Positions 1 through 64,000 of a DNA stretch of 64,000 nt are shown in pieces. Position numbers and translations under genes: made by a program. The notes under the pieces were generated by a model. That model saw nothing but the letters and a program-made list of their open reading frames with translations. It ran no database searches and was not told the origin of the DNA. The stretch lies in the NCBI GenBank assembly GCA_024762535.1, contig JANTHG010000001.1, positions 211 to 64,210 on the forward strand. Direction: 5' to 3'. Every line of letters starts with the position of its first letter. Positions within the stretch are counted from its first letter, which is position 1. This DNA is from Calditrichaceae bacterium. GTDB lineage: Bacteria; Calditrichota; Calditrichia; Calditrichales; Calditrichaceae.

Positions 1-236
1 CGGCCTGTTTAAGCGATACAGCAGCAACGGAAGGCATTGCCCTGGCGGAAAAATTGTGTAAACAGAATAACCGGCAAAGAATTATTTTTGTCAGCCGCAG
101 CGCCCTGCCCAAAGTAGAAGTAAATTTACCGTCATACTCATTTATTAAAAAACCCTTTTTAATCAGCACCCTGCGAAACCATATCGAGCATATTTTCGGA
201 GCTGGCCCCGAAAAGCAAGCTAATATATCCGCGTGA
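1..236 (+). CDS. C-terminal part of a response-regulator receiver-domain protein (5' end outside window)
   Basis: Frame 3 is open from the window edge to TGA at 234-236. The tail ...TEGIALAEKLCKQNNRQRIIFVSRSA...YSFIKKPFLISTLRNHI shows the receiver beta4/beta5 pattern (IIFVS, KKPF). Confidence 0.5.
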   Translation, partial: ACLSDTAATEGIALAEKLCKQNNRQRIIFVSRSALPKVEVNLPSYSFIKKPFLISTLRNHIEHIFGAGPEKQANISA

Positions 237-311
237 CTCAGGATTCTTGTATTTTATCCGAATATACCCCATATTAACATCAATTTGTTTTTTAGAATAA
301 CGAGGTGAATC

Positions 312-623
312 ATGAAAGTACTTGTTCTCAGTCTGTTGTTGTTTGTTGCTATCAGCTGTGTCTCCACCCGCGGGCAGGAAAGCGAACCGGAGCCGCTTGT
401 GGATGTGCAGGTGCAGCAATGGATGAAAACCCACAATGCCAAAAGTGCGGAAAAATTACCGGTGCTCGTTAAAACAGATCGGGCTGTAAGTGAATATCCC
501 TTTTTAAAACTGGTAAAAAACAATTTTTACGGAGGGCATGCCACCTATTCCGACCTTAAAAAGATGATGCAGGACAAACATGTTTTACGGATTTATACCG
601 GTCGTAAAAAACTTCATAAATAA
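312..623 (+). CDS. small secreted lipoprotein resembling a subtilase I9-type propeptide
   Basis: 103-aa ORF with a signal peptide and lipobox-like LLFVAISC. The C-terminal half aligns by eye with the prodomain of the downstream S8 protease (LPVLVKTD vs LHLLVEGD; VLRIYTGRKKLH vs LKRIVQKPKAKLH). Confidence 0.6.
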   Translation: MKVLVLSLLLFVAISCVSTRGQESEPEPLVDVQVQQWMKTHNAKSAEKLPVLVKTDRAVSEYPFLKLVKNNFYGGHATYSDLKKMMQDKHVLRIYTGRKKLHK

Positions 624-633
624 GGAATTTACT

Positions 634-2748
634 ATGCGTTTATTTGTATTGATTATCTTATTTGCCGCCTTATTACAGGCGCAATTTGCAGACCCGTATC
701 TGCAAAAAGAAATCGCCAAATCTCAATTGCAAAAAGGCAGCTCAACCCTGCACCTGCTGGTTGAGGGCGACGCTTCTTTTTTGACTGCTTTGGATCAAAG
801 TGATTTTTCTGTTCAGACCCGCACCGCACACACCGCTACGGTTCTGGTACCGGCTAACCGGTTGCAGGAATTGCTGAATATGAACGGTTTGAAACGTATC
901 GTACAAAAGCCCAAAGCAAAATTACACAATTCCCGGGCCGTTCTTTATCAAAATGTGGATGCCGCTTACGCCAAAGGATACACCGGTTCGGACGTGATTG
1001 TTGGCGTTGTGGATACTGGCATCGATTTTTACAACCCCATGTTTTTAAAAGCTGACGGAACCACGCGTATTCTCTCCATTTGGGACCAAACCATCACCGG
1101 AACCAAACCTTCCGGCTATGATTATGGGGCGGAATATACAGAAGCGCAGATCAATCAGGATTTGGCTTCCGGTACACCTTATTCCATTGTGAAACAAAAA
1201 GATACCGAAGGACACGGTACGCATGTGGCCGGTTCTGCTGCAGGACGGCACTTAACAACTTCGCCGGCAGACACGCTGCACGGCGGATCCATGAATTCCA
1301 ATCTGATCATTGTGAAAACATCCCTCAGCACCTCCGATATTATCGATGGCGTCAGCTATATTTTCAATAAAGCAAACGCTCTCGGGAAACCCTGTGTTGT
1401 AAATTTAAGCGTGGGAAGCCAGTATGGCCCGCATGACGGTACAGACCCCGATGTGCAGTCTATGGATGACTTAACCGGTCCCGGTAAAATCGTGGTGCGT
1501 TCCGCTGGCAATGACGGCGGCTCTGCGGTTCATTATTATGCGGAAAATGTAACATCGTCCATTGCGTTGCAATTCGGCTATGCACAGTATGTTACGCTCT
1601 GGTTAGAAAAAGGCGACGCCATGCAAAGCGCTTCGCTAACCTGGACAGGAGGGTCCATCACCGATGTGCCTAAAAACGGTCACAAAAGCAGTAACGGCAT
1701 CGATGTGTATGTGCAACTGGCAGCCGCTTCCGACAATGGCAAGGAATCGGTAATCATTTTTATGGATAACGACGATCTCAGTTCCACAACCTTTACCCTG
1801 ACACTGAATAACGTTAGCGACGCAAATGGAAACAATAAAATTGCCAGACACGCCTGGAGTGAAAAAGGCACTATGAGTAACCCTTACGGCGCTTTTTCGC
1901 AAGGGAGCTCTTATGGCTCGTCGCATTATCCCTACACGCTGGCAAATGACGCCTGCGGCTCCAAAATCATCGCAGTTGGCGCCTTTAAATCCCGGAAATA
2001 CTGGGACGCCAGCAACGGGAATACCTATGTCTATTCCAATACCGGTGAAGAAGGCGGAATCGGTTCCTTCTCGGCTATTGGCCCTACGGCGAGTGGTGGA
2101 CAAAAACCGGATATCATTGCCGGCGGTACCATTGTACTTTCGGCGCGCAGCACTCAGGCTTCGTACCAGGATGAGTTATTACCGCCTGCGCCCTATACCG
2201 ATCATTTTGCCTATATGCAGGGCACTTCCATGGCTTCTCCGGTAGCGGCCGGCGCCATCGCCCTGCTGCTGGAAAAGCACCCTTCCTGGACGCCCTCCGA
2301 TGTTATGAATTATATAAAAAATAATGCACAGGGAACCAGCCGGCCGGTAGGCACAACGGAGGATCAGGTAAAAGTGAAGGATAATCCCGGTACCTGGGAT
2401 CGTGTTTTTGGCTACGGAGCAATTGATCTGGAACCGGATTTTTCCGGTGTGGGCATCGAAGAGGTAAACGGCTCTTTACCTCAAAAATTCTGTCTGGAAC
2501 AAAACTATCCCAATCCCTTTAACCCTTCTACAGTTATTAGTTATCAGTTGTCAGTTAACAGCAATATTGAATTGACGGTTTATAATACACTGGGCCAAAA
2601 AGTGGCAACGCTGGTTAATCAATGGCAGCAAGCGGGAACCTACTCGGTTAGCTTTGATGCTGCGAACCTTTCCAGCGGGGTTTATTTTTATCGCCTTAAA
2701 ACGTCGGAAGGTTTTGTTGCCGGCAGAAAGATGATTTTGCTGCGTTAA
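634..2748 (+). CDS. S8 family (subtilisin-like) serine protease with T9SS C-terminal sorting domain
   Basis: Catalytic triad motifs are VVDTGID, HGTHVAG and GTSMASP. The signal peptide MRLFVLIILFAALLQAQ starts at ATG 634, so the ORF-track start at 580 overlaps the upstream gene and is unlikely. The C-terminus is [17 protein letters not shown]...GVYFYRL. Confidence 0.9.
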   Translation: MRLFVLIILFAALLQAQFADPYLQKEIAKSQLQKGSSTLHLLVEGDASFLTALDQSDFSVQTRTAHTATVLVPANRLQELLNMNGLKRIVQKPKAKLHNSRAVLYQNVDAAYAKGYTGSDVIVGVVDTGIDFYNPMFLKADGTTRILSIWDQTITGTKPSGYDYGAEYTEAQINQDLASGTPYSIVKQKDTEGHGTHVAGSAAGRHLTTSPADTLHGGSMNSNLIIVKTSLSTSDIIDGVSYIFNKANALGKPCVVNLSVGSQYGPHDGTDPDVQSMDDLTGPGKIVVRSAGNDGGSAVHYYAENVTSSIALQFGYAQYVTLWLEKGDAMQSASLTWTGGSITDVPKNGHKSSNGIDVYVQLAAASDNGKESVIIFMDNDDLSSTTFTLTLNNVSDANGNNKIARHAWSEKGTMSNPYGAFSQGSSYGSSHYPYTLANDACGSKIIAVGAFKSRKYWDASNGNTYVYSNTGEEGGIGSFSAIGPTASGGQKPDIIAGGTIVLSARSTQASYQDELLPPAPYTDHFAYMQGTSMASPVAAGAIALLLEKHPSWTPSDVMNYIKNNAQGTSRPVGTTEDQVKVKDNPGTWDRVFGYGAIDLEPDFSGVGIEEVNGSLPQKFCLEQNYPNPFNPSTVISYQLSVNSNIELTVYNTLGQKVATLVNQWQQAGTYSVSFDAANLSSGVYFYRLKTSEGFVAGRKMILLR

Positions 2749-2756
2749 AAGGGTTT

Positions 2757-5700
2757 TTAAAAAAACGCACGGATTTCCGCCTGCCCGGAATGGATGACAC
2801 GCTTGAATCCGGCTTCATCCCGTCCATTGTAAAACAGGCTGAATACCACGTTTTTCGCTAAGGTATATTCTAAGCGCGCCTGCCAGTTTTGTGAAAGGCC
2901 TTCCTTTTTGCCCCGCGCCATTTCGTAAGGTACGGTGCGGCTATCCGGATTGCTCGTTGGGCTAACCGTTTGAAACTGGTATTGAGCGGTAACCCGTCCG
3001 CTTGCCGGCAAGGCGTAGCTTAGCCGGGTTTTAATGAGAGCGTACCACAGCTTTATGCGATAGGTAAGGGAACGGTTTTCTTCTTTTCCGTATTCGCTTT
3101 CCAGACCCAGTTCCCACTGCTTAAACGGACGGTACGATACATTTTGATCGGCATACCAACCGGCAATATCCCGATTGCGCTGGGGATTGGCTGCACTTTG
3201 GCGTAAAACTGTTTTTAAGCGAAATTCCGTTTGCCCTTTAATCCGGCCGCCCATCCGCCAATTGGCCCGCAGGCCGCTTTCTTCGCTGCGTCCGTCTTCG
3301 TTTTCTCCGGAACTCACAAACTGATTACTGCGGTTCTTGCGGAACCGATAACGCAGTCGGAACGAAAGCGCCCGGTTCCTGCGCATTATATACCAGTCCT
3401 GATTAAACTGCGTAACGCCGCGTACCGTGTAATCGCTTTGAAAATGAGAGAGATCCAGCAGGTACACAGACCAGATATCCGGATCTTTGCTTTCTTCTTC
3501 TACCCTAAAATAGGTTTCGGAACTCAGTTGACGCATCCAACCGGACCACCAACCTGTGGGCTTCCGCCAATAGCGCGCCGGGTCTAATTTCAAACGCAAG
3601 GCCGACTGAACAGTAGTTACCGGTTCATATTTTCCCGAAGGCAGTACAAACAGCATAAAGCGTCCGTCCGGGTCCGGCACGTACTCCTGCAAATCTTCAT
3701 CAAAGCGCAAATTCCCCCGTCCCTGTCCCACTTCGAGATATACTTTTTCTTTTAATGCGGCCTGTTCCGATGAAATCCGGTATTGCAGAGAAAGATTGAC
3801 TGCTTTTTTCCAGGCAGCATGCGCAACATTCAGTTCCGCCAAATCTGTACTGCGGTCGCGCCATACCGTATCCTGAACCGTAGGATCCGTATACTGCAGC
3901 TTTAGTGTATCCTGAGCCACATTTTCAAAGGCAGCCGTAAAATCTTTATTTCGATGCACCAATTGAACATTGGCCGCCGTACCGGTTACACCAAGCAATT
4001 TAAGAGATACCTTATGCGTACCTGTAATCGCCTGGGGAATCAGCTTGTTGCGTTGTTTATAATCATACACGGCGTCTTCGCGATGCTTCCATTCATAAAA
4101 GCCTTCGGCGTATTTCCACTGATACAGATTTAAACGCGCGCCGAAATCGGTAAACGCAAATCCGCTTACCGTACCATTTGCACGGTTGGCGCGGTTTTCT
4201 GACCTAAACGTTAATTGGGGATCCAGCTTCCAAAAGCGGTACCCGGCTTTAGCATTAAACCGTTTCCAAACATTGTTGCTGTTCAGGTCGTTTCGTTCAC
4301 TGTTTATTTCTTCGTATCCGGCGCTTAGGGTGCGTTCCGTATTGCCCAGAGCCGCCTGTACGGCAAAGCGGTTCGAGGCAAACACAGCTCGGTCCAGGCG
4401 TCCGGCATTTGCGGAAATCTGCATCTGTTTGAAAGGAAGATAGGTTAGATTGGCCTGGTAACTTTGTTCGCCGTTTCCGGCTGCATCTGTAACGTTTGTA
4501 TTCCAGTAACGCTGGAAATCCGGCTGCTGATAGCGATCCAGCGCTTTAAAATCGCTTTCCACATAGCGGGCATTGGCATTCATACTTACCCGGCCCAAAT
4601 TCCATGATCCCCATTTAAGCGCTATTTGATCCGCATGTGCTTTTGCCTGCACCGCGCTCCCCTGATTGTCTCCATCGTCCCGCGCGGACAAGGTGTTCTT
4701 ATCGAGGCGTGATAACGCATATTCCACATCCAAACCGCTGTGTACACCGGCTTTCCATTGCAACTGAAGGTTGGCCTGATCCTGGCGGGAAGGTAAGGGA
4801 ATTAAGCGAATGGGCAGGTAGCGCCCCTGCTCTGGCCCGACCCAGCGGTACACACCCAGCCGATCGCGATTATAGGAACCATGGCCGGCGCCCACATCGG
4901 AGAAGACGACCGAGTAATTACCGTTTCCGCTTCCCACATATTTAAAATAGGGTGTGGCAGCGTTTTGCCAAAGGGTATCGCGTTGTATGTAATTTCCGCT
5001 GAAATCTTCTTTTAGGGTTTCACCGGGCAAAAAGGCATCAAGCGGATCATCACCTGCTGATTTCAGAATATTTCGTTCTTCGCTATTGAGGGATTGTGCG
5101 CCGTACAATGTTTGAGCGGGATCGTCTGCTTCGCGGTACACCTTCATACGTAATTTGATTCCCGCTGCTTTCCAGCGCCCGGTGGCTGTGCCGCTGTACA
5201 CATTGCGATTGTAGTTCTGGGTCACCGGGAAATATTCAAAATCCACCTCAATGCGCGAAGAACTGGTGATCAGCCGGCGCGCTGTAAAACGGATTTCACC
5301 GTTTCCGTATTCGATGGTGTAATCATTGCTCTTGCCGCGGGTCATTTTCTGCCCGTCAATCCAAACCTTTTCCGTTCCGGCCAGCACTACAATATTTCGT
5401 TCGCCGTTTTTACCGGTTAAACGGTACGGCCCCTGATTGCCTTCCTGCCCAAGAAAACTGAGATGATTAAAAAAACCGCGTGTGGTGGCCACGGTCGCGG
5501 AAATTTGCTGTTTGCCATATCTGCCCTGCAGAGTAATACCCTGTAATTTGCGGGTCAGCCGGCTAAATTCCGAGTTTTTATATTCCAGATTAAAATCGCC
5601 CACCGTGCCCTGCACATAGGGACTTTTAAATTTCACAAACACTTTGTCCACTTCATTTAAGGTTTGCGTGTTGCCTTCGGGCTGAATGGGAGTGGCTTCG

Positions 5701-6260
5701 TCCGTTAGTGCGGCAACCACTTCCACATTGTCGGTCAGTTTACCGGAAAGTTCCACATTCAATCCGGAGTTCAAAGAAAAATCACGATTGGTTCCCACCT
5801 GCACGCCGCGCATGATGCTGCCGCTGGTTTGCAATCCCGAACCGATATTCTCAAAAGGATTGACAAAATGAATGGCCCGGAAACGGGGGGCCCCGGAAGA
5901 ATCTGAGGTAACGCTGTCTGAAAGTGTATTTTTCGAAAATAAGGTGTAGCGCTGTTTAAAATTAAAGGGTAAGCGGCGGTAGCGAATACGCAGGGTGTCG
6001 TGGGGTTGCAGGGCAAAAAAGAAAATAGTGCGCTCGCCTTTCCAGCGAAAGTCCACTTCTTCTGCAAGTTGGTGCTTATTTCTGAATATTTGCAGGGTCT
6101 GTTTTTGCGGCAAATGGCGGGCCGGTACCTTGTACACGTAGGATGCCGAGGGCACGACAATTAGAGTATCCACCTGCCAACGGTACGGCAGATGCAGGGT
6201 TTGCGCTTGCAGGCAAAAGGATATTAATACCAGGGGAATAATGAGATAGGATTTTTTCAT
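2757..6260 (-). CDS. very large outer-membrane beta-barrel protein, uncharacterised
   Basis: 1167 aa with signal peptide MKKSYLIIPLVLISFCLQAQ. It is rich in alternating aromatic/polar strands (Y/W/R/N/G) and ends with the aromatic C-terminus ...AEIRAFF typical of OMPs. It lies 18 nt downstream of the NHL gene on the same strand. Confidence 0.7.
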   Translation of the reverse strand: MKKSYLIIPLVLISFCLQAQTLHLPYRWQVDTLIVVPSASYVYKVPARHLPQKQTLQIFRNKHQLAEEVDFRWKGERTIFFFALQPHDTLRIRYRRLPFNFKQRYTLFSKNTLSDSVTSDSSGAPRFRAIHFVNPFENIGSGLQTSGSIMRGVQVGTNRDFSLNSGLNVELSGKLTDNVEVVAALTDEATPIQPEGNTQTLNEVDKVFVKFKSPYVQGTVGDFNLEYKNSEFSRLTRKLQGITLQGRYGKQQISATVATTRGFFNHLSFLGQEGNQGPYRLTGKNGERNIVVLAGTEKVWIDGQKMTRGKSNDYTIEYGNGEIRFTARRLITSSSRIEVDFEYFPVTQNYNRNVYSGTATGRWKAAGIKLRMKVYREADDPAQTLYGAQSLNSEERNILKSAGDDPLDAFLPGETLKEDFSGNYIQRDTLWQNAATPYFKYVGSGNGNYSVVFSDVGAGHGSYNRDRLGVYRWVGPEQGRYLPIRLIPLPSRQDQANLQLQWKAGVHSGLDVEYALSRLDKNTLSARDDGDNQGSAVQAKAHADQIALKWGSWNLGRVSMNANARYVESDFKALDRYQQPDFQRYWNTNVTDAAGNGEQSYQANLTYLPFKQMQISANAGRLDRAVFASNRFAVQAALGNTERTLSAGYEEINSERNDLNSNNVWKRFNAKAGYRFWKLDPQLTFRSENRANRANGTVSGFAFTDFGARLNLYQWKYAEGFYEWKHREDAVYDYKQRNKLIPQAITGTHKVSLKLLGVTGTAANVQLVHRNKDFTAAFENVAQDTLKLQYTDPTVQDTVWRDRSTDLAELNVAHAAWKKAVNLSLQYRISSEQAALKEKVYLEVGQGRGNLRFDEDLQEYVPDPDGRFMLFVLPSGKYEPVTTVQSALRLKLDPARYWRKPTGWWSGWMRQLSSETYFRVEEESKDPDIWSVYLLDLSHFQSDYTVRGVTQFNQDWYIMRRNRALSFRLRYRFRKNRSNQFVSSGENEDGRSEESGLRANWRMGGRIKGQTEFRLKTVLRQSAANPQRNRDIAGWYADQNVSYRPFKQWELGLESEYGKEENRSLTYRIKLWYALIKTRLSYALPASGRVTAQYQFQTVSPTSNPDSRTVPYEMARGKKEGLSQNWQARLEYTLAKNVVFSLFYNGRDEAGFKRVIHSGQAEIRAFF

Positions 6261-6278
6261 AGATCGGTTTCAGACCGT

Positions 6279-7148
6279 TTAGTGAAAACGACCGATAAGT
6301 AATTCATTTCCGTCCAACAAGAACATCATATTGCCGGAATCGTCTTTGAGCATAGCCACATCCTGCAGATGGTTCGGACTACGGGTTGTTTTAAGCGTGA
6401 CCGTTTTTATTTGGCTAAGCCCGGGATCCACCATAAACAGAATGCCCGCTTCCGAATCGGTAATCCATATTTTCCCTTCTTCGCTTACCGCCAGACCTGA
6501 TGGCCGCTTCATGCGCGGATCGTGCAAAGCCTTAATAAAATTTCCAAAAAAGTCATAAACAAAAAGAGCTTTGGCATCGGCATCGGTTACCATAAGCAGA
6601 CCACGTGGCGCAATATCCAACTGAACGGGATTTTGCAGTTCTCCAGCTCCGGAAATATAGGTACCAAAACTGCGTTCCGGCTGGCCCAGACGATTTATTT
6701 TTACGATTTTATTTTCACCGTGATCCAGAATAAACAAATCGTTGTTAGAAGAGACGGCACAACTGGCTACTTCCGCAAACTGAATATCATCATCACCCGT
6801 TTCATCCGTGGATAACGAGGAAATATAATTCATCTGCCGGTCAAAGCGCTGAACACGGCGGTTGTTGTAATCCGCCACATAAATATTGATGAGCGAACCG
6901 CACCAGATGTCCGCCGGCGCGTCAAACTGATCCTGCTCAAAGCCGAATCCGCCAATGGTTCGCAAGATACGTCCTCTGGAATTTAAAATGACAATGCGAT
7001 TGTTGCCTGTATCCGCTACATACACACGGCCATCGGCCGAAACAGCCACGGCCTTGGGATTGTTAAAGTCTGCTACCCGGCTTTGTTCCGTAAAGGTCTG
7101 TGCGTAAAGCAGTGCGCTAAAAATTAAAAGGATGAAATATTTTTTCAT
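6279..7148 (-). CDS. NHL-repeat (six-bladed beta-propeller) secreted protein
   Basis: Signal peptide MKKYFILLIFSALLYAQ. The motifs recur as P.GVAV..DG.IYVADTGNNRI / DHGENKIVKI / VTDADAKALFVYD. Confidence 0.8.
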   Translation of the reverse strand: MKKYFILLIFSALLYAQTFTEQSRVADFNNPKAVAVSADGRVYVADTGNNRIVILNSRGRILRTIGGFGFEQDQFDAPADIWCGSLINIYVADYNNRRVQRFDRQMNYISSLSTDETGDDDIQFAEVASCAVSSNNDLFILDHGENKIVKINRLGQPERSFGTYISGAGELQNPVQLDIAPRGLLMVTDADAKALFVYDFFGNFIKALHDPRMKRPSGLAVSEEGKIWITDSEAGILFMVDPGLSQIKTVTLKTTRSPNHLQDVAMLKDDSGNMMFLLDGNELLIGRFH

Positions 7149-7206
7149 ATCACCAATGTAACGGAAATGCTATTTTATTTCAAGGAAGAAAAACACGGAC
7201 AGGAGA

Positions 7207-7410
7207 TTGGTTGTTGGGTTATTAAGTTATTGAGTTATTAGGTTATTGGGTTGTTGGGGTGGCAAGTTGCGTACGTCATTGCGAATCTCGCATAAACTGG
7301 ATGAAGCAATCCCCAATGGTTCGCTACGTCATTGCGAGAGCCGCAGGAGTGAAGCAATCCTAAAGGGGAGCGCCACGTCGTTCGCTTGCGCTCGCTTCTC
7401 GCGATGACGG
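7207..7410. repeat. composite intergenic repeat cluster, copy A
   Basis: Tandem 8-9-nt TTATTGRG units span 7207-7260. Two CGTCATTGCGA-N-GAAGCAATCC units lie at 7274-7312 and 7327-7360. AGGGGAGCGCCACGTCG lies at 7364-7380, and the inverted partner CTCGCGATGACG at 7398-7409. The same modules recur near 32.6 kb and, inverted, near 48.4 kb. Confidence 0.65.
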
Positions 7411-7441
7411 TAATACGGGAAAAAAGGGAAAGAAAAAAGGC

Positions 7442-7468
7442 AAAAAAAATCCCGCCATAAGGCGGGAT
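7442..7468 (-). terminator. rho-independent terminator after rpmA
   Basis: Hairpin ATCCCGCC-ATAA-GGCGGGAT (7449-7468). The A-run at 7442-7449 on the plus strand is a U-run on the minus strand. The element lies 12 nt past the rpmA stop. Confidence 0.8.
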
Positions 7469-7479
7469 TTTAAAATGTA

Positions 7480-7743
7480 TTAATTAACGGATTCAGGATA
7501 CACGCTCACTTTTTTGCGGTCGCGATCTTTTCGTTCAAATTTTACATACCCGTCAATTTTGGAGAACAATGTGTCGTCCCCACCAATCCCAACATTGTTG
7601 CCGGGATGGATTTTGGTTCCGCGTTGACGCATGATGATAGAACCTGCAGTTACAAATTCGCCACCAAACGCTTTCACTCCCAGACGTTTGGAATGGCTTT
7701 CGCGTCCGTTTCTGGAACTACCAACACCTTTCTTATGTGCCAT
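7480..7743 (-). CDS. rpmA: 50S ribosomal protein L27
   Basis: [24 protein letters not shown]... is the canonical L27 N-terminus. Its ATG directly abuts the rplU stop. Confidence 0.95.
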
Positions 7744-8217
7744 CTATGCCTCCTTCCCTTCGTCTTTCGGATCGGCCTTTTTGGGGGCTGCTTTAGGTTT
7801 TGCGGTTTTGGCTGCTGCTTTTTTCGGAGCTGCTTTTTTAGCTTCCGGAGCTACATCCGTTTTTTCGGCTTTCGGTTTGGCCGCTGCTTTTTTCGCCGGT
7901 TTAACAACCGCGATATCATCAATTTTAATCAATGAAAAGCCCTGACGGTGCCCATTCTTTTTCTGGTACCCTTTGCGGCGTTTTTTCTTGAACACAATAA
8001 CTTTTTTATCACGACCGTGTTCAACAACCGTGGCGCTGACTTTCATATTTTTAACCAGCGGTTGGCCGATTTGTGTTTTACCGTTGTCATCGGTGTAAAT
8101 CAAAACATGATCAAACTCTACTTTGCTGCCGCTTTCGGCCTGCAAAGAGGGAACTTTCAGGTTTTTATCTTTTTCAACCCGGAATTGTTTTCCGGCAATT
8201 TCTACGATTGCGTACAT
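7744..8217 (-). CDS. rplU: 50S ribosomal protein L21 with Lys/Ala/Pro-rich C-terminal tail
   Basis: [17 protein letters not shown]... is the L21 core of about 105 aa. It is followed by [14 protein letters not shown]...[15 protein letters not shown]. Confidence 0.95.
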
Positions 8218-8260
8218 CTATTTTATCTCCCAAAAATCTTTATTTTCAAAAAGAGCGTTT

Positions 8261-8289
8261 AATATAACCCTATCCACACAAATTGTCAA
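8261..8289 (-). promoter_or_regulatory. candidate sigma-70-type promoter for rplU-rpmA
   Basis: The minus strand reads TTGACA-17 nt-TATATT (plus-strand tgtcaa 8284-8289, aatata 8261-8266). It lies about 45 nt upstream of the rplU ATG and immediately after the rng stop. Confidence 0.45.
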
Positions 8290-8290
8290 G

Positions 8291-9814
8291 CTATTTCTCA
8301 TCGCTCAGAAGGGTTTTATCTAAGCGATCATACACTTTAAACTGACCGATTTGCAGGGATTCGTCACGTACGAGCCTTATTTTCATCCAGTATTTCCACA
8401 TCAGTTGCAAACGACGGTTATAGCGGCCGGCTGTCATGTATTTATGTACTTCGGGAGTTACATGAATAGTGATACGGCGATCGCCCCGGCTGGCACGATA
8501 CCGTTTAATCCAGCGTTCCAAAGCCGAAACCGATGTGTTCATCGTTGGTACCAATCCCGTTCCGTCGCAGGTGGGGCAAGCTGTGTTAATCGTATGAATA
8601 ACGCTGGGTCGCACCCGCTGGCGGGTCATTTCGATAAGGCCAAAACGGCTGATAGCTTCAATTTTGGTAATGGAACGATCCTTGGCAAATTCTTTTTTCA
8701 GTTCCATAAACACTTTGCGTTTATTGGCTTCTTCCTGCATATCGATAAAATCAATAACAATGAGTCCGCCAAAATCACGAAGCCGGGCCTGACGGGCAAT
8801 TTCCCGCGCGGCTTCCATATTGATTTTAAGAGAATTACTCTCATGATCTTTTTTCCCGATGAACTTTCCACTGTTTACATCTATGGATACCAGCGCTTCG
8901 GTGGGCTCAATAATCAAGGAACCACCATTTTTAAGCCAGACCTTGGAGTAACCCAAATTCTCTATTTCTTTTTCAATATTGTAATGATCAAAAATCGGTT
9001 CTTTACCGTTGTAATACGACACTTTATGGCTCAAATGAGGAGCCACATATTTTACATACGATAATATTTCGCGCATCTGTTTGCGGGAATCCACCACCAC
9101 ATTATCCACTTCGGAAGTAAACAGATCCCGAATGATGCTGGAAGCCATAGCCATATCCTTATGAACCAGTACCGGTGCTTCACTTTTTTTAATATTTTTT
9201 TCAATCTTTTTCCAGGTATCCATCAATTTATTGAGGTCTTTGCGTAATTCGCTTTCCTGTTTTTTTTCAGCCACAGTACGGATAATCACGCCAAAGTGCT
9301 CCGGGATGATTTGCCGGGCAATATCCCGTAAACGTTTCTTCTCTTTGTGATCGGATATTTTGCGGGATATGCCGATATGGCGTTTCCCGGGAATCAGTAC
9401 CATAAATCGTCCCGGCAACGAAAGTTCGGTTGTTACGCGGCAGCCTTTGGTATTGATGGGTTCTTTGATGATTTGTACCAGAATATCCTGGCCTTTTTTA
9501 AGTTTTTTGGCTACGTTAAAGTCTTCTCGGCGCGATGGCTTGCGACCTCCGTTTTCTTCTTCGTAGTCAATAAAATAATCCTGGTAAGTAGCGGATACAT
9601 CCGAAAAATGCAAAAAGGCATTTTGTTCATGGCCGATGTTGATAAACACAGCCTGCATGCCCGGTAGCACCCGGCTTACTTTTCCCTTGTAGATATCGCC
9701 CACCATGCGTTCATATTCGGGACGTTCCACAAATAATTCCACCAACTTAGAATCTTCCAGAATTGCAATCCGGGTTTCCTCGTTTGTTGTGTTAATTACT
9801 ATTTCCTGTTTCAT
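8291..9814 (-). CDS. rng: ribonuclease G/E family endoribonuclease
   Basis: N-terminal S1 domain (GDIYKGKVSRVLPGMQAVFINIG), and the C-terminal CPTCDGTG zinc-link motif typical of Rne/Rng. I prefer the ATG at 9814 (MKQEIVIN), which has GAGGAAA upstream. The ORF track extends to 9859. Confidence 0.9.
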   Translation of the reverse strand: MKQEIVINTTNEETRIAILEDSKLVELFVERPEYERMVGDIYKGKVSRVLPGMQAVFINIGHEQNAFLHFSDVSATYQDYFIDYEEENGGRKPSRREDFNVAKKLKKGQDILVQIIKEPINTKGCRVTTELSLPGRFMVLIPGKRHIGISRKISDHKEKKRLRDIARQIIPEHFGVIIRTVAEKKQESELRKDLNKLMDTWKKIEKNIKKSEAPVLVHKDMAMASSIIRDLFTSEVDNVVVDSRKQMREILSYVKYVAPHLSHKVSYYNGKEPIFDHYNIEKEIENLGYSKVWLKNGGSLIIEPTEALVSIDVNSGKFIGKKDHESNSLKINMEAAREIARQARLRDFGGLIVIDFIDMQEEANKRKVFMELKKEFAKDRSITKIEAISRFGLIEMTRQRVRPSVIHTINTACPTCDGTGLVPTMNTSVSALERWIKRYRASRGDRRITIHVTPEVHKYMTAGRYNRRLQLMWKYWMKIRLVRDESLQIGQFKVYDRLDKTLLSDEK

Positions 9815-9876
9815 TTTTTCTGTTTCCTCGTTGTTAAGCGATCGGGAAAGCAGAAACAAAATGAGGATAAGCCATA

Positions 9877-12495
9877 TTAAGAATGAAGAATTTCGATGGG
9901 CGTCAGCTCTTTGCCGTCGCGGGCAATCAATTGTTTGGAACGATGTACCCTGGCAAAGCGATCGTCAAAGTGCTGATCCTGAAAAAGTTGCTGTAATATT
10001 TCACGTACGCGAACCGTCCGGTTTTCAATGCTCCGGGTTTTAATGGATACGCGATTATGTTCTCTTACAATGGATTCGATATAGGGTCGAATATTTACAT
10101 TTTTATACTTTCCCTTTACCCGGCGTTCCACTTCGATGGCTTCGGAACGTAAAAGTGTTTCTAAGGCTTCATCAAAACCGGAGTTATGGGAATCAAAAAG
10201 GTCCAGTTCAATTTCATACTCGGCTGTGTTGATTGCCGCTGCCAGGGCCTGCGCTTTACTATGTATTTCCTGCACTTCCAGCAGTTGCAGTCCCTCGGGT
10301 AAATACGGATTGATCGAATCGCTTAATAGAGTTACATCGAATGTGGCATTCAATTCCATATCCAAATATTCGGCCTCGCTGGTATATCCCAATGATAAAG
10401 GCGGCCCGAATGATAATTTGGGATGGGGGTTGAAGCCCTGACTGTACAATACTGGGACCTGTGCCTGACGCGCTGCCCGTTCAAAAATACGGATCAGATC
10501 CAAATGGGATAAATAACGCGCATACGCGGTTTTTTGATAACGGATACGCACTTTACGGCTTTCTACCGTTTCTTCCGTCTGCTTTGGTTTGGTGATAGCT
10601 GTAGCGGACGGTATGGGCTCAGGTTCGCTTGATTCGGTTTTTGGCAAATAACAACTGGCAAACGGAGCAAACAGATCTTTTCGCTGAATGCCACAGCCAT
10701 AACAGCTGCCGTTTTTACAATCGATTTTGGTTTGCTCACGAAAGGCTTCTTCCCGTTCTTTGGATAAAAAGCGTTTGCTTACGCCTTTATCGATATGATC
10801 CCAGGGCAAAGGCAGACCCGGATCAATGGCCTGGGCAAAACGGGTAAAGGGATAGCCTGTTTTTTGCGCAGCTTCCTGCCAAATATCCATTTTAAAGTGC
10901 TCGGACCAGCCGTCAAACCGGGCGCCCTGCTTCCAGGCAAGGTAAATGATTTCGGCCAAACGGCGGTCGGCTCTTCCTAAAATGCATTCGAGTAATGAAA
11001 CATCCGGATCACGCCAGGAAAATTTAACCTGACGGTTCCGGCCAAATCGGTTTCTTAAAATCGCAACTTTTTTCTGAAATTCTTCCTTAGTATTTTGCCG
11101 TTCCCATTGAAACGGGGTATGTGCCTTTGGTGAAAACGGAGACACGGATACATTAAACTGAATGCGTCCGTACGCTCTGCTTATTTTCAATACCTCGTCT
11201 ATCAAATCGGCAATGGCTTCTACATCCTCCTCTGTTTCTGTCGGTAACCCGATCATAAAATAAAATTTTAAAACACGCCAGCCGTTTTCCAGCGCAATGC
11301 GCACCGACCGGTATAAATTGTCTGCTGTAATATTTTTGTTAATTACCCGGCGTAACCGTTCACTACCTGCTTCCGGCGCAAAGGTAAAGCCCGACTTACG
11401 AACCGAAGAAGCGAACTCTGCAATTTCCGGCGTAAAACTATCTAAGCGCATGGAAGGAAAGGACACGTTAATATTCTTCCCCTGCAGCGCCTGCCTGCTG
11501 CGTCGCATCAGTCCGTTAAGTCCGGAATAATCCGAAATGGACAGGGATAAAAACGAGACTTCCTGATAACCGGTAGCTTCGAGAGAGCGGTTCATCTGCT
11601 CAATAATTTCTTCCTGCGGCCGCTCCCGTGTGGGGCGGTAAATCATTCCTGCGTTACAATAACGGCAACCTTCGGTGCAGCCGCGCATTACTTCTACGGA
11701 AAGACGGTTATGTGTAACTTCAATAACCGGCACAATCGGTTTTTCCGGATAGTAGGCGCTCTGTAATTGGGGGAGTACCCGGCTTAACACCCGTTCCGGC
11801 GCCAAAGATTCGCTCGCTTTAACGGATTTAATCCACCCATCCGCATCGTACTCGGCCTGATAAAAAACAGGTATGTACACACCTCGTAACTGTGCCAGTT
11901 CCTGTAAAATTTCCCTGCGGGATTTTTTTTGACTGCGCCCCGAGGCCACCACATCAGCCATCTCTACAAAGGCCTCTTCTCCGTCGCCAATCAAAAAGGC
12001 GTCGATAAAGGGCGCCATAGGTTCGGAATTGCAGCTGCACGGCCCGCCTCCGAAAATAAACGGGTCTTTTTCTGTGCGTTCCTTCGCCCAAATCGGAATG
12101 CCCGATAAATCCAGCATATTTAAAATATTGCTATAAGTCAGCTCATATTGCAGAGTAAAACCGATAATATCCAATTCGGCCAGCGGCGTAAAGGATTCCA
12201 GGCTATACAGCGGCAGACCCTCGGCGCGCATCCGTTCTTCCATATCGGTCCAGGGCGCGTACACCCGTTCGGCCCAGATATGGGGCTGACGATTGAGTAC
12301 ATGATACAGAATATCAAAACCAATATAGGACATGGCCAATTCGTACACTTCCGGAAAAGCCAGCCCTACCCGCACGGAAACCGCTTCCGGGTCTTTGCGC
12401 ACCATATTCAGTTCATTGCCGACATAGCGGCCGGGTTTGGTCACCAATGGCAATATGCGCTTATTTAATATATTTTCTATCTTTTTATTTTTCAT
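9877..12495 (-). CDS. radical SAM protein (B12-binding-like N-domain) fused to a DUF2344-like C-terminal domain
   Basis: CTEGCRYC is a CxxxCxxC cluster motif. The C-terminal 230 aa (VRIRYQKTAYARYLSHLDLIRIFERAARQAQVPVLYSQGFNPHPKLSF) matches the DUF2344/TIGR03936 pattern as I recall it. The two parts are joined by a Ser/Glu/Pro/Thr linker. Confidence 0.8.
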   Translation of the reverse strand: MKNKKIENILNKRILPLVTKPGRYVGNELNMVRKDPEAVSVRVGLAFPEVYELAMSYIGFDILYHVLNRQPHIWAERVYAPWTDMEERMRAEGLPLYSLESFTPLAELDIIGFTLQYELTYSNILNMLDLSGIPIWAKERTEKDPFIFGGGPCSCNSEPMAPFIDAFLIGDGEEAFVEMADVVASGRSQKKSRREILQELAQLRGVYIPVFYQAEYDADGWIKSVKASESLAPERVLSRVLPQLQSAYYPEKPIVPVIEVTHNRLSVEVMRGCTEGCRYCNAGMIYRPTRERPQEEIIEQMNRSLEATGYQEVSFLSLSISDYSGLNGLMRRSRQALQGKNINVSFPSMRLDSFTPEIAEFASSVRKSGFTFAPEAGSERLRRVINKNITADNLYRSVRIALENGWRVLKFYFMIGLPTETEEDVEAIADLIDEVLKISRAYGRIQFNVSVSPFSPKAHTPFQWERQNTKEEFQKKVAILRNRFGRNRQVKFSWRDPDVSLLECILGRADRRLAEIIYLAWKQGARFDGWSEHFKMDIWQEAAQKTGYPFTRFAQAIDPGLPLPWDHIDKGVSKRFLSKEREEAFREQTKIDCKNGSCYGCGIQRKDLFAPFASCYLPKTESSEPEPIPSATAITKPKQTEETVESRKVRIRYQKTAYARYLSHLDLIRIFERAARQAQVPVLYSQGFNPHPKLSFGPPLSLGYTSEAEYLDMELNATFDVTLLSDSINPYLPEGLQLLEVQEIHSKAQALAAAINTAEYEIELDLFDSHNSGFDEALETLLRSEAIEVERRVKGKYKNVNIRPYIESIVREHNRVSIKTRSIENRTVRVREILQQLFQDQHFDDRFARVHRSKQLIARDGKELTPIEILHS

Positions 12496-12607
12496 ATGTT
12501 TTACGCGTTTGCGAATCGGCGTTAAATATATAAAACGGCGGGTAGTTTAGCAAACATGCTTGTCACAGTCTAATATATAAAATCCTGTACAGGAAAAAGA
12601 ACCCCGG

Positions 12608-13048
12608 TTAATGCATCAGATTTTGTAACATGGCAGTTACTTTTTCAACATTGGCATGGGTATCGGGAATAATAACGACAGCATCGTCTCCGGCTACGGT
12701 TCCGATAATATGCTCGTCTTTCAGTTTGTCAAGATAAATTCCTACTCCCTGCGCACGGCCTGGCATGGTTCGAATCACAACGGTGGACTCATTATGCAGG
12801 ATACTGATAATTTCCATTCCGATAATTTGTTTAATAGCCCGGGAATTATCGTCTTTGTGGAAAACATATTTAAACCCTTCACCGTCCGGTACACGTACAA
12901 TGCCGATTTCGTGTAAATCGCGCGAGAGCGTTGCCTGTGTAGTGTCAAATCCGTATTCCTGTAGTTTGGCCAATAAGTCTTCCTGGCTGGCAATTTTTTC
13001 CGAAATCACAATTTCTTTAATCTTTGCCTGGCGTTGTTTCTTATTCAT
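12608..13048 (-). CDS. argR: arginine repressor ArgR
   Basis: 146 aa. The winged-helix N-terminus is RQAKIKEIV...IASQEDLLAKLQEYGFDTTQATLSRDLHEIG. The C-terminal oligomerisation domain contains GTVAGDD. Confidence 0.9.
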   Translation of the reverse strand: MNKKQRQAKIKEIVISEKIASQEDLLAKLQEYGFDTTQATLSRDLHEIGIVRVPDGEGFKYVFHKDDNSRAIKQIIGMEIISILHNESTVVIRTMPGRAQGVGIYLDKLKDEHIIGTVAGDDAVVIIPDTHANVEKVTAMLQNLMH

Positions 13049-13244
13049 AACGATACTTCCATCTTTCGTCCTACTGCTGAATTGCTTGATTTCTCATCGT
13101 AATAAAATTAGTTATTTTTAATAAATATTACAAGTAAAAGAAAAAAACACGCTCCGGATGATTATTTCCCATCCTCTCTTGTGTTTCTCCGCTCATAGAA
13201 TTATATTTTTTGTTTCGATTTACCCAGTAAAGTCAGGAGGTAAT

Positions 13245-14600
13245 GTGTCCAGATTAATGGTATCTATTTCAGGTTTGCGGGGCGAAGTGGGCAGCACACT
13301 CACGCCGCAGGTTATTCAAAAATATACGGCTGCATTCGCCAAATATGTGCAGGGTGGAAAAGTGGTTTTAGGGCGGGATTCCCGGGTATCCGGACCGTTT
13401 GTCAATGATTTGGTTAAAGGAACCCTCGTGGCATCCGGCTGTGAAGTGATTGAAATTGGTATTGTGCCAACGCCAACAGTTCAGCTGGAAATTGAGCACC
13501 ATCAGGCAGCCGGTGGTATTGCTATCACAGCCAGTCACAATCCCATTCAGTGGAACGGACTCAAATTTATGGGCAGCGATGGCCGGTTTTTAAATCCCGA
13601 ACAAGCCGGGAAAGTGTATGCCATGGCAGATGCCGGAGAACAGGCCTACAAAGAATGGTCGGAATTAGGCGCTGTTACGATCGATTTCGGTGCTATAGAC
13701 CGGCATATTGAAAAAGTAAAAAACATTTCCTTTGTGGATGTGGAAGCTATTCGCAAGCGAAAGTTTAAAGTTGCGGTGGATACGGTCAATGGCGCAGGCG
13801 GTGCGATTATTCCTAAATTATTAAAAGAACTGGGCTGCGAGGTCTTTGCCATCAATCAGGAAACCAGCGGACGTTTTGCCCACACACCGGAACCGTTGCC
13901 GGAGAACTTAGCGCAATTGGGCGATGCCGTTAAAGCGAACAACGCTGACCTCGGTTTTGCAGTGGACCCGGACGTGGACCGCTGCGCTATTGTGGACGAA
14001 ACCGGAAGGCCTTTGGGTGAAGAATACACGCTGGCCATTGCCACGAAGCTGGTGTTCAGCAAAGAGATGGGACGCATGGCTGTGAACATGTCCACCTCCC
14101 GCGCTTCGGAAGATATCGCCAAATATTACAATTGTATGTTTGTGCGCAGTAAAGTAGGCGAAATAAATGTAGCGGAAAAAATGAAGGAAATCGACGCCCT
14201 GATTGGCGGCGAAGGCAACGGAGGCGTCATTCTGCCGGAAGTACACCTTGGCAGGGACGCGCCGGTGGCGGTTGCGCTTACCTTACAGATGCTGCTGGAA
14301 CAGGGCGGAACCATCAGCGCGCTAAAGGCTTCTTTGCCGCAGTACGAAATGGTGAAGCTGAAAGTAAATATTGGAAATATGCAGCCGGATAAGCTTTTGG
14401 CAGCAATGGCCGAAACCTATAAGGACCAGCCCATCGATACTCTGGATGGCTTGAAGATTGATTTTAACAATAGTTGGGTACATTTGCGGAAATCCAACAC
14501 CGAACCGATTATCCGCGTGATTGCCGAAGGGCCAACCGAAGCGGAAGCGCGCAGTCTGGCCGAACGCTTTATGGATGAATTAACCAGGGTAAACGGATGA
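13245..14600 (+). CDS. alpha-D-phosphohexomutase superfamily enzyme (PGM/PMM-type; probable phosphopentomutase by context)
   Basis: Phosphoserine loop TASHNP, metal loop FAVDPDVDRC and sugar loop GGEGNGG. The start is either GTG 13245 (AGGAGG 4 nt upstream) or ATG 13257. The ORF-track start at 13158 adds a non-conserved leader. Confidence 0.85.
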   Translation: MSRLMVSISGLRGEVGSTLTPQVIQKYTAAFAKYVQGGKVVLGRDSRVSGPFVNDLVKGTLVASGCEVIEIGIVPTPTVQLEIEHHQAAGGIAITASHNPIQWNGLKFMGSDGRFLNPEQAGKVYAMADAGEQAYKEWSELGAVTIDFGAIDRHIEKVKNISFVDVEAIRKRKFKVAVDTVNGAGGAIIPKLLKELGCEVFAINQETSGRFAHTPEPLPENLAQLGDAVKANNADLGFAVDPDVDRCAIVDETGRPLGEEYTLAIATKLVFSKEMGRMAVNMSTSRASEDIAKYYNCMFVRSKVGEINVAEKMKEIDALIGGEGNGGVILPEVHLGRDAPVAVALTLQMLLEQGGTISALKASLPQYEMVKLKVNIGNMQPDKLLAAMAETYKDQPIDTLDGLKIDFNNSWVHLRKSNTEPIIRVIAEGPTEAEARSLAERFMDELTRVNG

Positions 14601-14887
14601 TTATCTGCAATGTAATCGGTGATGTGGTTTCCACTGTAAAGAATGAACATTTTACAGGCAAGAAACTTCTTATCGTGCAGCCGCTGAATCTGGACAATGA
14701 ACCGGATGGTGAAGCCTTTCTGGCTATAGACACAGTGCAGGCCGGCAAAGGCGACCGGGTACTGGTGATGCGCGAAGGCGGTTCGGCGCGTATTATTTTT
14801 GAAGATGAAAACATCCCGGTACAGGCGGTAATTACCGCGATTGTGGATGAAGTCCGTTTTTTGAAAAACGAAAATCTTTCTAACTAA
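14597..14887 (+). CDS. EutN/CcmL family bacterial microcompartment vertex (BMC-P) protein
   Basis: The 96-aa protein is colinear with E. coli EutN (GDVVSTV, KKLLIV, EPDGE, AIDTVQAGKGDRVLV, GGSAR, AIVDEV). The ATGA overlap with the mutase stop suggests translational coupling. Confidence 0.88.
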   Translation: MIICNVIGDVVSTVKNEHFTGKKLLIVQPLNLDNEPDGEAFLAIDTVQAGKGDRVLVMREGGSARIIFEDENIPVQAVITAIVDEVRFLKNENLSN

Positions 14888-14899
14888 CAGGATACATGT

Positions 14900-15733
14900 A
14901 TGGCAGCAATTACATCACAAGATATCGAACACATTATATCTCAGGTTATTGCGGAAAAAAATATTGATACCGCAGGGTATCGCCCCTTTTCATACGATGC
15001 CGCCAACGACCTGCTTTCTTTTGGCGCCAGCCGCATTGGTGCGGTAGCGCCATCCTGTCCACCCAAATACGAACTGGCCAAATGGATTGACCATACGTTA
15101 CTTAAACCGGACGCTACCCAGGCGGATATTGAAGCGGTTTGCTCGGATGCCCGTGAACATGGATTCGCTTCGGTGTGCATCAATCCCACCTGGGTACCAC
15201 TAGCCTACAAAATGCTGCGTGGATACGAATCGCGCGTGTGCACGGTAATCGGTTTTCCGCTGGGTGCGACCTTCCCGGAGGTCAAAGCAGCTGAAGCGCG
15301 TTTGGCTGTGGAACAGGGCGCGGATGAGGTAGATATGGTCATCAATATTGGCGCGCTCAAATCCGGCGACTACCAATTGGTGGAACACGACATCCGTTCT
15401 GTTGTTCGCGCGGCAGGTCGGCGCATTGTAAAGGTAATTTTAGAAACCTGCCTGCTAACCGACGAAGAAAAAGTGCAGGCTTCGGCTATTTCCAAAAAAG
15501 CTGGCGCCAATTTTGTGAAAACTTCCACCGGATTTTCCACAGGCGGCGCTACCGTCAAAGATGTGGCCCTTATGCGTAAAGCTGTTGGCTCGGAGATGGG
15601 TGTTAAAGCCAGCGGTGGTGTACGCACTTATGAAGAAGCCTGTAAAATGGTTGAAGCAGGCGCAACACGCATAGGCGCCAGCGCCAGTGTAGCCATTGTG
15701 GGCAACGGCAGCGCTTCCGGCGACGGATATTAA
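14900..15733 (+). CDS. deoC: deoxyribose-phosphate aldolase with about 55-aa N-terminal extension
   Basis: The core begins at [15 protein letters not shown]. The Schiff-base lysine lies in FVKTSTGF, and [10 protein letters not shown] is near the C-terminus. AGGA lies 7 nt upstream of the ATG. Confidence 0.9.
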
Positions 15734-15779
15734 TCATATTTTGGAACAAAACAGCTTTAAAAGGAATTAGGAAATTATT

Positions 15780-17096
15780 ATGACAGCATACGAAATCATC
15801 AGTAAAAAACGGGACGGGTTTGAACTTTCGGAAGAAGAAATCGGCTATATGATTAACGGCTACGCCGAAGGCCGTATTCCGGACTACCAAATGTCTGCCT
15901 TGCTCATGGCTATCTTTTTACGCGGCATGAATAAACAGGAAACCATGACCGTTACCAAAAACATGCTCTATTCCGGTGAAGTCGTAGATTTAAGCAGCAT
16001 TCCGGGCGTAAAAGTGGATAAACACAGTACCGGCGGTGTGGGTGATAAAGTATCCATTATTCTGGCTCCGGTAGTAGCTGCAGCGGGCGTACCTGTGCCC
16101 ATGATTTCCGGACGGGGGCTGGGGCATACGGGCGGTACTTTAGATAAATTGGAAAGTATTCCCGGATTTCGTGTGGATTATTCCATTAAAGAATATAAAG
16201 AAAAAATTGCACGAGTGGGTACTTGCCTTATTGGGCAAACCCCGGACATCTGCCCGGCCGATAAAAAGATGTACGCGCTGCGGGATGTTACAGCCACCAT
16301 TCAGTCTATTCCCCTGATTACGGGCAGCATTATGAGTAAAAAACTGGCCGAAGGTATTGATGCGCTGGTACTCGATGTTAAAACCGGACACGGCGCTTTT
16401 ATGCAAAAGCACGAAGATTCCGTAGCTCTGGCCAAGCAGCTCATCTCTGTGGGTGAAGCCTTTGGAAAACCTACAGTGGCGTATATTACGGATATGAATG
16501 AGCCACTGGGTAATGCGGTGGGCAACTGGCTGGAAATCGTGGAATGTATTGACGGGCTGCATGGCGAAGGTCCGGACGATTTGATGGAAGTAACCCACCA
16601 GCTTTGTGGCGCGATGATTTATCTTGGTAAAAAAGCTGCTTCTATCGAAGAAGGGGTGGAAATTTCCAAAGAAATGATTCGCAGCGGCAAAGCCTGGGAT
16701 AAATTCCTGGAAATTGCAGAGGAACAAAACGGTGATGTGGATATACTGAAAAATCCCCTGCGTTACCCGAAACCGGCTTTTCAGGCGCAGGTTCCGGCCG
16801 CAGAAAGCGGATATGTGGCCTCCATTCATTCCCTCGAGGTAGGGCTGACTGCAGTTACTTTGGGCGCCGGTCGCCAGAAAGCGGATGATCTGATTGACCC
16901 TAAGGCCGGCATTGTGCTGCATAAAAAAGCCGGGCAGGCTGTGGAAGCGGGCGAACCGATTATGTCCGTTTACACCGATAGAGAAGAAGTGCTTAAAGCA
17001 GCTGTTGAACGTCTGGGAAAAGCGGTTGCCTATTCGGCACAGCCGGTTGAATCGAAAGCTTTGATACATGAATATCTGGATAAAAACAGTTTGTAA
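15780..17096 (+). CDS. deoA: thymidine / pyrimidine-nucleoside phosphorylase
   Basis: The sequence IISKKRDG..LS.EEI...INGY..G.IPDYQMSALLMAI...GM and KVDKHSTGGVGDK is the canonical family signature. Confidence 0.9.
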   Translation: MTAYEIISKKRDGFELSEEEIGYMINGYAEGRIPDYQMSALLMAIFLRGMNKQETMTVTKNMLYSGEVVDLSSIPGVKVDKHSTGGVGDKVSIILAPVVAAAGVPVPMISGRGLGHTGGTLDKLESIPGFRVDYSIKEYKEKIARVGTCLIGQTPDICPADKKMYALRDVTATIQSIPLITGSIMSKKLAEGIDALVLDVKTGHGAFMQKHEDSVALAKQLISVGEAFGKPTVAYITDMNEPLGNAVGNWLEIVECIDGLHGEGPDDLMEVTHQLCGAMIYLGKKAASIEEGVEISKEMIRSGKAWDKFLEIAEEQNGDVDILKNPLRYPKPAFQAQVPAAESGYVASIHSLEVGLTAVTLGAGRQKADDLIDPKAGIVLHKKAGQAVEAGEPIMSVYTDREEVLKAAVERLGKAVAYSAQPVESKALIHEYLDKNSL

Positions 17097-17099
17097 TTT

Positions 17100-17891
17100 A
17101 TGGGCCGGCTAACCAAACGACAGCAAAAGCGAATTAATTACTTCCTGCGTGAAAAAATGGAACGCCGGGAAAAGCACGACATTATTCACCAGGGCAATGT
17201 GCCGAAGTTCATTGAACGGCATATGCCCTACATCCGCAAACTGGCCCGGAATTTAGACCAAATTCTAATCGTAAGTTCGGTAGTGTCTCCCGAAATCAAA
17301 ACCGGGCTTATCGATCGCTTCCTTATTCTCGGTGAAATCGAACATATCCCCTGTACCATTTGCATTAACAAAACCGACCTTTTGGATGACCCGGCTCCTG
17401 CACAGGAAATTGCCGAAATGTATCGCAAAATCGGTTATTCGGTTCTGCTTACTTCTGCCAAATCCGGAGAAGGACTTACAGAATTACATGACGCTCTTCA
17501 AAATAAGCGCACGGCTCTGGCCGGTCATTCCGGAGTGGGCAAAAGCAGTTTGCTTAATGCCATTGCACCGGACCTGGAAATTTCGGTGAATGAGGTCAGC
17601 CGGGTGAATAATAAAGGGAAGCACACCACAACCAAAGTCCGTTTGTACCAGTTGGATGACACAACCGATGTACTCGATTTGCCCGGTGTTAAAATTATTG
17701 ATTTCATTGATATTCATCGTGATGAAGCGCGCTTTTATTTCAGAGAATTTGAAAGTTTTGCCGAAGAATGCAAATTCCGTGACTGCCTGCATGTAAGTGA
17801 GACGCCCTGCGGTGTAAAATCGGCGGTAGAGCGTGGCGCTATTCATCCCCTGCGCTATCAGTCGTATTTAAATTTTATTGAGACTCTCTAG
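17100..17891 (+). CDS. rsgA: ribosome small-subunit-dependent GTPase A, short form lacking the N-terminal OB fold
   Basis: Circularly permuted GTPase motifs in the order INKTDL (G4), then GHSGVGKSSLLN (G1), then DLPG (G3). The C-terminal zinc knuckle is CKFRDCLHVSETPCGV. Only about 50 aa precede NLDQILIV. Confidence 0.85.
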   Translation: MGRLTKRQQKRINYFLREKMERREKHDIIHQGNVPKFIERHMPYIRKLARNLDQILIVSSVVSPEIKTGLIDRFLILGEIEHIPCTICINKTDLLDDPAPAQEIAEMYRKIGYSVLLTSAKSGEGLTELHDALQNKRTALAGHSGVGKSSLLNAIAPDLEISVNEVSRVNNKGKHTTTKVRLYQLDDTTDVLDLPGVKIIDFIDIHRDEARFYFREFESFAEECKFRDCLHVSETPCGVKSAVERGAIHPLRYQSYLNFIETL

Positions 17892-17993
17892 CCAGACCCG
17901 GTACCATCAAATCTGTTTAAACATATCCTGCCGCAGGTTCATATTTTAAAAAAAAGGATTGCTTAATCATTACATACACAAACGTGGTTTAGA

Positions 17994-18803
17994 CTAATTT
18001 GTATACGTTTTTGGAGTGGTAAGATAATAAACTGCAGTGGTAAAAAAGTTGCGCAGGTAGGGCAGTTTCTGTATCCAGCGGAATTGCTCTTTGGTTTGGA
18101 TTTTGAATTTATATTCATAAATAGGGTTGAAGAGGAAGTGCTTTTGAGAAATTGTTTTAAACCTGTTTAAGCGCAGCATTTTTTCAAAGGTCTCGATGGA
18201 AAGTCCCAGTCGTTTAATTTCTAACAAGGCATCAATCTTAGCGGTGTTTTCGCCAAATCCTTTAAGCACTGTTATGTACAGTGATTTTGGCAATAGGTGG
18301 TAATAGGGCAGATGGGAAGCCCATTTATTCCGGCATACCTGCTGATGGCCGCCAAAAGGCATGTACCAGGGTGGAAAGGCAAAAAAAATCATGCCGTCTT
18401 CCCGTAAAAAGGTGTGCAGATAGGATAGCAGTTTAGGCTGATCGTCAATGTGTTCAATAACATCCTTGAGTACGATAAGATCAAATTGATTTTTAAATCG
18501 TTCTTTAAAGGTCTCGGCATAGATATTTTCATTGATCAGCGTAACCCGGGCCGATTCCAGCTCTTCCCGTAAAAGGGTTTTTGCCTTTTCCAGACGTGAG
18601 GCGTTTAAGTCCACTCCCGTAGCCAGGCAGTTCCGTTCCACAAAAGCCTTGAGTACGCCACCCTCCGCGCAGCCGATTTCCAGCACCTGCATGCCGGGTT
18701 TGAGCGATCGTTTTTCTTCAATAAAGGGAATAATAAAATTTTGTGTGGTTAAACGCTGGTGCTCAAAATAGATGTCACGATTTTCATGAAAAAAATAGGC
18801 CAT
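17994..18803 (-). CDS. class I SAM-dependent methyltransferase
   Basis: Motif I is VLEIGCAEGGVL, and post-I/II is DLIVLKDVIEHIDD. Confidence 0.8.
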   Translation of the reverse strand: MAYFFHENRDIYFEHQRLTTQNFIIPFIEEKRSLKPGMQVLEIGCAEGGVLKAFVERNCLATGVDLNASRLEKAKTLLREELESARVTLINENIYAETFKERFKNQFDLIVLKDVIEHIDDQPKLLSYLHTFLREDGMIFFAFPPWYMPFGGHQQVCRNKWASHLPYYHLLPKSLYITVLKGFGENTAKIDALLEIKRLGLSIETFEKMLRLNRFKTISQKHFLFNPIYEYKFKIQTKEQFRWIQKLPYLRNFFTTAVYYLTTPKTYTN

Positions 18804-18804
18804 G

Positions 18805-20118
18805 TTACATTCCCTGTGTTTCGGTCAGTTGCTTAAACAGGAAAGCGAGTTGTTCGGTTTGCGCCTTCCGCGAATAAGCGGATATGTCTCCCTTGGTACG
18901 CAGCGCTGTGTGTGATTCTACCCAGTGGTCGTACAATTTTTCCAAAAACGATTCCGGCTGGTCTTTAAAGTCGAACATAGTACCAGATTCGGTTTGGTGA
19001 AGGATGCCAGCCAGGTCACCATCTGTTGGGCCGATGGCCAGGATAAAACGCCGGATGCCAAGATATTCAAACACTTTACCGGTAAGAATGCCCTTGTTAT
19101 CCTTAGCCTGCGGCACAACAAGGAGCAACAGATGGGATTTGCTTAAATGTTGCAACATCTTATCGTGTTCCAAATAGCCGGTGTAATTCAGATTGTTTTT
19201 TAGCCCGTGTTTTTTAATGGAATATTCCACTTCCGGTGCAAAATGCCCCATGTACAAAAGCTGAAAATTCTCACTGAAACCTGCTTTGGTTTGCAGGAGG
19301 TGTTCCAGCGCCTGCCAGAGATTTTCCGGGTTTTGCTGTGAATTCAGTTTACCTGCATAAGCGAGCGTAAATTTTTCAAACGGTTCCGAATTGGTGAAAG
19401 GCGCTAAATCGTCTTCGTCAAAACCGTTGGGTACAATCCGGATACGTTTGCTGCTGCCGATTTTGGAACCGAATAGTTGTTTAAGCTGATTACTCACTGT
19501 TAAAATACGATTGCTTTTTTGCAGTACTTCGAGTTCTAATTTTTTATCGAGCCGGGTAGCCCAGTCGCTTTTTTGTACTTTGTCATAATAGTACATATCC
19601 GTCCAGGGATCGCGGAAATCCGTAACCCAGGGCAGGCCGCTTTCGCGTTGCAGCTTTTTAGCAATCAGATGCACAGTGGGCGGCGGCGAAGAAGAAAAAA
19701 TAACGGCCGGTCGGTGGGCGTGTACAATTTTACGTCCGGTTTTAACGGCAGGCGGCAACCAGGTGATTTTGGCATCCGGGATGAACAGATTCAACCGGAT
19801 TTTAGCGGCCAGTTTCTTTTTCCAGTTCGGGTTTTCTTCCGTAACTACCGCATTGGGAATGGGCTGATCCTCGTCCATGCCTACAAATCTTTTGTATAGC
19901 AGCGTGGGTTCAAAAGAAGGGGTTTGGTGCACAATACATTCTTTGGGAATATCTTTGGATAAAGATGGATCCAAAGCCGGATAAGCTCCATTGCGCACCG
20001 TTAGCACCAGCGGCTGCCAGCCGTACTGCGGCAGATATTTGACAAATTTTAAAACGCGCTGCACCCCGGGGCCGCCCGCCGGCGGCCAGTAGTAGGTGAT
20101 AATCAGGACTTTTTTCAT
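18805..20118 (-). CDS. GT-B fold glycosyltransferase (GT4-like)
   Basis: The N-terminus KKVLIITYYWPPAGGPGVQRV is typical of GT4-like enzymes. The C-terminal half has the EYLG/E-x7-E-like region. It is separated by 1 nt from the methyltransferase gene. Confidence 0.7.
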   Translation of the reverse strand: MKKVLIITYYWPPAGGPGVQRVLKFVKYLPQYGWQPLVLTVRNGAYPALDPSLSKDIPKECIVHQTPSFEPTLLYKRFVGMDEDQPIPNAVVTEENPNWKKKLAAKIRLNLFIPDAKITWLPPAVKTGRKIVHAHRPAVIFSSSPPPTVHLIAKKLQRESGLPWVTDFRDPWTDMYYYDKVQKSDWATRLDKKLELEVLQKSNRILTVSNQLKQLFGSKIGSSKRIRIVPNGFDEDDLAPFTNSEPFEKFTLAYAGKLNSQQNPENLWQALEHLLQTKAGFSENFQLLYMGHFAPEVEYSIKKHGLKNNLNYTGYLEHDKMLQHLSKSHLLLLVVPQAKDNKGILTGKVFEYLGIRRFILAIGPTDGDLAGILHQTESGTMFDFKDQPESFLEKLYDHWVESHTALRTKGDISAYSRKAQTEQLAFLFKQLTETQGM

Positions 20119-20127
20119 TACAAATTT

Positions 20128-21363
20128 TTACCAGCGGGATTCGATATCAAACTTCCCTTTGACCTTATGTTCTTCGGGAACTACCCAGATATTGTTTTCA
20201 ATTTCTAACTTCACGTCATCCAGATACACGGCGCGCCCGCTGCCTCCTGGACGGAAATCGGTTACAATATCCACATGCTGGGCCGAACGGTTAAGCAGCC
20301 CCTTTTTAAAATAGGCTTCCGCCTCTTTTTCGCCTTCTTCCGAGGCCGGATCTTTGGTGTAACATTCCGGATAACTGGCGCCAATAGCGATGTGCAGGGT
20401 GCCGCCTACTTTTTCTACGAATAAAGGATGTTTGAGAACTTCTTCGATGCCGTTATTCATGCCCAAAGCCACTTCGCCCAAATGGTGCGAACCTTCATCC
20501 GTTTCGATGATTTTCTGCAGCATATCATGAGCCATATCCGCCTTGTATTCTACAATCCGGCCTTTTTCGAATCGCAGGTAGATGCCCTGGATGGTAACGC
20601 CCACAAACGAAACAGGCAGGTCAACGAAAATTTCACCTTCTACAGTAGGAACATTGGGGCTGGTAAAAACTTCGCCATCCGGGAAGTTACGTTTGCCCGT
20701 GCATTTAATCACGTTGCGCTGGTCAATATCCATGGTTAGCTCAAGAGTTTTACCGGTATGCGGATGTTCCGTAACAATGCGGATCGTTTTGCTTTTGCTC
20801 ATCAGGCGGTAAATATCATCTTCCACCTTGTCCAACAAACGCGGGTCCACCATGGAAGCGTTTACAACCACATCGGTGTAGCGTTCCAGTGTCATGCCTT
20901 CCATATCGGCAAAGCCCTGTGTGGGGAAGAGGGTCAGAACCCAAGGTTTTAAAATACGCAGGGTCTTAACCGGTTCGTCCACACGCATAATGGCCTGGGA
21001 TGTTTCTTCCGGAGTATTGGCGTACAGTTCAGGATTTTCTGCGCCCAGTACTTCGATGTATTTGGTCATGGCTTTGTAGCGATCTACGTGCCACTGGGGC
21101 ACACGTTCTATTTGTTCAATCGAGCCGTGGCGGGCCATGGAAGCGCCCCACACTTTTCCGCGGTCGTTATCCGGTGCTACCAGATTCATATCTGCGATGC
21201 CGCCAGCTGCGAAAATTTTATCCTGTAAAGCGGAAAGCAGGGGCCAGGTAATAGGCTCACCCTTCAGCATAATTACGTCGTCTTTTTGTACGCCGCCAAG
21301 GGAATAGTTTAGCAGATAATCGGCCCATTTATCGAGTTTTTCTTTGGGAATCTGAACGCTCAT
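20128..21363 (-). CDS. M29 family (AmpS/PepS-type) aminopeptidase
   Basis: PDGEVFTSP, TDEGSHHLGEVALG and HVDIV match thermophilic aminopeptidase T/S motifs. I prefer the ATG at 21363 (MSVQIPKEKL), which has AGGAG upstream. Confidence 0.85.
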   Translation of the reverse strand: MSVQIPKEKLDKWADYLLNYSLGGVQKDDVIMLKGEPITWPLLSALQDKIFAAGGIADMNLVAPDNDRGKVWGASMARHGSIEQIERVPQWHVDRYKAMTKYIEVLGAENPELYANTPEETSQAIMRVDEPVKTLRILKPWVLTLFPTQGFADMEGMTLERYTDVVVNASMVDPRLLDKVEDDIYRLMSKSKTIRIVTEHPHTGKTLELTMDIDQRNVIKCTGKRNFPDGEVFTSPNVPTVEGEIFVDLPVSFVGVTIQGIYLRFEKGRIVEYKADMAHDMLQKIIETDEGSHHLGEVALGMNNGIEEVLKHPLFVEKVGGTLHIAIGASYPECYTKDPASEEGEKEAEAYFKKGLLNRSAQHVDIVTDFRPGGSGRAVYLDDVKLEIENNIWVVPEEHKVKGKFDIESRW

Positions 21364-21770
21364 GGTGCACTCCTTTTTCAATTCGTAACAATTTGATTTT
21401 TTGGATAATGTACGGATTGAACCAAACACCATGCAAACGGTTTATTTGCCTGCAGCTTTTGTTAAAATGCCCAAGAGGGTTTAGGAATAAAAGAATAACC
21501 CAATGTTTTCCGGAGTGTTGTAGAATGGTTAAACATAAGAATGGAGTCCTATAAATTTGAGGGATTTCGACATTTTTCGGAGTAAAAAATCCCAGGCCTA
21601 TTCAACAAAACACTTGTTAGTCTGTCATTTATGGATATGAAAAGAGTTTTTTTAGTTATAAAATAGTTGTATTTTCCTTCCCTTGCCGTTAAATTACCTA
21701 ACTTTTTATTAATTAACACCGCGCCGCTTTCGGCAGCGGACAAACCGTTCAACGGAGGATTTATTTTATT

Positions 21771-23753
21771 ATGTCAGAAGAAACAAAAGATGTTGCTGTT
21801 GAAGAAACAGTAGCAAGTTCAACCCCAAACCCGCCTGCTGAAGAAGAAGTAAAGCAGGAGGCAACAACTGAAGCACCGGCTGAAGAAAAACCGGCCGAAC
21901 CCGCAATTGCTGATGAGTATGAAGAAGTAGTTGTGAAATTAGAAGACCTGGAAGAAGAACAGGAATACCCGGAACAGGAAATGGCTTTACTGACCGACCT
22001 GTATGACCGCACTATGAACAGTATTACCGAAGGTGAAATTGTTCAGGGCCGGATTTTAAATATCACCGATTCCTTTGTAATTATTGACATTGGTTTCAAA
22101 TCCGAAGGTATTGTTTCTAAAGAAGAATTTGATAATATCGAAGAACTCAAACCGGGTGATGAAGTCGAAGTATATCTCGAAACGCTGGAAAGCGCAGACG
22201 GGCAGCTTAATCTTTCCCGTCGCCGTGCCGAATTTATCCGTGTTTGGGAAAAACTGGTTGAAAAATATGAAAATGATGAAATCATTCCCGGAACCATTCA
22301 GCGTCGCATTAAGGGCGGTATGGTCGTGAATGTAATGGGTGTGGACGCCTTTTTACCGGGTTCACAAATCGATGTGAAACCGATCCGCGATTTTGATTCC
22401 TATCTCGGTCGCGAAATGAATTTCAAAATTGTTAAAGTTAACCATGCCCGCAAAAACATCGTGGTTTCCTCACGTGTTCTCATCGAAAAAGAGATGGAAA
22501 GTCAGCGTGCGGGAATTCTGGAAACTCTGGAAAAGGGTCAGAAACGTGTCGGTACGGTCAAGAATATTACCGATTTCGGCGTATTTATCGACCTCGGCGG
22601 TGTGGACGGCTTATTGCATATCACCGATTTAAGCTGGGGCCGCGTGAATCATCCTTCCGAAATCGTGAAATTGGATCAGGAACTCGAAGTTCTGATTCTC
22701 GATTTCAACGAAAAGAAAGATCGTATTTCTCTTGGTCTCAAACAATTGCAGCCTCATCCCTGGGATAATGTGGCTGAAAAATATCCGGTGGATTCCACCA
22801 TCAAAGGCCGCGTAGTCAGCCTCACCGATTATGGCGCATTTATTGAACTGGAAAAAGGTATCGAAGGTCTGATTCATATTTCGGAAATGTCCTGGTCGCA
22901 GCATATCAAACATCCCAGCCAGTTATTAACCGTGGGTCAGGAAATCGAAGCAGTTGTACTGAATATTCAGGCTGATCAGAAGAAAATTTCTCTCGGCTTA
23001 AAACAATTGGAACCGGATCCCTGGGCTGTTATTGAAGAACGCTATCCTGTAGGCTCTGTACACAAAGGCCTGGTGCGGAATTTAACCCAGTTTGGCGCAT
23101 TTGTGGAATTAGAAGAAGGCATCGACGGATTGGTGCATATTTCCGATTTATCCTGGACGAAGAAAGTACGCCATCCGAGTGAAATCGTTAAAAAGGGTGA
23201 CGAAATTGAAGTAGTTGTGCTGGGCATTAACCGCGAAGAACGCCGCATTGCCTTAGGCCACAAACAGGTTGAAGATAATCCCTGGGAAACCTTTGAGCAG
23301 AATTACGGCATCGGAACCGAAACTACCGGTAAGGTAACCCGCATCATTGAAAAAGGGATGATAGTGACCTTGCCTCTCGGTGTTGATGCGTTTATTCCCA
23401 ATCAGCACATCGGTCTGCCGCGCGGTAAAAAGGCAACGGATGTGTACGAAGAAGGCGCAGAAATTTTAGCCAAGGTACTGGAGTTTGATAAAGACAATAA
23501 AAAAATCGTTTTGTCCATTGCCGGTTATTTTAAAGATAAAGAGCGCGAAGATTACGAAGCCTTCTTAGAAAAACAGGGTGTGGAAAAAACCACGATTGAA
23601 GATATCGTTGCGGCCAGCGGCGGCAAAAAGAAAGCAGCCAAAGCCGAAGCTAAGGAAGAAGCACCTGCTGAAACGGAAAAAGCTCCTGCGGACGAAGTGA
23701 CAGAAGCAGAAGAGACTCCTGTGGAAGAAGCTAAAAAAGAAGAAGAAAAGTAA
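21771..23753 (+). CDS. rpsA: 30S ribosomal protein S1 (six S1 domains) with acidic N- and C-terminal extensions
   Basis: The G.V..I...G.FV.L..G..GL.H.S repeat pattern occurs six times. GGAGG lies upstream of the ATG. Confidence 0.92.
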   Translation: MSEETKDVAVEETVASSTPNPPAEEEVKQEATTEAPAEEKPAEPAIADEYEEVVVKLEDLEEEQEYPEQEMALLTDLYDRTMNSITEGEIVQGRILNITDSFVIIDIGFKSEGIVSKEEFDNIEELKPGDEVEVYLETLESADGQLNLSRRRAEFIRVWEKLVEKYENDEIIPGTIQRRIKGGMVVNVMGVDAFLPGSQIDVKPIRDFDSYLGREMNFKIVKVNHARKNIVVSSRVLIEKEMESQRAGILETLEKGQKRVGTVKNITDFGVFIDLGGVDGLLHITDLSWGRVNHPSEIVKLDQELEVLILDFNEKKDRISLGLKQLQPHPWDNVAEKYPVDSTIKGRVVSLTDYGAFIELEKGIEGLIHISEMSWSQHIKHPSQLLTVGQEIEAVVLNIQADQKKISLGLKQLEPDPWAVIEERYPVGSVHKGLVRNLTQFGAFVELEEGIDGLVHISDLSWTKKVRHPSEIVKKGDEIEVVVLGINREERRIALGHKQVEDNPWETFEQNYGIGTETTGKVTRIIEKGMIVTLPLGVDAFIPNQHIGLPRGKKATDVYEEGAEILAKVLEFDKDNKKIVLSIAGYFKDKEREDYEAFLEKQGVEKTTIEDIVAASGGKKKAAKAEAKEEAPAETEKAPADEVTEAEETPVEEAKKEEEK

Positions 23754-23786
23754 ACGTTGCTTTTTTAACGTTTATCTGGTATAGAC

Positions 23787-23817
23787 AAAGCCCGCTATTT
23801 AGCGGGCTTTTTTTTTA
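23787..23817 (+). terminator. rho-independent terminator after rpsA
   Basis: AAAGCCCGCT-ATTT-AGCGGGCTTT followed by a T-run. Confidence 0.85.
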
Positions 23818-23872
23818 TCAATAATTTCGCGGTCAGGCCGAGAACAAAATATTATATTAAATGGTAAATGAA

Positions 23873-24889
23873 ATGGCCTTTACGTTTTTTAAAACGATTT
23901 ATAAAAATATGGGTATTGATTTGGGAACCGCGAATACCGTTGTCTGGTTAAGTTCCGGCGGGTATGTAATCAATGAACCATCAGTCATTGCTTTTAATTC
24001 CAAAAAAGAAGTGTATGCACTCGGTGCTGAGGCTAAAGAGATGTTGGGAAAAACACCTCCCGGTTTAAACGTTATACGTCCTTTGCATGACGGTGTAATT
24101 GCCGATTTCATAGCCGGTGAGGCTATGATTAAAGGATTTATTCGTTTGGCCGGTGTGCCGCGATTTCTGATTAATCACGTGGTATTAGGTGTTCCAACAG
24201 GTACCACTTCCGTGGAGCGCCGGGCCATTACAGACAGCGCGCTTGCTGCCGGCGCCAGACGTTCGTATTTGGTTGCCGAGCCTATGGCGGCAGCCATAGG
24301 GTTGGGGCTGGATGTGTTAGCGGGATCCGTTAGCATGATAATAGATGTGGGGGGCGGTACCACCGATATCGCTGTGATTAGTTATGGTAAAATTGTGCTT
24401 GATAATACGCTCCGTATTGCCGGAGATGAAATGAATGAAGCTTTGATTCGTTATGTAAAAAACCGATTCAAGATGAATATTGGTGTACAAAGCGCAGAAA
24501 AAATAAAAATGCAGTATGGTGTGGCCTGTCCCGAACGTACAGGAAAAGAATTTGAAATTCAGGGTATGGATATTCAGACCAACCTGCCGCGTCGTATTAG
24601 AGTAAGCGATGCCATCTTTCCCGAAGCCTTTGCTTCTATTCTGCAAACCATCGTGTCTGCCGTGAGAGAAACGCTGGATCAGTTACCACCGGAAATGGCC
24701 GGTGACCTTATTGACCATGGAGTGATTTTAACCGGCGGTGGCGCCCTTCTTAAGGGGCTGGATCGATATATTCGCAAGCAGATACAACTACCGGTAAGTG
24801 TGCCGGATAATGCGCTGTATTGTGTAGCCGAGGGAACCCGGCGCATTGTACAAAAGCCTGCATTCTATGCGCCTGTTTTATTTAGCTGA
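23873..24889 (+). CDS. mreB: rod-shape-determining actin homologue MreB
   Basis: GIDLGTANTVV, DVGGGTTDIAV and LTGGGALL motifs. The ATG at 23873 (MAFTFFK) is slightly preferred over 23861. No mreC or mreD lies downstream. Confidence 0.9.
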   Translation: MAFTFFKTIYKNMGIDLGTANTVVWLSSGGYVINEPSVIAFNSKKEVYALGAEAKEMLGKTPPGLNVIRPLHDGVIADFIAGEAMIKGFIRLAGVPRFLINHVVLGVPTGTTSVERRAITDSALAAGARRSYLVAEPMAAAIGLGLDVLAGSVSMIIDVGGGTTDIAVISYGKIVLDNTLRIAGDEMNEALIRYVKNRFKMNIGVQSAEKIKMQYGVACPERTGKEFEIQGMDIQTNLPRRIRVSDAIFPEAFASILQTIVSAVRETLDQLPPEMAGDLIDHGVILTGGGALLKGLDRYIRKQIQLPVSVPDNALYCVAEGTRRIVQKPAFYAPVLFS

Positions 24890-25464
24890 AATTCTTCTGC
24901 GTTGAGCAGAAAATACTGCAAAGCAAGAATGGTTTTGGCGTCATTAAAGCGCTGTTCTTTTAAAGCCCTGGCTGCTTCGTTTTTTGTTAAATATAAAAGC
25001 TGAATATCTTCGTGCTCTTCTTCCAATCCGCCTCCGGCATGAATTTGATCTTTGGAAGTGGATATGCCCAGAAAAATATGAATCTGTTCGGTGGTTATTC
25101 CGGGAGTAGAGAAAACAGTGGCAATTTTTTCCAGACGATTCAGTTTAAAACCGCTTTCTTCGATGCATTCCCGTTTGGCGCAGGTTTCAGGTGATTCACC
25201 GGCATCTATAACACCGGCTACGGTTTCTGTAATCCAACCGTCGCCGCCCGCTTTGTACACCGCATACCGGAATTGACGAATCAGTACCAATTGTTCCGTG
25301 TCTTCCAGATAAATCAGAACCGCCACAGCCTGCCCGCGTAAGAGGTTGTAGCGATGCACAATTTCGCTGAATTCACCGTTAAAACGTTCATATTGCAGTG
25401 TGGCTTTATCCACGTCAAAGAAGCCTGATAGCAGGCGCTCGGTTTTGTGTATTTTTACAATCAT
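24865..25464 (-). CDS. NUDIX hydrolase (ADP-ribose pyrophosphatase-like)
   Basis: Nudix box GVIDAGESPETCAKRECIEESGF. I prefer the ATG at 25464 (MIVKIHK). The ORF-track start at 25575 adds a Cys/Phe-rich leader. Confidence 0.8.
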   Translation of the reverse strand: MIVKIHKTERLLSGFFDVDKATLQYERFNGEFSEIVHRYNLLRGQAVAVLIYLEDTEQLVLIRQFRYAVYKAGGDGWITETVAGVIDAGESPETCAKRECIEESGFKLNRLEKIATVFSTPGITTEQIHIFLGISTSKDQIHAGGGLEEEHEDIQLLYLTKNEAARALKEQRFNDAKTILALQYFLLNAEEFQLNKTGA

Positions 25465-25631
25465 AAATGCTCCGTTTCGGACTAAGTTAGCGAAAAAACA
25501 GTTGCAGGCAAAACAAATTAGGCTTAGCCTGTTGTAAGTAGAAACCAACAAATTTTTCATTTTAAAAGGATACATATTTTTACCATGTGGATAAATTGGC
25601 TATATTGTTTTTTTAAGCAAAAGAGGTTTGT

Positions 25632-26387
25632 ATGAATTCAAAATTATTCTGGACAGAAGAATTTAAAATCCGTGCGTACGAAGCGGGCATAAATGGCAGG
25701 GTAAGCATTCAGTCGATAGTCAATTATTTACTGGAATCCGCTTCTAATCATGCCGCGCACATGGATGTTTCGGTGCGTCAATTATTCGAAATGAATTTAA
25801 CCTGGGTTCAATCGCGTTTTCATGTGCGTATGTACGAGTATCCCCGTTGGCCGGAAACAGTGCGGGTGGAAACATGGCCGGCTGTAAAGGATTCGTTTTA
25901 CGCCATTCGAGATTATCGGCTGCTGGATAGCCGAGGAAAAGAAATTGGTGTAGCCAGTAGTTCGTGGATGATGATAGATTTTAAATTGCGTAAGCCGGTT
26001 GCATTGCCCGCTATTGTGGACAATCTGGAAAATAAAGAAGCGGGTCGTTCTCTTGATGAGCCATTTGGTCGTTTGCCTGTTGTCGAAGCGCCGGAAAATG
26101 AACGAACCTTTTTTGTCCGTCAAAGCGATCTGGATGTGAATCGTCATGTATATAGTGTGCATTATGTAAGCTGGGGGTTGGAGACCATTCCACCGGAAGT
26201 ATGGAAAACACATGGTCTGAGCGACCTGGAAATCAATTTCCGGGCAGAAAGTGTGTTTGGAGATCGTATTATTTCTCAGAACCAAATAGAGGAAGAAGAT
26301 GAGAACTTAGTAGTTATTCATCAATTACGGCGTGAACAGGATGGTAAAGAACTGACTCGAATTCGTACCACATGGAAGGCAAAATAA
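25632..26387 (+). CDS. acyl-ACP thioesterase
   Basis: 251 aa. FKIRAYEAGINGRVSIQSIVNYLLESASNHA and DLDVNRHV are typical of the FatA/B-like double hot-dog family. Confidence 0.8.
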   Translation: MNSKLFWTEEFKIRAYEAGINGRVSIQSIVNYLLESASNHAAHMDVSVRQLFEMNLTWVQSRFHVRMYEYPRWPETVRVETWPAVKDSFYAIRDYRLLDSRGKEIGVASSSWMMIDFKLRKPVALPAIVDNLENKEAGRSLDEPFGRLPVVEAPENERTFFVRQSDLDVNRHVYSVHYVSWGLETIPPEVWKTHGLSDLEINFRAESVFGDRIISQNQIEEEDENLVVIHQLRREQDGKELTRIRTTWKAK

Positions 26388-26430
26388 GGTTTGCACACCT
26401 AAAAAAAAAAAACTAAATTACGTCCCCTTT

Positions 26431-26513
26431 GCGAGGATGGCGGAATTGGTAGACGCGCCAGATTTAGGATCTGGTGTCCTTAGGACGTGGGAGTTCAAGT
26501 CTCCCTCCTCGTA
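26431..26513 (+). tRNA. tRNA-Leu (anticodon TAG)
   Basis: Acceptor stem gcgagga/tcctcgt, D-loop GGAATTGGTAGAC and anticodon stem-loop CCAGA-TTTAGGA-TCTGG. A long variable arm (GTCCTTAGGAC) and T-arm GGGAGTTCAAGTCTCCC are present. CCA is not encoded. Confidence 0.9.
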
Positions 26514-26519
26514 CATACG

Positions 26520-26543
26520 CCCCGGTTTAGCCGGGGTTTTTTT
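26520..26543 (+). terminator. rho-independent terminator after tRNA-Leu
   Basis: CCCCGG-TTTAG-CCGGGG followed by TTTTTTT. Confidence 0.75.
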
Positions 26544-26639
26544 ATATTTTTTTATTAAGAATTCTCTGCAACTCGCCGACAACTATATCATAAATTTCAT
26601 ATTTATTTGAATAATTCCGTTTTATGTAAGGAGTTTATT

Positions 26640-28877
26640 ATGAATAAATTGTTAGTTACCTTCGCAATACTAACGACTCTGGTCGTTTCAACATTTGCGC
26701 AAATACCACGTGGCGCTTCTGATGAGCCTACCAGACAATCCTCAAAGTTTTTTAAATCAGGAGAGCTTTTTTCTCCAGAGGATGGTGTTTTTTATTATTC
26801 AACCACCACGTATACGTTTTCAGATCTGGTTGTTTTTAGCTATTTTGATGAAACAGATTTCTATATCCTAAATCAGAATGGTGAAAAAATTGACAGCGTT
26901 TCCCTGAATGAGGATCAATTTAAGGTTTTTCCTACAGGAGAAGGTATTTTTTCGGTAATTAGTACAAAGTCATTTACTGTTTTAGTTGGTGATCCGGTAA
27001 GCAGTAATGTGTTGGGTTATTTTGCAGTAGATGAAGCGGGTAGTCCCATTTCCACTAGATTAAATACGTATATGCCCTCTTCTTATACAACCGGGGAGCA
27101 TTTTATAATTTTTGCTTACCATGACGGGACCGAATTTGAGATCAGGAATTTACAGGATAACACAATAATATCTGCGGGAATTATAAACACCGGGGAACAT
27201 TTTCAGTTGGATGGCGCCAATAGTACCTTTATTGGTGTAAAAGCTAATAAACCCGTATCAGCTTTAAGTTACACAGATCAGGGCTATTATATTCCGGCTA
27301 CGAATGGTACTTTTGCCGGTACCCACTTTTATGGTTTTTCCGGTTATGTGGGGGGGTGGCCAAATGGTATCGTTATAACGGGTTATCAGGATTCAACCAA
27401 TTATACCATTTGTAATTCAGAAACCGGTGCCCTGTTAGATAGTGGTAAAGTAAATAAAGGCCAAACAATAAAACTAACAACTTCTACCGATACGTATTTC
27501 GAAGTTGTTACGGATAATCCTGTAACGGTTTCTAACATCCCTTATGCTGCTTATTCGGACAGTTACTATTATATGGTTCGCCAAATAGATGAAAGCGGAC
27601 TCGGTATAGGAACTAATTTTTATACACCGGTTATTTCCGGGCAACTTGACGTTTTTTCCTTTGACGATGCCAATGAGATTACGATTTATTCTCTGACGTA
27701 TGCAGATACAATCTGGTCCGGTATCTTAGATGAAAAGGATAATTACCATTTTGATTGTAATTATGGTATTTACCACATTTCTTCTACAAAAAACATTTCA
27801 GTCATTTCATCGTGGGGTGGTGCCTGGGGAGCCGATTTTGTGCCGTTGAATTTCAGCCTTGGATTACCGGATTTGTCAATCTCTTCACAAGATATTTTAT
27901 TTGACCCGGAACCAGAAACATTACACGGGGGCGATCCTGTCACATTAAAGGTTAAAGTACACAACTGGGGGTATATAACAGCACCGAATGTGGAACTACA
28001 GTTCTATGATGGTAATCCGGATGGGGGACAAGCCATTTCAGAAGTACTTGTTGCAGATTCTATTTCTGCAGGTTCTGAAGTAGAATTTGAATATAATTGG
28101 ATTATTCCGGAGTATGCTGAATATCACTCCATTTACGTGGTAGTGGATCAGAAAGATATGATTAGAGAATCGAATGAATCTAATAACATGGCTTCGAAAT
28201 CTTTAATTCCAAATGATGATTTATTGCCACCCTTAAGCACGGTAGTGGATGCCCCTACCGCTGTTCCGGTGGATGAACAAAATAAACCCGAATTTAGTCA
28301 ATTTAAGGTAATGCTTGATCTTTTCAATACAGGAACGGTTGCTGCCACTAATGTTCGGGCAACATTAATGCTACCTACTCATCTAAGTTTACAGGATACC
28401 GCTCTGCGTTCTATTGTTTGGGATGAAATGCAACCCAATGCACATATAGATTCCAATTGGACGGTTACCATTGATAGTGTTCCTCCGGCAGATGCTTTTT
28501 TCTATTCTATAATGGTTACAGCTGACAGTGTAATGCCCAAAAACATTGAACGAATGTTGCTGATAAAACGTCCGGTAGGAATTAATGGCGGCACACACTT
28601 CGGGGAAATTCCATCGGAGTTTGGGGTATCTCAAAATTATCCCAACCCATTTAACCCCGTTACAAAAATCAGCTATCAGCTTCCGGTTGCCAGTCAAGTC
28701 CGTTTAACCGTATTTAATGCTTTGGGTCAAAAGGTTCATGACCTGATAAATACAAAACAACGGGCAGGGGAGTACTCTGTGTTTTTTAAAGCTGGTAATC
28801 TTTCAAGTGGGATTTATTATTATCGTTTAAAGGCCGGGGATAATGTTTTTATACGAAAAATGATTTTACTCAAATAA
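26640..28877 (+). CDS. secreted CARDB-domain protein with T9SS C-terminal sorting domain
   Basis: AGGAG lies upstream of ATG 26640, which opens signal peptide [21 protein letters not shown]. The CARDB-like segment is [11 protein letters not shown]...[21 protein letters not shown]...ESNESNN. The C-terminus is [17 protein letters not shown]...GIYYYRL. Confidence 0.85.
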
Positions 28878-28902
28878 GTTTGTATTGATTAAATTGTAAA
28901 AA

Positions 28903-28946
28903 AAAGATGAACGCTTGTTTCCTTTGATGATCGTTCATCTTTTTTA
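28903..28946. terminator. bidirectional terminator between convergent T9SS-cargo gene and pfkA
   Basis: AAAGATGAACG ... CGTTCATCTTT stem with an 18-nt loop. It is flanked by an A-run upstream and a T-run downstream. Confidence 0.65.
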
Positions 28947-28960
28947 TAGAAAGTTTGTTT

Positions 28961-30058
28961 CTAATCGCCTAAGTTCATTCCGATTCCGCGGGCTGTTTTA
29001 ACCAGCTGATCGTCCGGGCCAATTCGATTGTATGTAGCGATCACATCTTTTATGGGAAGCCCTACAATATTGGGATGTTTGTATGCTACCATTTTTCCGT
29101 AATCTTCATCCAGCACCATTTCCATAGCTTTTACACCAAATTGAGTAGCAAGAATACGGTCATAGGCATTGGGAATACCACCGCGCTGCAGATGTCCCAA
29201 AATAGTAACACGTACATCGCTTTCACATCCGGCGTCTTTCAGTTCTTTTTTAAGCCGGGAAGCGGCTCCACCTAAATGCTTATGGGCATAACCCACTTCA
29301 TCCAACTCTTCGGCGACCACATCGCCGCCTACGGGCATAGCGCCTTCGGCTATAACTATAATTAAAAAGCCCCGGCCAAACACAATCCGCTCGTGGATGC
29401 GTTCCATAATACTATCCACGCTGTAGGGGATTTCAGGAATCAGGCAGACTTCGGCGCCACCAGCAATGGCGGAGTGCAAAGCAATCCAACCGGCATCCCG
29501 TCCCATCACTTCAAGAATAAAAATGCGATTATGGCTTTCGGCCGTGGTTACCAGCTTATCCACGGCATCGGTCGCTATTTCCACGGCTGTCTGAAATCCA
29601 AAAGTAAAATCCGTGCCTGCCAAATCATTATCAATCGTTTTGGGCACGCCGATAATATTCAACCCTTTTTCATAAAGCCGTTGAGAGATGCTTTGGGAGC
29701 CATCGCCGCCGATGTTAATAACGGCTTCGATATTTTGATATTGCAATTTACGTAACATTTCATCGGAACGGTCCACACTACCCCAGGTGCCGTCTTTTTC
29801 CTTAACCGGCCAGGCAAAGGGCCCGCCCTTATTGGTAGTGCCGATGATGGTACCGCCTTTTACATGAATACCGGAAACTTTTTCTTCATTTAAAACTATT
29901 AATTCCATTGGTTCGCGTAAAACGCCGTTAAAAGCCTGATATGACCCCACAACTTCCCAATCCCTTTCCTGAGAAGCGCGTTTTACAACGCCGCGAATTA
30001 CTGCGTTTAAACCCGGACAATCGCCGCCGCCTGTGGCTACCAATACACGTCTTTTCAT
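28961..30058 (-). CDS. pfkA: 6-phosphofructokinase
   Basis: VATGGGDCPGLNAVIRGVV, NIGGDGSQ, GVPKTIDNDL and MGRDAGWIAL motifs. Confidence 0.9.
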   Translation of the reverse strand: MKRRVLVATGGGDCPGLNAVIRGVVKRASQERDWEVVGSYQAFNGVLREPMELIVLNEEKVSGIHVKGGTIIGTTNKGGPFAWPVKEKDGTWGSVDRSDEMLRKLQYQNIEAVINIGGDGSQSISQRLYEKGLNIIGVPKTIDNDLAGTDFTFGFQTAVEIATDAVDKLVTTAESHNRIFILEVMGRDAGWIALHSAIAGGAEVCLIPEIPYSVDSIMERIHERIVFGRGFLIIVIAEGAMPVGGDVVAEELDEVGYAHKHLGGAASRLKKELKDAGCESDVRVTILGHLQRGGIPNAYDRILATQFGVKAMEMVLDEDYGKMVAYKHPNIVGLPIKDVIATYNRIGPDDQLVKTARGIGMNLGD

Positions 30059-30212
30059 AATTTCCTCTATCTTTTTATTCTAACTTTCGTTTTTTTCTGA
30101 TTCGAAGTATAAATAATAGTCGGATATTCTGCAATTTAAATTAGCGAAAAATAAATAAAGAAAATTTTGAATCAATGGGGGTACAGACCTAAATTTATTT
30201 CGATGTTTTAAA

Positions 30213-32216
30213 ATGAAAGTAACCATGGAAAGTATCCGCCTGTTTAAACGTTTATTACGTACGTATCTTCTACCGCAGCTCAAAGAGCAGCCGCATTACT
30301 CTTTATCAGCCGAATCGGCCCGGGAATTTTTACTTCTGTTAAGCAAAGATTCTGCAAGCGATTCTCTTCCGCAATCGCAAAATAGTTCTTCACATACCCG
30401 TTTTTTCAGGCACATGTTAGCGCTCATCCCGGAAGAGCTTAAAACCTGGGCCAAAGCGCATCCCGAAACGCTCGCACAGGTTAGGCAAGCGTTGCACTAT
30501 CCTACAGAACAGGCACAACAGGCTTTGTTTTCGCTTTTCTTTCCGGAAGGTCTTACCCTGCTGGATGAAACGAACCGTGAACAGGCTATTCATGCTCTCC
30601 GCCAAAAACGGTTAGTTTCCGTAGAAGAGCTTAATCCGGATCCGCTGGTCGATCCGCTTTCTGAAATGATTTTTACTTCTAACCTGCTCATAACGTCTCC
30701 ACTGAATCCGAATCCGGATGATTGGTTTGTTCCGCAGGAAATAAAGCCTGCGCTCCGGCAGGTACAAAACGAAGCGCAATTATACTGGTACGATCATCCC
30801 ATCCCCATGGGTATGACGCCTCAAAATAACGAGGCCGTGTATGGATTGAACGGCTTACAGGAAATGCTGAAAAAGGAAGCCGGAGCCGAAGGACGCAAGC
30901 TTACCGTGCTGCTGTCTGCTTCTGCCACACATGCCGGATTGCGCCCTTTAATCAAACCCTATTTTGATTTTTTACTTTCAAAGGTGCCGGCCCTGCCCCA
31001 TCTTAACATGTATATTTTTACAGAAGATGATGTCCGCGTTTTATTAGAAACGGTTTTAAAGCCCATTGCTGAACGCCATTTTCCTGCCGCAGATTTTAAA
31101 GCTTTGCAGGATGTGTTGGGAGTGGACGGTGAATATGGCCGGCATTATTCCTTTTTAAAAGCAATCGCCGCGTTTTGGCAGGTATTTTTAAATCCGTACG
31201 CTAAAGCCACTTTTAAAATCGATTTGGATCAGGTATTCCCCCAGGATGCCTTAAAACAGGAAACCGGTAAGAGCGCACTGGAACATTTCAAAACGCCGTT
31301 GTGGGGCGCTATGGGACGTGACAGCAGTGGGCAGCCGGTGGAGCTTGGTATGCTGGCCGGCGCTTTGGTAAACCAAAATGATATTTCAAAATCCTTGTTC
31401 ACATCGGATGTGCGTTTTCCGGGAAAGCATACGCATTGCGAAGAACAGCTTGTTTTTTACAGCCAACTGCCACAGGCGCAGTCCACGATGGCGGAAATGA
31501 TGACCCGCTATGATGACGCTCAGCCGGATGGAAAATCCACCGCTTTGCAGCGTATTCATGTTACCGGTGGTACAAACGGTATTTTGCTAAATGCGCTGCG
31601 TAAACATCGTCCTTTTACACCCACATTTGTGGGACGCGCGGAAGACCAATCGTATATTATGTCGGTTTTATTTGGCAGGCAGCCGGCCCTGCGCTATGTG
31701 CACGAACCGGGATTAATTATGCGGCATGATAAAGAAGCCTTTGCCGGTGACGCCATCAAAGCGGCATCCGCGGCTAAAATAATCGGCGATTATTTACGAA
31801 TATTGACGTTCACGGAATACGCACGCGCTCTGCCCTGGCCGGAGGATGATATTAAAAAAGAATTAGACCCGTTTACCGGCGCTTTTATTTCCCGATTGCC
31901 GTACACCGTAGTAAGTTTGCGTTTTGCCCTGAAAATTTTGGAAATCAATCGAAGCGAATCGGCCCGGGCAGCCGATGCCTTCGCCCGTTTGGGTTCCGAA
32001 CGTTTAAATGCCTGGATGGAACGTTATCCTGCAGGCAGCAATCTGCTAAAGAAAACTTTTAAAAAGGAGCAACAGGCCTGGAAGCTTTTTTACGATATTT
32101 TAGATAGGGCGGAACAGGAGCGGGAACAGCAAAGCGCCTTGTGGCTGCAGGTAAAACAGGCGGCTCAACGTTTGGCAGAACAAATTAAAATGACACGAGC
32201 AGCGTATGAAAATTAA
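30213..32216 (+). CDS. uncharacterised 667-aa protein (possible GT-A-like fold, very tentative)
   Basis: Long ORF with no signal peptide and no motif I can name. FKIDLDQVF and GRAEDQSYI are faintly reminiscent of DxD/ED glycosyltransferase motifs. Its 3' end overlaps the next gene by 11 nt. Confidence 0.65.
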   Translation: MKVTMESIRLFKRLLRTYLLPQLKEQPHYSLSAESAREFLLLLSKDSASDSLPQSQNSSSHTRFFRHMLALIPEELKTWAKAHPETLAQVRQALHYPTEQAQQALFSLFFPEGLTLLDETNREQAIHALRQKRLVSVEELNPDPLVDPLSEMIFTSNLLITSPLNPNPDDWFVPQEIKPALRQVQNEAQLYWYDHPIPMGMTPQNNEAVYGLNGLQEMLKKEAGAEGRKLTVLLSASATHAGLRPLIKPYFDFLLSKVPALPHLNMYIFTEDDVRVLLETVLKPIAERHFPAADFKALQDVLGVDGEYGRHYSFLKAIAAFWQVFLNPYAKATFKIDLDQVFPQDALKQETGKSALEHFKTPLWGAMGRDSSGQPVELGMLAGALVNQNDISKSLFTSDVRFPGKHTHCEEQLVFYSQLPQAQSTMAEMMTRYDDAQPDGKSTALQRIHVTGGTNGILLNALRKHRPFTPTFVGRAEDQSYIMSVLFGRQPALRYVHEPGLIMRHDKEAFAGDAIKAASAAKIIGDYLRILTFTEYARALPWPEDDIKKELDPFTGAFISRLPYTVVSLRFALKILEINRSESARAADAFARLGSERLNAWMERYPAGSNLLKKTFKKEQQAWKLFYDILDRAEQEREQQSALWLQVKQAAQRLAEQIKMTRAAYEN

Positions 32217-32577
32217 AAAATTTTTAAGCAGTACCGGTATAGAAATTTGGGTAGGACAGGATGATTACAGCAACGATGAGCTTTCCATAAAAATAGCCCA
32301 TCCTAATGATATCTGGTTCCATGTAAGCGGCGCACCGGGCAGCCATGTACTGTTACGCTGCGGCGAAACCGGTATGGAAGCGGATAGGGAATCCGTCCGT
32401 GAGGCGGCTGCTCTCGCTGCCTGGTATTCCAAACAAAGAAACGGCGGGAATGTGGCGGTTCACCACTGCCTGGCTAAATATGTAAAAAAACCACGCGGGG
32501 CCAAACCGGGTACGGTTACTATTTCCAAAGAAAAAAAAGTTAAAGTGCGCCCTGCGCTACGGGATGAAATAAATTGA
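32206..32577 (+). CDS. stand-alone NFACT-R / DUF814 domain protein
   Basis: GIEIWVGQDDYSNDELS...DIWFHVSGAPGSHVLLR...AAALAAWYSK......V.......VKKPRGAKPGTV matches the C-terminal RNA-binding domain of RqcH/FbpA-type proteins. Confidence 0.8.
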   Translation: MKIKKFLSSTGIEIWVGQDDYSNDELSIKIAHPNDIWFHVSGAPGSHVLLRCGETGMEADRESVREAAALAAWYSKQRNGGNVAVHHCLAKYVKKPRGAKPGTVTISKEKKVKVRPALRDEIN

Positions 32578-32580
32578 GAA

Positions 32581-32760
32581 ATTTTGGATTTTAGATTTTA
32601 AATGAGATGGATTGGAGAGTTGTTATTGGGTTATTGAGTTATTAGCTAAGTCGAGCGATTGTTGATATAAACCCAACCTCGCGCACGTCATTGCGAGTCC
32701 CGCGTGAGCGGGACGAAGCAATCCCACAGGGGCTTGCACCGAGCCGCTCGCTTTCGCTCA
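32581..32760. repeat. composite intergenic repeat cluster, copy B
   Basis: Five modules are present:
- ATTTTGGATTTTAGATTTTAAAT at 32581-32604.
- TGTTATTGGGTTATTGAGTTATTAG at 32621-32645.
- TCGAGCGATTGTTGATATAAACCCAA at 32651-32676.
- CGTCATTGCGAG-hairpin-GAAGCAATCC at 32686-32724.
- CGCTCGCTTTCGCTC at the tail. Confidence 0.65.
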
Positions 32761-32849
32761 ATGTCCCCGTTTCTATGAGGGAATTGGATTCAAAGGTGTC
32801 ATGATTATTAAGGACAGCTATCAAGCATAACATAACTGAAAGGAAAATT

Positions 32850-33461
32850 GTGAAAAAAGATATAGACGCGATTATTTTCGATTTGGGACGGGTGCTGGTA
32901 GATATTGATTTAACGAAAGGTGTATTTAAATACCTTCCCGCTCTGGAATCGGGACAGGATGAAAAGGTGCTTAATCAACTCTTTCGCGATACCGTGTACA
33001 GAGAGTATGCCGAAGGCCGTATGCCTGTGGAAGAATTCTACCAACTCTTTTGTGAACGTGCAGGCCTGACTCTGGATTTTCCCTCGTTTAAAAAAGAGTG
33101 GAATGCTGTTTTTAGGCCTATGAGGGGGATGGACGTAATAGTGCGTGAAACAGGTAAAAAATTTAAATTGGGCTTACTGTCGGATATTGGACCTTTGCAC
33201 TGGGAACATTTATATAACGAAATGCCTTTATTGCAAAATTTTGCCAATCCTGTGCTTAGCTACCGAATAGGCTTTTTAAAGCCCCATCCGCAAACCTATT
33301 TACTGGCAGCCGATAGCGTGGAAACTTTACCCGGACGTTGTTTGTTTATTGATGACAGGGCTGTTAATGTGGAAGGTGCGCAAGCCGTTGGGATGCAGGC
33401 TATTCAATTTCAGAATCCGGCTCAGCTGCGAACGGATTTAAAAGCTCTGCATATTCTGTAA
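32850..33461 (+). CDS. HAD-superfamily hydrolase (subfamily IA)
   Basis: GTG start. Motif I is AIIFDLGRVLV, motif II is LLSD, and motif IV is FIDDRAVNVEGA. Confidence 0.8.
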   Translation: MKKDIDAIIFDLGRVLVDIDLTKGVFKYLPALESGQDEKVLNQLFRDTVYREYAEGRMPVEEFYQLFCERAGLTLDFPSFKKEWNAVFRPMRGMDVIVRETGKKFKLGLLSDIGPLHWEHLYNEMPLLQNFANPVLSYRIGFLKPHPQTYLLAADSVETLPGRCLFIDDRAVNVEGAQAVGMQAIQFQNPAQLRTDLKALHIL

Positions 33462-33529
33462 TTGTAACTTTAGAGAAACGTGTTCATCTTATTTCCTGAA
33501 GATGAGGACCAAAAAGAGAGAATGTAAAC

Positions 33530-33835
33530 ATGGATATGGATCAACTGATTAAGGATATGCAGGGTAAAACAGTGCATATTATGAGCCCGAAATATCTGGA
33601 TGCTATTTTGAAATCCTGCGAAATTTTATTGGAACGGGACACTCTGATTTCCGGCTTTATCCGCATTTTAAAATATAAAGATTATTTTTTAACCCAGGAG
33701 ACCAGCGATAAAAATGAGCTTATTTTACGGCTGTACAACTCCCGTGAGGAAGCCGACGCACTGGTCGCCGATCATCTGGACACGTATGATCAGATGTGGG
33801 ATGGCTGCGGATGTAAGGTGGATTACTACTCCTGA
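33530..33835 (+). CDS. hypothetical 101-aa protein
   Basis: This is the only ORF in the interval. No recognisable motif. It ends ...WDGCGCKVDYYS. Confidence 0.45.
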   Translation: MDMDQLIKDMQGKTVHIMSPKYLDAILKSCEILLERDTLISGFIRILKYKDYFLTQETSDKNELILRLYNSREEADALVADHLDTYDQMWDGCGCKVDYYS

Positions 33836-33855
33836 GTTGAGCGTTTCAAACGACG

Positions 33856-34527
33856 TTACATACGAATTACCTGTTCTTCTATAGCCGCGGTTGTAAAGGG
33901 TTGATAAGCCGTATGCAATGCACGCATGGTTTGGTTTAAATACGAATCATCCACTTCCGGTGGACAGAAAAAAACAGCCAAAACGCTTTTGGTTGAATCT
34001 GTAATCGAAGTGCGTAATGAATCGGCTGTCGGATTACCAAAAATGCCTTGATCATCCCGTAAAATCAATTTACCGTTTGCATGAATTTCCGGATTGCTGA
34101 TCCCCTGATAGGTTTCATCTTCCTTCCCCACATCCATTCGTATTTGCCCTTTTAATTTAGACGTATCATACAATCCCATTGGCAGATGAAAACGTGCGGA
34201 AATTAAATTGCCATAATCAACCAGGTTGTTAATGCGGTACAAACCTTTACCGTTCAGCAAACGTCTCACCAAAGCTTCGGAGGAAGGCCGGTAGCGGGTA
34301 GGTTCCCAGCCGATACGGCGGTACATGCGACGCACATGACTAACCACTTCATCTTCAGCCGGACGGTGGTTCTTGAATTTATTCTGAAGAAAATCCACGA
34401 GTTCTGCCAGGTGCTGATCAAATTCCGCACCTGGCTTGTGTACGGTTACGGAATGCGCGGACACGATGCCGAGCTTTAAACCGCTGATCTTTTCTTTAAT
34501 TATTTGAGTTGCCTGAATAGATGTCAT
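33856..34527 (-). CDS. B3/B4 tRNA-binding-domain protein (PheT-related)
   Basis: RRIGWEPTRYRPSSEALVRRLLNGKGLYRINNLVDYGNLISARFHLPMGLYD is the B3_4 domain pattern. The start is either ATG 34527 or ATG 34551. Confidence 0.75.
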   Translation of the reverse strand: MTSIQATQIIKEKISGLKLGIVSAHSVTVHKPGAEFDQHLAELVDFLQNKFKNHRPAEDEVVSHVRRMYRRIGWEPTRYRPSSEALVRRLLNGKGLYRINNLVDYGNLISARFHLPMGLYDTSKLKGQIRMDVGKEDETYQGISNPEIHANGKLILRDDQGIFGNPTADSLRTSITDSTKSVLAVFFCPPEVDDSYLNQTMRALHTAYQPFTTAAIEEQVIRM

Positions 34528-34538
34528 CTTGTACTCCG

Positions 34539-35729
34539 TTAAACCAAACAAATTTTACCCAAAACAGCCGGACGGGAAGCGCCGGTGGCCTGAGGAATAT
34601 TAGAAGGTTGGGCGTGGAGGGTTTCGTTAGCCAAAATGGCAAAACCAATGGCTTCCTTAAAATTTTCATCCAGACCAAAATGCTGTGCCGGCTGTACCGG
34701 AACGGGATCGAAATAGTGTTGTAAGCGGCGCATTAAAAAATCGTTTTGCGCGCCGCCGCCTGCTACAACAAGCGTATCCGCCTTCAGTTGAGGCCGGATA
34801 AACAAGCGGTAATTCTCAAAAATACTGAAAGCGGTATATTCCGTCAAATTGCGTAACAGATCCCGGCTGGAAAGATTCCACTTTTGCGCGTGTTTGAGAA
34901 TCTCTTGAAAATAAGCGTCGCTGTACTGCTCACGGCCCGTGGATTTCGGCGGCGCGAGGTGTAAAAAGGGATCCCTCTCCTGCAAAAAAGAAAAAAACTC
35001 CGTATGCATTTCGCCGCCTTTGGCATATAAACCGCGGGTATCGTAGGGTTCCTTAAAAAAATATTTACTCGCCTGATCCAAAAGCATATTTCCGGGACCG
35101 CAATCGAAAGCCTGCACTTTGTCCATATTCTGGTTGGCGGGAATGGCGGTAACATTGGATATACCACCGATATTCAATGAAATAATATTTTGTTTAAAAC
35201 GGGAAAAGAACAAATAATCAAAATAGGGAATCAGCGGCGCGCCCTGCCCGCCCAGCGCCACATCCGCTACCCGAAAATCACCAATAACCGGAATCCGGAC
35301 ATGTTGCGCCAATACAGAAGGATCGCCCAGTTGCAAGGTAGAAGAAATGGATGCATCTTCAAAAGGCTGAGCTTCCGGTTGATGCCAGATGGTTTGTCCG
35401 TGACTACCGATTAAATCAATATCTGCCGCTTTTATTTTATATTCATCCAAGAATAGCTCAATCTGCTTCGCCCAAATCCGGGCTAAATAAAAATTTAACT
35501 GACTCAGGGTTTGCAGCGAAAGTTCCGGTGTGTGCAAAAGATTTAAGATAAACTTTTTTTGCCCGGGACTATAGGAATAGGTTTGTCCGTGCACTAAAGA
35601 AAATTGTGTATTCCGTCCACTATTTTCAACCCGTACCAAAGCGATATCCAATCCGTCGCAGGATGTACCGGACATCAGGCCGATAATTAAACGTTCGGGC
35701 TTATTAATGAGTTTGAGAATCGGATGCAT
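34539..35729 (-). CDS. anmK: anhydro-N-acetylmuramic acid kinase
   Basis: IIGLMSGTSCDGLDIALV, IGSHGQTIWH and FDCGPGN motifs. I prefer the ATG at 35729 (MHPILK). Confidence 0.88.
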   Translation of the reverse strand: MHPILKLINKPERLIIGLMSGTSCDGLDIALVRVENSGRNTQFSLVHGQTYSYSPGQKKFILNLLHTPELSLQTLSQLNFYLARIWAKQIELFLDEYKIKAADIDLIGSHGQTIWHQPEAQPFEDASISSTLQLGDPSVLAQHVRIPVIGDFRVADVALGGQGAPLIPYFDYLFFSRFKQNIISLNIGGISNVTAIPANQNMDKVQAFDCGPGNMLLDQASKYFFKEPYDTRGLYAKGGEMHTEFFSFLQERDPFLHLAPPKSTGREQYSDAYFQEILKHAQKWNLSSRDLLRNLTEYTAFSIFENYRLFIRPQLKADTLVVAGGGAQNDFLMRRLQHYFDPVPVQPAQHFGLDENFKEAIGFAILANETLHAQPSNIPQATGASRPAVLGKICLV

Positions 35730-35922
35730 CAATAAAAGGTTCCTGTTTAAGCAAAAAATTATTTTAGTAAGGAAAGGTGAAACAATCAAAAAAAAAGAAA
35801 GTTTGGCAATGGAATGATTTTATGGAGTAAAATTTTTAATAAGACAGGATTTCTGGGTAGTTTAACTAAAATTTAGTAGTTGGTTTTCGGATACGAAAGA
35901 CTATTTAAAAAAAGCCCATCGG

Positions 35923-36447
35923 TTATCGTTTACCAATGGACGGTTCGGGAATAAGATGGCGTATCTCCTTCATCAGCATTTTAAAGGTATGGCTGCCATT
36001 AAGTTCCTTTAAAAGAATACCTTTGTCATTAATGATAAAAGTAGTTGGCAAGTCGTTAAAGGACCCGTATTTGGTAATTAATTCTTTATTGCCTAACAGT
36101 ATGGGATACGTCACTCCTGTAAGCTTTACTATATTTGGAATATCATCGGGATTTGAAACAACGGCAATACCCAATACCTGTACTGAAGAATCTTTATATA
36201 TTTGATGAATGCGCTCTAAGATAGGCATTTCGCGCAGGCATGGTGTGGCCCAACTGGCCCAAAAATTGAGAATAACCAATTTCCCCCTGAATTCTTTTAA
36301 CGAAAGTCTTTGACCGTTTAAACCAGGAAGTGAAAAATCCGGAGCCTGTTGGGATGGAACCGGTACTGTTCGTCCCGAGTAGGAAGAAAACGATGTAAGG
36401 AATATATAAATTAATACGCTGAGTAGAATGTATATTGTTTTTTTCAT
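35923..36447 (-). CDS. TlpA/ResA-like thioredoxin-fold protein with single-Cys (ATPC) active site
   Basis: N-terminal membrane anchor. APDFSLPGLNGQRLSLKEFRGKLVILNFWASWATPCLREMP has the TlpA pattern, but WCxPC is replaced by WATPC. This is the only Cys in the protein. Confidence 0.8.
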   Translation of the reverse strand: MKKTIYILLSVLIYIFLTSFSSYSGRTVPVPSQQAPDFSLPGLNGQRLSLKEFRGKLVILNFWASWATPCLREMPILERIHQIYKDSSVQVLGIAVVSNPDDIPNIVKLTGVTYPILLGNKELITKYGSFNDLPTTFIINDKGILLKELNGSHTFKMLMKEIRHLIPEPSIGKR

Positions 36448-36671
36448 AACCAAAGTTTTCCGTCATTGGGTAAATATAAACTATTGATTTTGAGTGCAAA
36501 AAGGATACCAGAGAAGAGATTAAAGTTTTCGGGATATTTTCAATTAATCCCTCAAACATGTGTAAATTATCTTTACATATATTGTTTGTCAATAGTTTTT
36601 TACCATTTTATTTAGTTGTACTTTTAGGTGAAATATTTTATTTTTGCTTTGTCTATCAACGAGGTTTTTTT

Positions 36672-37634
36672 ATGAAAGTTCCAAAAGTTGTTATCACAGC
36701 AGCTATACCTGAGGCAGGAATTTCACTTTTACGGGCCAATCACATTGATGTAGATTTACATGATAGCCCACAGTCTCTTCAACCGGATGAGTTGATACCG
36801 AAGTTGCATAATGCCGATGCTTTAATTTCTCTGCTATCCGATTCCATAACAGAACATATTTTGTCCCAGGCCCCTGAACTTAAAATTATCGCTAATTATG
36901 CAGTTGGTTTTAATAATATAGATCTAAATGCAGCCCAAAACAGGGGGATTATAGTCACTAATACGCCGGATGTTCTTACCGCAGCCACAGCCGACTTAAC
37001 CTGGGCCTTAATTATGTCTGTATCTAAGCGTATTGTAGAAGCAGATCGTTTTGTGCGGGACGGGAAATTTACGGGTTGGCAGCCTCAACTCTTTTTAGGC
37101 GGTGATGTCAGTGGTAAAACCTTGGGGATTATAGGTGCCGGTCGTATTGGCCGGGCCGTAGCTCAAAGAGCTGCAGGGTTCGATATGAAGGTGCTCTATT
37201 TTTCTCCGAACCGCAAACCGGACTGGGAGCAGAAAACAGGTGTTGTTTTTGGCTCGGTGGATGATGTGTTAAAGCAATCCGATTATATTAGTCTGCATTG
37301 TCCGATCACAGAATCTACTTTCCATTTGCTGGATGCCAAACGAATAGCTCTCATTAAACCGGGTGCATATTTGATTAATACGGCCCGGGGCGCCGTTGTG
37401 GATGAGCAGGCTATGATAAAAGCGTTGCAAAGCGGACAATTGGCAGGGGCCGGTTTGGATGTGTATGAATTTGAGCCTAAAATCCCTGATATTTTAAAAG
37501 AAATGACGAATGTGGTACTTCTACCACATATTGGTAGTGCTACAACCGAAACACGGGATGAGATGGCGCGGATTTGCGCTAAAAACGTGATTGCCGTTCT
37601 TAATGGCAATCCACCGATTACACCTGTATTTTAA
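36672..37634 (+). CDS. D-isomer-specific 2-hydroxyacid dehydrogenase (glyoxylate/hydroxypyruvate reductase-like)
   Basis: GIIGAGRIGRAVA is the NAD-binding motif. The NTARG...D...LPHIGSAT catalytic R/E/H pattern is present. I prefer the ATG at 36672 (MKVPKVVIT). Confidence 0.88.
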   Translation: MKVPKVVITAAIPEAGISLLRANHIDVDLHDSPQSLQPDELIPKLHNADALISLLSDSITEHILSQAPELKIIANYAVGFNNIDLNAAQNRGIIVTNTPDVLTAATADLTWALIMSVSKRIVEADRFVRDGKFTGWQPQLFLGGDVSGKTLGIIGAGRIGRAVAQRAAGFDMKVLYFSPNRKPDWEQKTGVVFGSVDDVLKQSDYISLHCPITESTFHLLDAKRIALIKPGAYLINTARGAVVDEQAMIKALQSGQLAGAGLDVYEFEPKIPDILKEMTNVVLLPHIGSATTETRDEMARICAKNVIAVLNGNPPITPVF

Positions 37635-37651
37635 TCAGTTAGGAGGGGGAA

Positions 37652-38293
37652 ATGCGGATTGTACAGCTTCCGGTAGGCCCGTTTGAAATGAATGCCTACA
37701 TCGTTTCTGCAGAAAACGATCGATCATGTGTGCTAATAGATCCTGGAGATGAACCGGATCGTCTTATAGAACAAGTACAGAAAGTCGGGCTGAAACCAAA
37801 GGCCGTTTTTTTAACACATGGCCATTTAGATCATGCCTGGAAATCGGCTGCAATAAAAAAATATTTTAAAATTCCTTTGTATTTGGGTGAAGCGGATTTG
37901 CCATTGCTGGAGTCTTTAAATGACCAGGCAGCTTTGTTTAATTTCGGACGGACGGAGATACCTCAGGTGGATGAATTCTATTCGGAAGAGGAAACAGTAG
38001 AAGTTGGTTCGCTTTCTGTTCATCCCCTGCATACACCCGGGCATAGTCCCGGAAGCTTTTGTTTGTGTATAAATGATGTGGTGTTTGCAGGAGATGTATT
38101 GTTTAAAGAATCTATCGGGCGCACGGATCTGTATGGCGGCAGTTACCCGGATTTAATGCATTCTATCCGCAATAAATTATTTCCTTTACCCGATTCTACG
38201 GTTGTGTATCCGGGACATGGACCATCTACAACGATTGGCTTCGAAAAACAGCATAATCCATTTTTAAATCCAGAACGAATTCCGTTTACTTAG
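37652..38293 (+). CDS. MBL-fold metallo-hydrolase (glyoxalase II-like)
   Basis: THGHLDHA motif, then HTPGHSPGS and PGHG. Confidence 0.85.
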   Translation: MRIVQLPVGPFEMNAYIVSAENDRSCVLIDPGDEPDRLIEQVQKVGLKPKAVFLTHGHLDHAWKSAAIKKYFKIPLYLGEADLPLLESLNDQAALFNFGRTEIPQVDEFYSEEETVEVGSLSVHPLHTPGHSPGSFCLCINDVVFAGDVLFKESIGRTDLYGGSYPDLMHSIRNKLFPLPDSTVVYPGHGPSTTIGFEKQHNPFLNPERIPFT

Positions 38294-38305
38294 GCCGGAG
38301 ACAGA

Positions 38306-39040
38306 ATGCACTTGCAGGGAAAAACAATCATTATTACCGGCGCAGCCGTGCGCCTGGGTCGGGCTATGGCGCTGGAACTGGCAGAAAGCGGTGCGCATTT
38401 GTTTTGCCATTACCATTCCAGCCACAGGCAGGCCCATTCCTTAGAACAGGAACTGCGGGATAAAGGGTGTGAAACTCATTTTTATCAGGCCGATTTGAGC
38501 GACCGGGCTCAAATTAAAAAGATGGCAGAACAGGCTCATCACAGAATGGGGCAAATAGATGTGCTGATTAACAATGCGGCTGTTTTTTATAAGACGCCTC
38601 TCGGACAGGTGACCGAAGCGGATTGGGATTATTTTATGAATCTGAACCTAAAAGCTCCGTTTTTCCTGGCGCAGGAGGTCAGTCGGTTTATGTTAAAACA
38701 GGGAAGCGGAAAAATAGTCAATATTGCCGATGCCGGTGCGGTGCGCATGTTTCCCGGTTATCTACCGTATTCCATTAGCAAAGCAGGAGTCGTGGCCTTA
38801 ACCACCGGACTGGCCAAAGCGCTGGCTCCCAATATACAGGTGAATTGTGTAAATCCCGGGCCGGTACTTTTACCCGAAGAATTATCCGAAGATGAGCGAA
38901 GTTTTGCTTTGGAACAAACCTTGCTAAATCGTGAAGGTCGTCCGGAGGATATTGCCCGGACCGTCCGTTTTATTTTGGAAGGAACGGATTACATGACCGG
39001 CGCTGTCATTCCGGTAGATGGAGGCCGGCAGATTCGTTAG
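38306..39040 (+). CDS. SDR family oxidoreductase (pteridine-reductase/FolM-like)
   Basis: ITGAAVRLGRA cofactor motif, HYHSS, NNAA and the YSISK catalytic Y-x3-K. Confidence 0.82.
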   Translation: MHLQGKTIIITGAAVRLGRAMALELAESGAHLFCHYHSSHRQAHSLEQELRDKGCETHFYQADLSDRAQIKKMAEQAHHRMGQIDVLINNAAVFYKTPLGQVTEADWDYFMNLNLKAPFFLAQEVSRFMLKQGSGKIVNIADAGAVRMFPGYLPYSISKAGVVALTTGLAKALAPNIQVNCVNPGPVLLPEELSEDERSFALEQTLLNREGRPEDIARTVRFILEGTDYMTGAVIPVDGGRQIR

Positions 39041-39042
39041 AT

Positions 39043-40092
39043 TTATATTTCGATAAAATCCATTTGGTGTTCATGATTAAATTTAACAATCGATTCGGAA
39101 ATATGATGGCTAACATCTTTTTCGATGGACCGGCGGGCTACTTTAATGGCATTGGTAATGGCTTTAGCATTGGAACGACCGTGGGCTTTGATAACCAATT
39201 TTTCAAATCCTAATATGGGAGCGCCGCCATATTCGGAATAATCGGTTTTCTGTTTTAAGCGTTTCACACCGGAGGCCAAAAAGGCCAGCCCTATTTTCCA
39301 GCTTAATTTTTTCTTGAAAGCGTATTTACCGGTTTGCTTCAGCAGGTCGCCCACCCCTTCCATCATCTTTAGGGCCACGTTTCCTACAAAGCCATCAGTC
39401 ACAATAACATCGGCTACGCCGTGCGGAATATCCTTCCCTTCAACATTGCCAATAAAATTAAGCGTTTTGCACTCTTTTAAATAGCGGTGAGTTTTGGAAA
39501 GCACTTCACCACCTTTGGTTTCTTCTTCACCAATGTTGAGTAATCCAATGCGGGGCGATTCGATACCGAGTACATTTTCTACATAGTAATTACCCATAAA
39601 TGCAAAATGCACCAGTTGTTTTGCGGTACAATGTAAAGTGGCGCCCACATCTAAAATGAGGGCAAACCCGGGGCGGCTTCGGTCAAAACGTGCAGTGGGA
39701 TAAATTGCAGCCAAACCGGAACGTTCAATTCCGTCCACCATATCCAAATTTTGAGCAGCTGCCAAAACAGTACCTCCGGTATTTCCGGCGCTTACCAAAG
39801 CATCCGCTTTTCCTTCATGCAAAAGACGACAGGCCACAGCCACACTGGCGTCAGGGTTTTCTTTAAGGGCTTTTTTGGGCGAGGCATCCATAGAAATAGT
39901 CTGATCGGTGTGTACAATTTCGGGTGTGTCCTGGAAATCGGCATTGGTTAATTCTTTGGTGATCGCTGCTTCATCACCAACAAAAACAATTTCCAGCTCC
40001 GGGTCTTCCTGCATGGCCTGAATGGTGCCTTTAATAATTTCATGAGGAGCATTATCCCCACCCATTGCATCTATTGCTACCCGATAGCCCAT
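39043..40092 (-). CDS. plsX: phosphate acyltransferase PlsX
   Basis: IAIDAMGGDNAP, SAGNTGG and TDGFVGNV motifs. Confidence 0.92.
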   Translation of the reverse strand: MGYRVAIDAMGGDNAPHEIIKGTIQAMQEDPELEIVFVGDEAAITKELTNADFQDTPEIVHTDQTISMDASPKKALKENPDASVAVACRLLHEGKADALVSAGNTGGTVLAAAQNLDMVDGIERSGLAAIYPTARFDRSRPGFALILDVGATLHCTAKQLVHFAFMGNYYVENVLGIESPRIGLLNIGEEETKGGEVLSKTHRYLKECKTLNFIGNVEGKDIPHGVADVIVTDGFVGNVALKMMEGVGDLLKQTGKYAFKKKLSWKIGLAFLASGVKRLKQKTDYSEYGGAPILGFEKLVIKAHGRSNAKAITNAIKVARRSIEKDVSHHISESIVKFNHEHQMDFIEI

Positions 40093-40260
40093 TGTACCTC
40101 CATTATTTCGTATAAGTTTATGACTTGTAAAAATATAAGGGAATATCGATAAATGTCAAATGAGATTATTGAGCATATTATAATTTGCTTGCATTTTTTA
40201 GCAAAAGATAGCATTTTAATAAAAGAACATGAAACCGGTACATAGCTTACACAATACCAT

Positions 40261-41076
40261 ATGAAAAAGAATTTTCTTGTATTTACAGATTTAGACGGAA
40301 CTCTGTTAGATGCCCAAACCTACTCTGCGGCACAGGCTTCGGCAGCTTTGGAATTTTTACGGGAAAATACTATTCCGGTTATTCCCTGTACCAGTAAAAC
40401 CGCGGAAGAGGTTAAGGAACTGTGCGACTCTCTAAAATTAAACGGCCCTTTTATTGTTGAAAATGGTTCTGCCATATTCTGGCCCGGGCAATTTCTAAGA
40501 GAAAATAAGTTCACTGAAAATACGAAAGAAGAATGGGATGTAACGGTTCTTGCTAAGCCTTACACTGTCCTGCTTACTTTTTTTGAAGAATTGCGCCGCC
40601 AATCGCCTGTTGGTTTACAGGGTTTTCATGAAGCGGACATACAAACCATTCGGAATTGGACCGGATTGAGCGGGCAGCAAGCAGTTCTTGCCAAGAAACG
40701 CCAGTTTAGCGAACCGTTTGTAGTACAATCCGGTGAACCATTGCCGGAGGGGCTTTTTGTGTATGCAGCCCAAAAGGGCTATCGCATTTTACGGGGAAAT
40801 CGTTTTTATCATTTATTAAGCGACACCGATAAAGGCCGGGCGGTTCGCGCTGTAGTGGAACGCTACTACCAAAATGGAATTTCCTCCGTTCAGACAATGG
40901 GCATAGGGGATAGTCCAAATGATTTCGCCATGTTGCGGGCCGTTGATATTCCGGTTCTTGTAAAAAAAACTAACGGAAGCTATGCTACCGGAGCGGAAAC
41001 CATTCCAAACCTTTGGCGTAGCAAGCTTATTGGCCCCAAAGGCTGGCAGGAAAGTATCTTTCGTTTTATTAAATAA
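40261..41076 (+). CDS. HAD-IIB phosphatase of the mannosyl/glucosyl-3-phosphoglycerate phosphatase (YedP) family
   Basis: LVFTDLDGTLLD, PVIPCTSKT and GIGDSPNDFAML motifs. Confidence 0.78.
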   Translation: MKKNFLVFTDLDGTLLDAQTYSAAQASAALEFLRENTIPVIPCTSKTAEEVKELCDSLKLNGPFIVENGSAIFWPGQFLRENKFTENTKEEWDVTVLAKPYTVLLTFFEELRRQSPVGLQGFHEADIQTIRNWTGLSGQQAVLAKKRQFSEPFVVQSGEPLPEGLFVYAAQKGYRILRGNRFYHLLSDTDKGRAVRAVVERYYQNGISSVQTMGIGDSPNDFAMLRAVDIPVLVKKTNGSYATGAETIPNLWRSKLIGPKGWQESIFRFIK

Positions 41077-41088
41077 AAGAAGGTTGCT

Positions 41089-42297
41089 ATGTCGGATTTT
41101 TTTCAAAATGGCAGTATTACCACGTTGCATAATTTACGTAAATTCCCTTTGGAGGAGCAGGAAAGTACGATTCTGGAACACTCAGGGAAAAATCCGGTTT
41201 CCCTTTTACTGCCCTCGCTCATTTCGGAGCTGGACGGCCCGGCGCTCCCTAAAATCTTGGATGAAGTAGCTAAAGTTCCCTATCTGAGTGAAATCATCAT
41301 TGGTTTGGATGGTGCCGATAAAAAACAATTTGAAAAAGCTAAAAAATATTTTGACCGCCTGCCGCAGCGTCATCGGATTTTATGGCAGCGTTCGCCTAAA
41401 ATTCAGGAACTGTATCAGGAACTGGCAGAAAAAAAATTATTTATTGGCAGCGAGGGGAAGGGCCGCAATGTGTGGATGAGCCTCGGTTATTTGCTGGCCA
41501 GTAATAAAAGCCGGGTTATTGCCATCCATGATTGTGATATTTTAACCTACAACCGGCAGCTTCTGGCGCGCCTCGTATTTCCGCTGACCATGCCTACCTC
41601 CAAATTCCGTTTTTGCAAGGGTTATTACAGCCGTACATCAAACCAATTGAATGGCCGTGTGGCGCGTTTGTTCATTACGCCTCTTATTCGTACACTTAAA
41701 CGTATTTTAGGTCCTGTGGATTATCTTGATTTTATTGATTCCTTCCGCTATCCTCTGGCCGGTGAAATGGCCCTGCTGCGTGGTGTGGCCTATCAATTAC
41801 GTTTGCCAACGGACTGGGGTCTGGAAATCGGCACTTTGAATGAGATCTACCGTAATTACGCTAAAAATCAGATGTGTCAGGTGGATGTGCTGGATAATTA
41901 TGACCATAAACATCAAAAATTGTCTGAAAATAATCCCAATGCCGGATTATCCAAAATGTCTATTGATATTGCCAAATCGTTTTACCGGATGCTGGCCAGT
42001 ATGGGTGTGGTTTTCAGTGACCAGTTCTTCCGTACCATTAAAGCCACTTATCTGCGTACAGCCCTGGATTTTGTAGATAAATATCAGGCAGATGCCAGTA
42101 TTAACGGTCTTGCTTATGACCGTCACAGCGAAGAAAAAGCCATCGAAGTGTTTCTGCGTAGTATCATTATTTCGGGCGACCAGTTTCTTGCAAATCCAAT
42201 GGAATTGCCCATGATTCCCAGTTGGAACCGCATTCAGTCGGCTCTGCCGGATTTCATGGACGGTTTGTACGACATTGTTGAAAATGAAAACAGGTAA
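41089..42297 (+). CDS. glucosyl-3-phosphoglycerate synthase-like glycosyltransferase
   Basis: The N-terminus FFQNGSITTLHNL and the IAIHDCDI (DxD) motif resemble GpgS/MpgS-type enzymes as I recall them. The gene lies 12 nt downstream of the cognate-type phosphatase. Confidence 0.65.
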   Translation: MSDFFQNGSITTLHNLRKFPLEEQESTILEHSGKNPVSLLLPSLISELDGPALPKILDEVAKVPYLSEIIIGLDGADKKQFEKAKKYFDRLPQRHRILWQRSPKIQELYQELAEKKLFIGSEGKGRNVWMSLGYLLASNKSRVIAIHDCDILTYNRQLLARLVFPLTMPTSKFRFCKGYYSRTSNQLNGRVARLFITPLIRTLKRILGPVDYLDFIDSFRYPLAGEMALLRGVAYQLRLPTDWGLEIGTLNEIYRNYAKNQMCQVDVLDNYDHKHQKLSENNPNAGLSKMSIDIAKSFYRMLASMGVVFSDQFFRTIKATYLRTALDFVDKYQADASINGLAYDRHSEEKAIEVFLRSIIISGDQFLANPMELPMIPSWNRIQSALPDFMDGLYDIVENENR

Positions 42298-42309
42298 GGG
42301 CTCACCGAA

Positions 42310-44361
42310 TTGCCGTCCACTCCTTTAGAACTTTTAAGCGCTTATTTTGGCTATACATCCTTCAGGCCCGGTCAGCAGGAAGCCATTGATGCGGTACTGA
42401 ATGCTCAGGATACGGTTGCCATTATGCCCACAGGCAGTGGTAAATCGCTTTGTTATCAAATTCCTTCTATGCTTTTACCCGGGCTTACTCTGGTTATTTC
42501 GCCATTGATTGCCTTAATGAAAGATCAGGTGGACAGCCTGACCCGCCTCGGCATTCCGGCCACGTTTCTGAACAGTACGCTCAGTGCGGCTCAAGCCGAA
42601 GAACGGCTAGCGGAATTACGCAGCGGTGGCTACAAACTGCTGTACGTAGCGCCGGAACGCTTTCGGGTTGCGTCGTTTCACCGCTTAATCAGCCAAATGG
42701 AAATTTCTCTGCTGGCTATTGATGAAGCGCACTGTATTTCCCAGTGGGGGCATGATTTCCGCCCATCCTACTTAAAAATCAAAGAAATTCGTGAACAGGC
42801 GGGTAATCCCACGTTAATCGCTTTAACCGCCACAGCAACACCGCGGGTACGTGAGGATATTATCGAGCAGCTTGGTCTGAAAAATCCCTTGTTGCTGGTA
42901 AAGGGCTTCGATCGGCCTAATCTTAAATTTTTTGCTGTTGAATTCGATAAAGAAAAGCAAAAGAAAAATGAACTGGTACGAATGATTCGGGCGATTAAGG
43001 GCTCGGGTATTGTCTATGTGGCTACTCAAAAAGCGGTGGCCGAAATCCAATCGCTGTTAAAGGAAGAGGGCATTTTCACAGCAGGGTATCACGGCGGAAT
43101 GGATAAGCATCAACGTGAAAGTACGCAGAACCGTTGGTTAAGCGGCCAGGCAGAGGTGATTGTGGCCACTAATGCGTTTGGTATGGGTATTGACAAAGCG
43201 GATGTGCGGTTTGTGATTCATTACAATATCCCGGGGTCTGTGGAAGCCTACTATCAGGAGGCGGGTCGTGCCGGCCGGGATGGAAAAACCGCCTACTGTA
43301 TTTTATTCTTTACCTATCGCGACCACATGATTCAGGAATATCTGATAGAAAATTCCTTTCCGCCAGAATCCGTTTTAAACGATATTTACGTATATCTCTT
43401 TTCCCTGCAAAAAAGACAGATATTGCTGACCTATCGCGAAATTGCCCAGGCTGTGGGTTGTAACGATATGCAGGTGGGTTCTGCCATTAAACTCTTTGAA
43501 CGGTATCATATTCTTAAACGAATGCAAAAAAACGAACTATCTTTTTCGTTCGAACTGCTTAAAGAAATTAAAGAAGGATTAAAAGAAGTACACCGGGCGC
43601 CCATTCAATCTCAGGTTCTTACCTGGATAAGCAAACAAACCACCGGACATCAGACCCTTAAGCGTGCCTTAATGGAATTACAAATAAGTCTGGATCAGTT
43701 TAACCATGCTATGCGTCAATTGGTACGGCGGGGTCTGATACACTATGAGCCACCCTTTCGGGGTCGGGGTGTGGAAGTAACGTCAAAATATGTTCCCTGG
43801 TCTAAAGTTCCTATCGATTTTGAATTATATGAAAAACAAAAACAACAGCAATTCGACCGCCTTGATGAAATAGAAGCCTATGTGGAAAAACGGATTTGCC
43901 GAAGGAAATATTTGCTTAATTATTTTGGCGAACCCTTTAAAAAAGAAAACTGCGGGGCTTGTGATGTCTGCCTAAACTGGAAATCACCGGAACTGGAAAA
44001 GAAATCAAAGACAAAATCATCCAAACGGAAAGAGCCGGCCGGGCGGATGAAGAATTTAATCGATGCACTGGTGGAGTTTGACGGTGTTTTTGGAGTAACC
44101 ACTCTTGCCAAAATTTTAAAAGGAGTGCATGAACCGCGATTTGACAGCTGGGGCATACCGGACAATCCGGTTTTTGGTTCCTTCATGGAAATGAGTGAAA
44201 AAGCGATTATCCGGCTCATTTACGCTGCTGTTAAAGAAGGCTATCTGGAACGAGGGAATGATAAATACCCCAAAATAAGATTGACGGAAAAAGGGCTTAA
44301 ATTTTTTGCCACTGCAACGGAACCTGCGCTTCCAAGAAAAAAGAGGAATAAACGACAGTAA
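42310..44361 (+). CDS. recQ: ATP-dependent DNA helicase RecQ
   Basis: TTG start. Motifs present are FGYTSFRPGQQEAI, MPTGSGKSLCYQ, IDEAHCISQWGHDFRPSY, TATAT and QEAGRAGRDG. The zinc-binding region is CRRKYLLNYFGE...CGACDVC. Confidence 0.92.
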   Translation: MPSTPLELLSAYFGYTSFRPGQQEAIDAVLNAQDTVAIMPTGSGKSLCYQIPSMLLPGLTLVISPLIALMKDQVDSLTRLGIPATFLNSTLSAAQAEERLAELRSGGYKLLYVAPERFRVASFHRLISQMEISLLAIDEAHCISQWGHDFRPSYLKIKEIREQAGNPTLIALTATATPRVREDIIEQLGLKNPLLLVKGFDRPNLKFFAVEFDKEKQKKNELVRMIRAIKGSGIVYVATQKAVAEIQSLLKEEGIFTAGYHGGMDKHQRESTQNRWLSGQAEVIVATNAFGMGIDKADVRFVIHYNIPGSVEAYYQEAGRAGRDGKTAYCILFFTYRDHMIQEYLIENSFPPESVLNDIYVYLFSLQKRQILLTYREIAQAVGCNDMQVGSAIKLFERYHILKRMQKNELSFSFELLKEIKEGLKEVHRAPIQSQVLTWISKQTTGHQTLKRALMELQISLDQFNHAMRQLVRRGLIHYEPPFRGRGVEVTSKYVPWSKVPIDFELYEKQKQQQFDRLDEIEAYVEKRICRRKYLLNYFGEPFKKENCGACDVCLNWKSPELEKKSKTKSSKRKEPAGRMKNLIDALVEFDGVFGVTTLAKILKGVHEPRFDSWGIPDNPVFGSFMEMSEKAIIRLIYAAVKEGYLERGNDKYPKIRLTEKGLKFFATATEPALPRKKRNKRQ

Positions 44362-44549
44362 ATGGTTGTGGCTCTAAATTAAATTTGATTTTTAATAGAA
44401 AAATCTCATATTAATTGTATTCAGGGGCTGTGCCTGTTGCAGGAATATGAGATAAAAGTAATCTCTGTTTTTCAAATAAATAATATATTGGGTCTGCAGG
44501 AATTTTAAAGGGCGCTGTCCGGTTTGTCAGTATAAACTCAGGAGATAAT

Positions 44550-45305
44550 ATGTTCGATTTTAAAGAAAAAAATGTTTTGGTTACAGGAGGAAGCCGTGGA
44601 ATCGGAGCGGCGGCCGTAAAATTATTTGCCCACCTTGGAGCAAATGTCGCCTTTAATTATAATAAAAATTACCGCCTGTCAGAAGAAGTGGTTGCCGCCT
44701 GTGAGGGCTATGAAGGCACAGTGATGTTTGATGAATGCGATGTAAGCGATTATCAGGAAGTACAAGGCTTTGTTAATAAAGTAATCGCTAAATTTGGCCA
44801 AATAGATATTTTGGTAAACAATGCCGGTATCTGGGAATACGATGCGATTGATGAAATGCCGGTGGACCACTGGCGACGCACTATGCAAATCAATTTGGAC
44901 AGTGTGTACTATTTTACCCATTTTGTGGTCAAACACATGAAAGAAAATAACATACAGGGTAATATTGTAAATATTTCTTCTACTGCCGGTCAGCGCGGCG
45001 AGGCTTTTCACTCTCATTATGCGGCCACCAAAGGGGCCATTATCAGTTTTACCAAATCCTTGGCCAGCGAGCTTAGTGATAGCCGCATTCGGGTCAACTC
45101 CGTAGCGCCGGGCTGGGTTAACACAGATATGTCTGCCGAAGCGTTATCTAAGGATAAAGAAAAAATTATTAAAGATATTTCTGTGGGTTTTATTCCGGAA
45201 GCGGAAGATATTGCCTGGCCCATTCTGTTCCTCGCTTCGAATTCGGCCCGGGCGATTAATGGGGAAATACTGAACGTGAACGGTGGAAATGTTTTGTGCG
45301 GTTAA
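44550..45305 (+). CDS. SDR family oxidoreductase (FabG-like 3-oxoacyl reductase)
   Basis: VTGGSRGIG, NNAG, S...YAATK and PGWVNTDM motifs. Confidence 0.85.
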   Translation: MFDFKEKNVLVTGGSRGIGAAAVKLFAHLGANVAFNYNKNYRLSEEVVAACEGYEGTVMFDECDVSDYQEVQGFVNKVIAKFGQIDILVNNAGIWEYDAIDEMPVDHWRRTMQINLDSVYYFTHFVVKHMKENNIQGNIVNISSTAGQRGEAFHSHYAATKGAIISFTKSLASELSDSRIRVNSVAPGWVNTDMSAEALSKDKEKIIKDISVGFIPEAEDIAWPILFLASNSARAINGEILNVNGGNVLCG

Positions 45306-45322
45306 AATGAGGAAAATTAAAA

Positions 45323-45874
45323 ATGAAACGAGCTGAAGCCTTATCCATATTACAAGAATATACAAAATCCGAAAGTCTGCTTAAACACGCTTTTGCCGTA
45401 GAAGCTGCCATGCGCGCTTATGCTCAAAAATTTGGTGAAGACGAAGAATTATGGGGGAGTGTCGGTCTGCTGCATGATTTCGATTACGAACAGTATCCGG
45501 ATGAACATCCCACGAAGGGCCAGGAAATTCTAAAAGAAAAAGGTGTGTCCGAAGAAATTCGCACCGCTATTATGGGGCATGCGGACTACACCGGGGTCCC
45601 GCGGGAAACACTGATGGCCAAAACATTGTATGCAGTAGATGAACTCAGCGGCTTTGTTACAGCGGTAACCCTGGTACGCCCTACCCGCGCCCTTAGTGAA
45701 GTCAAAGTGAAATCCGTAAAAAAGAAGATGAAAGACAAACGCTTTGCTGCCAAAGTTAACCGCGAAGAAATTACCCGCGGCGCAGAAGAGCTGGGTGTGG
45801 ATTTTGCCGAACATGTGGAGTTTGTTGTTAATGCGTTAAAACCGGTGGCAACGGAAATCGGTTTAAACCCATAG
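45323..45874 (+). CDS. HD-domain phosphohydrolase
   Basis: LLKHAFAVEAAMRAYA...GLLHDFDY...GHAD is the H..HD..H metal-binding pattern. Confidence 0.8.
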   Translation: MKRAEALSILQEYTKSESLLKHAFAVEAAMRAYAQKFGEDEELWGSVGLLHDFDYEQYPDEHPTKGQEILKEKGVSEEIRTAIMGHADYTGVPRETLMAKTLYAVDELSGFVTAVTLVRPTRALSEVKVKSVKKKMKDKRFAAKVNREEITRGAEELGVDFAEHVEFVVNALKPVATEIGLNP

Positions 45875-45930
45875 GCGGCAGAATTCATTATTTTTAAAAA
45901 GCGTTAACCGTTTGGTGCCGGGCTTTACAT

Positions 45931-46794
45931 TTACAGTTGTACTACCTTAAAGCCGGCCTTGCGCAGCATGTGAACCAGACCGTCCGTTCCAATCATATGG
46001 CCGACTCCTGCAACAACACAGTAGTTTTCTGTATCTTGTAGAAATGATTTAATCTGTTTGAACCAGCGGATGTTGCGGCCCACGAGTAGCGTCTGTTTTA
46101 ATTTGGGTACATCCTGAAAACTCTTAAATGTCTCTTTTTCCAGTGTGGCAATGTCGCCGGATTTCCAGGCTGAAACCAGGGTATTCATTTCTGTTTGCAT
46201 GGTTTCAAATTCTTGAGACATTTGTAGAATCATTTCCTGTTGCAGCTGTAAGGGCAACCCATCAATAAACCCTATTTGTTCTTTCAGCGTTTCAAAATTC
46301 AGCAAACGTTTCCCGTCTTTTTTCCCCTTGGTAAAGAAATAACGGTCCAAACCGTACTGCTGGTTAAAGCCCAGCTTCTGCAATTTTAGCATCATTAAAG
46401 TAACACTTGCCATCCAGGGTTTGAACATGGAAAGCTTTTGGATGGGCATGCCAAGACTGGTTGCGATACTATCTGTCAGGTGGAAAGTTGTGGGTGTCAG
46501 AACCGATCGCAGAGTCTGCCCGTTTTGAAAAACGGCTTTGGAAAATATAAAGGTTTGTGCCTTTCGGGTGGCTGAGGAATCCAGATTAAGCTCGAATACC
46601 AGATTGGGACTGTTTGTGTAAGCGGCTTCCATTTCTGCCGGCAGGGGGTAAGCGCTTTTATCCAGTAAATGGATGGAACCAATGAGATACACTGTATTGG
46701 TCTTGCCCTCCACCTTCCAGATACACCCTTTACCAACAGCCGAAGCGGATGAAATCAGGCTGATAACAATAAGGATAGTAAAAAAGTATTTCAT
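45931..46794 (-). CDS. TraB/GumN family protein (secreted)
   Basis: Signal peptide, then NTVYLIGSIHLLDKSAYPLP and VVAGVGHMIGTDGL, the hallmarks of the family. Confidence 0.8.
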   Translation of the reverse strand: MKYFFTILIVISLISSASAVGKGCIWKVEGKTNTVYLIGSIHLLDKSAYPLPAEMEAAYTNSPNLVFELNLDSSATRKAQTFIFSKAVFQNGQTLRSVLTPTTFHLTDSIATSLGMPIQKLSMFKPWMASVTLMMLKLQKLGFNQQYGLDRYFFTKGKKDGKRLLNFETLKEQIGFIDGLPLQLQQEMILQMSQEFETMQTEMNTLVSAWKSGDIATLEKETFKSFQDVPKLKQTLLVGRNIRWFKQIKSFLQDTENYCVVAGVGHMIGTDGLVHMLRKAGFKVVQL

Positions 46795-46896
46795 ATGTAG
46801 AGTCCTTAAAATTCTGAGGTTAGTTAAGGCAATTTTATTTGTTCTTTGAATAGTCCCGGGCTTGTGAGCGGGGATGCCCCTTCTTCATCTACGGAA

Positions 46897-47313
46897 TTAG
46901 AAAAACGAAGCGTGTTCCACTTTCATGCAAGCATCCATTACCACATCCAAACCGGCGTCTAAGGCCAGTTGAGCCGCTGCTTCATTCACAATACCTGACT
47001 GCATCCAAATAACTTTGGCCTTTATGCGAATCGCTTCTTCTACTATGGGTAAAATATGTTCGGAACGTCGAAAAATATCCACTATTTCCACGGGTTCGTT
47101 TATGGCGGAAAGTGTTGGGAAACAGGTCTCATTGAGGATTTTCTGATGACCCGGATTAACCGGAATGATACGGTATCCGGCATCTTGTAAATAAGCGGCA
47201 ACAGAATGGCTGGCGCGGTACGGTTTGGGCGACAGACCGACCACAGCAACGGTTTTATATTTTGCTAAAAGTTTAGGTATATTTTGATTGACCCGTGTCC
47301 AGACAGGATTCAT
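46897..47313 (-). CDS. CoA-binding domain protein (YccU/YneT-like)
   Basis: KTVAVVGLSPKPYRASHSVAAYLQDAGYRIIPVNP. Confidence 0.85.
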   Translation of the reverse strand: MNPVWTRVNQNIPKLLAKYKTVAVVGLSPKPYRASHSVAAYLQDAGYRIIPVNPGHQKILNETCFPTLSAINEPVEIVDIFRRSEHILPIVEEAIRIKAKVIWMQSGIVNEAAAQLALDAGLDVVMDACMKVEHASFF

Positions 47314-47315
47314 TT

Positions 47316-48158
47316 TTAGTTCTCTTTCGAAAGTAATGCTTTTATTTTTTCGGCCTGTTCCGGGCGGAATTCCCTTTTATTGAGTAGGTAGCGGGCTAAA
47401 GCCACATACAAATCGTATTCAGTCTGTAAATCCGGTTGTGTTAACAATTGTAAATGGTCTTTAATGGTTTGCGCATCACCGCGCTGTAACGGACCGCTTA
47501 AAATATCAAACGCAGATTGATTTTCAAAATTCCGCTGCACCTGTCGGATGAGTGGCTGGAGCAGTTGTGTGTCCAGGTTTTCCCGGGTTAACAGGCTTTC
47601 GGCAGCGGCAAACAGAGCCACCGAATAATTGGCTGCAAACACAGCTGCGCAATGCAGGGTTTGTTTTTGCCGGGCCGTAACAGGAATAAGTTTGGCCCGG
47701 AGTGTTTTGCAAAGAATTTGCATCTCTTTTACTGCCTGTGCTGCACCGGAAAAAGTGCAAAAAACAGAATGCCAGTATTCCGGTGGTTGAAATGGGCTGC
47801 TAAAGGTTTGCAGGGGATGCAAACTGCCGGTAAGGGCGCCGCGCTTTTCGAGGGGATTTAAAATCGCAATCGGTGTGTTGCCGGAAGTGTGCACAACAAT
47901 GGTTTGTTTCAGAGAAAACGGTTTTAGACCGGATACTACTTGAACAATAGCATCATCCGGTACTACAATAAAAATAATATCCGTATTCTGAATCATTTCT
48001 GCAGAAAGCGTAGCAACAAATTCTGCCGGGTCGTTAAGGAAATCCGCTGCCTCGGGATTTTGGTCCGTAATTTGTACCCGATAGGAAGGGTTGTTTTTTA
48101 GAGCGCGGTACAGGCTGCTGCCCAGTTTTCCGCATCCGATAATCAGAATTGATTTCAT
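47316..48158 (-). CDS. Rossmann-fold NAD(P)-binding protein with DUF2520-like C-terminal domain
   Basis: MKSILIIGCGKLGSSL is the dinucleotide-binding motif. The architecture resembles ProC/ketopantoate-reductase-like proteins. It is separated by 2 nt from the CoA-binding gene. Confidence 0.7.
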   Translation of the reverse strand: MKSILIIGCGKLGSSLYRALKNNPSYRVQITDQNPEAADFLNDPAEFVATLSAEMIQNTDIIFIVVPDDAIVQVVSGLKPFSLKQTIVVHTSGNTPIAILNPLEKRGALTGSLHPLQTFSSPFQPPEYWHSVFCTFSGAAQAVKEMQILCKTLRAKLIPVTARQKQTLHCAAVFAANYSVALFAAAESLLTRENLDTQLLQPLIRQVQRNFENQSAFDILSGPLQRGDAQTIKDHLQLLTQPDLQTEYDLYVALARYLLNKREFRPEQAEKIKALLSKEN

Positions 48159-48189
48159 AGAAAAAAAGAGATTCCCGCAGGAATCTCAT

Positions 48190-48460
48190 TAGCCTGAATT
48201 GAGCGATTCCCTCGTCATCGCGAATCGTTGTTGTGGTTTCTGCCATAACGTCCCACCTATCAAGGGGGGACTAAGGGGGGTGTTTTTTTTAATGGACAAT
48301 TATTGCATTGTACAGATTTTACAACCCCCTACCCCCTTTGCTAAGGGGGGATTGAGCGACAGCGACGTGGCGTTCCCCTGAGGGCTTACTTCGCTCCTTC
48401 ATCGCTCGCAATGATTTTATTGTATTGGGTTTATATCAACAATTGCTCGAGTTAAGTTTA
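48190..48460. repeat. composite intergenic repeat cluster, copy C (inverted relative to A/B) plus G-rich module
   Basis: Copy C shares modules with copies A and B, all in reverse complement:
- 48425-48450 corresponds to 32651-32676.
- 48405-48414 is the reverse complement of TCATTGCGAG.
- 48363-48379 is the reverse complement of AGGGGAACGCCACGTCG.
- G-rich arms CAAGGGGGGACTAAGGGGGG (48261-48280) and AACCCCCTACCCCCTTT (48323-48339) form an imperfect inverted repeat. Confidence 0.65.
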
Positions 48461-48470
48461 TGCTATTTGA

Positions 48471-49832
48471 TTAAAAACGGCTTAAACTGTCTTCACCGCC
48501 CACATATTTATCTTTTGGGAAGAAACGCATGTAGATTATATCGCTAAAAGCGATGGCTTCCTTGGAATAGGGATTAATGCCGCGTTCGTAAAATTCATCG
48601 TCAATCACGCGTGAAGCATCTTTCCAGGTTGCAAGTGCATTGAGATGGTCCACAAAATCTACAAATTCGTTTTCTTTTTTCTTAAAGAGTTTTTTGATAA
48701 TTTTTTTACGAATCCGGCCTTTAATCATTTCATGTAAATCTTCCAAAGGACTGTCAGAAGAAATCTGTTTGGCCACAAAATCGGCTAAATCATTTGCCAC
48801 TTTTTCCGATACTTCGGGCTCAGCCTCTTCTTCCATAGTGGGTTCCGGTTCCGGTTGAGCAACCTCTTCTTCGTCTTCCTGTTCAATTTCCTCTTCTTCT
48901 TCCAGTTCTAATTCGTCCTCTGCTTCCTCTTCTTCTAACTGGATGGTTGTTTCGGGAACATCAAATTCGGAAAGGGAAATTTCCGGTGCGGCTGTTTCGA
49001 TGGATTCCATATGGTCGAATCCCAGAATTTCGGTTTTTTCGGCCACTTCTTCAGTGGTGAATCCCGGCAGACTGCCGTCACGCAACAGGGTTTCCAATTC
49101 ATCAAAGGTGAGCTGGGATTTGTTTCCTGTGTTTTCAACGGATTTAATCAACTGGTAAAAATCGTCGATTTTACGGTCACGGAAAATAGCGGCCAGTACG
49201 TCCGTGGGCAAAGATGTAACCGATTCATTCTGCGCTTCGCTTAAAAATTCCATGATGGTTTTTACGGTTTTCAACGCGGTATCGGCGCGTAGTTCTTCAA
49301 AGGTTTTTCGGTCAATTTCTTCAATTAACGAAACAAACTGGTCCTGCGAGATTTCGCGCATATATTTCAGATTGAAATATTCGGAAATAGCTGTTTTGTA
49401 ATAATCGAAACGAAAAAAATATTTGAGGGTATCGTACACTTCCATAGTGGAAATACGCGGACTGTCCTTAAACAAAAACTGGGTCAAAGTACGGTGCGGT
49501 TCCAGCATATAATTCATCTGTAGTTTTACTGCCCGTTCCAGCAAATGGTTAAATTTGGTTATATGAAAGGTCGCATTCTGTTTTAGTAAATCGAAAATCT
49601 GGTCTATCAACATACGCACCTGGGGCATATCGTAATCGAACCGTTCGGTAGATGTAAATTTTTCTTCTTCTTCCCGCAGCCAAATTTCCACTTCCTGGTC
49701 AAAGAAATGTTTAATGGAATCCGGAATATCCAACTGCATAATATATGCAAGCGGAATGGATTGCATATTGGGGTCGGTTACAATATCATTTTGCAACCGG
49801 GTGAGAAATGTATCCTTAACGTGGTCGAGCAT
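48471..49832 (-). CDS. hypothetical 453-aa protein with a poly-acidic central tract
   Basis: Long ORF with ordinary-looking codon usage. The central segment is LEEEEAEDELELEEEEEIEQEDEEEVAQPEPEPTMEEEAEPE. A basic patch RIRKKIIKKLFKKKE follows. No signal peptide and no motif I can name. Confidence 0.6.
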   Translation of the reverse strand: MLDHVKDTFLTRLQNDIVTDPNMQSIPLAYIMQLDIPDSIKHFFDQEVEIWLREEEEKFTSTERFDYDMPQVRMLIDQIFDLLKQNATFHITKFNHLLERAVKLQMNYMLEPHRTLTQFLFKDSPRISTMEVYDTLKYFFRFDYYKTAISEYFNLKYMREISQDQFVSLIEEIDRKTFEELRADTALKTVKTIMEFLSEAQNESVTSLPTDVLAAIFRDRKIDDFYQLIKSVENTGNKSQLTFDELETLLRDGSLPGFTTEEVAEKTEILGFDHMESIETAAPEISLSEFDVPETTIQLEEEEAEDELELEEEEEIEQEDEEEVAQPEPEPTMEEEAEPEVSEKVANDLADFVAKQISSDSPLEDLHEMIKGRIRKKIIKKLFKKKENEFVDFVDHLNALATWKDASRVIDDEFYERGINPYSKEAIAFSDIIYMRFFPKDKYVGGEDSLSRF

Positions 49833-50227
49833 AAAACGAACCCTTCATTTGTTTTTACGTTGTAAGCTATTAATATAACAGGATTTCGCCAAAGGAGCAA
49901 GGTGTTTCGCTTTTGGGAGTGCCAATTCTTTCAATCACATTCTTTATGTGTGGATTAGAAAATAAATACGCTCTCATTCATCTTTTAATAAAGGGGCATT
50001 GTGGGGTAGATGGTTTCTTGCTGAGTAACCCATTGCTAACGCTCAATGCACAATATCCCATTCATAATTTTTAAGTCAAAATTCTTAATTAAAATATCCA
50101 ATTTGTTTTGTACTCAGCTAAACGACTAAATGGGGTACTCCCGTACATCATTTTTTTATGTTTCACTGATTATTTTTTCTTATATTAAAAATTGTGCCGA
50201 AAATAATAGAAACAGGAAAATGTATTT

Positions 50228-52081
50228 ATGTCAGAAACACAATTTAAATATACAGAAGACAGCATCCGCACTTTAGACTGGCGCGAACACATCCGTTTGC
50301 GGCCGGGGATGTATATCGGCAAGCTGGGCGATGGCTCGTCGCCCGATGACGGAATTTATGTGCTGCTTAAAGAAACCGTGGATAATGCTATCGACGAATT
50401 TATGATGGGCTTTGGCAAAACCATTGAAATCGATGTAAGTGAACACAATGCCCGGGTGCGCGATTATGGCCGCGGCATTCCTCTCGGCAAAGTGTACGCC
50501 TGTGTGGCGCAAATTAACACGGGTGGTAAATACGACACCGAAGCCTTTCAGAAATCCATTGGTTTAAACGGCGTGGGTACCAAAGCGGTAAATGCCTTAT
50601 CTGAATATTTTTTGGTGCAATCTGTACGGGACGGACGCACAAAGATTCAGGAATTTGAACGGGGCGAACTGAGCAAAGACCATAAAGAGAAAAAATGCGA
50701 TGAGAAAAACGGCACCCTGGTGCAGTTCCGGCCGGATGTTGAGATATTTAAAAAATACCGGTTTTTGCCGGAATTCATAGAAAATCAGGTTTGGAATTAT
50801 GTGTACCTGAATGCCGGTCTCACCATTGTGTTCAATAAAAAACGGTATTATTCCAAAAACGGGCTGATGGATTTAATCGCCCGTAAAACCGACCCGGAAT
50901 CGCTGCGCTACCCGATAATTCATTTCAAATCCAAAGATATCGAAGTGGCGTTAACCCACGGCACGCAATATGGCGAAGAGTATTATTCCTTTGTTAACGG
51001 GCAAAATACCAGTCAGGGCGGTACCCATCTCGCTGCATTCCGCGAGGGAATTGTGAAAACGGTGCGCGAATTCTACAAAAAAGAGTATGATGCTACCGAT
51101 ATCCGCGCCTCTATTGTGGGCGCCATCAGCTTGCGCATTCAGGAGCCGGTGTTCGAATCGCAAACCAAAACGAGGCTGGGTTCCACGCATATGTATCCGG
51201 ACGGGCCTTCGGTGCGTAATTATATTGTGGATTTTATGCGCAAGGAGCTGGACGACTATCTGCACAAACACAGCGAAGTGGCCGAAGCACTGCTCAAACG
51301 GATTCAGCAATCCGAACGGGAACGAAAAGATATGGCCGGCATCAAAAAACTGGCCAACCAGCGCGCAAAGAAAGCCAATCTGCACAATAAAAAATTACGT
51401 GATTGCCGCATTCATTACACGGATGTGAACAAAGAAGAGCGCTTTGACAGCACCATTTTTATCACAGAAGGCGACTCTGCTTCGGGCTCGCTCACCAAAT
51501 CGCGCAATGTGCAAACGCAGGCTGTGTTCAGTTTGCGCGGCAAGCCGCTGAATGCGTTTGGCCTCACTAAAAAAGTGGTTTACCAGAATGAAGAATTCAA
51601 TCTGCTGCAGCATGCGCTGAATATCGAAAACGGCATTGAGGATTTGCGTTACAATAATATAGTTATCGCTACGGATGCGGATGTGGACGGAATGCACATC
51701 CGGCTGTTATTGATGACCTTCTTTTTACAATTCTTTCCGGACCTGGTGAAAAACGGTCACGTGTATATTTTGGAAACGCCGCTTTTCCGCGTACGTAATA
51801 AATCCAAAACCATCTATTGTTACAGCGAAGAAGAAAAACTGGCCGCTGTACAGGAAATCGGTAAAAACGCGGAAATCACCCGCTTTAAAGGTCTGGGTGA
51901 AATTTCACCGGCCGAGTTTGGCAAATTTATTGGCGAAGACATTCGTCTGGAACCGCTGCTGCTCGAAGAACAAACCTCGGTTCCCAAATTATTGCAATAT
52001 TTTATGGGCAAGAATACACCGCAGCGGCAGGAGTTTATCATCGAAAATTTACGTATCGAAAAAGATACGGTAGAAAATTAA
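50228..52081 (+). CDS. parE: DNA topoisomerase IV subunit B (type IIA topoisomerase ATPase subunit)
   Basis: [37 protein letters not shown] and the Toprim motifs ITEGDSA and [11 protein letters not shown]. The short 617-aa form with the SLDW..HIR N-terminus matches Bacteroidota-type ParE rather than GyrB. Confidence 0.8.
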
Positions 52082-52091
52082 GGAAGAAACA

Positions 52092-54698
52092 GTGGCGACG
52101 GAAGACAATACAGTAGAACCGGAAACAATGGAAAACGGCCAATTGGGAAAAACGGTTCACGTTAAAGAACACTACAAAACCTGGTTTTTGGATTACGCTT
52201 CTTATGTGATTCTGGAACGTGCGGTTCCGGATATTAACGACGGTTTAAAGCCGGTACAGCGGCGCATTTTGCATTCTATGAAACGCATGGATGACGGCCG
52301 CTTCAATAAAGTGGCCAACATCATCGGCCATACGATGCAATTCCATCCACACGGCGATGCAGCCATTGGCGAAGCGATTGTCAATTTGGGGCAAAAGGAT
52401 TTGCTGATAGAAACCCAGGGTAACTGGGGCGATATGCGCACCGGCGACCGTTCGGCCGCTCCGCGTTATATCGAAGCGCGTTTATCCAAATTCGCTTTGG
52501 AAGTGGCTTTTAATCCGCAAACTACGGAATGGCAGCTTTCGTACGACGGCCGAAAAAACGAGCCGGTACATTTACCCATGAAATTCCCCCTTTTGCTGGC
52601 ACAGGGCGCCGAAGGTATTGCCGTGGGGCTGGCAACCAAAATTATGCCACATAATTTCAATGAACTTATAGACGCTTCTATTGAAATTCTAAAAGGGAAC
52701 GAAGTAGAAATCTTTCCCGATTTTCCACACGGCGGTTTGGCGGATTTCAGCAATTACAATCAGGGTATGCGCGGCGGGAAAATCCGTTTACGCGCTAATA
52801 TTGAAATGGTGGATAAAAAAACACTGGCCATTCGTTCGGTTCCTTACGGCACAACCACCAGTAATTTGATGGATTCCATCGTAAAAGCCAATGACAACGG
52901 TAAAATCAAGATTAAACGGGTAACGGACAATACAGCCAAAGATGTGGAAATATTAATCGATTTACCGGCCGGAGTCTCTCCGGATGTTACGATGGATGCT
53001 TTGTATGCCTTTACCGATTGCGAACTGTCCATTAGCCCCAATTGCTGTGTGATTGTCAACGAAAAGCCTCGCTTTTTGCCGGTGAATGAAGTGTTGAAGA
53101 TTTCAACATTCCGCACTAAGGATTTGCTGGAATGGGAACTGAATATCAAAAAAGACGAGCTTTCGGAAAAATATTTCTTTTCTTCTTTGGAAAAGATTTT
53201 CATTGAAAACCGCATCTATCACGATATTGAAGAGAGCGAATCGTGGGAAGAAGTGCTGGAAACCATTGACAAAGGGTTGGAACCGTACAAAAAACAATTG
53301 CTGCGGGAAGTAACGGAAGAAGACATCATTAAGCTCACGGAAATCAAAATTAAACGAATTTCCAAATACAATTCCTTTAAAGCCGATGAACTGATGCGTA
53401 ACCTGCAGGATGAAATAAAACAGGTAGAGCACGACCTGGCGCATTTAACGGATTTTACCATCGCGTATTTTGAACATTTGCGCCAAAAATACGGCAAAGG
53501 TAAAGACCGTAAAACCGAAATCCGTTCCTTTGACACCATTCAGGTGGCGCAGGTAGCGGTGGCCAATCGCAAACTGTACGTGAATCGTAAAGAAGGGTTT
53601 GTGGGCTACGGACTTAAAAAAGACGAACTGATTGGCGAATGTTCGGATATGGACGATGTCATCGTTTTCCTTAAGGAAGGAAAGTTTAAAGTAATTCGCG
53701 TTTCGGATAAAACGTATGTGGGAAAAGACATCCTGTACGCCGCGGTCTGGAAAAAAGGCGATGAACGTATGGTGTACAATCTGGTGTATTACGATGCTAA
53801 ATCGGGAAAGAGTTTTGCCAAACGCTTTAATGTCACCTCTATTATCCGGGATAAATTTTATGATGTTACCCGTGGCGGCAAGGGCTCTAAAATTCTCTAC
53901 TTTACCGCTAATCCCAACAGTGAGTCCGAAATCGTTACCGTGCTGCTAAGTCCTTCTTCCCGGGCGCGGAAAAAAGTGTTCGAATTCAACTTTGGCGAAC
54001 TGGCCATAAAAGGCCGCGGCGCGCAGGGCAACACATTAACCCGTTACGCGGTGCGGAAAATCTCGCAAAAGGAAAGCGGCGCATCCACTTTGGGCGGGAT
54101 GGATATCTGGTTCGATGAAACCGTTGGCCGATTAAACCGCGATGGCAGGGGGCAGCTCCTGGGAAGTTTCGACAACGGCGATTTGATTATGGCTGTGTAT
54201 AAAGACGGTGTTGTGGATTTTACGGATTATGATTTAACCAATCACTATGATATCGGCCGGTTGCTGCATATCGAAAAATTTAATCCGGAAACAGTGATTT
54301 CCGCAGTGCACTACGATGGCTCTGCCAAGAATTTTTATGTAAAACGGTTTAAAGTGGAAAATGCCGCAAAAGGCCGCAGCTATTCCTTTATCAGCGAACA
54401 TAAAGGTTCGAGCCTGCTTGCGGTGAGTACCGCGCCGGAACCGGTGATAGAACTGGAATATTTAAAAGGACGCCAAAAGGAAAAAATAACCGAACAAGTG
54501 GCGCTGAATGATATTGTAACCGTAAAGGGAATTAAGGCGCGCGGTAACCGGCTTAGTTCTTACCGGGTGGTTTACGCGGATATTCTTAAAAGCGAACCGG
54601 CGTCCGCAACCGGAGCGGCCGGAAACAAGGATAGCGATGAAAAGAAAAAAGATGCTCCCAAACCCGACACGGGTAAAGAACAATTGAAACTGTTTTAA
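52092..54698 (+). CDS. parC: DNA topoisomerase IV subunit A
   Basis: GTG start. DGLKPVQRRILHSM, HPHGD and the AAPRYIEARL active-site Tyr are present. It lies directly downstream of the B subunit and has a Lys/Asp-rich tail. Confidence 0.8.
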   Translation: MATEDNTVEPETMENGQLGKTVHVKEHYKTWFLDYASYVILERAVPDINDGLKPVQRRILHSMKRMDDGRFNKVANIIGHTMQFHPHGDAAIGEAIVNLGQKDLLIETQGNWGDMRTGDRSAAPRYIEARLSKFALEVAFNPQTTEWQLSYDGRKNEPVHLPMKFPLLLAQGAEGIAVGLATKIMPHNFNELIDASIEILKGNEVEIFPDFPHGGLADFSNYNQGMRGGKIRLRANIEMVDKKTLAIRSVPYGTTTSNLMDSIVKANDNGKIKIKRVTDNTAKDVEILIDLPAGVSPDVTMDALYAFTDCELSISPNCCVIVNEKPRFLPVNEVLKISTFRTKDLLEWELNIKKDELSEKYFFSSLEKIFIENRIYHDIEESESWEEVLETIDKGLEPYKKQLLREVTEEDIIKLTEIKIKRISKYNSFKADELMRNLQDEIKQVEHDLAHLTDFTIAYFEHLRQKYGKGKDRKTEIRSFDTIQVAQVAVANRKLYVNRKEGFVGYGLKKDELIGECSDMDDVIVFLKEGKFKVIRVSDKTYVGKDILYAAVWKKGDERMVYNLVYYDAKSGKSFAKRFNVTSIIRDKFYDVTRGGKGSKILYFTANPNSESEIVTVLLSPSSRARKKVFEFNFGELAIKGRGAQGNTLTRYAVRKISQKESGASTLGGMDIWFDETVGRLNRDGRGQLLGSFDNGDLIMAVYKDGVVDFTDYDLTNHYDIGRLLHIEKFNPETVISAVHYDGSAKNFYVKRFKVENAAKGRSYSFISEHKGSSLLAVSTAPEPVIELEYLKGRQKEKITEQVALNDIVTVKGIKARGNRLSSYRVVYADILKSEPASATGAAGNKDSDEKKKDAPKPDTGKEQLKLF

Positions 54699-54704
54699 GC
54701 TGAT

Positions 54705-54795
54705 TTGAGGGGGGATTGGAGTGGATGTTCGGGCAAGAGGTTGGGAAAATAATTTCAGCAATTGAACTTTCCCCCCTACCAAGGGGAATCCGGTA
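54705..54795. repeat. partial copy of the G-rich repeat module
   Basis: GAGGGGGGATTGGA (54707-54720) and CCCCCCTACCAAGGGG (54771-54786) match AAGGGGGGATTGAG and CCCCCTACCCCC at 48.3 kb. Confidence 0.4.
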
Positions 54796-54824
54796 CAAGA
54801 CCGTCATAAAAAGTGGGGTTTATC

Positions 54825-56723
54825 ATGAAAAAAAATCTTGTTATCTTAAACATTTTACTGTTAGCGGTCGTCAGTCTGGCGCAGTCTATGCTGCCTGTTC
54901 CGCTCAATTTCCGGCCTGCTTACGAAAAAGGCACACGTTCATTTGACGGAAGACCCGGCGCGAACTACTGGACCAATTCCGCGGATTACCAAATCAATGT
55001 GTCCCTCAACCCCCGGACGCATCTGCTTAAAGGAAACGGGCAGATTACCTACCATAACAACAGTCCCGATACGCTGCGTCAAATTGTGTTACGCAGTTAT
55101 ACCGATATTTTTCGTCGGGGAACAATGCGCGACTGGCCGGTGGACAGCGCCGATGTAGGCCACCCCATGCAGATTGATTTTTTGAAAGTGAATGACAGCG
55201 CCATTGCCATCAGCGGTGAACGTAACCGCCTGCGCCGCAGAGGCACCAATATGTTCCTGAAATTACCCAAAGCCCTACCGCCCCAATCCGATATTCAATT
55301 AAATATCGGCTGGCAAATGATTTTCCCCTTTAAAACGCACCTGCGTATGGGCGCTTACGATTCCACTTCCTTTTTTGTGGGCTACTGGTATCCGCAAATC
55401 GCAGTATATGATGACATCGACGGCTGGGATATTTTTAACTACGGCGGCTTGCAGGAATTTTACAATGATTGTAATAATTTTGATGTGCACATTTCCGTAC
55501 CAAAGCATTTTGTGGTATGGGCGACGGGTGTGCTGCAAAATCCGAAACAGCTGCTGCCCAAAACCATTTACAAACGTTATGAACAGGCGCTGACCTCCGA
55601 TAAAATTGTGCATGTGCTGGATTCCACTGACGTGGCTACGCGCCGCTATGAGGTGAATCCCGGAGCATTGCACTGGCATTTTAAGGCTGCCAAAGTACCG
55701 GATTTTGCTTTTGCCCTTTCCGACCATTATCTATGGGATATGGTCAGTTTAACGGTAGACCCGGACGCGGACCGGCGCATGACCATCCACGCTGCCTACA
55801 AAGCAAGCTCCAAAGATTTTTACGAAGTGGCGCAGATTGCCCGCGCTTCCCTGGATTATTATTCGCAGGAATTACCCGCAGTACCGTTTCCGTATCCGGA
55901 ACTCACCGTATTCAATGGCGGCGGTGGGATGGAATATCCCATGATGGTTAACGACGGCTCTTCTTCCCGCCATTCCGGAACCGTGCATGTTACTTCGCAC
56001 GAAATCGCTCACAGTTATTTTCCCTTTTATATGGGCATTAATGAACGGAAATACGCCTGGATGGATGAAGGCTGGGCCACTATGCTGCCCTATGAATTGC
56101 AACACCGTTTGGAACCGACCTATGATCCGATTCAGCGCAGCATCGGACGCTATACGGCTGCCGCCGGCACGGAAATGGATATGCCCATGCGTGTGCCCAC
56201 CATTGTGTACGGACCCAATGCTTTTAGACCATCGTACCGTAACGAATCGTACAGCCGCAGCGGAGTTGCTTATTTAATGCTGCAAAATGTGTTGGGCAAA
56301 GAACGTTTCCGCCTGGCGATGCGCACGTATATTGCTCGCTGGCACTATAAACATCCTGTCCCGTATGATTTCTTTTTTACGTTTAACGAAGTAGCCGGAG
56401 AAGATTTGTCCTGGTTCTGGAAACCCTGGTTTTTCGATTTCGGTTATCCGGATTTACGGCTGAAGAATGCCGAACAAAAAGACGGATTGTGGAATTTTAC
56501 AGTAGAAAAAATCGGCGCATTGCCAGTTCCGGTAAAATTAACTGTTACCACCGCAGACAGCAACCGGGTAAGCATTGATGCCAGCGCTTCGGTATGGAAA
56601 GACGGTAAAACAGAATTGGTGCTGCGCAAAAAAATAAGCGGTGAGGTTAAAGCAATCGAATTGGGCGGCCCGCACATCCCGGATGCGAATCCGGAAGATA
56701 ATAAAACGATTTTAGGAAAATGA
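54825..56723 (+). CDS. M1 family zinc metallopeptidase (aminopeptidase N-like), secreted
   Basis: HEIAHSYF...WMDEGWA is the HExxH-x18-E motif. Signal peptide MKKNLVILNILLLAVVSLAQS starts at ATG 54825. Confidence 0.88.
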   Translation: MKKNLVILNILLLAVVSLAQSMLPVPLNFRPAYEKGTRSFDGRPGANYWTNSADYQINVSLNPRTHLLKGNGQITYHNNSPDTLRQIVLRSYTDIFRRGTMRDWPVDSADVGHPMQIDFLKVNDSAIAISGERNRLRRRGTNMFLKLPKALPPQSDIQLNIGWQMIFPFKTHLRMGAYDSTSFFVGYWYPQIAVYDDIDGWDIFNYGGLQEFYNDCNNFDVHISVPKHFVVWATGVLQNPKQLLPKTIYKRYEQALTSDKIVHVLDSTDVATRRYEVNPGALHWHFKAAKVPDFAFALSDHYLWDMVSLTVDPDADRRMTIHAAYKASSKDFYEVAQIARASLDYYSQELPAVPFPYPELTVFNGGGGMEYPMMVNDGSSSRHSGTVHVTSHEIAHSYFPFYMGINERKYAWMDEGWATMLPYELQHRLEPTYDPIQRSIGRYTAAAGTEMDMPMRVPTIVYGPNAFRPSYRNESYSRSGVAYLMLQNVLGKERFRLAMRTYIARWHYKHPVPYDFFFTFNEVAGEDLSWFWKPWFFDFGYPDLRLKNAEQKDGLWNFTVEKIGALPVPVKLTVTTADSNRVSIDASASVWKDGKTELVLRKKISGEVKAIELGGPHIPDANPEDNKTILGK

Positions 56724-56935
56724 GAGATTTTAAATTTTGAATTTTAAATATGTGTACTCCGTTTATCCTCCGGCGGAAGTGAATATTCAAATAGCAAGAA
56801 TCAATTAACAAACAATAAGCAAAATATAATTTTAACTGCGGAAAAATTGTATTTACGGATGCGCCACACAGCCCCCCCAAAAGTGTTGGTGTGTAAAAGA
56901 TGATAAGTGGCGGGGATTGTTTCGCCTCGCCTTTT
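56724..56935. repeat. partial repeat cluster (AT-rich GATTTTAAATTTTGAATTTTAAAT module plus GGGGATTGTTTCGCC module)
   Basis: 56726-56750 resembles 32581-32604. GGCGGGGATTGTTTCGCCTCGCC near 56908-56930 resembles the reverse complement of the GAAGCAATCCCC module. Confidence 0.4.
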
Positions 56936-57078
56936 TGAAAAATTTATTTGCAATTTGTGATTTTTCTTCCTTTTATCCCCCCTTTTTTTTATATATTCCT
57001 TTAGAATCGGTGTAAAAATCTTTCTAAAATAACATGTTTGATTTGAACCCCAAAAAGATTGATAAGATTGGAAAATGT

Positions 57079-58728
57079 ATGCCCATCGTGTTTTCTAAAC
57101 GTATTCTGGTGCTTCCATTACTGTTTTTTATATTCATTCTATTGGGCTGTTCGGTAAAAAAGTCAAATAAAGAGCTTTCTCAGCCTAAATATGGCGGTAC
57201 ATTAAAATTGAAAATCATTGTACCGGTTGAAAACTTGGACCCTATTCAAACCCTTTTCTATACGGATTGGAGTGTATCGAATTTAATTTATGAAGGGCTG
57301 GTTAAGTTTGGACAAGATTTTGACACAATAGAACCGCTTTTAGCGGAAAGCTGGCAGAAAGAGGATGGCGGCAAACGTTGGGTATTTACACTAAGACCTG
57401 ATGTTTATTTTCATGACGACCTCTGTTTTCCCAAAAGGCAGGGTAGGAAATTAGAAGCAAAGGATGTCCTTTATTCTTTCCGGCGCATTGCCAATCCCAA
57501 ACTTAATACGCCCAATTGGTATATGTTTTCCGGGAAAATTGAAGGTATCGATGCGTTTCATTCGGGGAAGGCAGAAACAATTTCCGGCATACGGGTATTG
57601 GATTCATCCCACATCGAATTTCGTTTAACCCATTCTTACGTTACTTTTCTTAAACTGCTGGCCACTCCTGCAGCTTCCGTGGTCCCGCAGGAGGCGCTGG
57701 CTTTTTACAAAAAGGATTTTAAACTCCACCCTGTAGGAACAGGGCCTTTTATTATGGCGCAATGGGATCAAATGAAAAAAATAACTTTGGTCCGGAATAC
57801 TCACTATTGGAGACAGAATATCAAAGGTCGGATGCTCCCTTTTTTAGATGCTGTTGAATTTTATATAAAACCAAACTATACCTTTTCCGAATCAGATTTT
57901 TTAAAAGGAGAGTTTGATATAATCTCAGCAAATGATAGTGAATATGTACGCCTTTCGAAAACAGAAGGATTTGCCAAAAAGTTTCAAATAAAACAATATT
58001 TTCAAAAATTAGCAGTCCGATTTTTAGCCTTTTCCATGAATACAAATACAATCCTTTCTAAAGATACGAACCTGAGACGGGCGCTAAGCTGGAATTTTAA
58101 TCGCCCTTTACTAATTAAAAATTCCCATGGCTCATCTTTTAACCTGGCCCATAGTTTGGTTCCGCCTGCATTATTGGGTACTAAGCCGTTAAATGAAGCA
58201 ATGTATGATCCGAAACAAGCCGCGGCGATGATTAAGAAAACAAATTCAAAGCAACTGAACCATCCTTTGGTTGTATCATCCAATTTGCGTTCTCCGGCAT
58301 TAGAATTATTTAAGAAAAATGCCGAAGCGTTAGGGCTGACTATAAAAATGGATATTCGAAATATTCGTTATTATGAACATATTATCACCGATCATCCGGA
58401 TATTTTTAGAGTTAGCTTTGTCCCTTCTTATCCGGATCCTGAAGAGTATTACATGTTATTCTATTCTAAAAGCGGTCCGGAAATTAATTTGACGAACTAT
58501 AAAAATCCGGAATATGATCGTATCTTGGAGCAAGCAATTTATGAACAAAATACATCCAAACGTCTTTTGCTTTTTCTGAAATTAGAGCAAATTCTCGCAC
58601 AAGATATACCCGCTATTTATCTATTTCATAATAAACCCGTCTATTTGATCACACCCCGTTCAATTCATGGTATAAAAGGTCGGTTTCTGGTTTTAGATTA
58701 TAGTGAAGTCTGGATGGAAAATAAATGA
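57079..58728 (+). CDS. family-5 (peptide/nickel-type) solute-binding lipoprotein
   Basis: Lipoprotein signal MPIVFSKRILVLPLLFFIFILLGCS. KYGGTLKLKI...ENLDP is the SBP_bac_5 N-terminus. Its stop overlaps the kinase start (ATGA). Confidence 0.85.
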   Translation: MPIVFSKRILVLPLLFFIFILLGCSVKKSNKELSQPKYGGTLKLKIIVPVENLDPIQTLFYTDWSVSNLIYEGLVKFGQDFDTIEPLLAESWQKEDGGKRWVFTLRPDVYFHDDLCFPKRQGRKLEAKDVLYSFRRIANPKLNTPNWYMFSGKIEGIDAFHSGKAETISGIRVLDSSHIEFRLTHSYVTFLKLLATPAASVVPQEALAFYKKDFKLHPVGTGPFIMAQWDQMKKITLVRNTHYWRQNIKGRMLPFLDAVEFYIKPNYTFSESDFLKGEFDIISANDSEYVRLSKTEGFAKKFQIKQYFQKLAVRFLAFSMNTNTILSKDTNLRRALSWNFNRPLLIKNSHGSSFNLAHSLVPPALLGTKPLNEAMYDPKQAAAMIKKTNSKQLNHPLVVSSNLRSPALELFKKNAEALGLTIKMDIRNIRYYEHIITDHPDIFRVSFVPSYPDPEEYYMLFYSKSGPEINLTNYKNPEYDRILEQAIYEQNTSKRLLLFLKLEQILAQDIPAIYLFHNKPVYLITPRSIHGIKGRFLVLDYSEVWMENK

Positions 58729-60575
58729 AGTTCAGTTATAGCTTAAAGATTAAATTTGTGATATCCTATGTCTTGTTTACCACATTTTTACTGTCCAGTA
58801 TTCTAATTTATTTTTATGTCTCATCTAAGGGCCAAATAAAAAATCGGGCAAAACAAGAATCTGTTTACTATAATAGAATCCTGTCTGAGGCGATCCAAAC
58901 GCAGATTCAGCATACAAAATTTGAGTTGCAGGACCTTCGTCTGCAATGGCTTTCTACCTTTCCAACAAAAAAAAATATTCGGGGAATCAAAGGATCCAAA
59001 ATGGCTCCCCTTAAAAAATTTGTTTCCGGTTATCCACGAAAATATACAGAGATAGCTATTTTGAACTTCCCCAAAAAAGAAAAATATTGTATCCGGCCAT
59101 TGTTAGCGTTGAATGGAAAAATCGAATATGTGACTGTTCATGAAAGCATCAGTCAGGTTCGGTCTGGACTTTTGGGCACAGAAGGCTACAGTTTGAAGGG
59201 GGAATTACGAATGAGAGCGCCGGATTTAGCTTTACCGGCTCATCCCGTACAATTCGTTTTACCTTTATTCCCTAAATTAGGTCTTTATTTAAGCGCTTCC
59301 ATCAATTTTGATTTTTTGATTAAACAATCTGTTTTAGACGCAAAGTGTCCCGATTCTATACAGCCGTTTATCACGGATTCTTCCGGATCTATTTTGTATT
59401 CGAACAATGTTGCATGGTTAAACCAATCCCTTTTTCAGATTTTTTCATTACCTACATACTTTCTGGATGAGTGTTATAAAAACAGAAACGCCACTGTTAT
59501 CATTAAAGAAGATGCCTGTTTCCACTGTGCCTATCTTTTGAATATGAAAAGTTATGTGGGAATTCAACGGAAATTCGCTTCAGAAATGGAACAGCTTAAC
59601 CAGCAAATTTTCGAAGCTATCCTGTTTGCCGGGTTGATTTTTCTTATAGCCGGGGTTCTAGGCCATTTTCAATTGATAAGAATGACTCAGTCATTATCGG
59701 AAGTAACCCGGGTAAGCAATCGAGTTGCAGAAGGTGATTTTACTGAAAAAATTGGTGTAACCCGAAAAGATGAACTGGGCGTATTAATTGAGGCCTTCAA
59801 TCAGATGGTCGATAAACTGGATGAAAACTACCATAAACTAAATCAGATGAACACCGAATTAAAACGAACCATTGATGATCTGCACCAGGCCAGAGAAGAG
59901 TTATCCCGCCAGGAGCGTTTAGCAATAATTGGAGAAACGGTTTCGAAGATATCCCATGAAATTCAAAACAAAATAAGTGGAGTCAGTATATGGGTTCAAA
60001 ATCTGGAAGCCCAGGCGGATGATGACTCACGCCTTTATATTAACGAAATCAGGAATGCGCTTCAGTCTTTTATGGATTTATTAATCAATTTCAAAAATTT
60101 TTATAGATTACCTAAGCTGAATAAAGAACAAGTAGAAGTAATTTCTCTGATAGACAGTGTACTCAAACGCTATGGATCTGAGCTTTCTAACAAAAAACTA
60201 AAAGTCGTTAAAAAGTACGGCAGTGGTCAAAATAAAATTTATGCTGATGCTAATTTACTGGAAGAAGTATTGTTAAACATTCTGTTGAATGCTGTTTATT
60301 TTTCACCCTCAGGCGGAACCATTTATTGTTCCTATGGGGTTGAAAAAGGCTTTCATTTTATCTCTATTGAGGATGAAGGGCCGGGTGTCCCCCTTCGTGA
60401 TCGCAAAATGATATTTCAGCCTTTTTATACAAATAATCCCAGTGGCAGCGGTTTGGGGTTGGCCATTAGTTACAATATTATTAAGGCGCATCAGGGAAGT
60501 ATTGATTATGAAGATGGTGCACAGGGCGGTGCGAAATTTACAATCAGAATTCCGGAAGATAAAGAGTTGACATAA
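58725..60575 (+). CDS. sensor histidine kinase (two TM segments, about 280-aa periplasmic domain, HAMP, HisKA, HATPase_c)
   Basis: TM1 is FVISYVLFTTFLLSSILIYFYV and TM2 is ILFAGLIFLIAGVLGHF. HAMP is VAEGDFTEKIGVTRKDELGVLIEAFNQM, the H-box is ISHEIQNKISG, and the G-boxes are EDEGPGV and GSGLGLAI. Confidence 0.88.
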   Translation: MKFSYSLKIKFVISYVLFTTFLLSSILIYFYVSSKGQIKNRAKQESVYYNRILSEAIQTQIQHTKFELQDLRLQWLSTFPTKKNIRGIKGSKMAPLKKFVSGYPRKYTEIAILNFPKKEKYCIRPLLALNGKIEYVTVHESISQVRSGLLGTEGYSLKGELRMRAPDLALPAHPVQFVLPLFPKLGLYLSASINFDFLIKQSVLDAKCPDSIQPFITDSSGSILYSNNVAWLNQSLFQIFSLPTYFLDECYKNRNATVIIKEDACFHCAYLLNMKSYVGIQRKFASEMEQLNQQIFEAILFAGLIFLIAGVLGHFQLIRMTQSLSEVTRVSNRVAEGDFTEKIGVTRKDELGVLIEAFNQMVDKLDENYHKLNQMNTELKRTIDDLHQAREELSRQERLAIIGETVSKISHEIQNKISGVSIWVQNLEAQADDDSRLYINEIRNALQSFMDLLINFKNFYRLPKLNKEQVEVISLIDSVLKRYGSELSNKKLKVVKKYGSGQNKIYADANLLEEVLLNILLNAVYFSPSGGTIYCSYGVEKGFHFISIEDEGPGVPLRDRKMIFQPFYTNNPSGSGLGLAISYNIIKAHQGSIDYEDGAQGGAKFTIRIPEDKELT

Positions 60576-60588
60576 ATAAGGAAGTCCG

Positions 60589-61974
60589 ATGAAAATTTTA
60601 TTGGTGGAAGATGATGCCATACTACGGAAAGGGATTCGGGTATTTTTAACTCGGGAAGGGCATGAAGTTGTTGAGGCCGAAAACGGAAAACACGCCTTTA
60701 TATTACTTAAAAAGGATCCTGTAGATTTAATTGTCTCGGATGTGATGATGCCTGAAATGGATGGCCTGGACTTGCTGAAACACGTACACGCATACCGCCC
60801 ACAGTTACCTATACTTATGATGACCGCTTACGCTTCGGTAAAAGATGCTGTTTTTGCAGTGAAAAATGGTGCGGAAGATTATTTGACCAAACCGCTCGAT
60901 TTGCAAGAGTTGAAAATAAAAATTAGCAAGATTGAGGAAAAAACAGCGCTTCTTGCAGAAAATAGTGATTTGAAAGAAAAGATTAAACGTTTGGAATTTT
61001 CGGAAATGGTTGGAACAAGCCCCCCGATGCGTGCGCTAAAAGAGATGATCCGGCGAGTGGCAGCAGACCCTACTCTTCCGGTAATGATTAACGGAGAAAG
61101 CGGTTCGGGAAAAGAACTGGTCGCACGCGCCATTCATTCGTTTAGTGAACGGGCAGCGAATCCTTTTGTGGCTGTTAATTGTGCTGCCTTTCCTGAGGAA
61201 TTGTTAGAGAGCGAATTGTTCGGGTATAAAAAAGGAGCTTTTACCGGCGCGAACCACGATAAACCAGGCTATTTTCAGGAAGCGGACAAAGGAACGCTCT
61301 TTTTAGATGAAATAGGTGATATGAGTGCTAAAATGCAGGCCAGGTTATTACGGGTTTTGCAGGAAAAAACAATACAGGTATTGGGGAGCACCAAAACGCA
61401 AAGAATAGATGTGCGCATCATTGGAGCCTCAAATAAAAAATTAAACGATCTCGTAGAGCAGGGGATCTTTCGTGAAGATTTGTTTTACCGCTTAAATGTA
61501 ATTGAACTAAAGGTGCCTGCATTGCGCGAGCATCCCGAAGACATTCCTCTGTTAATTGACTATTTTGTAAAACAAAAAGAAGAAGTATCCGGAAAAAAAT
61601 TATTCTTTTCTTCACAAACCATAGAAATGTTGCAATCCTATTCCTGGCCCGGGAATGTACGTGAGTTAATAAATTTGCTGCGTCAGCTCCAAATAACCTG
61701 TATTTCGGAACAAGTACTTCCAACCGATATTCCTTTAAAAATCCGTCAATCAAAGCCGTTCGATGCGAAATATTTTTCGGATGAATCATTTCCATCCGAT
61801 TACAAACGGGCTTTAAAGGGTGCGATTCAAACGTTTGACTTCAACTTCTTAAACAATCAACTGAAATTGAACAAAGGGAATATTTCAAAAACGGCAAAAG
61901 CCATTGGATTGTCTCGTGTAGCTCTTCATAAAAAAATAAATGATTTGGGAATACCTATGAAACGCGAGTCATAA
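60589..61974 (+). CDS. sigma-54-dependent response regulator (NtrC family enhancer-binding protein)
   Basis: Receiver domain (DLIVSDVMMPEMDG). The AAA+ domain carries GESGSGKELVARAIH, the GAFTGA sigma-54 contact loop and ESELFGY. The C-terminal Fis-type HTH is ISKTAKAIGLSRVALHKKI. Confidence 0.92.
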   Translation: MKILLVEDDAILRKGIRVFLTREGHEVVEAENGKHAFILLKKDPVDLIVSDVMMPEMDGLDLLKHVHAYRPQLPILMMTAYASVKDAVFAVKNGAEDYLTKPLDLQELKIKISKIEEKTALLAENSDLKEKIKRLEFSEMVGTSPPMRALKEMIRRVAADPTLPVMINGESGSGKELVARAIHSFSERAANPFVAVNCAAFPEELLESELFGYKKGAFTGANHDKPGYFQEADKGTLFLDEIGDMSAKMQARLLRVLQEKTIQVLGSTKTQRIDVRIIGASNKKLNDLVEQGIFREDLFYRLNVIELKVPALREHPEDIPLLIDYFVKQKEEVSGKKLFFSSQTIEMLQSYSWPGNVRELINLLRQLQITCISEQVLPTDIPLKIRQSKPFDAKYFSDESFPSDYKRALKGAIQTFDFNFLNNQLKLNKGNISKTAKAIGLSRVALHKKINDLGIPMKRES

Positions 61975-62004
61975 ATTGCCATCCTCTATGGTAATTTGTT
62001 TTTT
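61975..62004 (+). terminator. probable rho-independent terminator after the regulator gene
   Basis: ATTGCCAT-CCTCT-ATGGTAAT (8-bp stem with one G-U pair) followed by TTGTTTTTT. Confidence 0.55.
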
Positions 62005-62026
62005 ACACTGTAAAGATAACTTTACA
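62002..62026 (+). promoter_or_regulatory. candidate enhancer (UAS) for the sigma-54 activator
   Basis: Overlapping palindromes TTTACA-C-TGTAAA (62002-62014) and TGTAAAG-ATAA-CTTTACA (62009-62026). They lie about 85-100 bp upstream of the -24 element. Confidence 0.35.
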
Positions 62027-62105
62027 AACCCATTAACCATTCTTTATTAATTCTATTTACTTAACACCTATAATTTCAAGCTCTTATGCCTCATGAACAT
62101 AAAGC

Positions 62106-62120
62106 TGGCATTCCAATTGC
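62106..62120 (+). promoter_or_regulatory. sigma-54 (-24/-12) promoter
   Basis: TGGCAT-TCCAA-TTGC has the exact canonical GG-N10-GC spacing of TGGCAC-N5-TTGCW. It lies about 180 nt upstream of the receiver-protein ATG. Confidence 0.6.
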
Positions 62121-62301
62121 CTTTTATTGCCATGAATTGTCTCAGATTGTATTTCCAATAGAACGGTAGCTTGGTAAACTTTGGTTTCAGAGAAAAAGGA
62201 TGAATGCCTAAGCTTACCTCCCGGTATCACCTGATTCTAAGAAGCTGACGGCATACCCACAATGAATCAAAGTAATGGTACTATTGTGAAAGAGAGCGAC
62301 T

Positions 62302-62679
62302 ATGGGAAAAAATAAAGCAGGATTTCGGGCATTGATTCTGGAAACAGAGCAATCGCAGCGAAAGGGCCTGGCTTTAGCCTTAATGGATTTTTGTTCTGAT
62401 ATTAAATTTACAGGAAATCCTCAGGAAGGCCTTGAAATGTTGCGTACGATTGCTTTTGATATCATTATAACTGAATTGAAATTTAAAACTGCCGACGGCA
62501 TTGAAATAATAAACCATATAAAACAAACACAACCCAATGCTGCCATTATTGTGTGTAGCGCTTATCTTACTCCCTATGTAAAGAAGCGTCTGGAAAATAT
62601 GACCATTCAGGATGTTTTTGAGAAACCGGTCAATCTTGAGCATCTAAAGAAACGAATTAGCACATTGCTTTCCGGATAA
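62302..62679 (+). CDS. single-domain receiver protein with Glu replacing the phospho-acceptor Asp
   Basis: CheY-like length and pattern (RALILE..., FDIIITELKF, AAIIVCSAY, VFEKPV). The acceptor position reads E (ITELKF) and the acidic pair reads E-T. Confidence 0.72.
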   Translation: MGKNKAGFRALILETEQSQRKGLALALMDFCSDIKFTGNPQEGLEMLRTIAFDIIITELKFKTADGIEIINHIKQTQPNAAIIVCSAYLTPYVKKRLENMTIQDVFEKPVNLEHLKKRISTLLSG

Positions 62680-62724
62680 AGCTATATTTATTAATTCATT
62701 TAAGTTGAACGAAGGAGGTCTAAA

Positions 62725-64000
62725 ATGAAACATTATGTACAAAAAAGTTTGACTATTGCTCTTTTAACTATAGTATTTTCGGGTGTCCTTTGGGCTAAAG
62801 CCGTTCCAAATGTCCAAAATAGCAGCCATAACCATATGGTAAATTCTGTATGGACTTTACAAAAGATGAGAGCACAATTTGGACAAGACTATCTGGTAAT
62901 GTATTCAAAATTGTTTTTAAACGGGCCAAGTTTCCGGCTGGAGGCGGATTTGGGTCAAAACCAGTATCAAAATTCGAGTTTAAAAAAACAACTTCAGGCG
63001 AACGGAAATTTACTAACAGAGAAATTAGTAGAAATATGGGATAATGGAACTTGGGGAAATAATAGTTTAGTCACTTACACCTATTCAGCTGATGGGCAAA
63101 AACAGGAAGAAGTCTCGCAGAATTGGGATGGTGCCAACTGGGTAAATAGCGTGAAATATCAATTTTCATATGATACCAATAAGAATTTAACAGAGATGCT
63201 GATGCAAAATTGGGATGGCAGCACCTGGATGAATTCCAGCCGGACAAGGTATGGGTATGATGTAAACAATAATGTTGTTGAACTCGTCTTTGAAATGGCA
63301 ATGGGAACGGATTGGTTGGGTATGACCAGAATGCAATTTACTTATGATGCCTCTGGAAATATAATTGAGGAATTATCTCAATCCTGGGATATGATAAATT
63401 CGGTATGGCTCGATAACATGCGCACAACATATACTTATGATGCAAATGCACTCTTAACCCAAATGATTGATGAAAAATGGGATGGCAGTGTTTGGAATAA
63501 TAGTGCGCGCTATACATATTCTTATGATGGTGCTGGTAATAGAATAGAAGAACTTACAGAAATTTGGTATGAAAATGCCTGGACGAATTCAGAAAAAACA
63601 GTTAATGTTTATAATTCGAATAATTTGGTTACGGAAGAAATACATTCTGGCTGGGATGGAAGTGCCTGGGAAAATACATCACGGGATTTGTACACGTATG
63701 ATGCAAACGGACATATAATAGAATCACAAGGTCAAATCTGGAGTGAAAGCGCCTGGTCAAATGATCAAAAAAAGGATTTTACCTATAATGCAAATGGCTG
63801 TTTGGAAAGGGAATTAACTCAGGCCTGGGATGGCTCTGCATGGCAAAATGATACCCGCTCGACTTTCACTTACGGAGCCGTGGGAATTGGTGAGGATGTT
63901 AGCCATCAAATACCCCAGGATTTTAACTTGTCCAACTACCCGAATCCTTTTAATCCGGCAACTACAATTGTTTTCCATCTTCGCGCCAAAGCTTATGTAA
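62725..64000 (+). CDS. secreted Trp-rich / YD-like repeat protein with T9SS C-terminal sorting domain (3' end outside window)
   Basis: GGAGG lies upstream of ATG 62725, which opens signal peptide MKHYVQKSLTIALLTIVFSGVLWA. My own translation is open to the window end and shows ten roughly 29-aa repeats of WDGS.W.NS.R.TYTYDANGN..EE. It then reads [19 protein letters not shown]. The ORF track missed it because no stop lies in the window. Confidence 0.85.
   Translation, partial: MKHYVQKSLTIALLTIVFSGVLWAKAVPNVQNSSHNHMVNSVWTLQKMRAQFGQDYLVMYSKLFLNGPSFRLEADLGQNQYQNSSLKKQLQANGNLLTEKLVEIWDNGTWGNNSLVTYTYSADGQKQEEVSQNWDGANWVNSVKYQFSYDTNKNLTEMLMQNWDGSTWMNSSRTRYGYDVNNNVVELVFEMAMGTDWLGMTRMQFTYDASGNIIEELSQSWDMINSVWLDNMRTTYTYDANALLTQMIDEKWDGSVWNNSARYTYSYDGAGNRIEELTEIWYENAWTNSEKTVNVYNSNNLVTEEIHSGWDGSAWENTSRDLYTYDANGHIIESQGQIWSESAWSNDQKKDFTYNANGCLERELTQAWDGSAWQNDTRSTFTYGAVGIGEDVSHQIPQDFNLSNYPNPFNPATTIVFHLRAKAYV

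Follow-up and report, generated by a model that had tools for sequence, protein, structure and literature searches.

A microcompartment vertex gene within a predicted deoxynucleoside-catabolism operon of a Calditrichaceae bacterium

Introduction

In E. coli and other bacteria, the classical deo operon has the order deoC-deoA-deoB-deoD. Its aldolase, deoxyribose-5-phosphate aldolase (DERA), is also the signature enzyme of bacterial microcompartments (BMCs) of the sugar-phosphate-utilising (SPU) type. Complete SPU loci carry shell hexamers (BMC-H), an aldehyde dehydrogenase (AldDH) and DERA, as the first-pass annotation of the DNA described here had correctly stated, together with three or more vertex proteins (BMC-P) (Axen 2014; Sutter 2021; Dwyer 2024). 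RpiB lies next to DERA in most SPU subtypes. In Dwyer 2024, an AldDH in the locus was a curation criterion for SPU loci. An N-terminal extension was found on all SPU DERAs and on none of the non-BMC DERAs, and the reason for the multiple BMC-P paralogues was given as unknown (PMC11585597).

Among the fragmented types catalogued by Sutter 2021 is FRAG3, in which "a DeoC/LacD aldolase is found next to a BMC-P" (PMC8217296, Suppl. Data 2). [quoted passage not shown] AldDH is not listed for this type, and EP-HMM searches in genomes of the fragmented types were negative (PMC8217296). Here, we analyze a BMC-P gene and its neighbors in a 64-kb stretch of Calditrichaceae DNA, referred to as the window, and compare them with these systems.

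Results

The vertex gene is tightly packed between a mutase and DERA

The first-pass annotation had described a 96-aa EutN/CcmL ORF in an operon with the order mutase, eutN-like, deoC, nucleoside phosphorylase, rsgA. This order was upheld by Pfam and NCBIfam matches (Table 1), and both the translation and the quoted motifs of the vertex protein are present. ORF 14597-14887 indeed encodes a full-length EutN/CcmL (BMC-P) protein, which matches PF03319 (EutN_CcmL) over profile positions 1-83 of 83 with 96.6 bits (cut-off 25, E 1.2e-27). Solved structures matching by sequence in the PDB included GrpN (4I7A), EutN (2HD3), CcmL and the HO shell BMC-P (5V74). An AF2 model (pLDDT 83) resembled GrpN 4I7A, CcmL 2QW7/4JVZ, EutN 2HD3 and HO BMC-P 5V74 in Foldseek searches (TM 0.76-0.82, E 2e-8), and the canonical BMC-P fold and motifs are fully kept. 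Scores against the CcmL, EutN and CsoS4 equivalogs of NCBIfam were far under all cut-offs, and a carboxysome or ethanolamine role was discarded as genes for RuBisCO, carbonic anhydrase and EutBC are absent.

Table 1. Features of the operon in the window.
Feature	Coordinates	Strand	Description
PGM/PMM-family (alpha-D-phosphohexomutase superfamily) mutase	13245..14600	+	451 aa; Pfam PGM_PMM_I-IV
BMC-P (EutN/CcmL) vertex shell protein, predicted pentamer	14597..14887	+	96 aa, ATG start, PF03319
Deoxyribose-5-phosphate aldolase (DERA)	14900..15733	+	277 aa; TIGR00126 (DeoC), 301 bits from residue 58
DERA N-terminal extension, 57 residues, putative encapsulation/docking element	14900..15070	+	homology to SPU-locus DERAs
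Pyrimidine-nucleoside (thymidine) phosphorylase, PyNP	15780..17096	+	438 aa; TIGR02644, 561 bits
RsgA ribosome-biogenesis GTPase	17100..17891	+	TIGR00157, 239 bits

The gene junctions were as previously annotated: the ATGA at 14597-14600 joins the BMC-P start to the TGA stop of the mutase, and the BMC-P TAA (14885-14887) is followed after 12 nt by the DERA ATG at 14900. The mutase itself had been started at an ATG at 13158, whereas the gene calls and all orthologues begin at 13245, and the GTG at this position is the most likely start. No terminator-like site was found on the + strand within 13245-17891, and an Rfam search returned no RNA element near the operon. Absence from relatives or poor conservation there had been named as grounds for doubting the vertex gene. 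The gene is in fact conserved and under purifying selection, with dN/dS of 0.05-0.21 relative to Calditrichota orthologues at synonymous sites near or at saturation. An identical protein is encoded in MAG GCA_024763395.1.

Mutase and nucleoside phosphorylase as candidate feeder enzymes

The mutase scored 524 bits against TIGR03990 (archaeal-type GlmM; curated cut-off 439, NCBIfam). Among solved structures it comes closest to 1WQA and 2F7L, both of them archaeal phospho-sugar mutases, and to 9IX8, a "phosphopentomutase"; a proven phosphopentomutase (PPM) of T. kodakarensis belongs to the same superfamily (PMC11641776). From the genomic context, we infer that the enzyme is a phosphopentomutase converting deoxyribose-1-P to deoxyribose-5-P; the name GlmM is likely a misnomer. 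Because it has no extension relative to its homologues, the mutase is presumed to be cytosolic. PyNP, with the Pfam domains Glycos_trans_3N, Glycos_transf_3 and PYNP_C, makes deoxyribose-1-P from deoxynucleosides and is likewise presumed to be cytosolic.

DERA carries an N-terminal extension of the SPU type

The DERA extension contains a helix-like 15-residue segment and an "FGASRIGA" segment. At E <= 1e-20, 27 solved DERAs were matched; most of them do not have the extension and align from about query residue 50-63. The alignment of a weaker match, 1N7K, begins at residue 35. The extension does align with, and is homologous to, those that DERAs of complete SPU loci carry at the N-terminus (L051, L081, L093, L098 and L012), and it also aligns with those in all mutase-BMC-P-DERA loci. 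The CxxC motifs found in most relatives have been lost from the copy in the window, and the extension shows a pN of 0.12-0.25 versus a pS of 0.62-0.90. The AF2 prediction from the single sequence was too poor (pLDDT 44) to confirm a helix-plus-strands architecture, and the muH of the putative encapsulation helix, 0.42, equals the median of N-termini in the window and is not discriminating. DERA is predicted to be the encapsulated signature enzyme.

The window holds no further shell or SPU genes

Searches of all six-frame segments of the window (phmmer --max) with PduA, EutM and CcmK2 detected no BMC-H or BMC-T, and Atribacterial BMC-H, BMC-T, AldDH, PduS, RpiB and PduL matched only the window's own BMC-P and DERA. 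A Pfam scan returned housekeeping families only; it covered 47 of the 49 ORFs in the window that had been selected greedily with a minimum length of 90 aa. The earlier statement that the 64 kb contain neither BMC-H/T nor an aldehyde dehydrogenase therefore stands. Measured against the SPU description, the window has one BMC-P and a DERA (PF01791) whose N-terminal extension is of the BMC type; it has zero BMC-H/T, no aldehyde dehydrogenase (PF00171) and no RpiB-type isomerase (PF02502), be it beside DERA or elsewhere. The ispE-spoVG-prs cluster, which is the site of a BMC-H pair in relatives, is not in the window, and thus no "empty site" argument is possible.

The BMC-P gene and its operon position are conserved

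The block of mutase, BMC-P, DERA and PyNP is conserved in Calditrichota, in MAGs resembling KSB1 and on numerous contigs from metagenomes. BMC-P is 64-81% identical to its orthologues in Calditrichaceae/Calditrichota MAGs that carry the block; the nearest loci are titled Calditrichaceae/Calditrichota, named homologues are from Calditrichota, Caldithrix or KSB1, and a search of genome contigs with BMC-P retrieved three Calditrichota loci. Of 90 related loci, 27, from several lineages, have the mutase immediately upstream of the BMC-P orthologue, and the next gene downstream is DERA or RpiB in 57 of the 78 loci with room downstream. Mutase and PyNP are both present in 17 of the loci listed (some of them near-duplicates). 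PyNP downstream of DERA is conserved in Calditrichota, KSB1 and metagenome loci and is missing from some others (L018/L019). BMC-P has kept both its position and its translational coupling over distances at the phylum level, and in Marinimicrobia the orthologue is wholly solitary.

The BMC-P is orthologous to one particular SPU paralogue

In Atribacterota, the BMC-P orthologue is located just upstream of RpiB-DERA inside complete SPU loci. The protein from the window scored 94.6 bits against this Atribacterial paralogue and 36-44 bits against the other three. The gene order in the Caldatribacteriaceae loci L012/L013 is H-P-P-PduS-T-AldDH-P-P*-RpiB-DERA-PTAC; in these loci, as in L051 and on contig P0112, the BMC-P immediately preceding RpiB-DERA is the orthologue. 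Contig P0112 is without PTAC and has extra BMC-Tdp and TIM genes. The locus in the window thus shares with complete SPU loci an orthologous BMC-P, the order BMC-P then DERA, a homologous DERA N-extension and deoxyribose-5-P as predicted substrate. Unlike them, it is without BMC-H/T, AldDH, RpiB, PduS and PTAC and contains a single BMC-P, while its nucleoside phosphorylase and mutase do not figure among the SPU components described in Dwyer 2024 (PMC11585597).

Another close match is FRAG3, with which the locus has in common the phylum (Calditrichota, alongside KSB1/LCP-89 in the published type), a DeoC-family aldolase adjoining BMC-P at 12 nt and the separation from other shell genes (64 kb searched). 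The published account of FRAG3 mentions just the aldolase, whereas the aldolase here has an N-extension of the SPU type and shares its operon with a PGM/PMM-type mutase and a nucleoside phosphorylase. The first-pass annotation had called the vertex gene an orphan; it does lie apart from other shell genes, but this configuration is catalogued as FRAG3 (PMC8217296). The pairing of BMC-P and DERA away from the other shell genes is already known in the phylum, and the present locus is a new example rather than a new kind of system.

A comparable split is seen in the HO type I satellite locus (Sutter 2021), where the main shell locus lies apart from an aldolase gene and the vertex gene(s); there, however, the aldolase is class II (pfam00596) and accompanied by two BMC-P, in Myxococcota, instead of DERA with one BMC-P. 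With the classical deo operon, the locus shares the nucleoside phosphorylase, phosphopentomutase and DERA steps within one operon. It differs in that the mutase is an archaeal-type PGM/PMM and not the DeoB metalloenzyme (alkaline-phosphatase superfamily), the operon has gained a gene for a shell vertex, DERA is extended and DeoD is absent.

Relatives carry a BMC-H pair close to the same operon

On the L049 and L109 contigs, mutase-BMC-P-DERA-PyNP is accompanied, 3-4.5 kb off, by two BMC-H genes, one plain and the other encoding a C-terminal extension of ~50 aa (BMC-H-ext), the same pair as in FRAG3. These contigs are not from Calditrichaceae: their mutase and PyNP are ~50% and their BMC-P 54-56% identical to those in the window. 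The plain and C-extended pair was found in L049 and L104-L109. A protein search with the L049 BMC-H-ext recovered its family, of which one member (P0369, RMF66140.1) has an annotation naming a Calditrichaeota MAG as its source and others (P0343, P0255, P0258 and P0286) come from other assemblies; a search with Atribacterial BMC-H gave Atribacterota- and Spirochaetota-like matches only. Pfam and PDB profiles returned nothing significant for the BMC-H C-terminal domain (Rho_N at E 0.12 in 2 of 18 members). In addition, an AldDH/PTA/PduS BMC locus has been reported for Caldithrix abyssi (Axen 2014, PMC4207490). Based on these relatives and the literature, the genome of the window's organism would be expected to contain shell hexamer genes.

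Discussion

Our data make it likely that the BMC-P is a functional vertex protein of an SPU-like metabolosome with scattered genes, of the FRAG3 type. The first-pass annotation had left a choice between a satellite piece of a dispersed, nucleoside-fed organelle of the SPU type and a pentamer that acts without a classical shell; the evidence favors the dispersed organelle because the BMC-P is orthologous to the paralogue upstream of RpiB-DERA in complete SPU loci, because DERA has a BMC-type N-extension, because relatives with the same operon carry BMC-H on the same contig and because the FRAG3 arrangement has been described for Calditrichaeota (PMC8217296). In the proposed mechanism, BMC-P would be co-transcribed with the signature cargo DERA, whose N-extension is of the type found on encapsulated DERAs, and the same operon would supply two cytosolic feeder enzymes. 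PyNP would release deoxyribose-1-P from deoxynucleosides and the PGM/PMM-type mutase would convert it to deoxyribose-5-P, which would enter the shell and be cleaved by DERA to glyceraldehyde-3-P and acetaldehyde, the aldehyde presumably being kept confined. A plain BMC-H, a C-extended BMC-H, two more BMC-P and any aldehyde-consuming enzyme would be encoded elsewhere in the genome. Since AldDH is not among the components given for FRAG3, the step that would make it worthwhile to sequester acetaldehyde is unaccounted for.

The alternative of a vertex protein without a shell supposes that BMC-P works with DERA alone, for instance as a pentameric scaffold or chaperone binding the DERA extension, in a genome without hexamers. 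It would fit the 64-kb window devoid of shell hexamer genes, the adjacency of BMC-P and DERA surviving the dispersal of everything else, the solitary Marinimicrobia orthologue and the multiple BMC-P paralogues for which Dwyer 2024 knew no reason. However, two BMC-H and three BMC-P are present in FRAG3 genomes from this phylum (Sutter 2021), a BMC-H-ext protein is known from Calditrichaeota, the BMC-H pair shares a contig with the operon in relatives and the canonical fold and motifs have been fully retained, which makes this use improbable. A decaying, functionless leftover of a lost SPU locus would resemble an SPU-locus fragment, as the locus does, and could have lost the Cys motif of relatives from its DERA extension. 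We nevertheless consider a remnant or pseudogene extremely improbable and rejected it on the grounds of selection and conservation: the ORF is intact and of full length, its dN/dS is low, and its position and translational coupling have been kept over phylum-level distances.

The pathway, too, might be misread, if the mutase were specific for hexosamines or hexoses (GlmM or PGM/PMM) and merely neighbored BMC-P and DERA and the compartment were not fed with deoxynucleosides via the operon. That the mutase passes TIGR03990, that its best solved matches are generic phospho-sugar mutases and that L018/L019 are without PyNP would agree with this view. Set against it are the mutase directly upstream of BMC-P in several lineages, its co-occurrence with PyNP in the 17 loci noted above, the overlap of its stop with the BMC-P start, the T. 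kodakarensis phosphopentomutase in its superfamily (PMC11641776; 9IX8) and the combination of mutase, DERA and nucleoside phosphorylase, which follows the classical deoB-deoC-deoA logic. We regard a misreading of this kind as unlikely.

If the metabolosome with scattered genes is accepted, the locus is a clean and conserved case of a bacterial organelle of this kind, in which the sole shell gene left with the signature enzyme shares an operon with two makers of the predicted substrate. It supports the role proposed for SPU-like BMCs in scavenging nucleic-acid breakdown products, and it does so for FRAG3, a type so far without an assigned function or identified encapsulation signal; the current picture of microcompartments is unchanged. 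It also supplies testable parts, namely the DERA N-extension, one BMC-P paralogue and the PGM/PMM-type mutase. More speculatively, and with rather low probability, this BMC-P paralogue might be a cargo-specific vertex that serves as the docking partner of the DERA N-extension. If true, this would explain the adjacency and tight translational packing of BMC-P and DERA from complete SPU loci to fully fragmented genomes, as well as the presence of three or more BMC-P paralogues in SPU-like organelles. In a weaker variant, the physiological feed of FRAG3/SPU compartments could be deoxynucleosides and not free DNA-derived deoxyribose-5-P.

The last gene of the operon, rsgA, is outside the deoxynucleoside pathway. 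It follows PyNP in the Calditrichota loci L005-L009, but not in the KSB1-like loci, and with a start 3 nt past PyNP it is probably co-transcribed with the operon.

The vertex gene and its operon

The 96-aa ORF that the first-pass annotation had judged colinear with EutN/CcmL pentamer proteins encodes a vertex shell protein of the EutN/CcmL family (BMC-P). Its translation is identical to the one transcribed there, and it matches PF03319 (EutN_CcmL) significantly and over the whole profile (E 1.2e-27). The sequence also matched the solved pentamer proteins GrpN (4I7A), EutN, CcmL and the Haliangium shell BMC-P (5V74), to which an AF2 model built from 23 homologues (pLDDT 83) showed a TM of ~0.8. 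Because it scored far below the CcmL, EutN and CsoS4 cut-offs in an equivalog profile search, BMC-P lies outside those three named subfamilies. The tight packing noted earlier is present in the sequence, with an ATGA common to the BMC-P start and the mutase stop codon and 12 nt between the end of BMC-P and the ATG of deoC, which encodes deoxyribose-5-phosphate aldolase (DERA). The proposed gene order of mutase, eutN-like gene, deoC, nucleoside phosphorylase and rsgA is backed by family profile matches. The GTG at 13245 is probably the true mutase start, matching gene calls and orthologues, and no terminator-like site was found on the + strand within 13245-17891.

Features of the operon and of the remaining window
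Feature	Position	Strand	Remarks
PGM/PMM-family four-domain mutase	13245-14600	+	upstream of BMC-P; family profiles
BMC-P	14597-14887	+	PF03319, 96.6 bits
DeoC/DERA	from 14900	+	downstream of BMC-P; TIGR00126, 301 bits
Pyrimidine-nucleoside phosphorylase (PyNP)		+	downstream of DERA; TIGR02644, 561 bits
RsgA		+	downstream of PyNP
ArgR-family repressor	12608-13048	-	divergent from operon
Subtilase	580-2748	+	secreted
CARDB-domain protein	26607-28877	+	secreted
tRNA gene	26431-26513
ORF, 1166 aa	2757-6260	-	no Pfam family at thresholds used
ORF, 667 aa	30213-32216	+	no Pfam family at thresholds used
ORF, 402 aa	41089-42297	+	no Pfam family at thresholds used
ORF, 452 aa	48471-49832	-	no Pfam family at thresholds used

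The reported lack of hexamer or trimer shell genes (BMC-H/T) and of an aldehyde dehydrogenase in the 64 kb was borne out by two approaches. When every six-frame segment of the window was searched with phmmer at high sensitivity, PduA, EutM and CcmK2 found no shell hexamer, and Atribacterial BMC-H, BMC-T, AldDH, PduS, RpiB and PduL queries gave BMC-P and DERA as sole matches. Of 49 window ORFs of at least 90 aa, picked greedily, 47 were scanned against Pfam and gave housekeeping families only. The ArgR-family repressor is probably not the regulator of the operon, because it is not kept beside it in other Calditrichota (different upstream genes are found in the relative's locus L007).

Conservation of the block

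We assembled 90 non-redundant orthologous loci, 78 of which had sequence room downstream of BMC-P; the next gene was DERA or RpiB in 57 of these (52 and 5, respectively), and 27 of all 90 loci had the mutase directly upstream. The mutase–BMC-P–DERA–PyNP(–RsgA) block recurs in several lineages with varying surrounding genes, namely in Calditrichota MAGs (BMC-P identity 64-81%), in KSB1 MAGs (60%) and on many JGI metagenome contigs. The exact protein, with identical neighbours, also occurs in the NCBI MAG GCA_024763395.1 and two Logan assemblies; the closest genomic loci have Calditrichaceae or Calditrichota in their titles, and the homologues that carry a taxon name belong to Calditrichota, Caldithrix and KSB1. 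Against Calditrichota orthologues, pN was 0.13-0.25 with synonymous sites near or at saturation, and dN/dS, where computable, was 0.05-0.21. Relatives thus retain BMC-P, and its conservation is not poor; the first-pass annotation had held absence or poor conservation there to speak against its call.

Insertions into the otherwise compact operon occur in the Calditrichota MAG locus L006 (9449-9957), where two small ORFs, which by eye resemble a Phd/YefM–YoeB toxin-antitoxin pair, separate mutase and BMC-P, and on Logan contig L109 (2272-3042), where a DUF3800 gene separates BMC-P and DERA. A Marinimicrobia orthologue (58% identity; L014 2558-2845 and L015 1590-1877) is solitary: its neighbours are unrelated, and neither DERA nor a mutase nor any shell gene lies within 10 kb, which agrees with the description of FRAG4.

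Relation to complete SPU loci and to FRAG3

BMC-P orthologues are also located inside complete sugar-phosphate-utilising (SPU) loci of Caldatribacteriaceae MAGs and metagenome contigs. The Caldatribacteriaceae order is DeoR / BMC-H, BMC-P, BMC-P, PduS, BMC-T, AldDH, BMC-P, BMC-P*, RpiB, DERA, PTAC, in which BMC-P*, immediately preceding RpiB–DERA, is the orthologue of the window BMC-P (94.6 bits versus 36-44 bits to the other three paralogues). The BMC-P-then-DERA adjacency of the window is thus inherited from a canonical SPU locus; that one specific paralogue remains with DERA after locus fragmentation is mildly new. The window locus lacks AldDH, BMC-H and RpiB, which help define the SPU main locus, and falls outside that type; in its testable features it agrees with FRAG3, a catalogued fragmented type that is commonest in Calditrichaeota (Sutter et al. 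2021, PMC8217296, Suppl. Data 2), and is a further example of it. [quoted passage not shown] Taken together, the fragmented types have their components spread over as many as six places in the genome (same source).

Two relatives' contigs, L049 (JGI Ga0114931_10000730) and L109 (Logan SRR15505517_3712), carry mutase–BMC-P–DERA–PyNP and, 3-4.5 kb beyond the operon, a plain and a C-terminally extended BMC-H (L049 7130-7882), which establishes that hexamers do accompany this operon type. The pair always occurs together within a housekeeping cluster (PBP1A, LpxH-like, ispE, spoVG, prs, rplY, pth), a context also found on contigs L104-L108, and a Calditrichaeota MAG contributes an annotated extended member (P0369, RMF66140.1); this shell set is that of FRAG3 (Sutter et al. 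2021, PMC8217296). The conserved extension of ~45-50 aa (LPVRQLRRLARDxPDFPIQGREISKANKxLLLEKF) had no Pfam or PDB match; a resemblance to Rho_N reached only E 0.12, in two members out of 18. The L049 and L109 mutase and PyNP are only ~50% identical to those of the window, and for the window organism's own genome we infer hexamers from relatives and from the literature. Caldithrix abyssi has an AldDH/PTA/PduS BMC locus (Axen et al. 2014, PMC4207490).

An N-terminal extension on DERA

In the window DERA, the alignment to most solved DERAs begins at about residue 50-63 (one weaker match from residue 35), so its first 57 residues form an extension, present in all relatives when translation is taken to start at the frame's first ATG. 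It can be aligned to its counterparts on DERAs from inside complete SPU loci, sharing an N-terminal, helix-like x-I-E-x-I-I-x-x-V-I segment, followed by a variable, often Cys-rich stretch and then a G-A-x-R-V/I-G segment, and is under purifying selection (pN 0.12-0.25 vs pS 0.62-0.90). An N-terminal helix with two strands is reported for every SPU DERA, is lacking in non-BMC DERAs and is often truncated by automatic annotation (Dwyer, Sutter, Kerfeld 2024, PMC11585597); the KSB1 gene calls of 222 aa are an exact instance of this truncation. By its sequence, the window DERA is of the BMC-associated kind. That a FRAG3 DERA bears an SPU-type extension, despite the negative outcome reported for EP searches in fragmented types (Sutter et al. 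2021, PMC8217296), is mildly new. From a single sequence, AF2 gave a model of too low quality to confirm helix and strands in the window extension, and the hydrophobic moment of its helix-like segment was unremarkable.

Across the window (14900-15070), L049 (1787-1975), L016 and the complete SPU loci L051, L081 and L093, the extension differs in its cysteines: KSB1-like contigs and several complete SPU loci have CxxC...CxxC (e.g. CNWCWVCPDC), most Calditrichota copies have a single CxxC, and the window copy has lost the motif altogether. The motif may represent a metal-binding knuckle that this lineage can do without.

A proposed nucleoside-fed compartment

The most likely mechanism is a route from nucleosides to a shell-enclosed DERA. 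PyNP would phosphorolyse (deoxy)pyrimidine nucleosides to deoxyribose-1-P, which the PGM/PMM-type mutase would convert to deoxyribose-5-P; this would enter a shell whose genes lie elsewhere, DERA, recruited via its extension, would split it into glyceraldehyde-3-P and acetaldehyde, for which we infer a sink, and the BMC-P encoded here would close the vertices. The same route into SPU-type compartments (nucleoside phosphorylase, phosphodeoxyribomutase, deoxyribose-5-P) was proposed from genome-wide reconstruction (2025 preprint, PMC12747264). Feeder enzymes sharing an operon with a vertex gene are mildly new; our literature search found no paper placing nucleoside phosphorylase or mutase genes in one operon with BMC-P.

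At 524 bits, the mutase is above the curated NCBIfam threshold (439) of TIGR03990, archaeal-type phosphoglucosamine mutase, and a misread pathway in which it acts as GlmM is the corresponding alternative. We consider this improbable, as the mutase is recurrently linked with DERA and PyNP. The deo-like operon position and the similarity to the proven Thermococcus kodakarensis phosphopentomutase of the same superfamily (PMC11641776; structure 9IX8) suggest a phosphopentomutase whose name was probably misassigned by automatic annotation. That BMC-P has a shell-independent role in this genome, the other option left by the first-pass annotation, is equally unlikely and contrary to the phylum-level evidence, and a decaying remnant, contradicted by selection and conservation, is hardly credible. 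The first-pass proposal that the locus is a satellite of a dispersed, SPU-like organelle supplied with nucleosides gains support from the SPU-locus orthology, the DERA extension, the relatives' BMC-H pair and the FRAG3 match.

Elsewhere in the window, the subtilase and the CARDB-domain protein bear type IX secretion C-terminal sorting domains, as is typical of the FCB group, whose bacteria are related to Calditrichota.

Follow-up and report, generated by a model that had tools for sequence, protein, structure and literature searches.

A likely signature enzyme of a Calditrichota microcompartment: a deoxyribose-phosphate aldolase with a three-part N-terminal extension encoded in a deo-type satellite operon

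The enterobacterial deo operon (deoCABD) encodes a nucleoside phosphorylase, a phosphopentomutase, and deoxyribose-phosphate aldolase (DERA) together. The DERAs of SPU-type bacterial microcompartments (BMCs) all carry an N-terminal extension with an amphipathic helix. An SPU DERA deprived of this extension was soluble, active, and dimeric, and automated misannotation of BMC DERA starts often truncates the extension (Dwyer, Sutter & Kerfeld 2024, PMC11585597). The same authors curated a locus as SPU type when an AldDH plus either a DERA or an RPI were encoded in one shell locus (PMC11585597). In the FRAG3 loci of Calditrichaeota, the accessible part of the catalogue supplement shows DeoC adjoining BMC-P (Sutter et al. 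2021, PMC8217296). An earlier survey described a Caldithrix abyssi locus with AldDH, PTA, and PduS whose signature enzyme was missing (Axen et al. 2014, PMC4207490). Finally, according to the accessible part of a preprint, GFP-tagged enzymes that were selectively recruited to archaeal shells in coexpression included a Flav+DERA bearing an encapsulation peptide (EP) (PMC12747264).

Here, we describe a DERA encoded in the window, by which we mean the whole 64-kb stretch of DNA analyzed. The gene is part of a deo-type operon, and the features of this region are as follows.

12608 to 13048, minus strand: ArgR-family repressor, divergent from the operon (Pfam Arg_repressor and Arg_repressor_C).
13245 to 14600, plus strand: PGM/PMM-family mutase, presumed phosphopentomutase, deoxyribose-1-phosphate (dR1P) to deoxyribose-5-phosphate (dR5P) (four PGM_PMM Pfam domains).
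14597 to 14887, plus strand: BMC-P vertex (pentamer) shell protein, EutN/CcmL family, 96 aa (PF03319, E = 1.2e-27).
14889 to 14892, plus strand: AGGA Shine-Dalgarno-like motif, read directly from the sequence, ending 7 nt before the DERA ATG.
14900 to 15733, plus strand: DERA (DeoC), complete, 277 aa, with an N-terminal extension (TIGR00126 deoC equivalog, E = 2.8e-90).
15780 to 17096, plus strand: pyrimidine-nucleoside/thymidine phosphorylase, deoxynucleoside + Pi to dR1P + base (TIGR02644, E = 1.9e-168).
17100 to 17891, plus strand: RsgA GTPase (Pfam RsgA_GTPase, E = 1.9e-50).

The BMC-P gene overlaps the mutase stop codon by 4 nt and ends 12 nt before the DERA gene; its similarity to CcmL and EutN in NCBIfam lies under the cut-off. 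The mutase starts at GTG 13245 or ATG 13257. ATG 13158, taken from the raw list of open reading frames, was rejected as its start. The orthologues are 449 to 451 aa long. The best NCBIfam match of the mutase, above the cut-off, is TIGR03990 (archaeal-type GlmM), and the name given by NCBIfam is archaeal-type phosphoglucosamine mutase, not pentomutase. In almost every related locus, the mutase orthologue is the direct 5' neighbor of DERA or EutN, and a pentomutase role is what the gene context suggests. The phosphorylase, with the Pfam domains Glycos_trans_3N, Glycos_transf_3, and PYNP_C, is encoded 3' of DERA in most related loci. It is followed in most Calditrichota loci by the gene for RsgA, which probably is cotranscribed with the operon and has no evident role in the pathway. 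The ArgR neighbor is specific to this lineage, being found in L038 and L039 (one strain); no ArgR match occurred within 10 kb in loci L001 to L036, and ArgR was rejected as a general regulator of the operon. A promoter and terminator scan of positions 12900 to 18100 gave fewer matches than shuffled sequences, with none on the plus strand inside the operon; this is compatible with a single transcript and is otherwise uninformative. When the 64 kb were searched by tblastn with PduA, EutM, and CcmK2 and with all L040 main-locus proteins, no BMC-H, BMC-T, AldDH, PTA, or PduS was found. What the window holds is therefore a satellite locus rather than a main locus of the SPU type.

The DERA scored 301 bits against the TIGR00126 cut-off of 117 in NCBIfam, and this equivalog-level match, together with a TIM-barrel fold, places it in class I DeoC (TIGR00126/PF01791). 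Structural superposition revealed that its barrel equals that of solved DERAs (64% identity, 0.8 to 1.2 Å rmsd), and the AF2 model has a high-confidence barrel (mean pLDDT 86). The protein has the catalytic Asp/Lys/Lys and C-terminal Tyr required of a class I DERA: D145, K178, and K207, located in the motifs EVDMV, VKVILE, and FVKTSTG, are invariant among orthologues in alignments of 24 and 78 sequences, as is Y277 in the 24-sequence alignment. By motif, the three catalytic residues correspond to D102, K167, and K201 of the Escherichia coli enzyme.

Pfam DeoC covers residues 62 to 273, the NCBIfam deoC equivalog matches residues 58 to 266 to model positions 1 to 209, and the alignments with the closest solved DERAs (5dbu and 8qps) start at residue 58, opposite their residues 5 to 11. 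Because all three align only from residues 58 to 62, about 53 to 57 residues are extra. The closest solved enzymes, which are non-BMC DERAs, lack the extension, and it has no counterpart in the superposition; absence from noncompartment homologues is a property expected of a terminal extension that carries an EP. The extension is kept in all full-length DERA orthologues. Among the first 104 codons, ATG 14900 is the sole ATG, GTG, or TTG; M105, the Met that follows, lies within the barrel. The in-frame stop 4 codons 5' of ATG 14900 is the EutN TAA at 14885. A preliminary description of this DNA had counted about 55 additional residues before the canonical DERA, with no in-frame ATG, GTG, or TTG near the canonical start, an AGGA 7 nt upstream of the ATG, and a EutN-like gene 12 nt upstream, and had judged the extension probably translated. 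The domain models, the solved structures, the sequence, the PF03319 match, and the substitution pattern described below bear out each of these points. The extension comprises three parts, the third of which has a relative within the barrel.

14915 to 14956, plus strand: part 1, amphipathic helix, residues 6 to 19, putative EP (AF2, conservation, AldDH profile match).
14957 to 14980, plus strand: part 2, variable spacer, residues 20 to 27, KNIDTAGY (mean entropy 2.94 bits).
14981 to 15082, plus strand: part 3, conserved block, residues 28 to 61, copy of helix α7-strand β8 (entropy, hhalign).
15623 to 15685, plus strand: source-like segment of the duplication, DERA residues 242 to 262, helix α7-strand β8 (hhalign alignment).

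In 28 orthologous DNA loci, the differences at codon positions 1, 2, and 3 were 0.31, 0.16, and 0.58 for the helix, 0.16, 0.09, and 0.56 for residues 28 to 61, and 0.17, 0.10, and 0.56 for the barrel; the spacer showed a near-neutral pattern (0.53, 0.51, and 0.78). The helix and block 28-61 evolve as coding sequence under purifying selection, and the extension, 57 to 61 residues long, is conserved and translated. A profile built from the extension alone retrieved 34 proteins among 1.84 billion representatives. Nine of the 10 matches scanned have a DeoC domain immediately downstream, and the tenth resembles a frameshifted DERA. On the strength of these matches, the extension appears homologous to that of SPU-type BMC DERAs. 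Matches of 403 to 516 aa had been expected to be the published RPI-DERA fusions, but a Pfam scan at E ≤ 1e-3 detected no RpiB domain in them.

AF2 predicts a helix at residues 6 to 19, with a pLDDT of only ~72. I9, I12, I13, V16, and I17 are low-entropy positions (0.17 to 1.04 bits, compared with 2.0 to 2.9 bits for the positions between them), and the periodicity of this hydrophobic face (i, i+3, i+4, i+7, i+8) is conserved among orthologues of 59 to 97% identity. The same five residues had been singled out beforehand as the face of an N-terminal amphipathic helix of EP style, and entropy is low exactly there. The AF2 helix and its conserved face correspond to the amphipathic α-helix of about 15 to 20 residues typical of EPs, with a 16-mer hydrophobic moment (residues 4 to 19) that is not unusual, being reached by 24% of shuffles. 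Only the best 12-mer (residues 6 to 17), with a moment of 0.53, comes close to the EutE and PduP peptides. Because the 16-mer moment is not significant, the EP reading rests on periodic conservation and on a profile match with AldDH. In that comparison, the helix profile aligned in register with the N terminus of the Calditrichota microcompartment AldDH with a score of 20.1, against a null of 8.8 ± 2.5, and this score was reached by none of 150 column shuffles. The motif common to both N termini, I-xx-(I/V)(I/V)-xx-V(I/L), lies at almost equal distance from Met1; in the metagenome-assembled genome (MAG) GCA_024763395.1, the AldDH, which begins MNLTEQEITRIVDSVINKI, was compared with the DERA N terminus of the same MAG. 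An EP-like motif is common to DERA, AldDH, and a 104-aa protein of the same organelle. These comparisons lend computational support to the encapsulation of DERA, which we infer from them, and helix 6-19 most likely acts as an EP that either coaggregates cargo or binds the shell.

The remainder of the extension differs from what had been proposed. Residues 21 to 55 had been read as a Gly/Pro/Ser/Ala-rich linker, yet only residues 20 to 27 vary as the poorly conserved, flexible linker expected behind an EP would, and they form the only linker-like part of the extension. The length of this spacer in relatives ranges from 4 to 46 residues, and many carry a CxxC insert that is absent in this lineage. 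Residues 28 to 61 have a mean entropy of 0.91 bits, compared with 0.68 bits for the barrel, and G42, A43, R45, and P54 are invariant. When the extension and barrel profiles were compared with hhalign, residues 30 to 50 aligned with residues 242 to 262 (P = 2.2e-7), with a score of 39 against 10.2 ± 2.0 (maximum, 17) for column shuffles. AF2 assigns helix to residues 244 to 253 and strand to residues 257 to 260 of this source-like segment, and in 11 of 15 distant DERAs with the extension, the equivalent C-terminal segment again matched best. Profile comparison thus identifies block 28-61, nearly as conserved as the barrel, as a duplicate of the α7-β8 unit within the same enzyme.

MAG GCA_024763395.1 holds the window's locus at 99.991% identity. 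Another of its contigs encodes a C-terminally extended BMC-H, a ParA-like protein, the 104-aa protein, PTA, BMC-H, AldDH, PduS, and BMC-T, and the two are linked by MAG binning and by co-occurrence in sequencing runs SRR19843165-67. DERA accordingly is encoded beside a shell gene in a genome with further shell genes, namely two kinds of BMC-H and a BMC-T. None of the outcomes that the preliminary description had held to be computationally fatal to its idea (an extension lost from relatives, a disordered and nonhelical prediction, or a genome devoid of shell genes) was observed. Thirty species loci of Calditrichota, retrieved with search patterns that restrict results to this phylum, share the conserved operon. 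EutN lies directly 5' of DERA in 17 of the 27 informative loci, and an adjacent BMC-P is absent from the other 10, including that of Caldithrix abyssi. A shell/AldDH/PTA locus abuts the operon in L018; there only, and not in the window, does one shell locus combine AldDH with DERA or RPI as the SPU rule has it. In GCA_964542915.1, the main locus lies ~215 kb from the DERA operon on the same 698-kb contig and contains neither BMC-P nor a signature enzyme. The portions of the main loci that were read showed no RPI gene. L018, L040, and L042 each encode a BMC-H of 95 aa and a BMC-H of 185 to 210 aa with a C-terminal extension.

Taken together, we consider it probable that this DERA serves a catabolic microcompartment of Calditrichota, an SPU-like metabolosome of the FRAG3 type, as its signature enzyme, and that the enzyme is supplied by a satellite deo-type operon and bears a three-part extension with the helix as its EP. 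The phosphorylase would free dR1P from deoxynucleosides, the mutase would turn it into dR5P, and DERA would then act as the signature enzyme of the pathway; the main-locus AldDH, PTA, and PduS would take acetaldehyde to acetyl-CoA and acetyl-phosphate with recycling of NAD+. Block 28-61, shared with other extension-bearing DERAs, would have arisen by copying of the α7-β8 unit. The satellite operon, in the order PGM-family mutase, BMC-P, DERA, and pyrimidine nucleoside phosphorylase, would supply the signature enzyme that was missing from the C. abyssi locus (Axen et al. 2014, PMC4207490). The compartment, which was catalogued in 2014 as an "incomplete core" and in 2021 as "FRAG3," would thereby gain its signature enzyme and a likely substrate stream, from deoxynucleosides to dR5P, and the genes of a compartment's entry pathway could share a deo-type satellite operon with the gene of a vertex protein. 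For the use of a "DERA EP" as a targeting tag, only ~20 residues look EP-like, and the next 34 form a conserved, barrel-derived element.

A different account, which we regard as unlikely, holds that the extension is a structural, oligomerization, or regulatory appendage of a DERA clade, with no part in encapsulation, and that the EutN adjacency is mere synteny. The α7-β8 copy might, for example, allow assembly by strand swapping or influence the catalytic C-terminal tail, with the N-terminal helix belonging to the same module. Such a role would suit a barrel-derived block conserved like the barrel itself, unlike a classical EP with its floppy linker, and would suit the 10 loci without an adjacent BMC-P. 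It also would suit the distant extension-bearing DERAs P0118 and P0120, which have deo-type neighbors and no shell gene on contigs of only 5 to 6 kb, so that the extension may not be restricted to microcompartment-bearing genomes. Against it stand the motif and register that the helix shares with the AldDH N terminus of the same organelle, the lack of another signature enzyme in the main locus, and the absence of the extension from the closest solved non-BMC DERAs. Moreover, the extension is dispensable for fold and catalysis, since the truncated SPU DERA still forms a soluble, active dimer (PMC11585597).

It is very improbable that the amphipathic pattern of the helix arose by chance in a disordered leader and serves no specific function. 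A 16-mer moment inside the shuffle distribution and the moderate AF2 confidence could be read in this way, but the conserved positions are the hydrophobic ones with their helical period, codon position 2 of the helix changes at 0.16 per site compared with 0.58 at position 3, and the AldDH match exceeds every shuffle. We give almost no credence to a start-site artifact, in which translation would begin downstream and the extension would be 5' untranslated sequence. NCBI lists a 229-aa product for C. abyssi, and the 229-aa records P0107 to P0109 start at the equivalent of V49. In the window, however, the V49 codon is GTA, which is not a start, no ATG, GTG, or TTG occurs from codon 2 up to M105, and the extension shows coding-type substitution like that of the barrel. 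Exactly such misannotation of BMC DERA starts was described by Dwyer et al. (PMC11585597), and the 229-aa C. abyssi records are another case in which automated annotation truncates the start of a compartment enzyme.

The preferred reading, in which DERA is the encapsulated signature enzyme, can be taken further, with only a small chance of being right. Block 28-61 might constitute a second, undescribed cargo-assembly module; separately, the cotranscribed vertex gene might tie shell loading and capping to substrate. The block might β-augment or strand-exchange with another DERA subunit, the shell, or AldDH, and such pairing would couple core condensation to DERA's own fold. The operon would likely be induced by deoxynucleosides, apart from the pentamer-less main locus, and substrate availability would then govern shell loading and capping through the cotranscribed vertex gene and signature enzyme.

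Among described systems, the classical EPs of PduP, PduD, EutC, and EutE (Fan et al. 2010; Kinney et al. 2012; Aussignargues et al. 2015, cited in PMC11585597) likewise are N-terminal amphipathic helices, ~14 to 18 residues long, whose hydrophobic positions are i, i+3, i+4, i+7, and i+8. They are followed by a long, poorly conserved linker, whereas the putative EP described here is followed by 8 variable residues and then by the conserved 34-residue block. The Hodarchaeales Flav+DERA compartments also have DERA as the signature enzyme of dR5P processing and, in the accessible part of the preprint, place EPs at termini or between domains (PMC12747264). In three matches of 488 to 516 aa (P0127, P0141, and P0146), block 2 and the barrel are preceded by an EP-like helix, an insert of ~200 aa, and a Cys motif, an arrangement that resembles Flav+DERA; the window DERA, unlike Flav+DERA, has neither an inserted domain nor a Cys motif. 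The three-step logic of the operon is that of the enterobacterial deo operon, in which the genes also are encoded together, but here the mutase is of the PGM/PMM family rather than the DeoB/alkaline-phosphatase family, a vertex gene is inserted, and DERA is extended. A literature search for a microcompartment with phosphopentomutase and deoxyribose returned only work on encapsulins.

The closest likenesses are to the FRAG3 and SPU loci. With FRAG3, as its accessible supplement presents it, the loci share the phylum Calditrichota, a DeoC beside BMC-P, and two kinds of BMC-H, one standard and one C-terminally extended (PMC8217296). The accessible part of the catalogue treats DeoC simply as "a clue to function" and describes neither the extension, nor the mutase and phosphorylase partners, nor the split into main and satellite loci (PMC8217296). 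With SPU DERAs, the enzyme shares intact catalytic residues, an extension that non-BMC DERAs lack, and, within it, an initial helix and a second element that leads up to the barrel (PMC11585597). The extension is ~57 residues long here, compared with ~70 in SPU DERAs, and the helix is 14 residues long, compared with ~25 to 30; where SPU loci combine AldDH, RPI, and shell hexamers, here a deo-type satellite operon carries one BMC-P (PMC11585597). The extension itself has already been published for SPU-type DERAs, and the window DERA is a further example of a known feature. An α7-β8 origin of the second extension element is not mentioned in that study (PMC11585597), and it is the internal duplication in the extension, together with the deo-type satellite operon, that is new here.

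The deoxyribose-phosphate aldolase (DERA, DeoC) of the window belongs to an operon with the following features.

13245 or 13257–14600, + strand: PGM-family mutase, first gene of the operon
14597–14887, + strand: BMC-P (EutN/CcmL-family vertex shell protein), 4-nt overlap with the mutase
14900–15733, + strand: DERA ORF, 277 aa, 12-nt gap after BMC-P
14981–15082, + strand: second block of the DERA extension (block 2, residues 28–61), within which residues 30–50 match residues 242–262
15623–15685, + strand: the source-like segment, DERA residues 242–262 (helix α7-strand β8)
46-nt gap after DERA: pyrimidine nucleoside phosphorylase
3-nt gap after the phosphorylase: RsgA

Each element of the N-terminal extension in the preliminary description was located in the sequence at the positions given there. 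The extra residues are evident from the NCBIfam deoC equivalog, whose model positions 1–209 are matched by residues 58–266, and from the closest solved DERAs (5dbu and 8qps; ∼64% identity), whose residues 5–11 pair with query residue 58 onward; the Pfam DeoC domain spans residues 62–273. An AlphaFold2 model (78-sequence alignment; mean pLDDT, 86) superposed on 5dbu and 8qps at 0.8–1.2 Å over 206–218 columns, and its N-terminal part had no counterpart in these structures. Within the first 104 codons, no ATG, GTG, or TTG occurs other than ATG 14900, and the preliminary description was correct that no alternative start lies near the canonical one. The EutN stop codon provides an in-frame stop four codons 5' of this ATG, and the AGGA lies 7 nt before it and the EutN gene 12 nt upstream, as described.

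Conservation of the extension was assessed in the 120 best database relatives, which, where named, are Calditrichota except for one Caldisericaceae and one KSB1 label. With the exception of a few shorter records (219–269 aa, including partial entries and the 229-aa NCBI calls), they are 274–328 aa long and carry the extension. The NCBI-named records of C. abyssi and two relatives give this 229-aa product, starting at the V49 equivalent, and automated truncation of compartment-DERA starts, exactly as in these records, has been described by Dwyer et al. (PMC11585597). For the window DERA, this start is ruled out, as the codon there is GTA. The codons of 28 orthologous loci were also threaded onto the window gene.

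Per-site differences by codon position (1/2/3) across 28 orthologous loci
Helix (codons 2–19): 0.31 / 0.16 / 0.58
Spacer (codons 20–27): 0.53 / 0.51 / 0.78
Block 28–61: 0.16 / 0.09 / 0.56
Barrel: 0.17 / 0.10 / 0.56

This codon pattern indicates that the helix and block 2 are protein coding and under purifying selection, in agreement with the proposal that the extension is translated, and that the spacer is nearly neutral.

AlphaFold2 predicted a helix at residues 6–19 (pLDDT, ∼72); after a stretch of low confidence come a short helix (32–40), an extended segment (41–55), and a helix (56–62) that continues into the barrel. Column entropies were 0.71, 0.17, 0.34, 0.17, and 1.04 bits at I9, I12, I13, V16, and I17, and 2.0–2.9 bits at positions 6, 7, 8, 11, 14, and 18; the predicted hydrophobic face is thus the conserved one. 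The best 12-mer hydrophobic moment (0.53) is near the values for EutE and PduP peptides, and the moment of the whole 16-mer was not significant versus shuffles. The reading of the stretch after the helix as a Gly/Pro/Ser/Ala-rich linker did not survive, since only residues 20–27 are variable: G42, A43, R45, and P54 are invariant, and the mean entropy of residues 28–61 is 0.91 bits, compared with 0.68 in the barrel. In relatives the spacer is 4–46 residues long and commonly has a CxxC insert. The inserts, CxxC or CxxCxxC, sit at the equivalent of window 14957–14980 in many relatives (e.g., P0066, P0071, P0087, P0114, P0127, and P0141), and C53 (SCPP) is near-invariant in all; together they point to a metal or redox site, one that would have been lost in the window lineage.

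Prompted by a visible likeness to the C-terminal segment, we compared the profile of residues 28–61 with the barrel profile using hhalign. Residues 30–50 paired with residues 242–262 at 43% identity (P = 2.2e-7; score, 39.0), whereas 200 column-order shuffles scored 10.2 ± 2.0 (maximum, 17), placing the true score at a z of ∼14. Among more distant extension-bearing DERAs, the pre-barrel segment best matched the same C-terminal segment in 11 of 15 (local match), and in P0120 the match reached into strand β7 (z = 9.9). Block 2 is an internal duplicate of the final helix-strand unit of the barrel. Dwyer et al. describe the compartment-DERA extension as "an alpha helix and two beta strands", with no mention of a duplication within it (PMC11585597). 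An extension-only profile retrieved just 34 proteins among 1.84 billion representatives. The DeoC domain directly followed the match in nine of the 10 hits scanned; the tenth (P0122) had no Pfam match and reads as a DERA-like start followed by low-complexity text, as after a frameshift. These nine include DERAs of 403–516 aa (P0127, P0141, P0146, P0148, P0152, and P0153) ordered as an encapsulation peptide (EP)-like N-terminal helix, an insert of ∼150–250 aa, a Cys motif, block 2, and the barrel. Their inserts gave no Pfam match at 1e-3 and no RpiB domain; these proteins could be equivalent to the Flav+DERA fusions described in a Hodarchaeales preprint (PMC12747264).

The same operon arrangement was found in 30 species-level genomes, all Calditrichota but one contig labelled Caldisericaceae, in a scan whose search patterns confined coverage to Calditrichota. 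Of 27 informative loci, 17 have BMC-P directly 5' of DERA; in the other 10, including C. abyssi, the mutase abuts DERA without BMC-P. In one Calditrichaceae MAG (L022, 9638–9894), BMC-P and the adjacent mutase gene each fall in two tblastn segments, which could be a frameshift or assembly error. The mutase is an archaeal-type GlmM by NCBIfam name. Its mechanical ORF starts at ATG 13158, with 13158–13256 adding ∼30 hydrophobic residues (MIISHPLLCFSAHRIIFFVSIYPVK...); this long form is probably not real, because orthologues and gene calls (449–451 aa) start at GTG 13245 or ATG 13257. In this strain alone, a divergent ArgR-family repressor (12608–13048, − strand) sits 200 nt 5' of the operon; in 36 related loci, no ArgR occurs within 10 kb of it. 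The distant extension-bearing DERAs P0118 and P0120 (contigs L045 and L046) sit in a different deo-type operon (alanine racemase, DeoB-type metalloenzyme pentomutase, cytidine deaminase, and DERA), with no shell gene in view on these short contigs. It may thus recur that a compartment-type DERA is grouped with genes of nucleoside catabolism and not with shell genes.

No BMC-H, BMC-T (other shell proteins), aldehyde dehydrogenase (AldDH), PTA, or PduS gene was found within the 64-kb window. Three observations link the operon to a shell. In L018, a locus encoding EP-bearing AldDH, two EutM-like BMC-H, a BMC-H with a C-terminal extension, PTA, a 102-aa protein, and a ParA-like ATPase lies 5' of the mutase gene; the ∼2 kb that separate them hold one transporter-like ORF. 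In GCA_964542915.1, the main locus is ∼215 kb from the DERA operon on one 698-kb contig and comprises a BMC-H with a C-terminal extension, ParA, a 102-aa protein, PTA, two BMC-H, AldDH, a EutJ-like protein, PduS, and BMC-T; BMC-P and a signature enzyme are absent from it. The MAG GCA_024763395.1 has a contig 99.991% identical to window 4900–15771 and a second contig with a BMC-H with a C-terminal extension, ParA, a 104-aa protein, PTA, BMC-H, AldDH, PduS, and BMC-T. The shell genes on which the preliminary description depended are therefore present, with the usual binning caveat. One main-locus BMC-H has a Lys/Arg/Pro-rich tail and then a small helical domain (LLFLISSHPQGISLKTLAAELG...), EutK-like, and adjoins a ParA/MinD-like ATPase.

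L042 (same MAG as the window), 2044–2676 and 2673–3437: tailed BMC-H and ParA/MinD-like ATPase
L018, 5698–6270, and L040, 6670–7227: the same features in related loci

The pair could be a DNA-binding shell protein and a positioning ATPase, a combination that would fit a compartment whose substrates come from DNA breakdown.

The AldDH N terminus of GCA_024763395.1 (MNLTEQEITRIVDSVINKI) was set beside the DERA N terminus of the same MAG. When the DERA N-terminal profile was compared with an AldDH profile of 100 distinct N termini out of 120 best matches, mostly Calditrichota, DERA 3–19 aligned in register with AldDH 2–18 (score, 20.1); column shuffles gave 8.8 ± 2.5, and none of 150 attained the true score. 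The 102- to 104-aa main-locus protein has a similar helix (EALVRTVVERVIRQL). The sharing of one helix motif by several cargo proteins within a single organelle is what encapsulation peptides would be expected to show.

An N-terminal extension on compartment DERAs has already been published, and its removal yields soluble DERA with activity and dimerisation kept (PMC11585597). In the 2021 catalogue, the FRAG3 entry places DeoC beside BMC-P in Calditrichaeota (PMC8217296), and in 2014 the AldDH/PTA/PduS locus of C. abyssi was categorised as having no signature enzyme (PMC4207490). The window DERA is therefore a further case of a known kind. The portions of the literature consulted do not report an extension on the FRAG3 DERA, a satellite in the form of a complete deo-type operon, the origin of half of the extension by duplication from the barrel, or the CxxC motif in the spacer of many relatives. 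In the proposed mechanism, the phosphorylase would produce deoxyribose-1-phosphate and the mutase, judged by context, would yield deoxyribose-5-phosphate; DERA, loaded via its N-terminal helix, would cleave this within the shell, and the main-locus AldDH, PTA, and PduS would handle acetaldehyde and recycle cofactors. In this mechanism, encapsulation of DERA and pentomutase activity of the PGM-family mutase are putative, as is any role of block 2. The proposed route is the scheme of Dwyer et al. for SPU compartments (PMC11585597), except that here the upstream cytosolic steps are encoded beside the signature enzyme.
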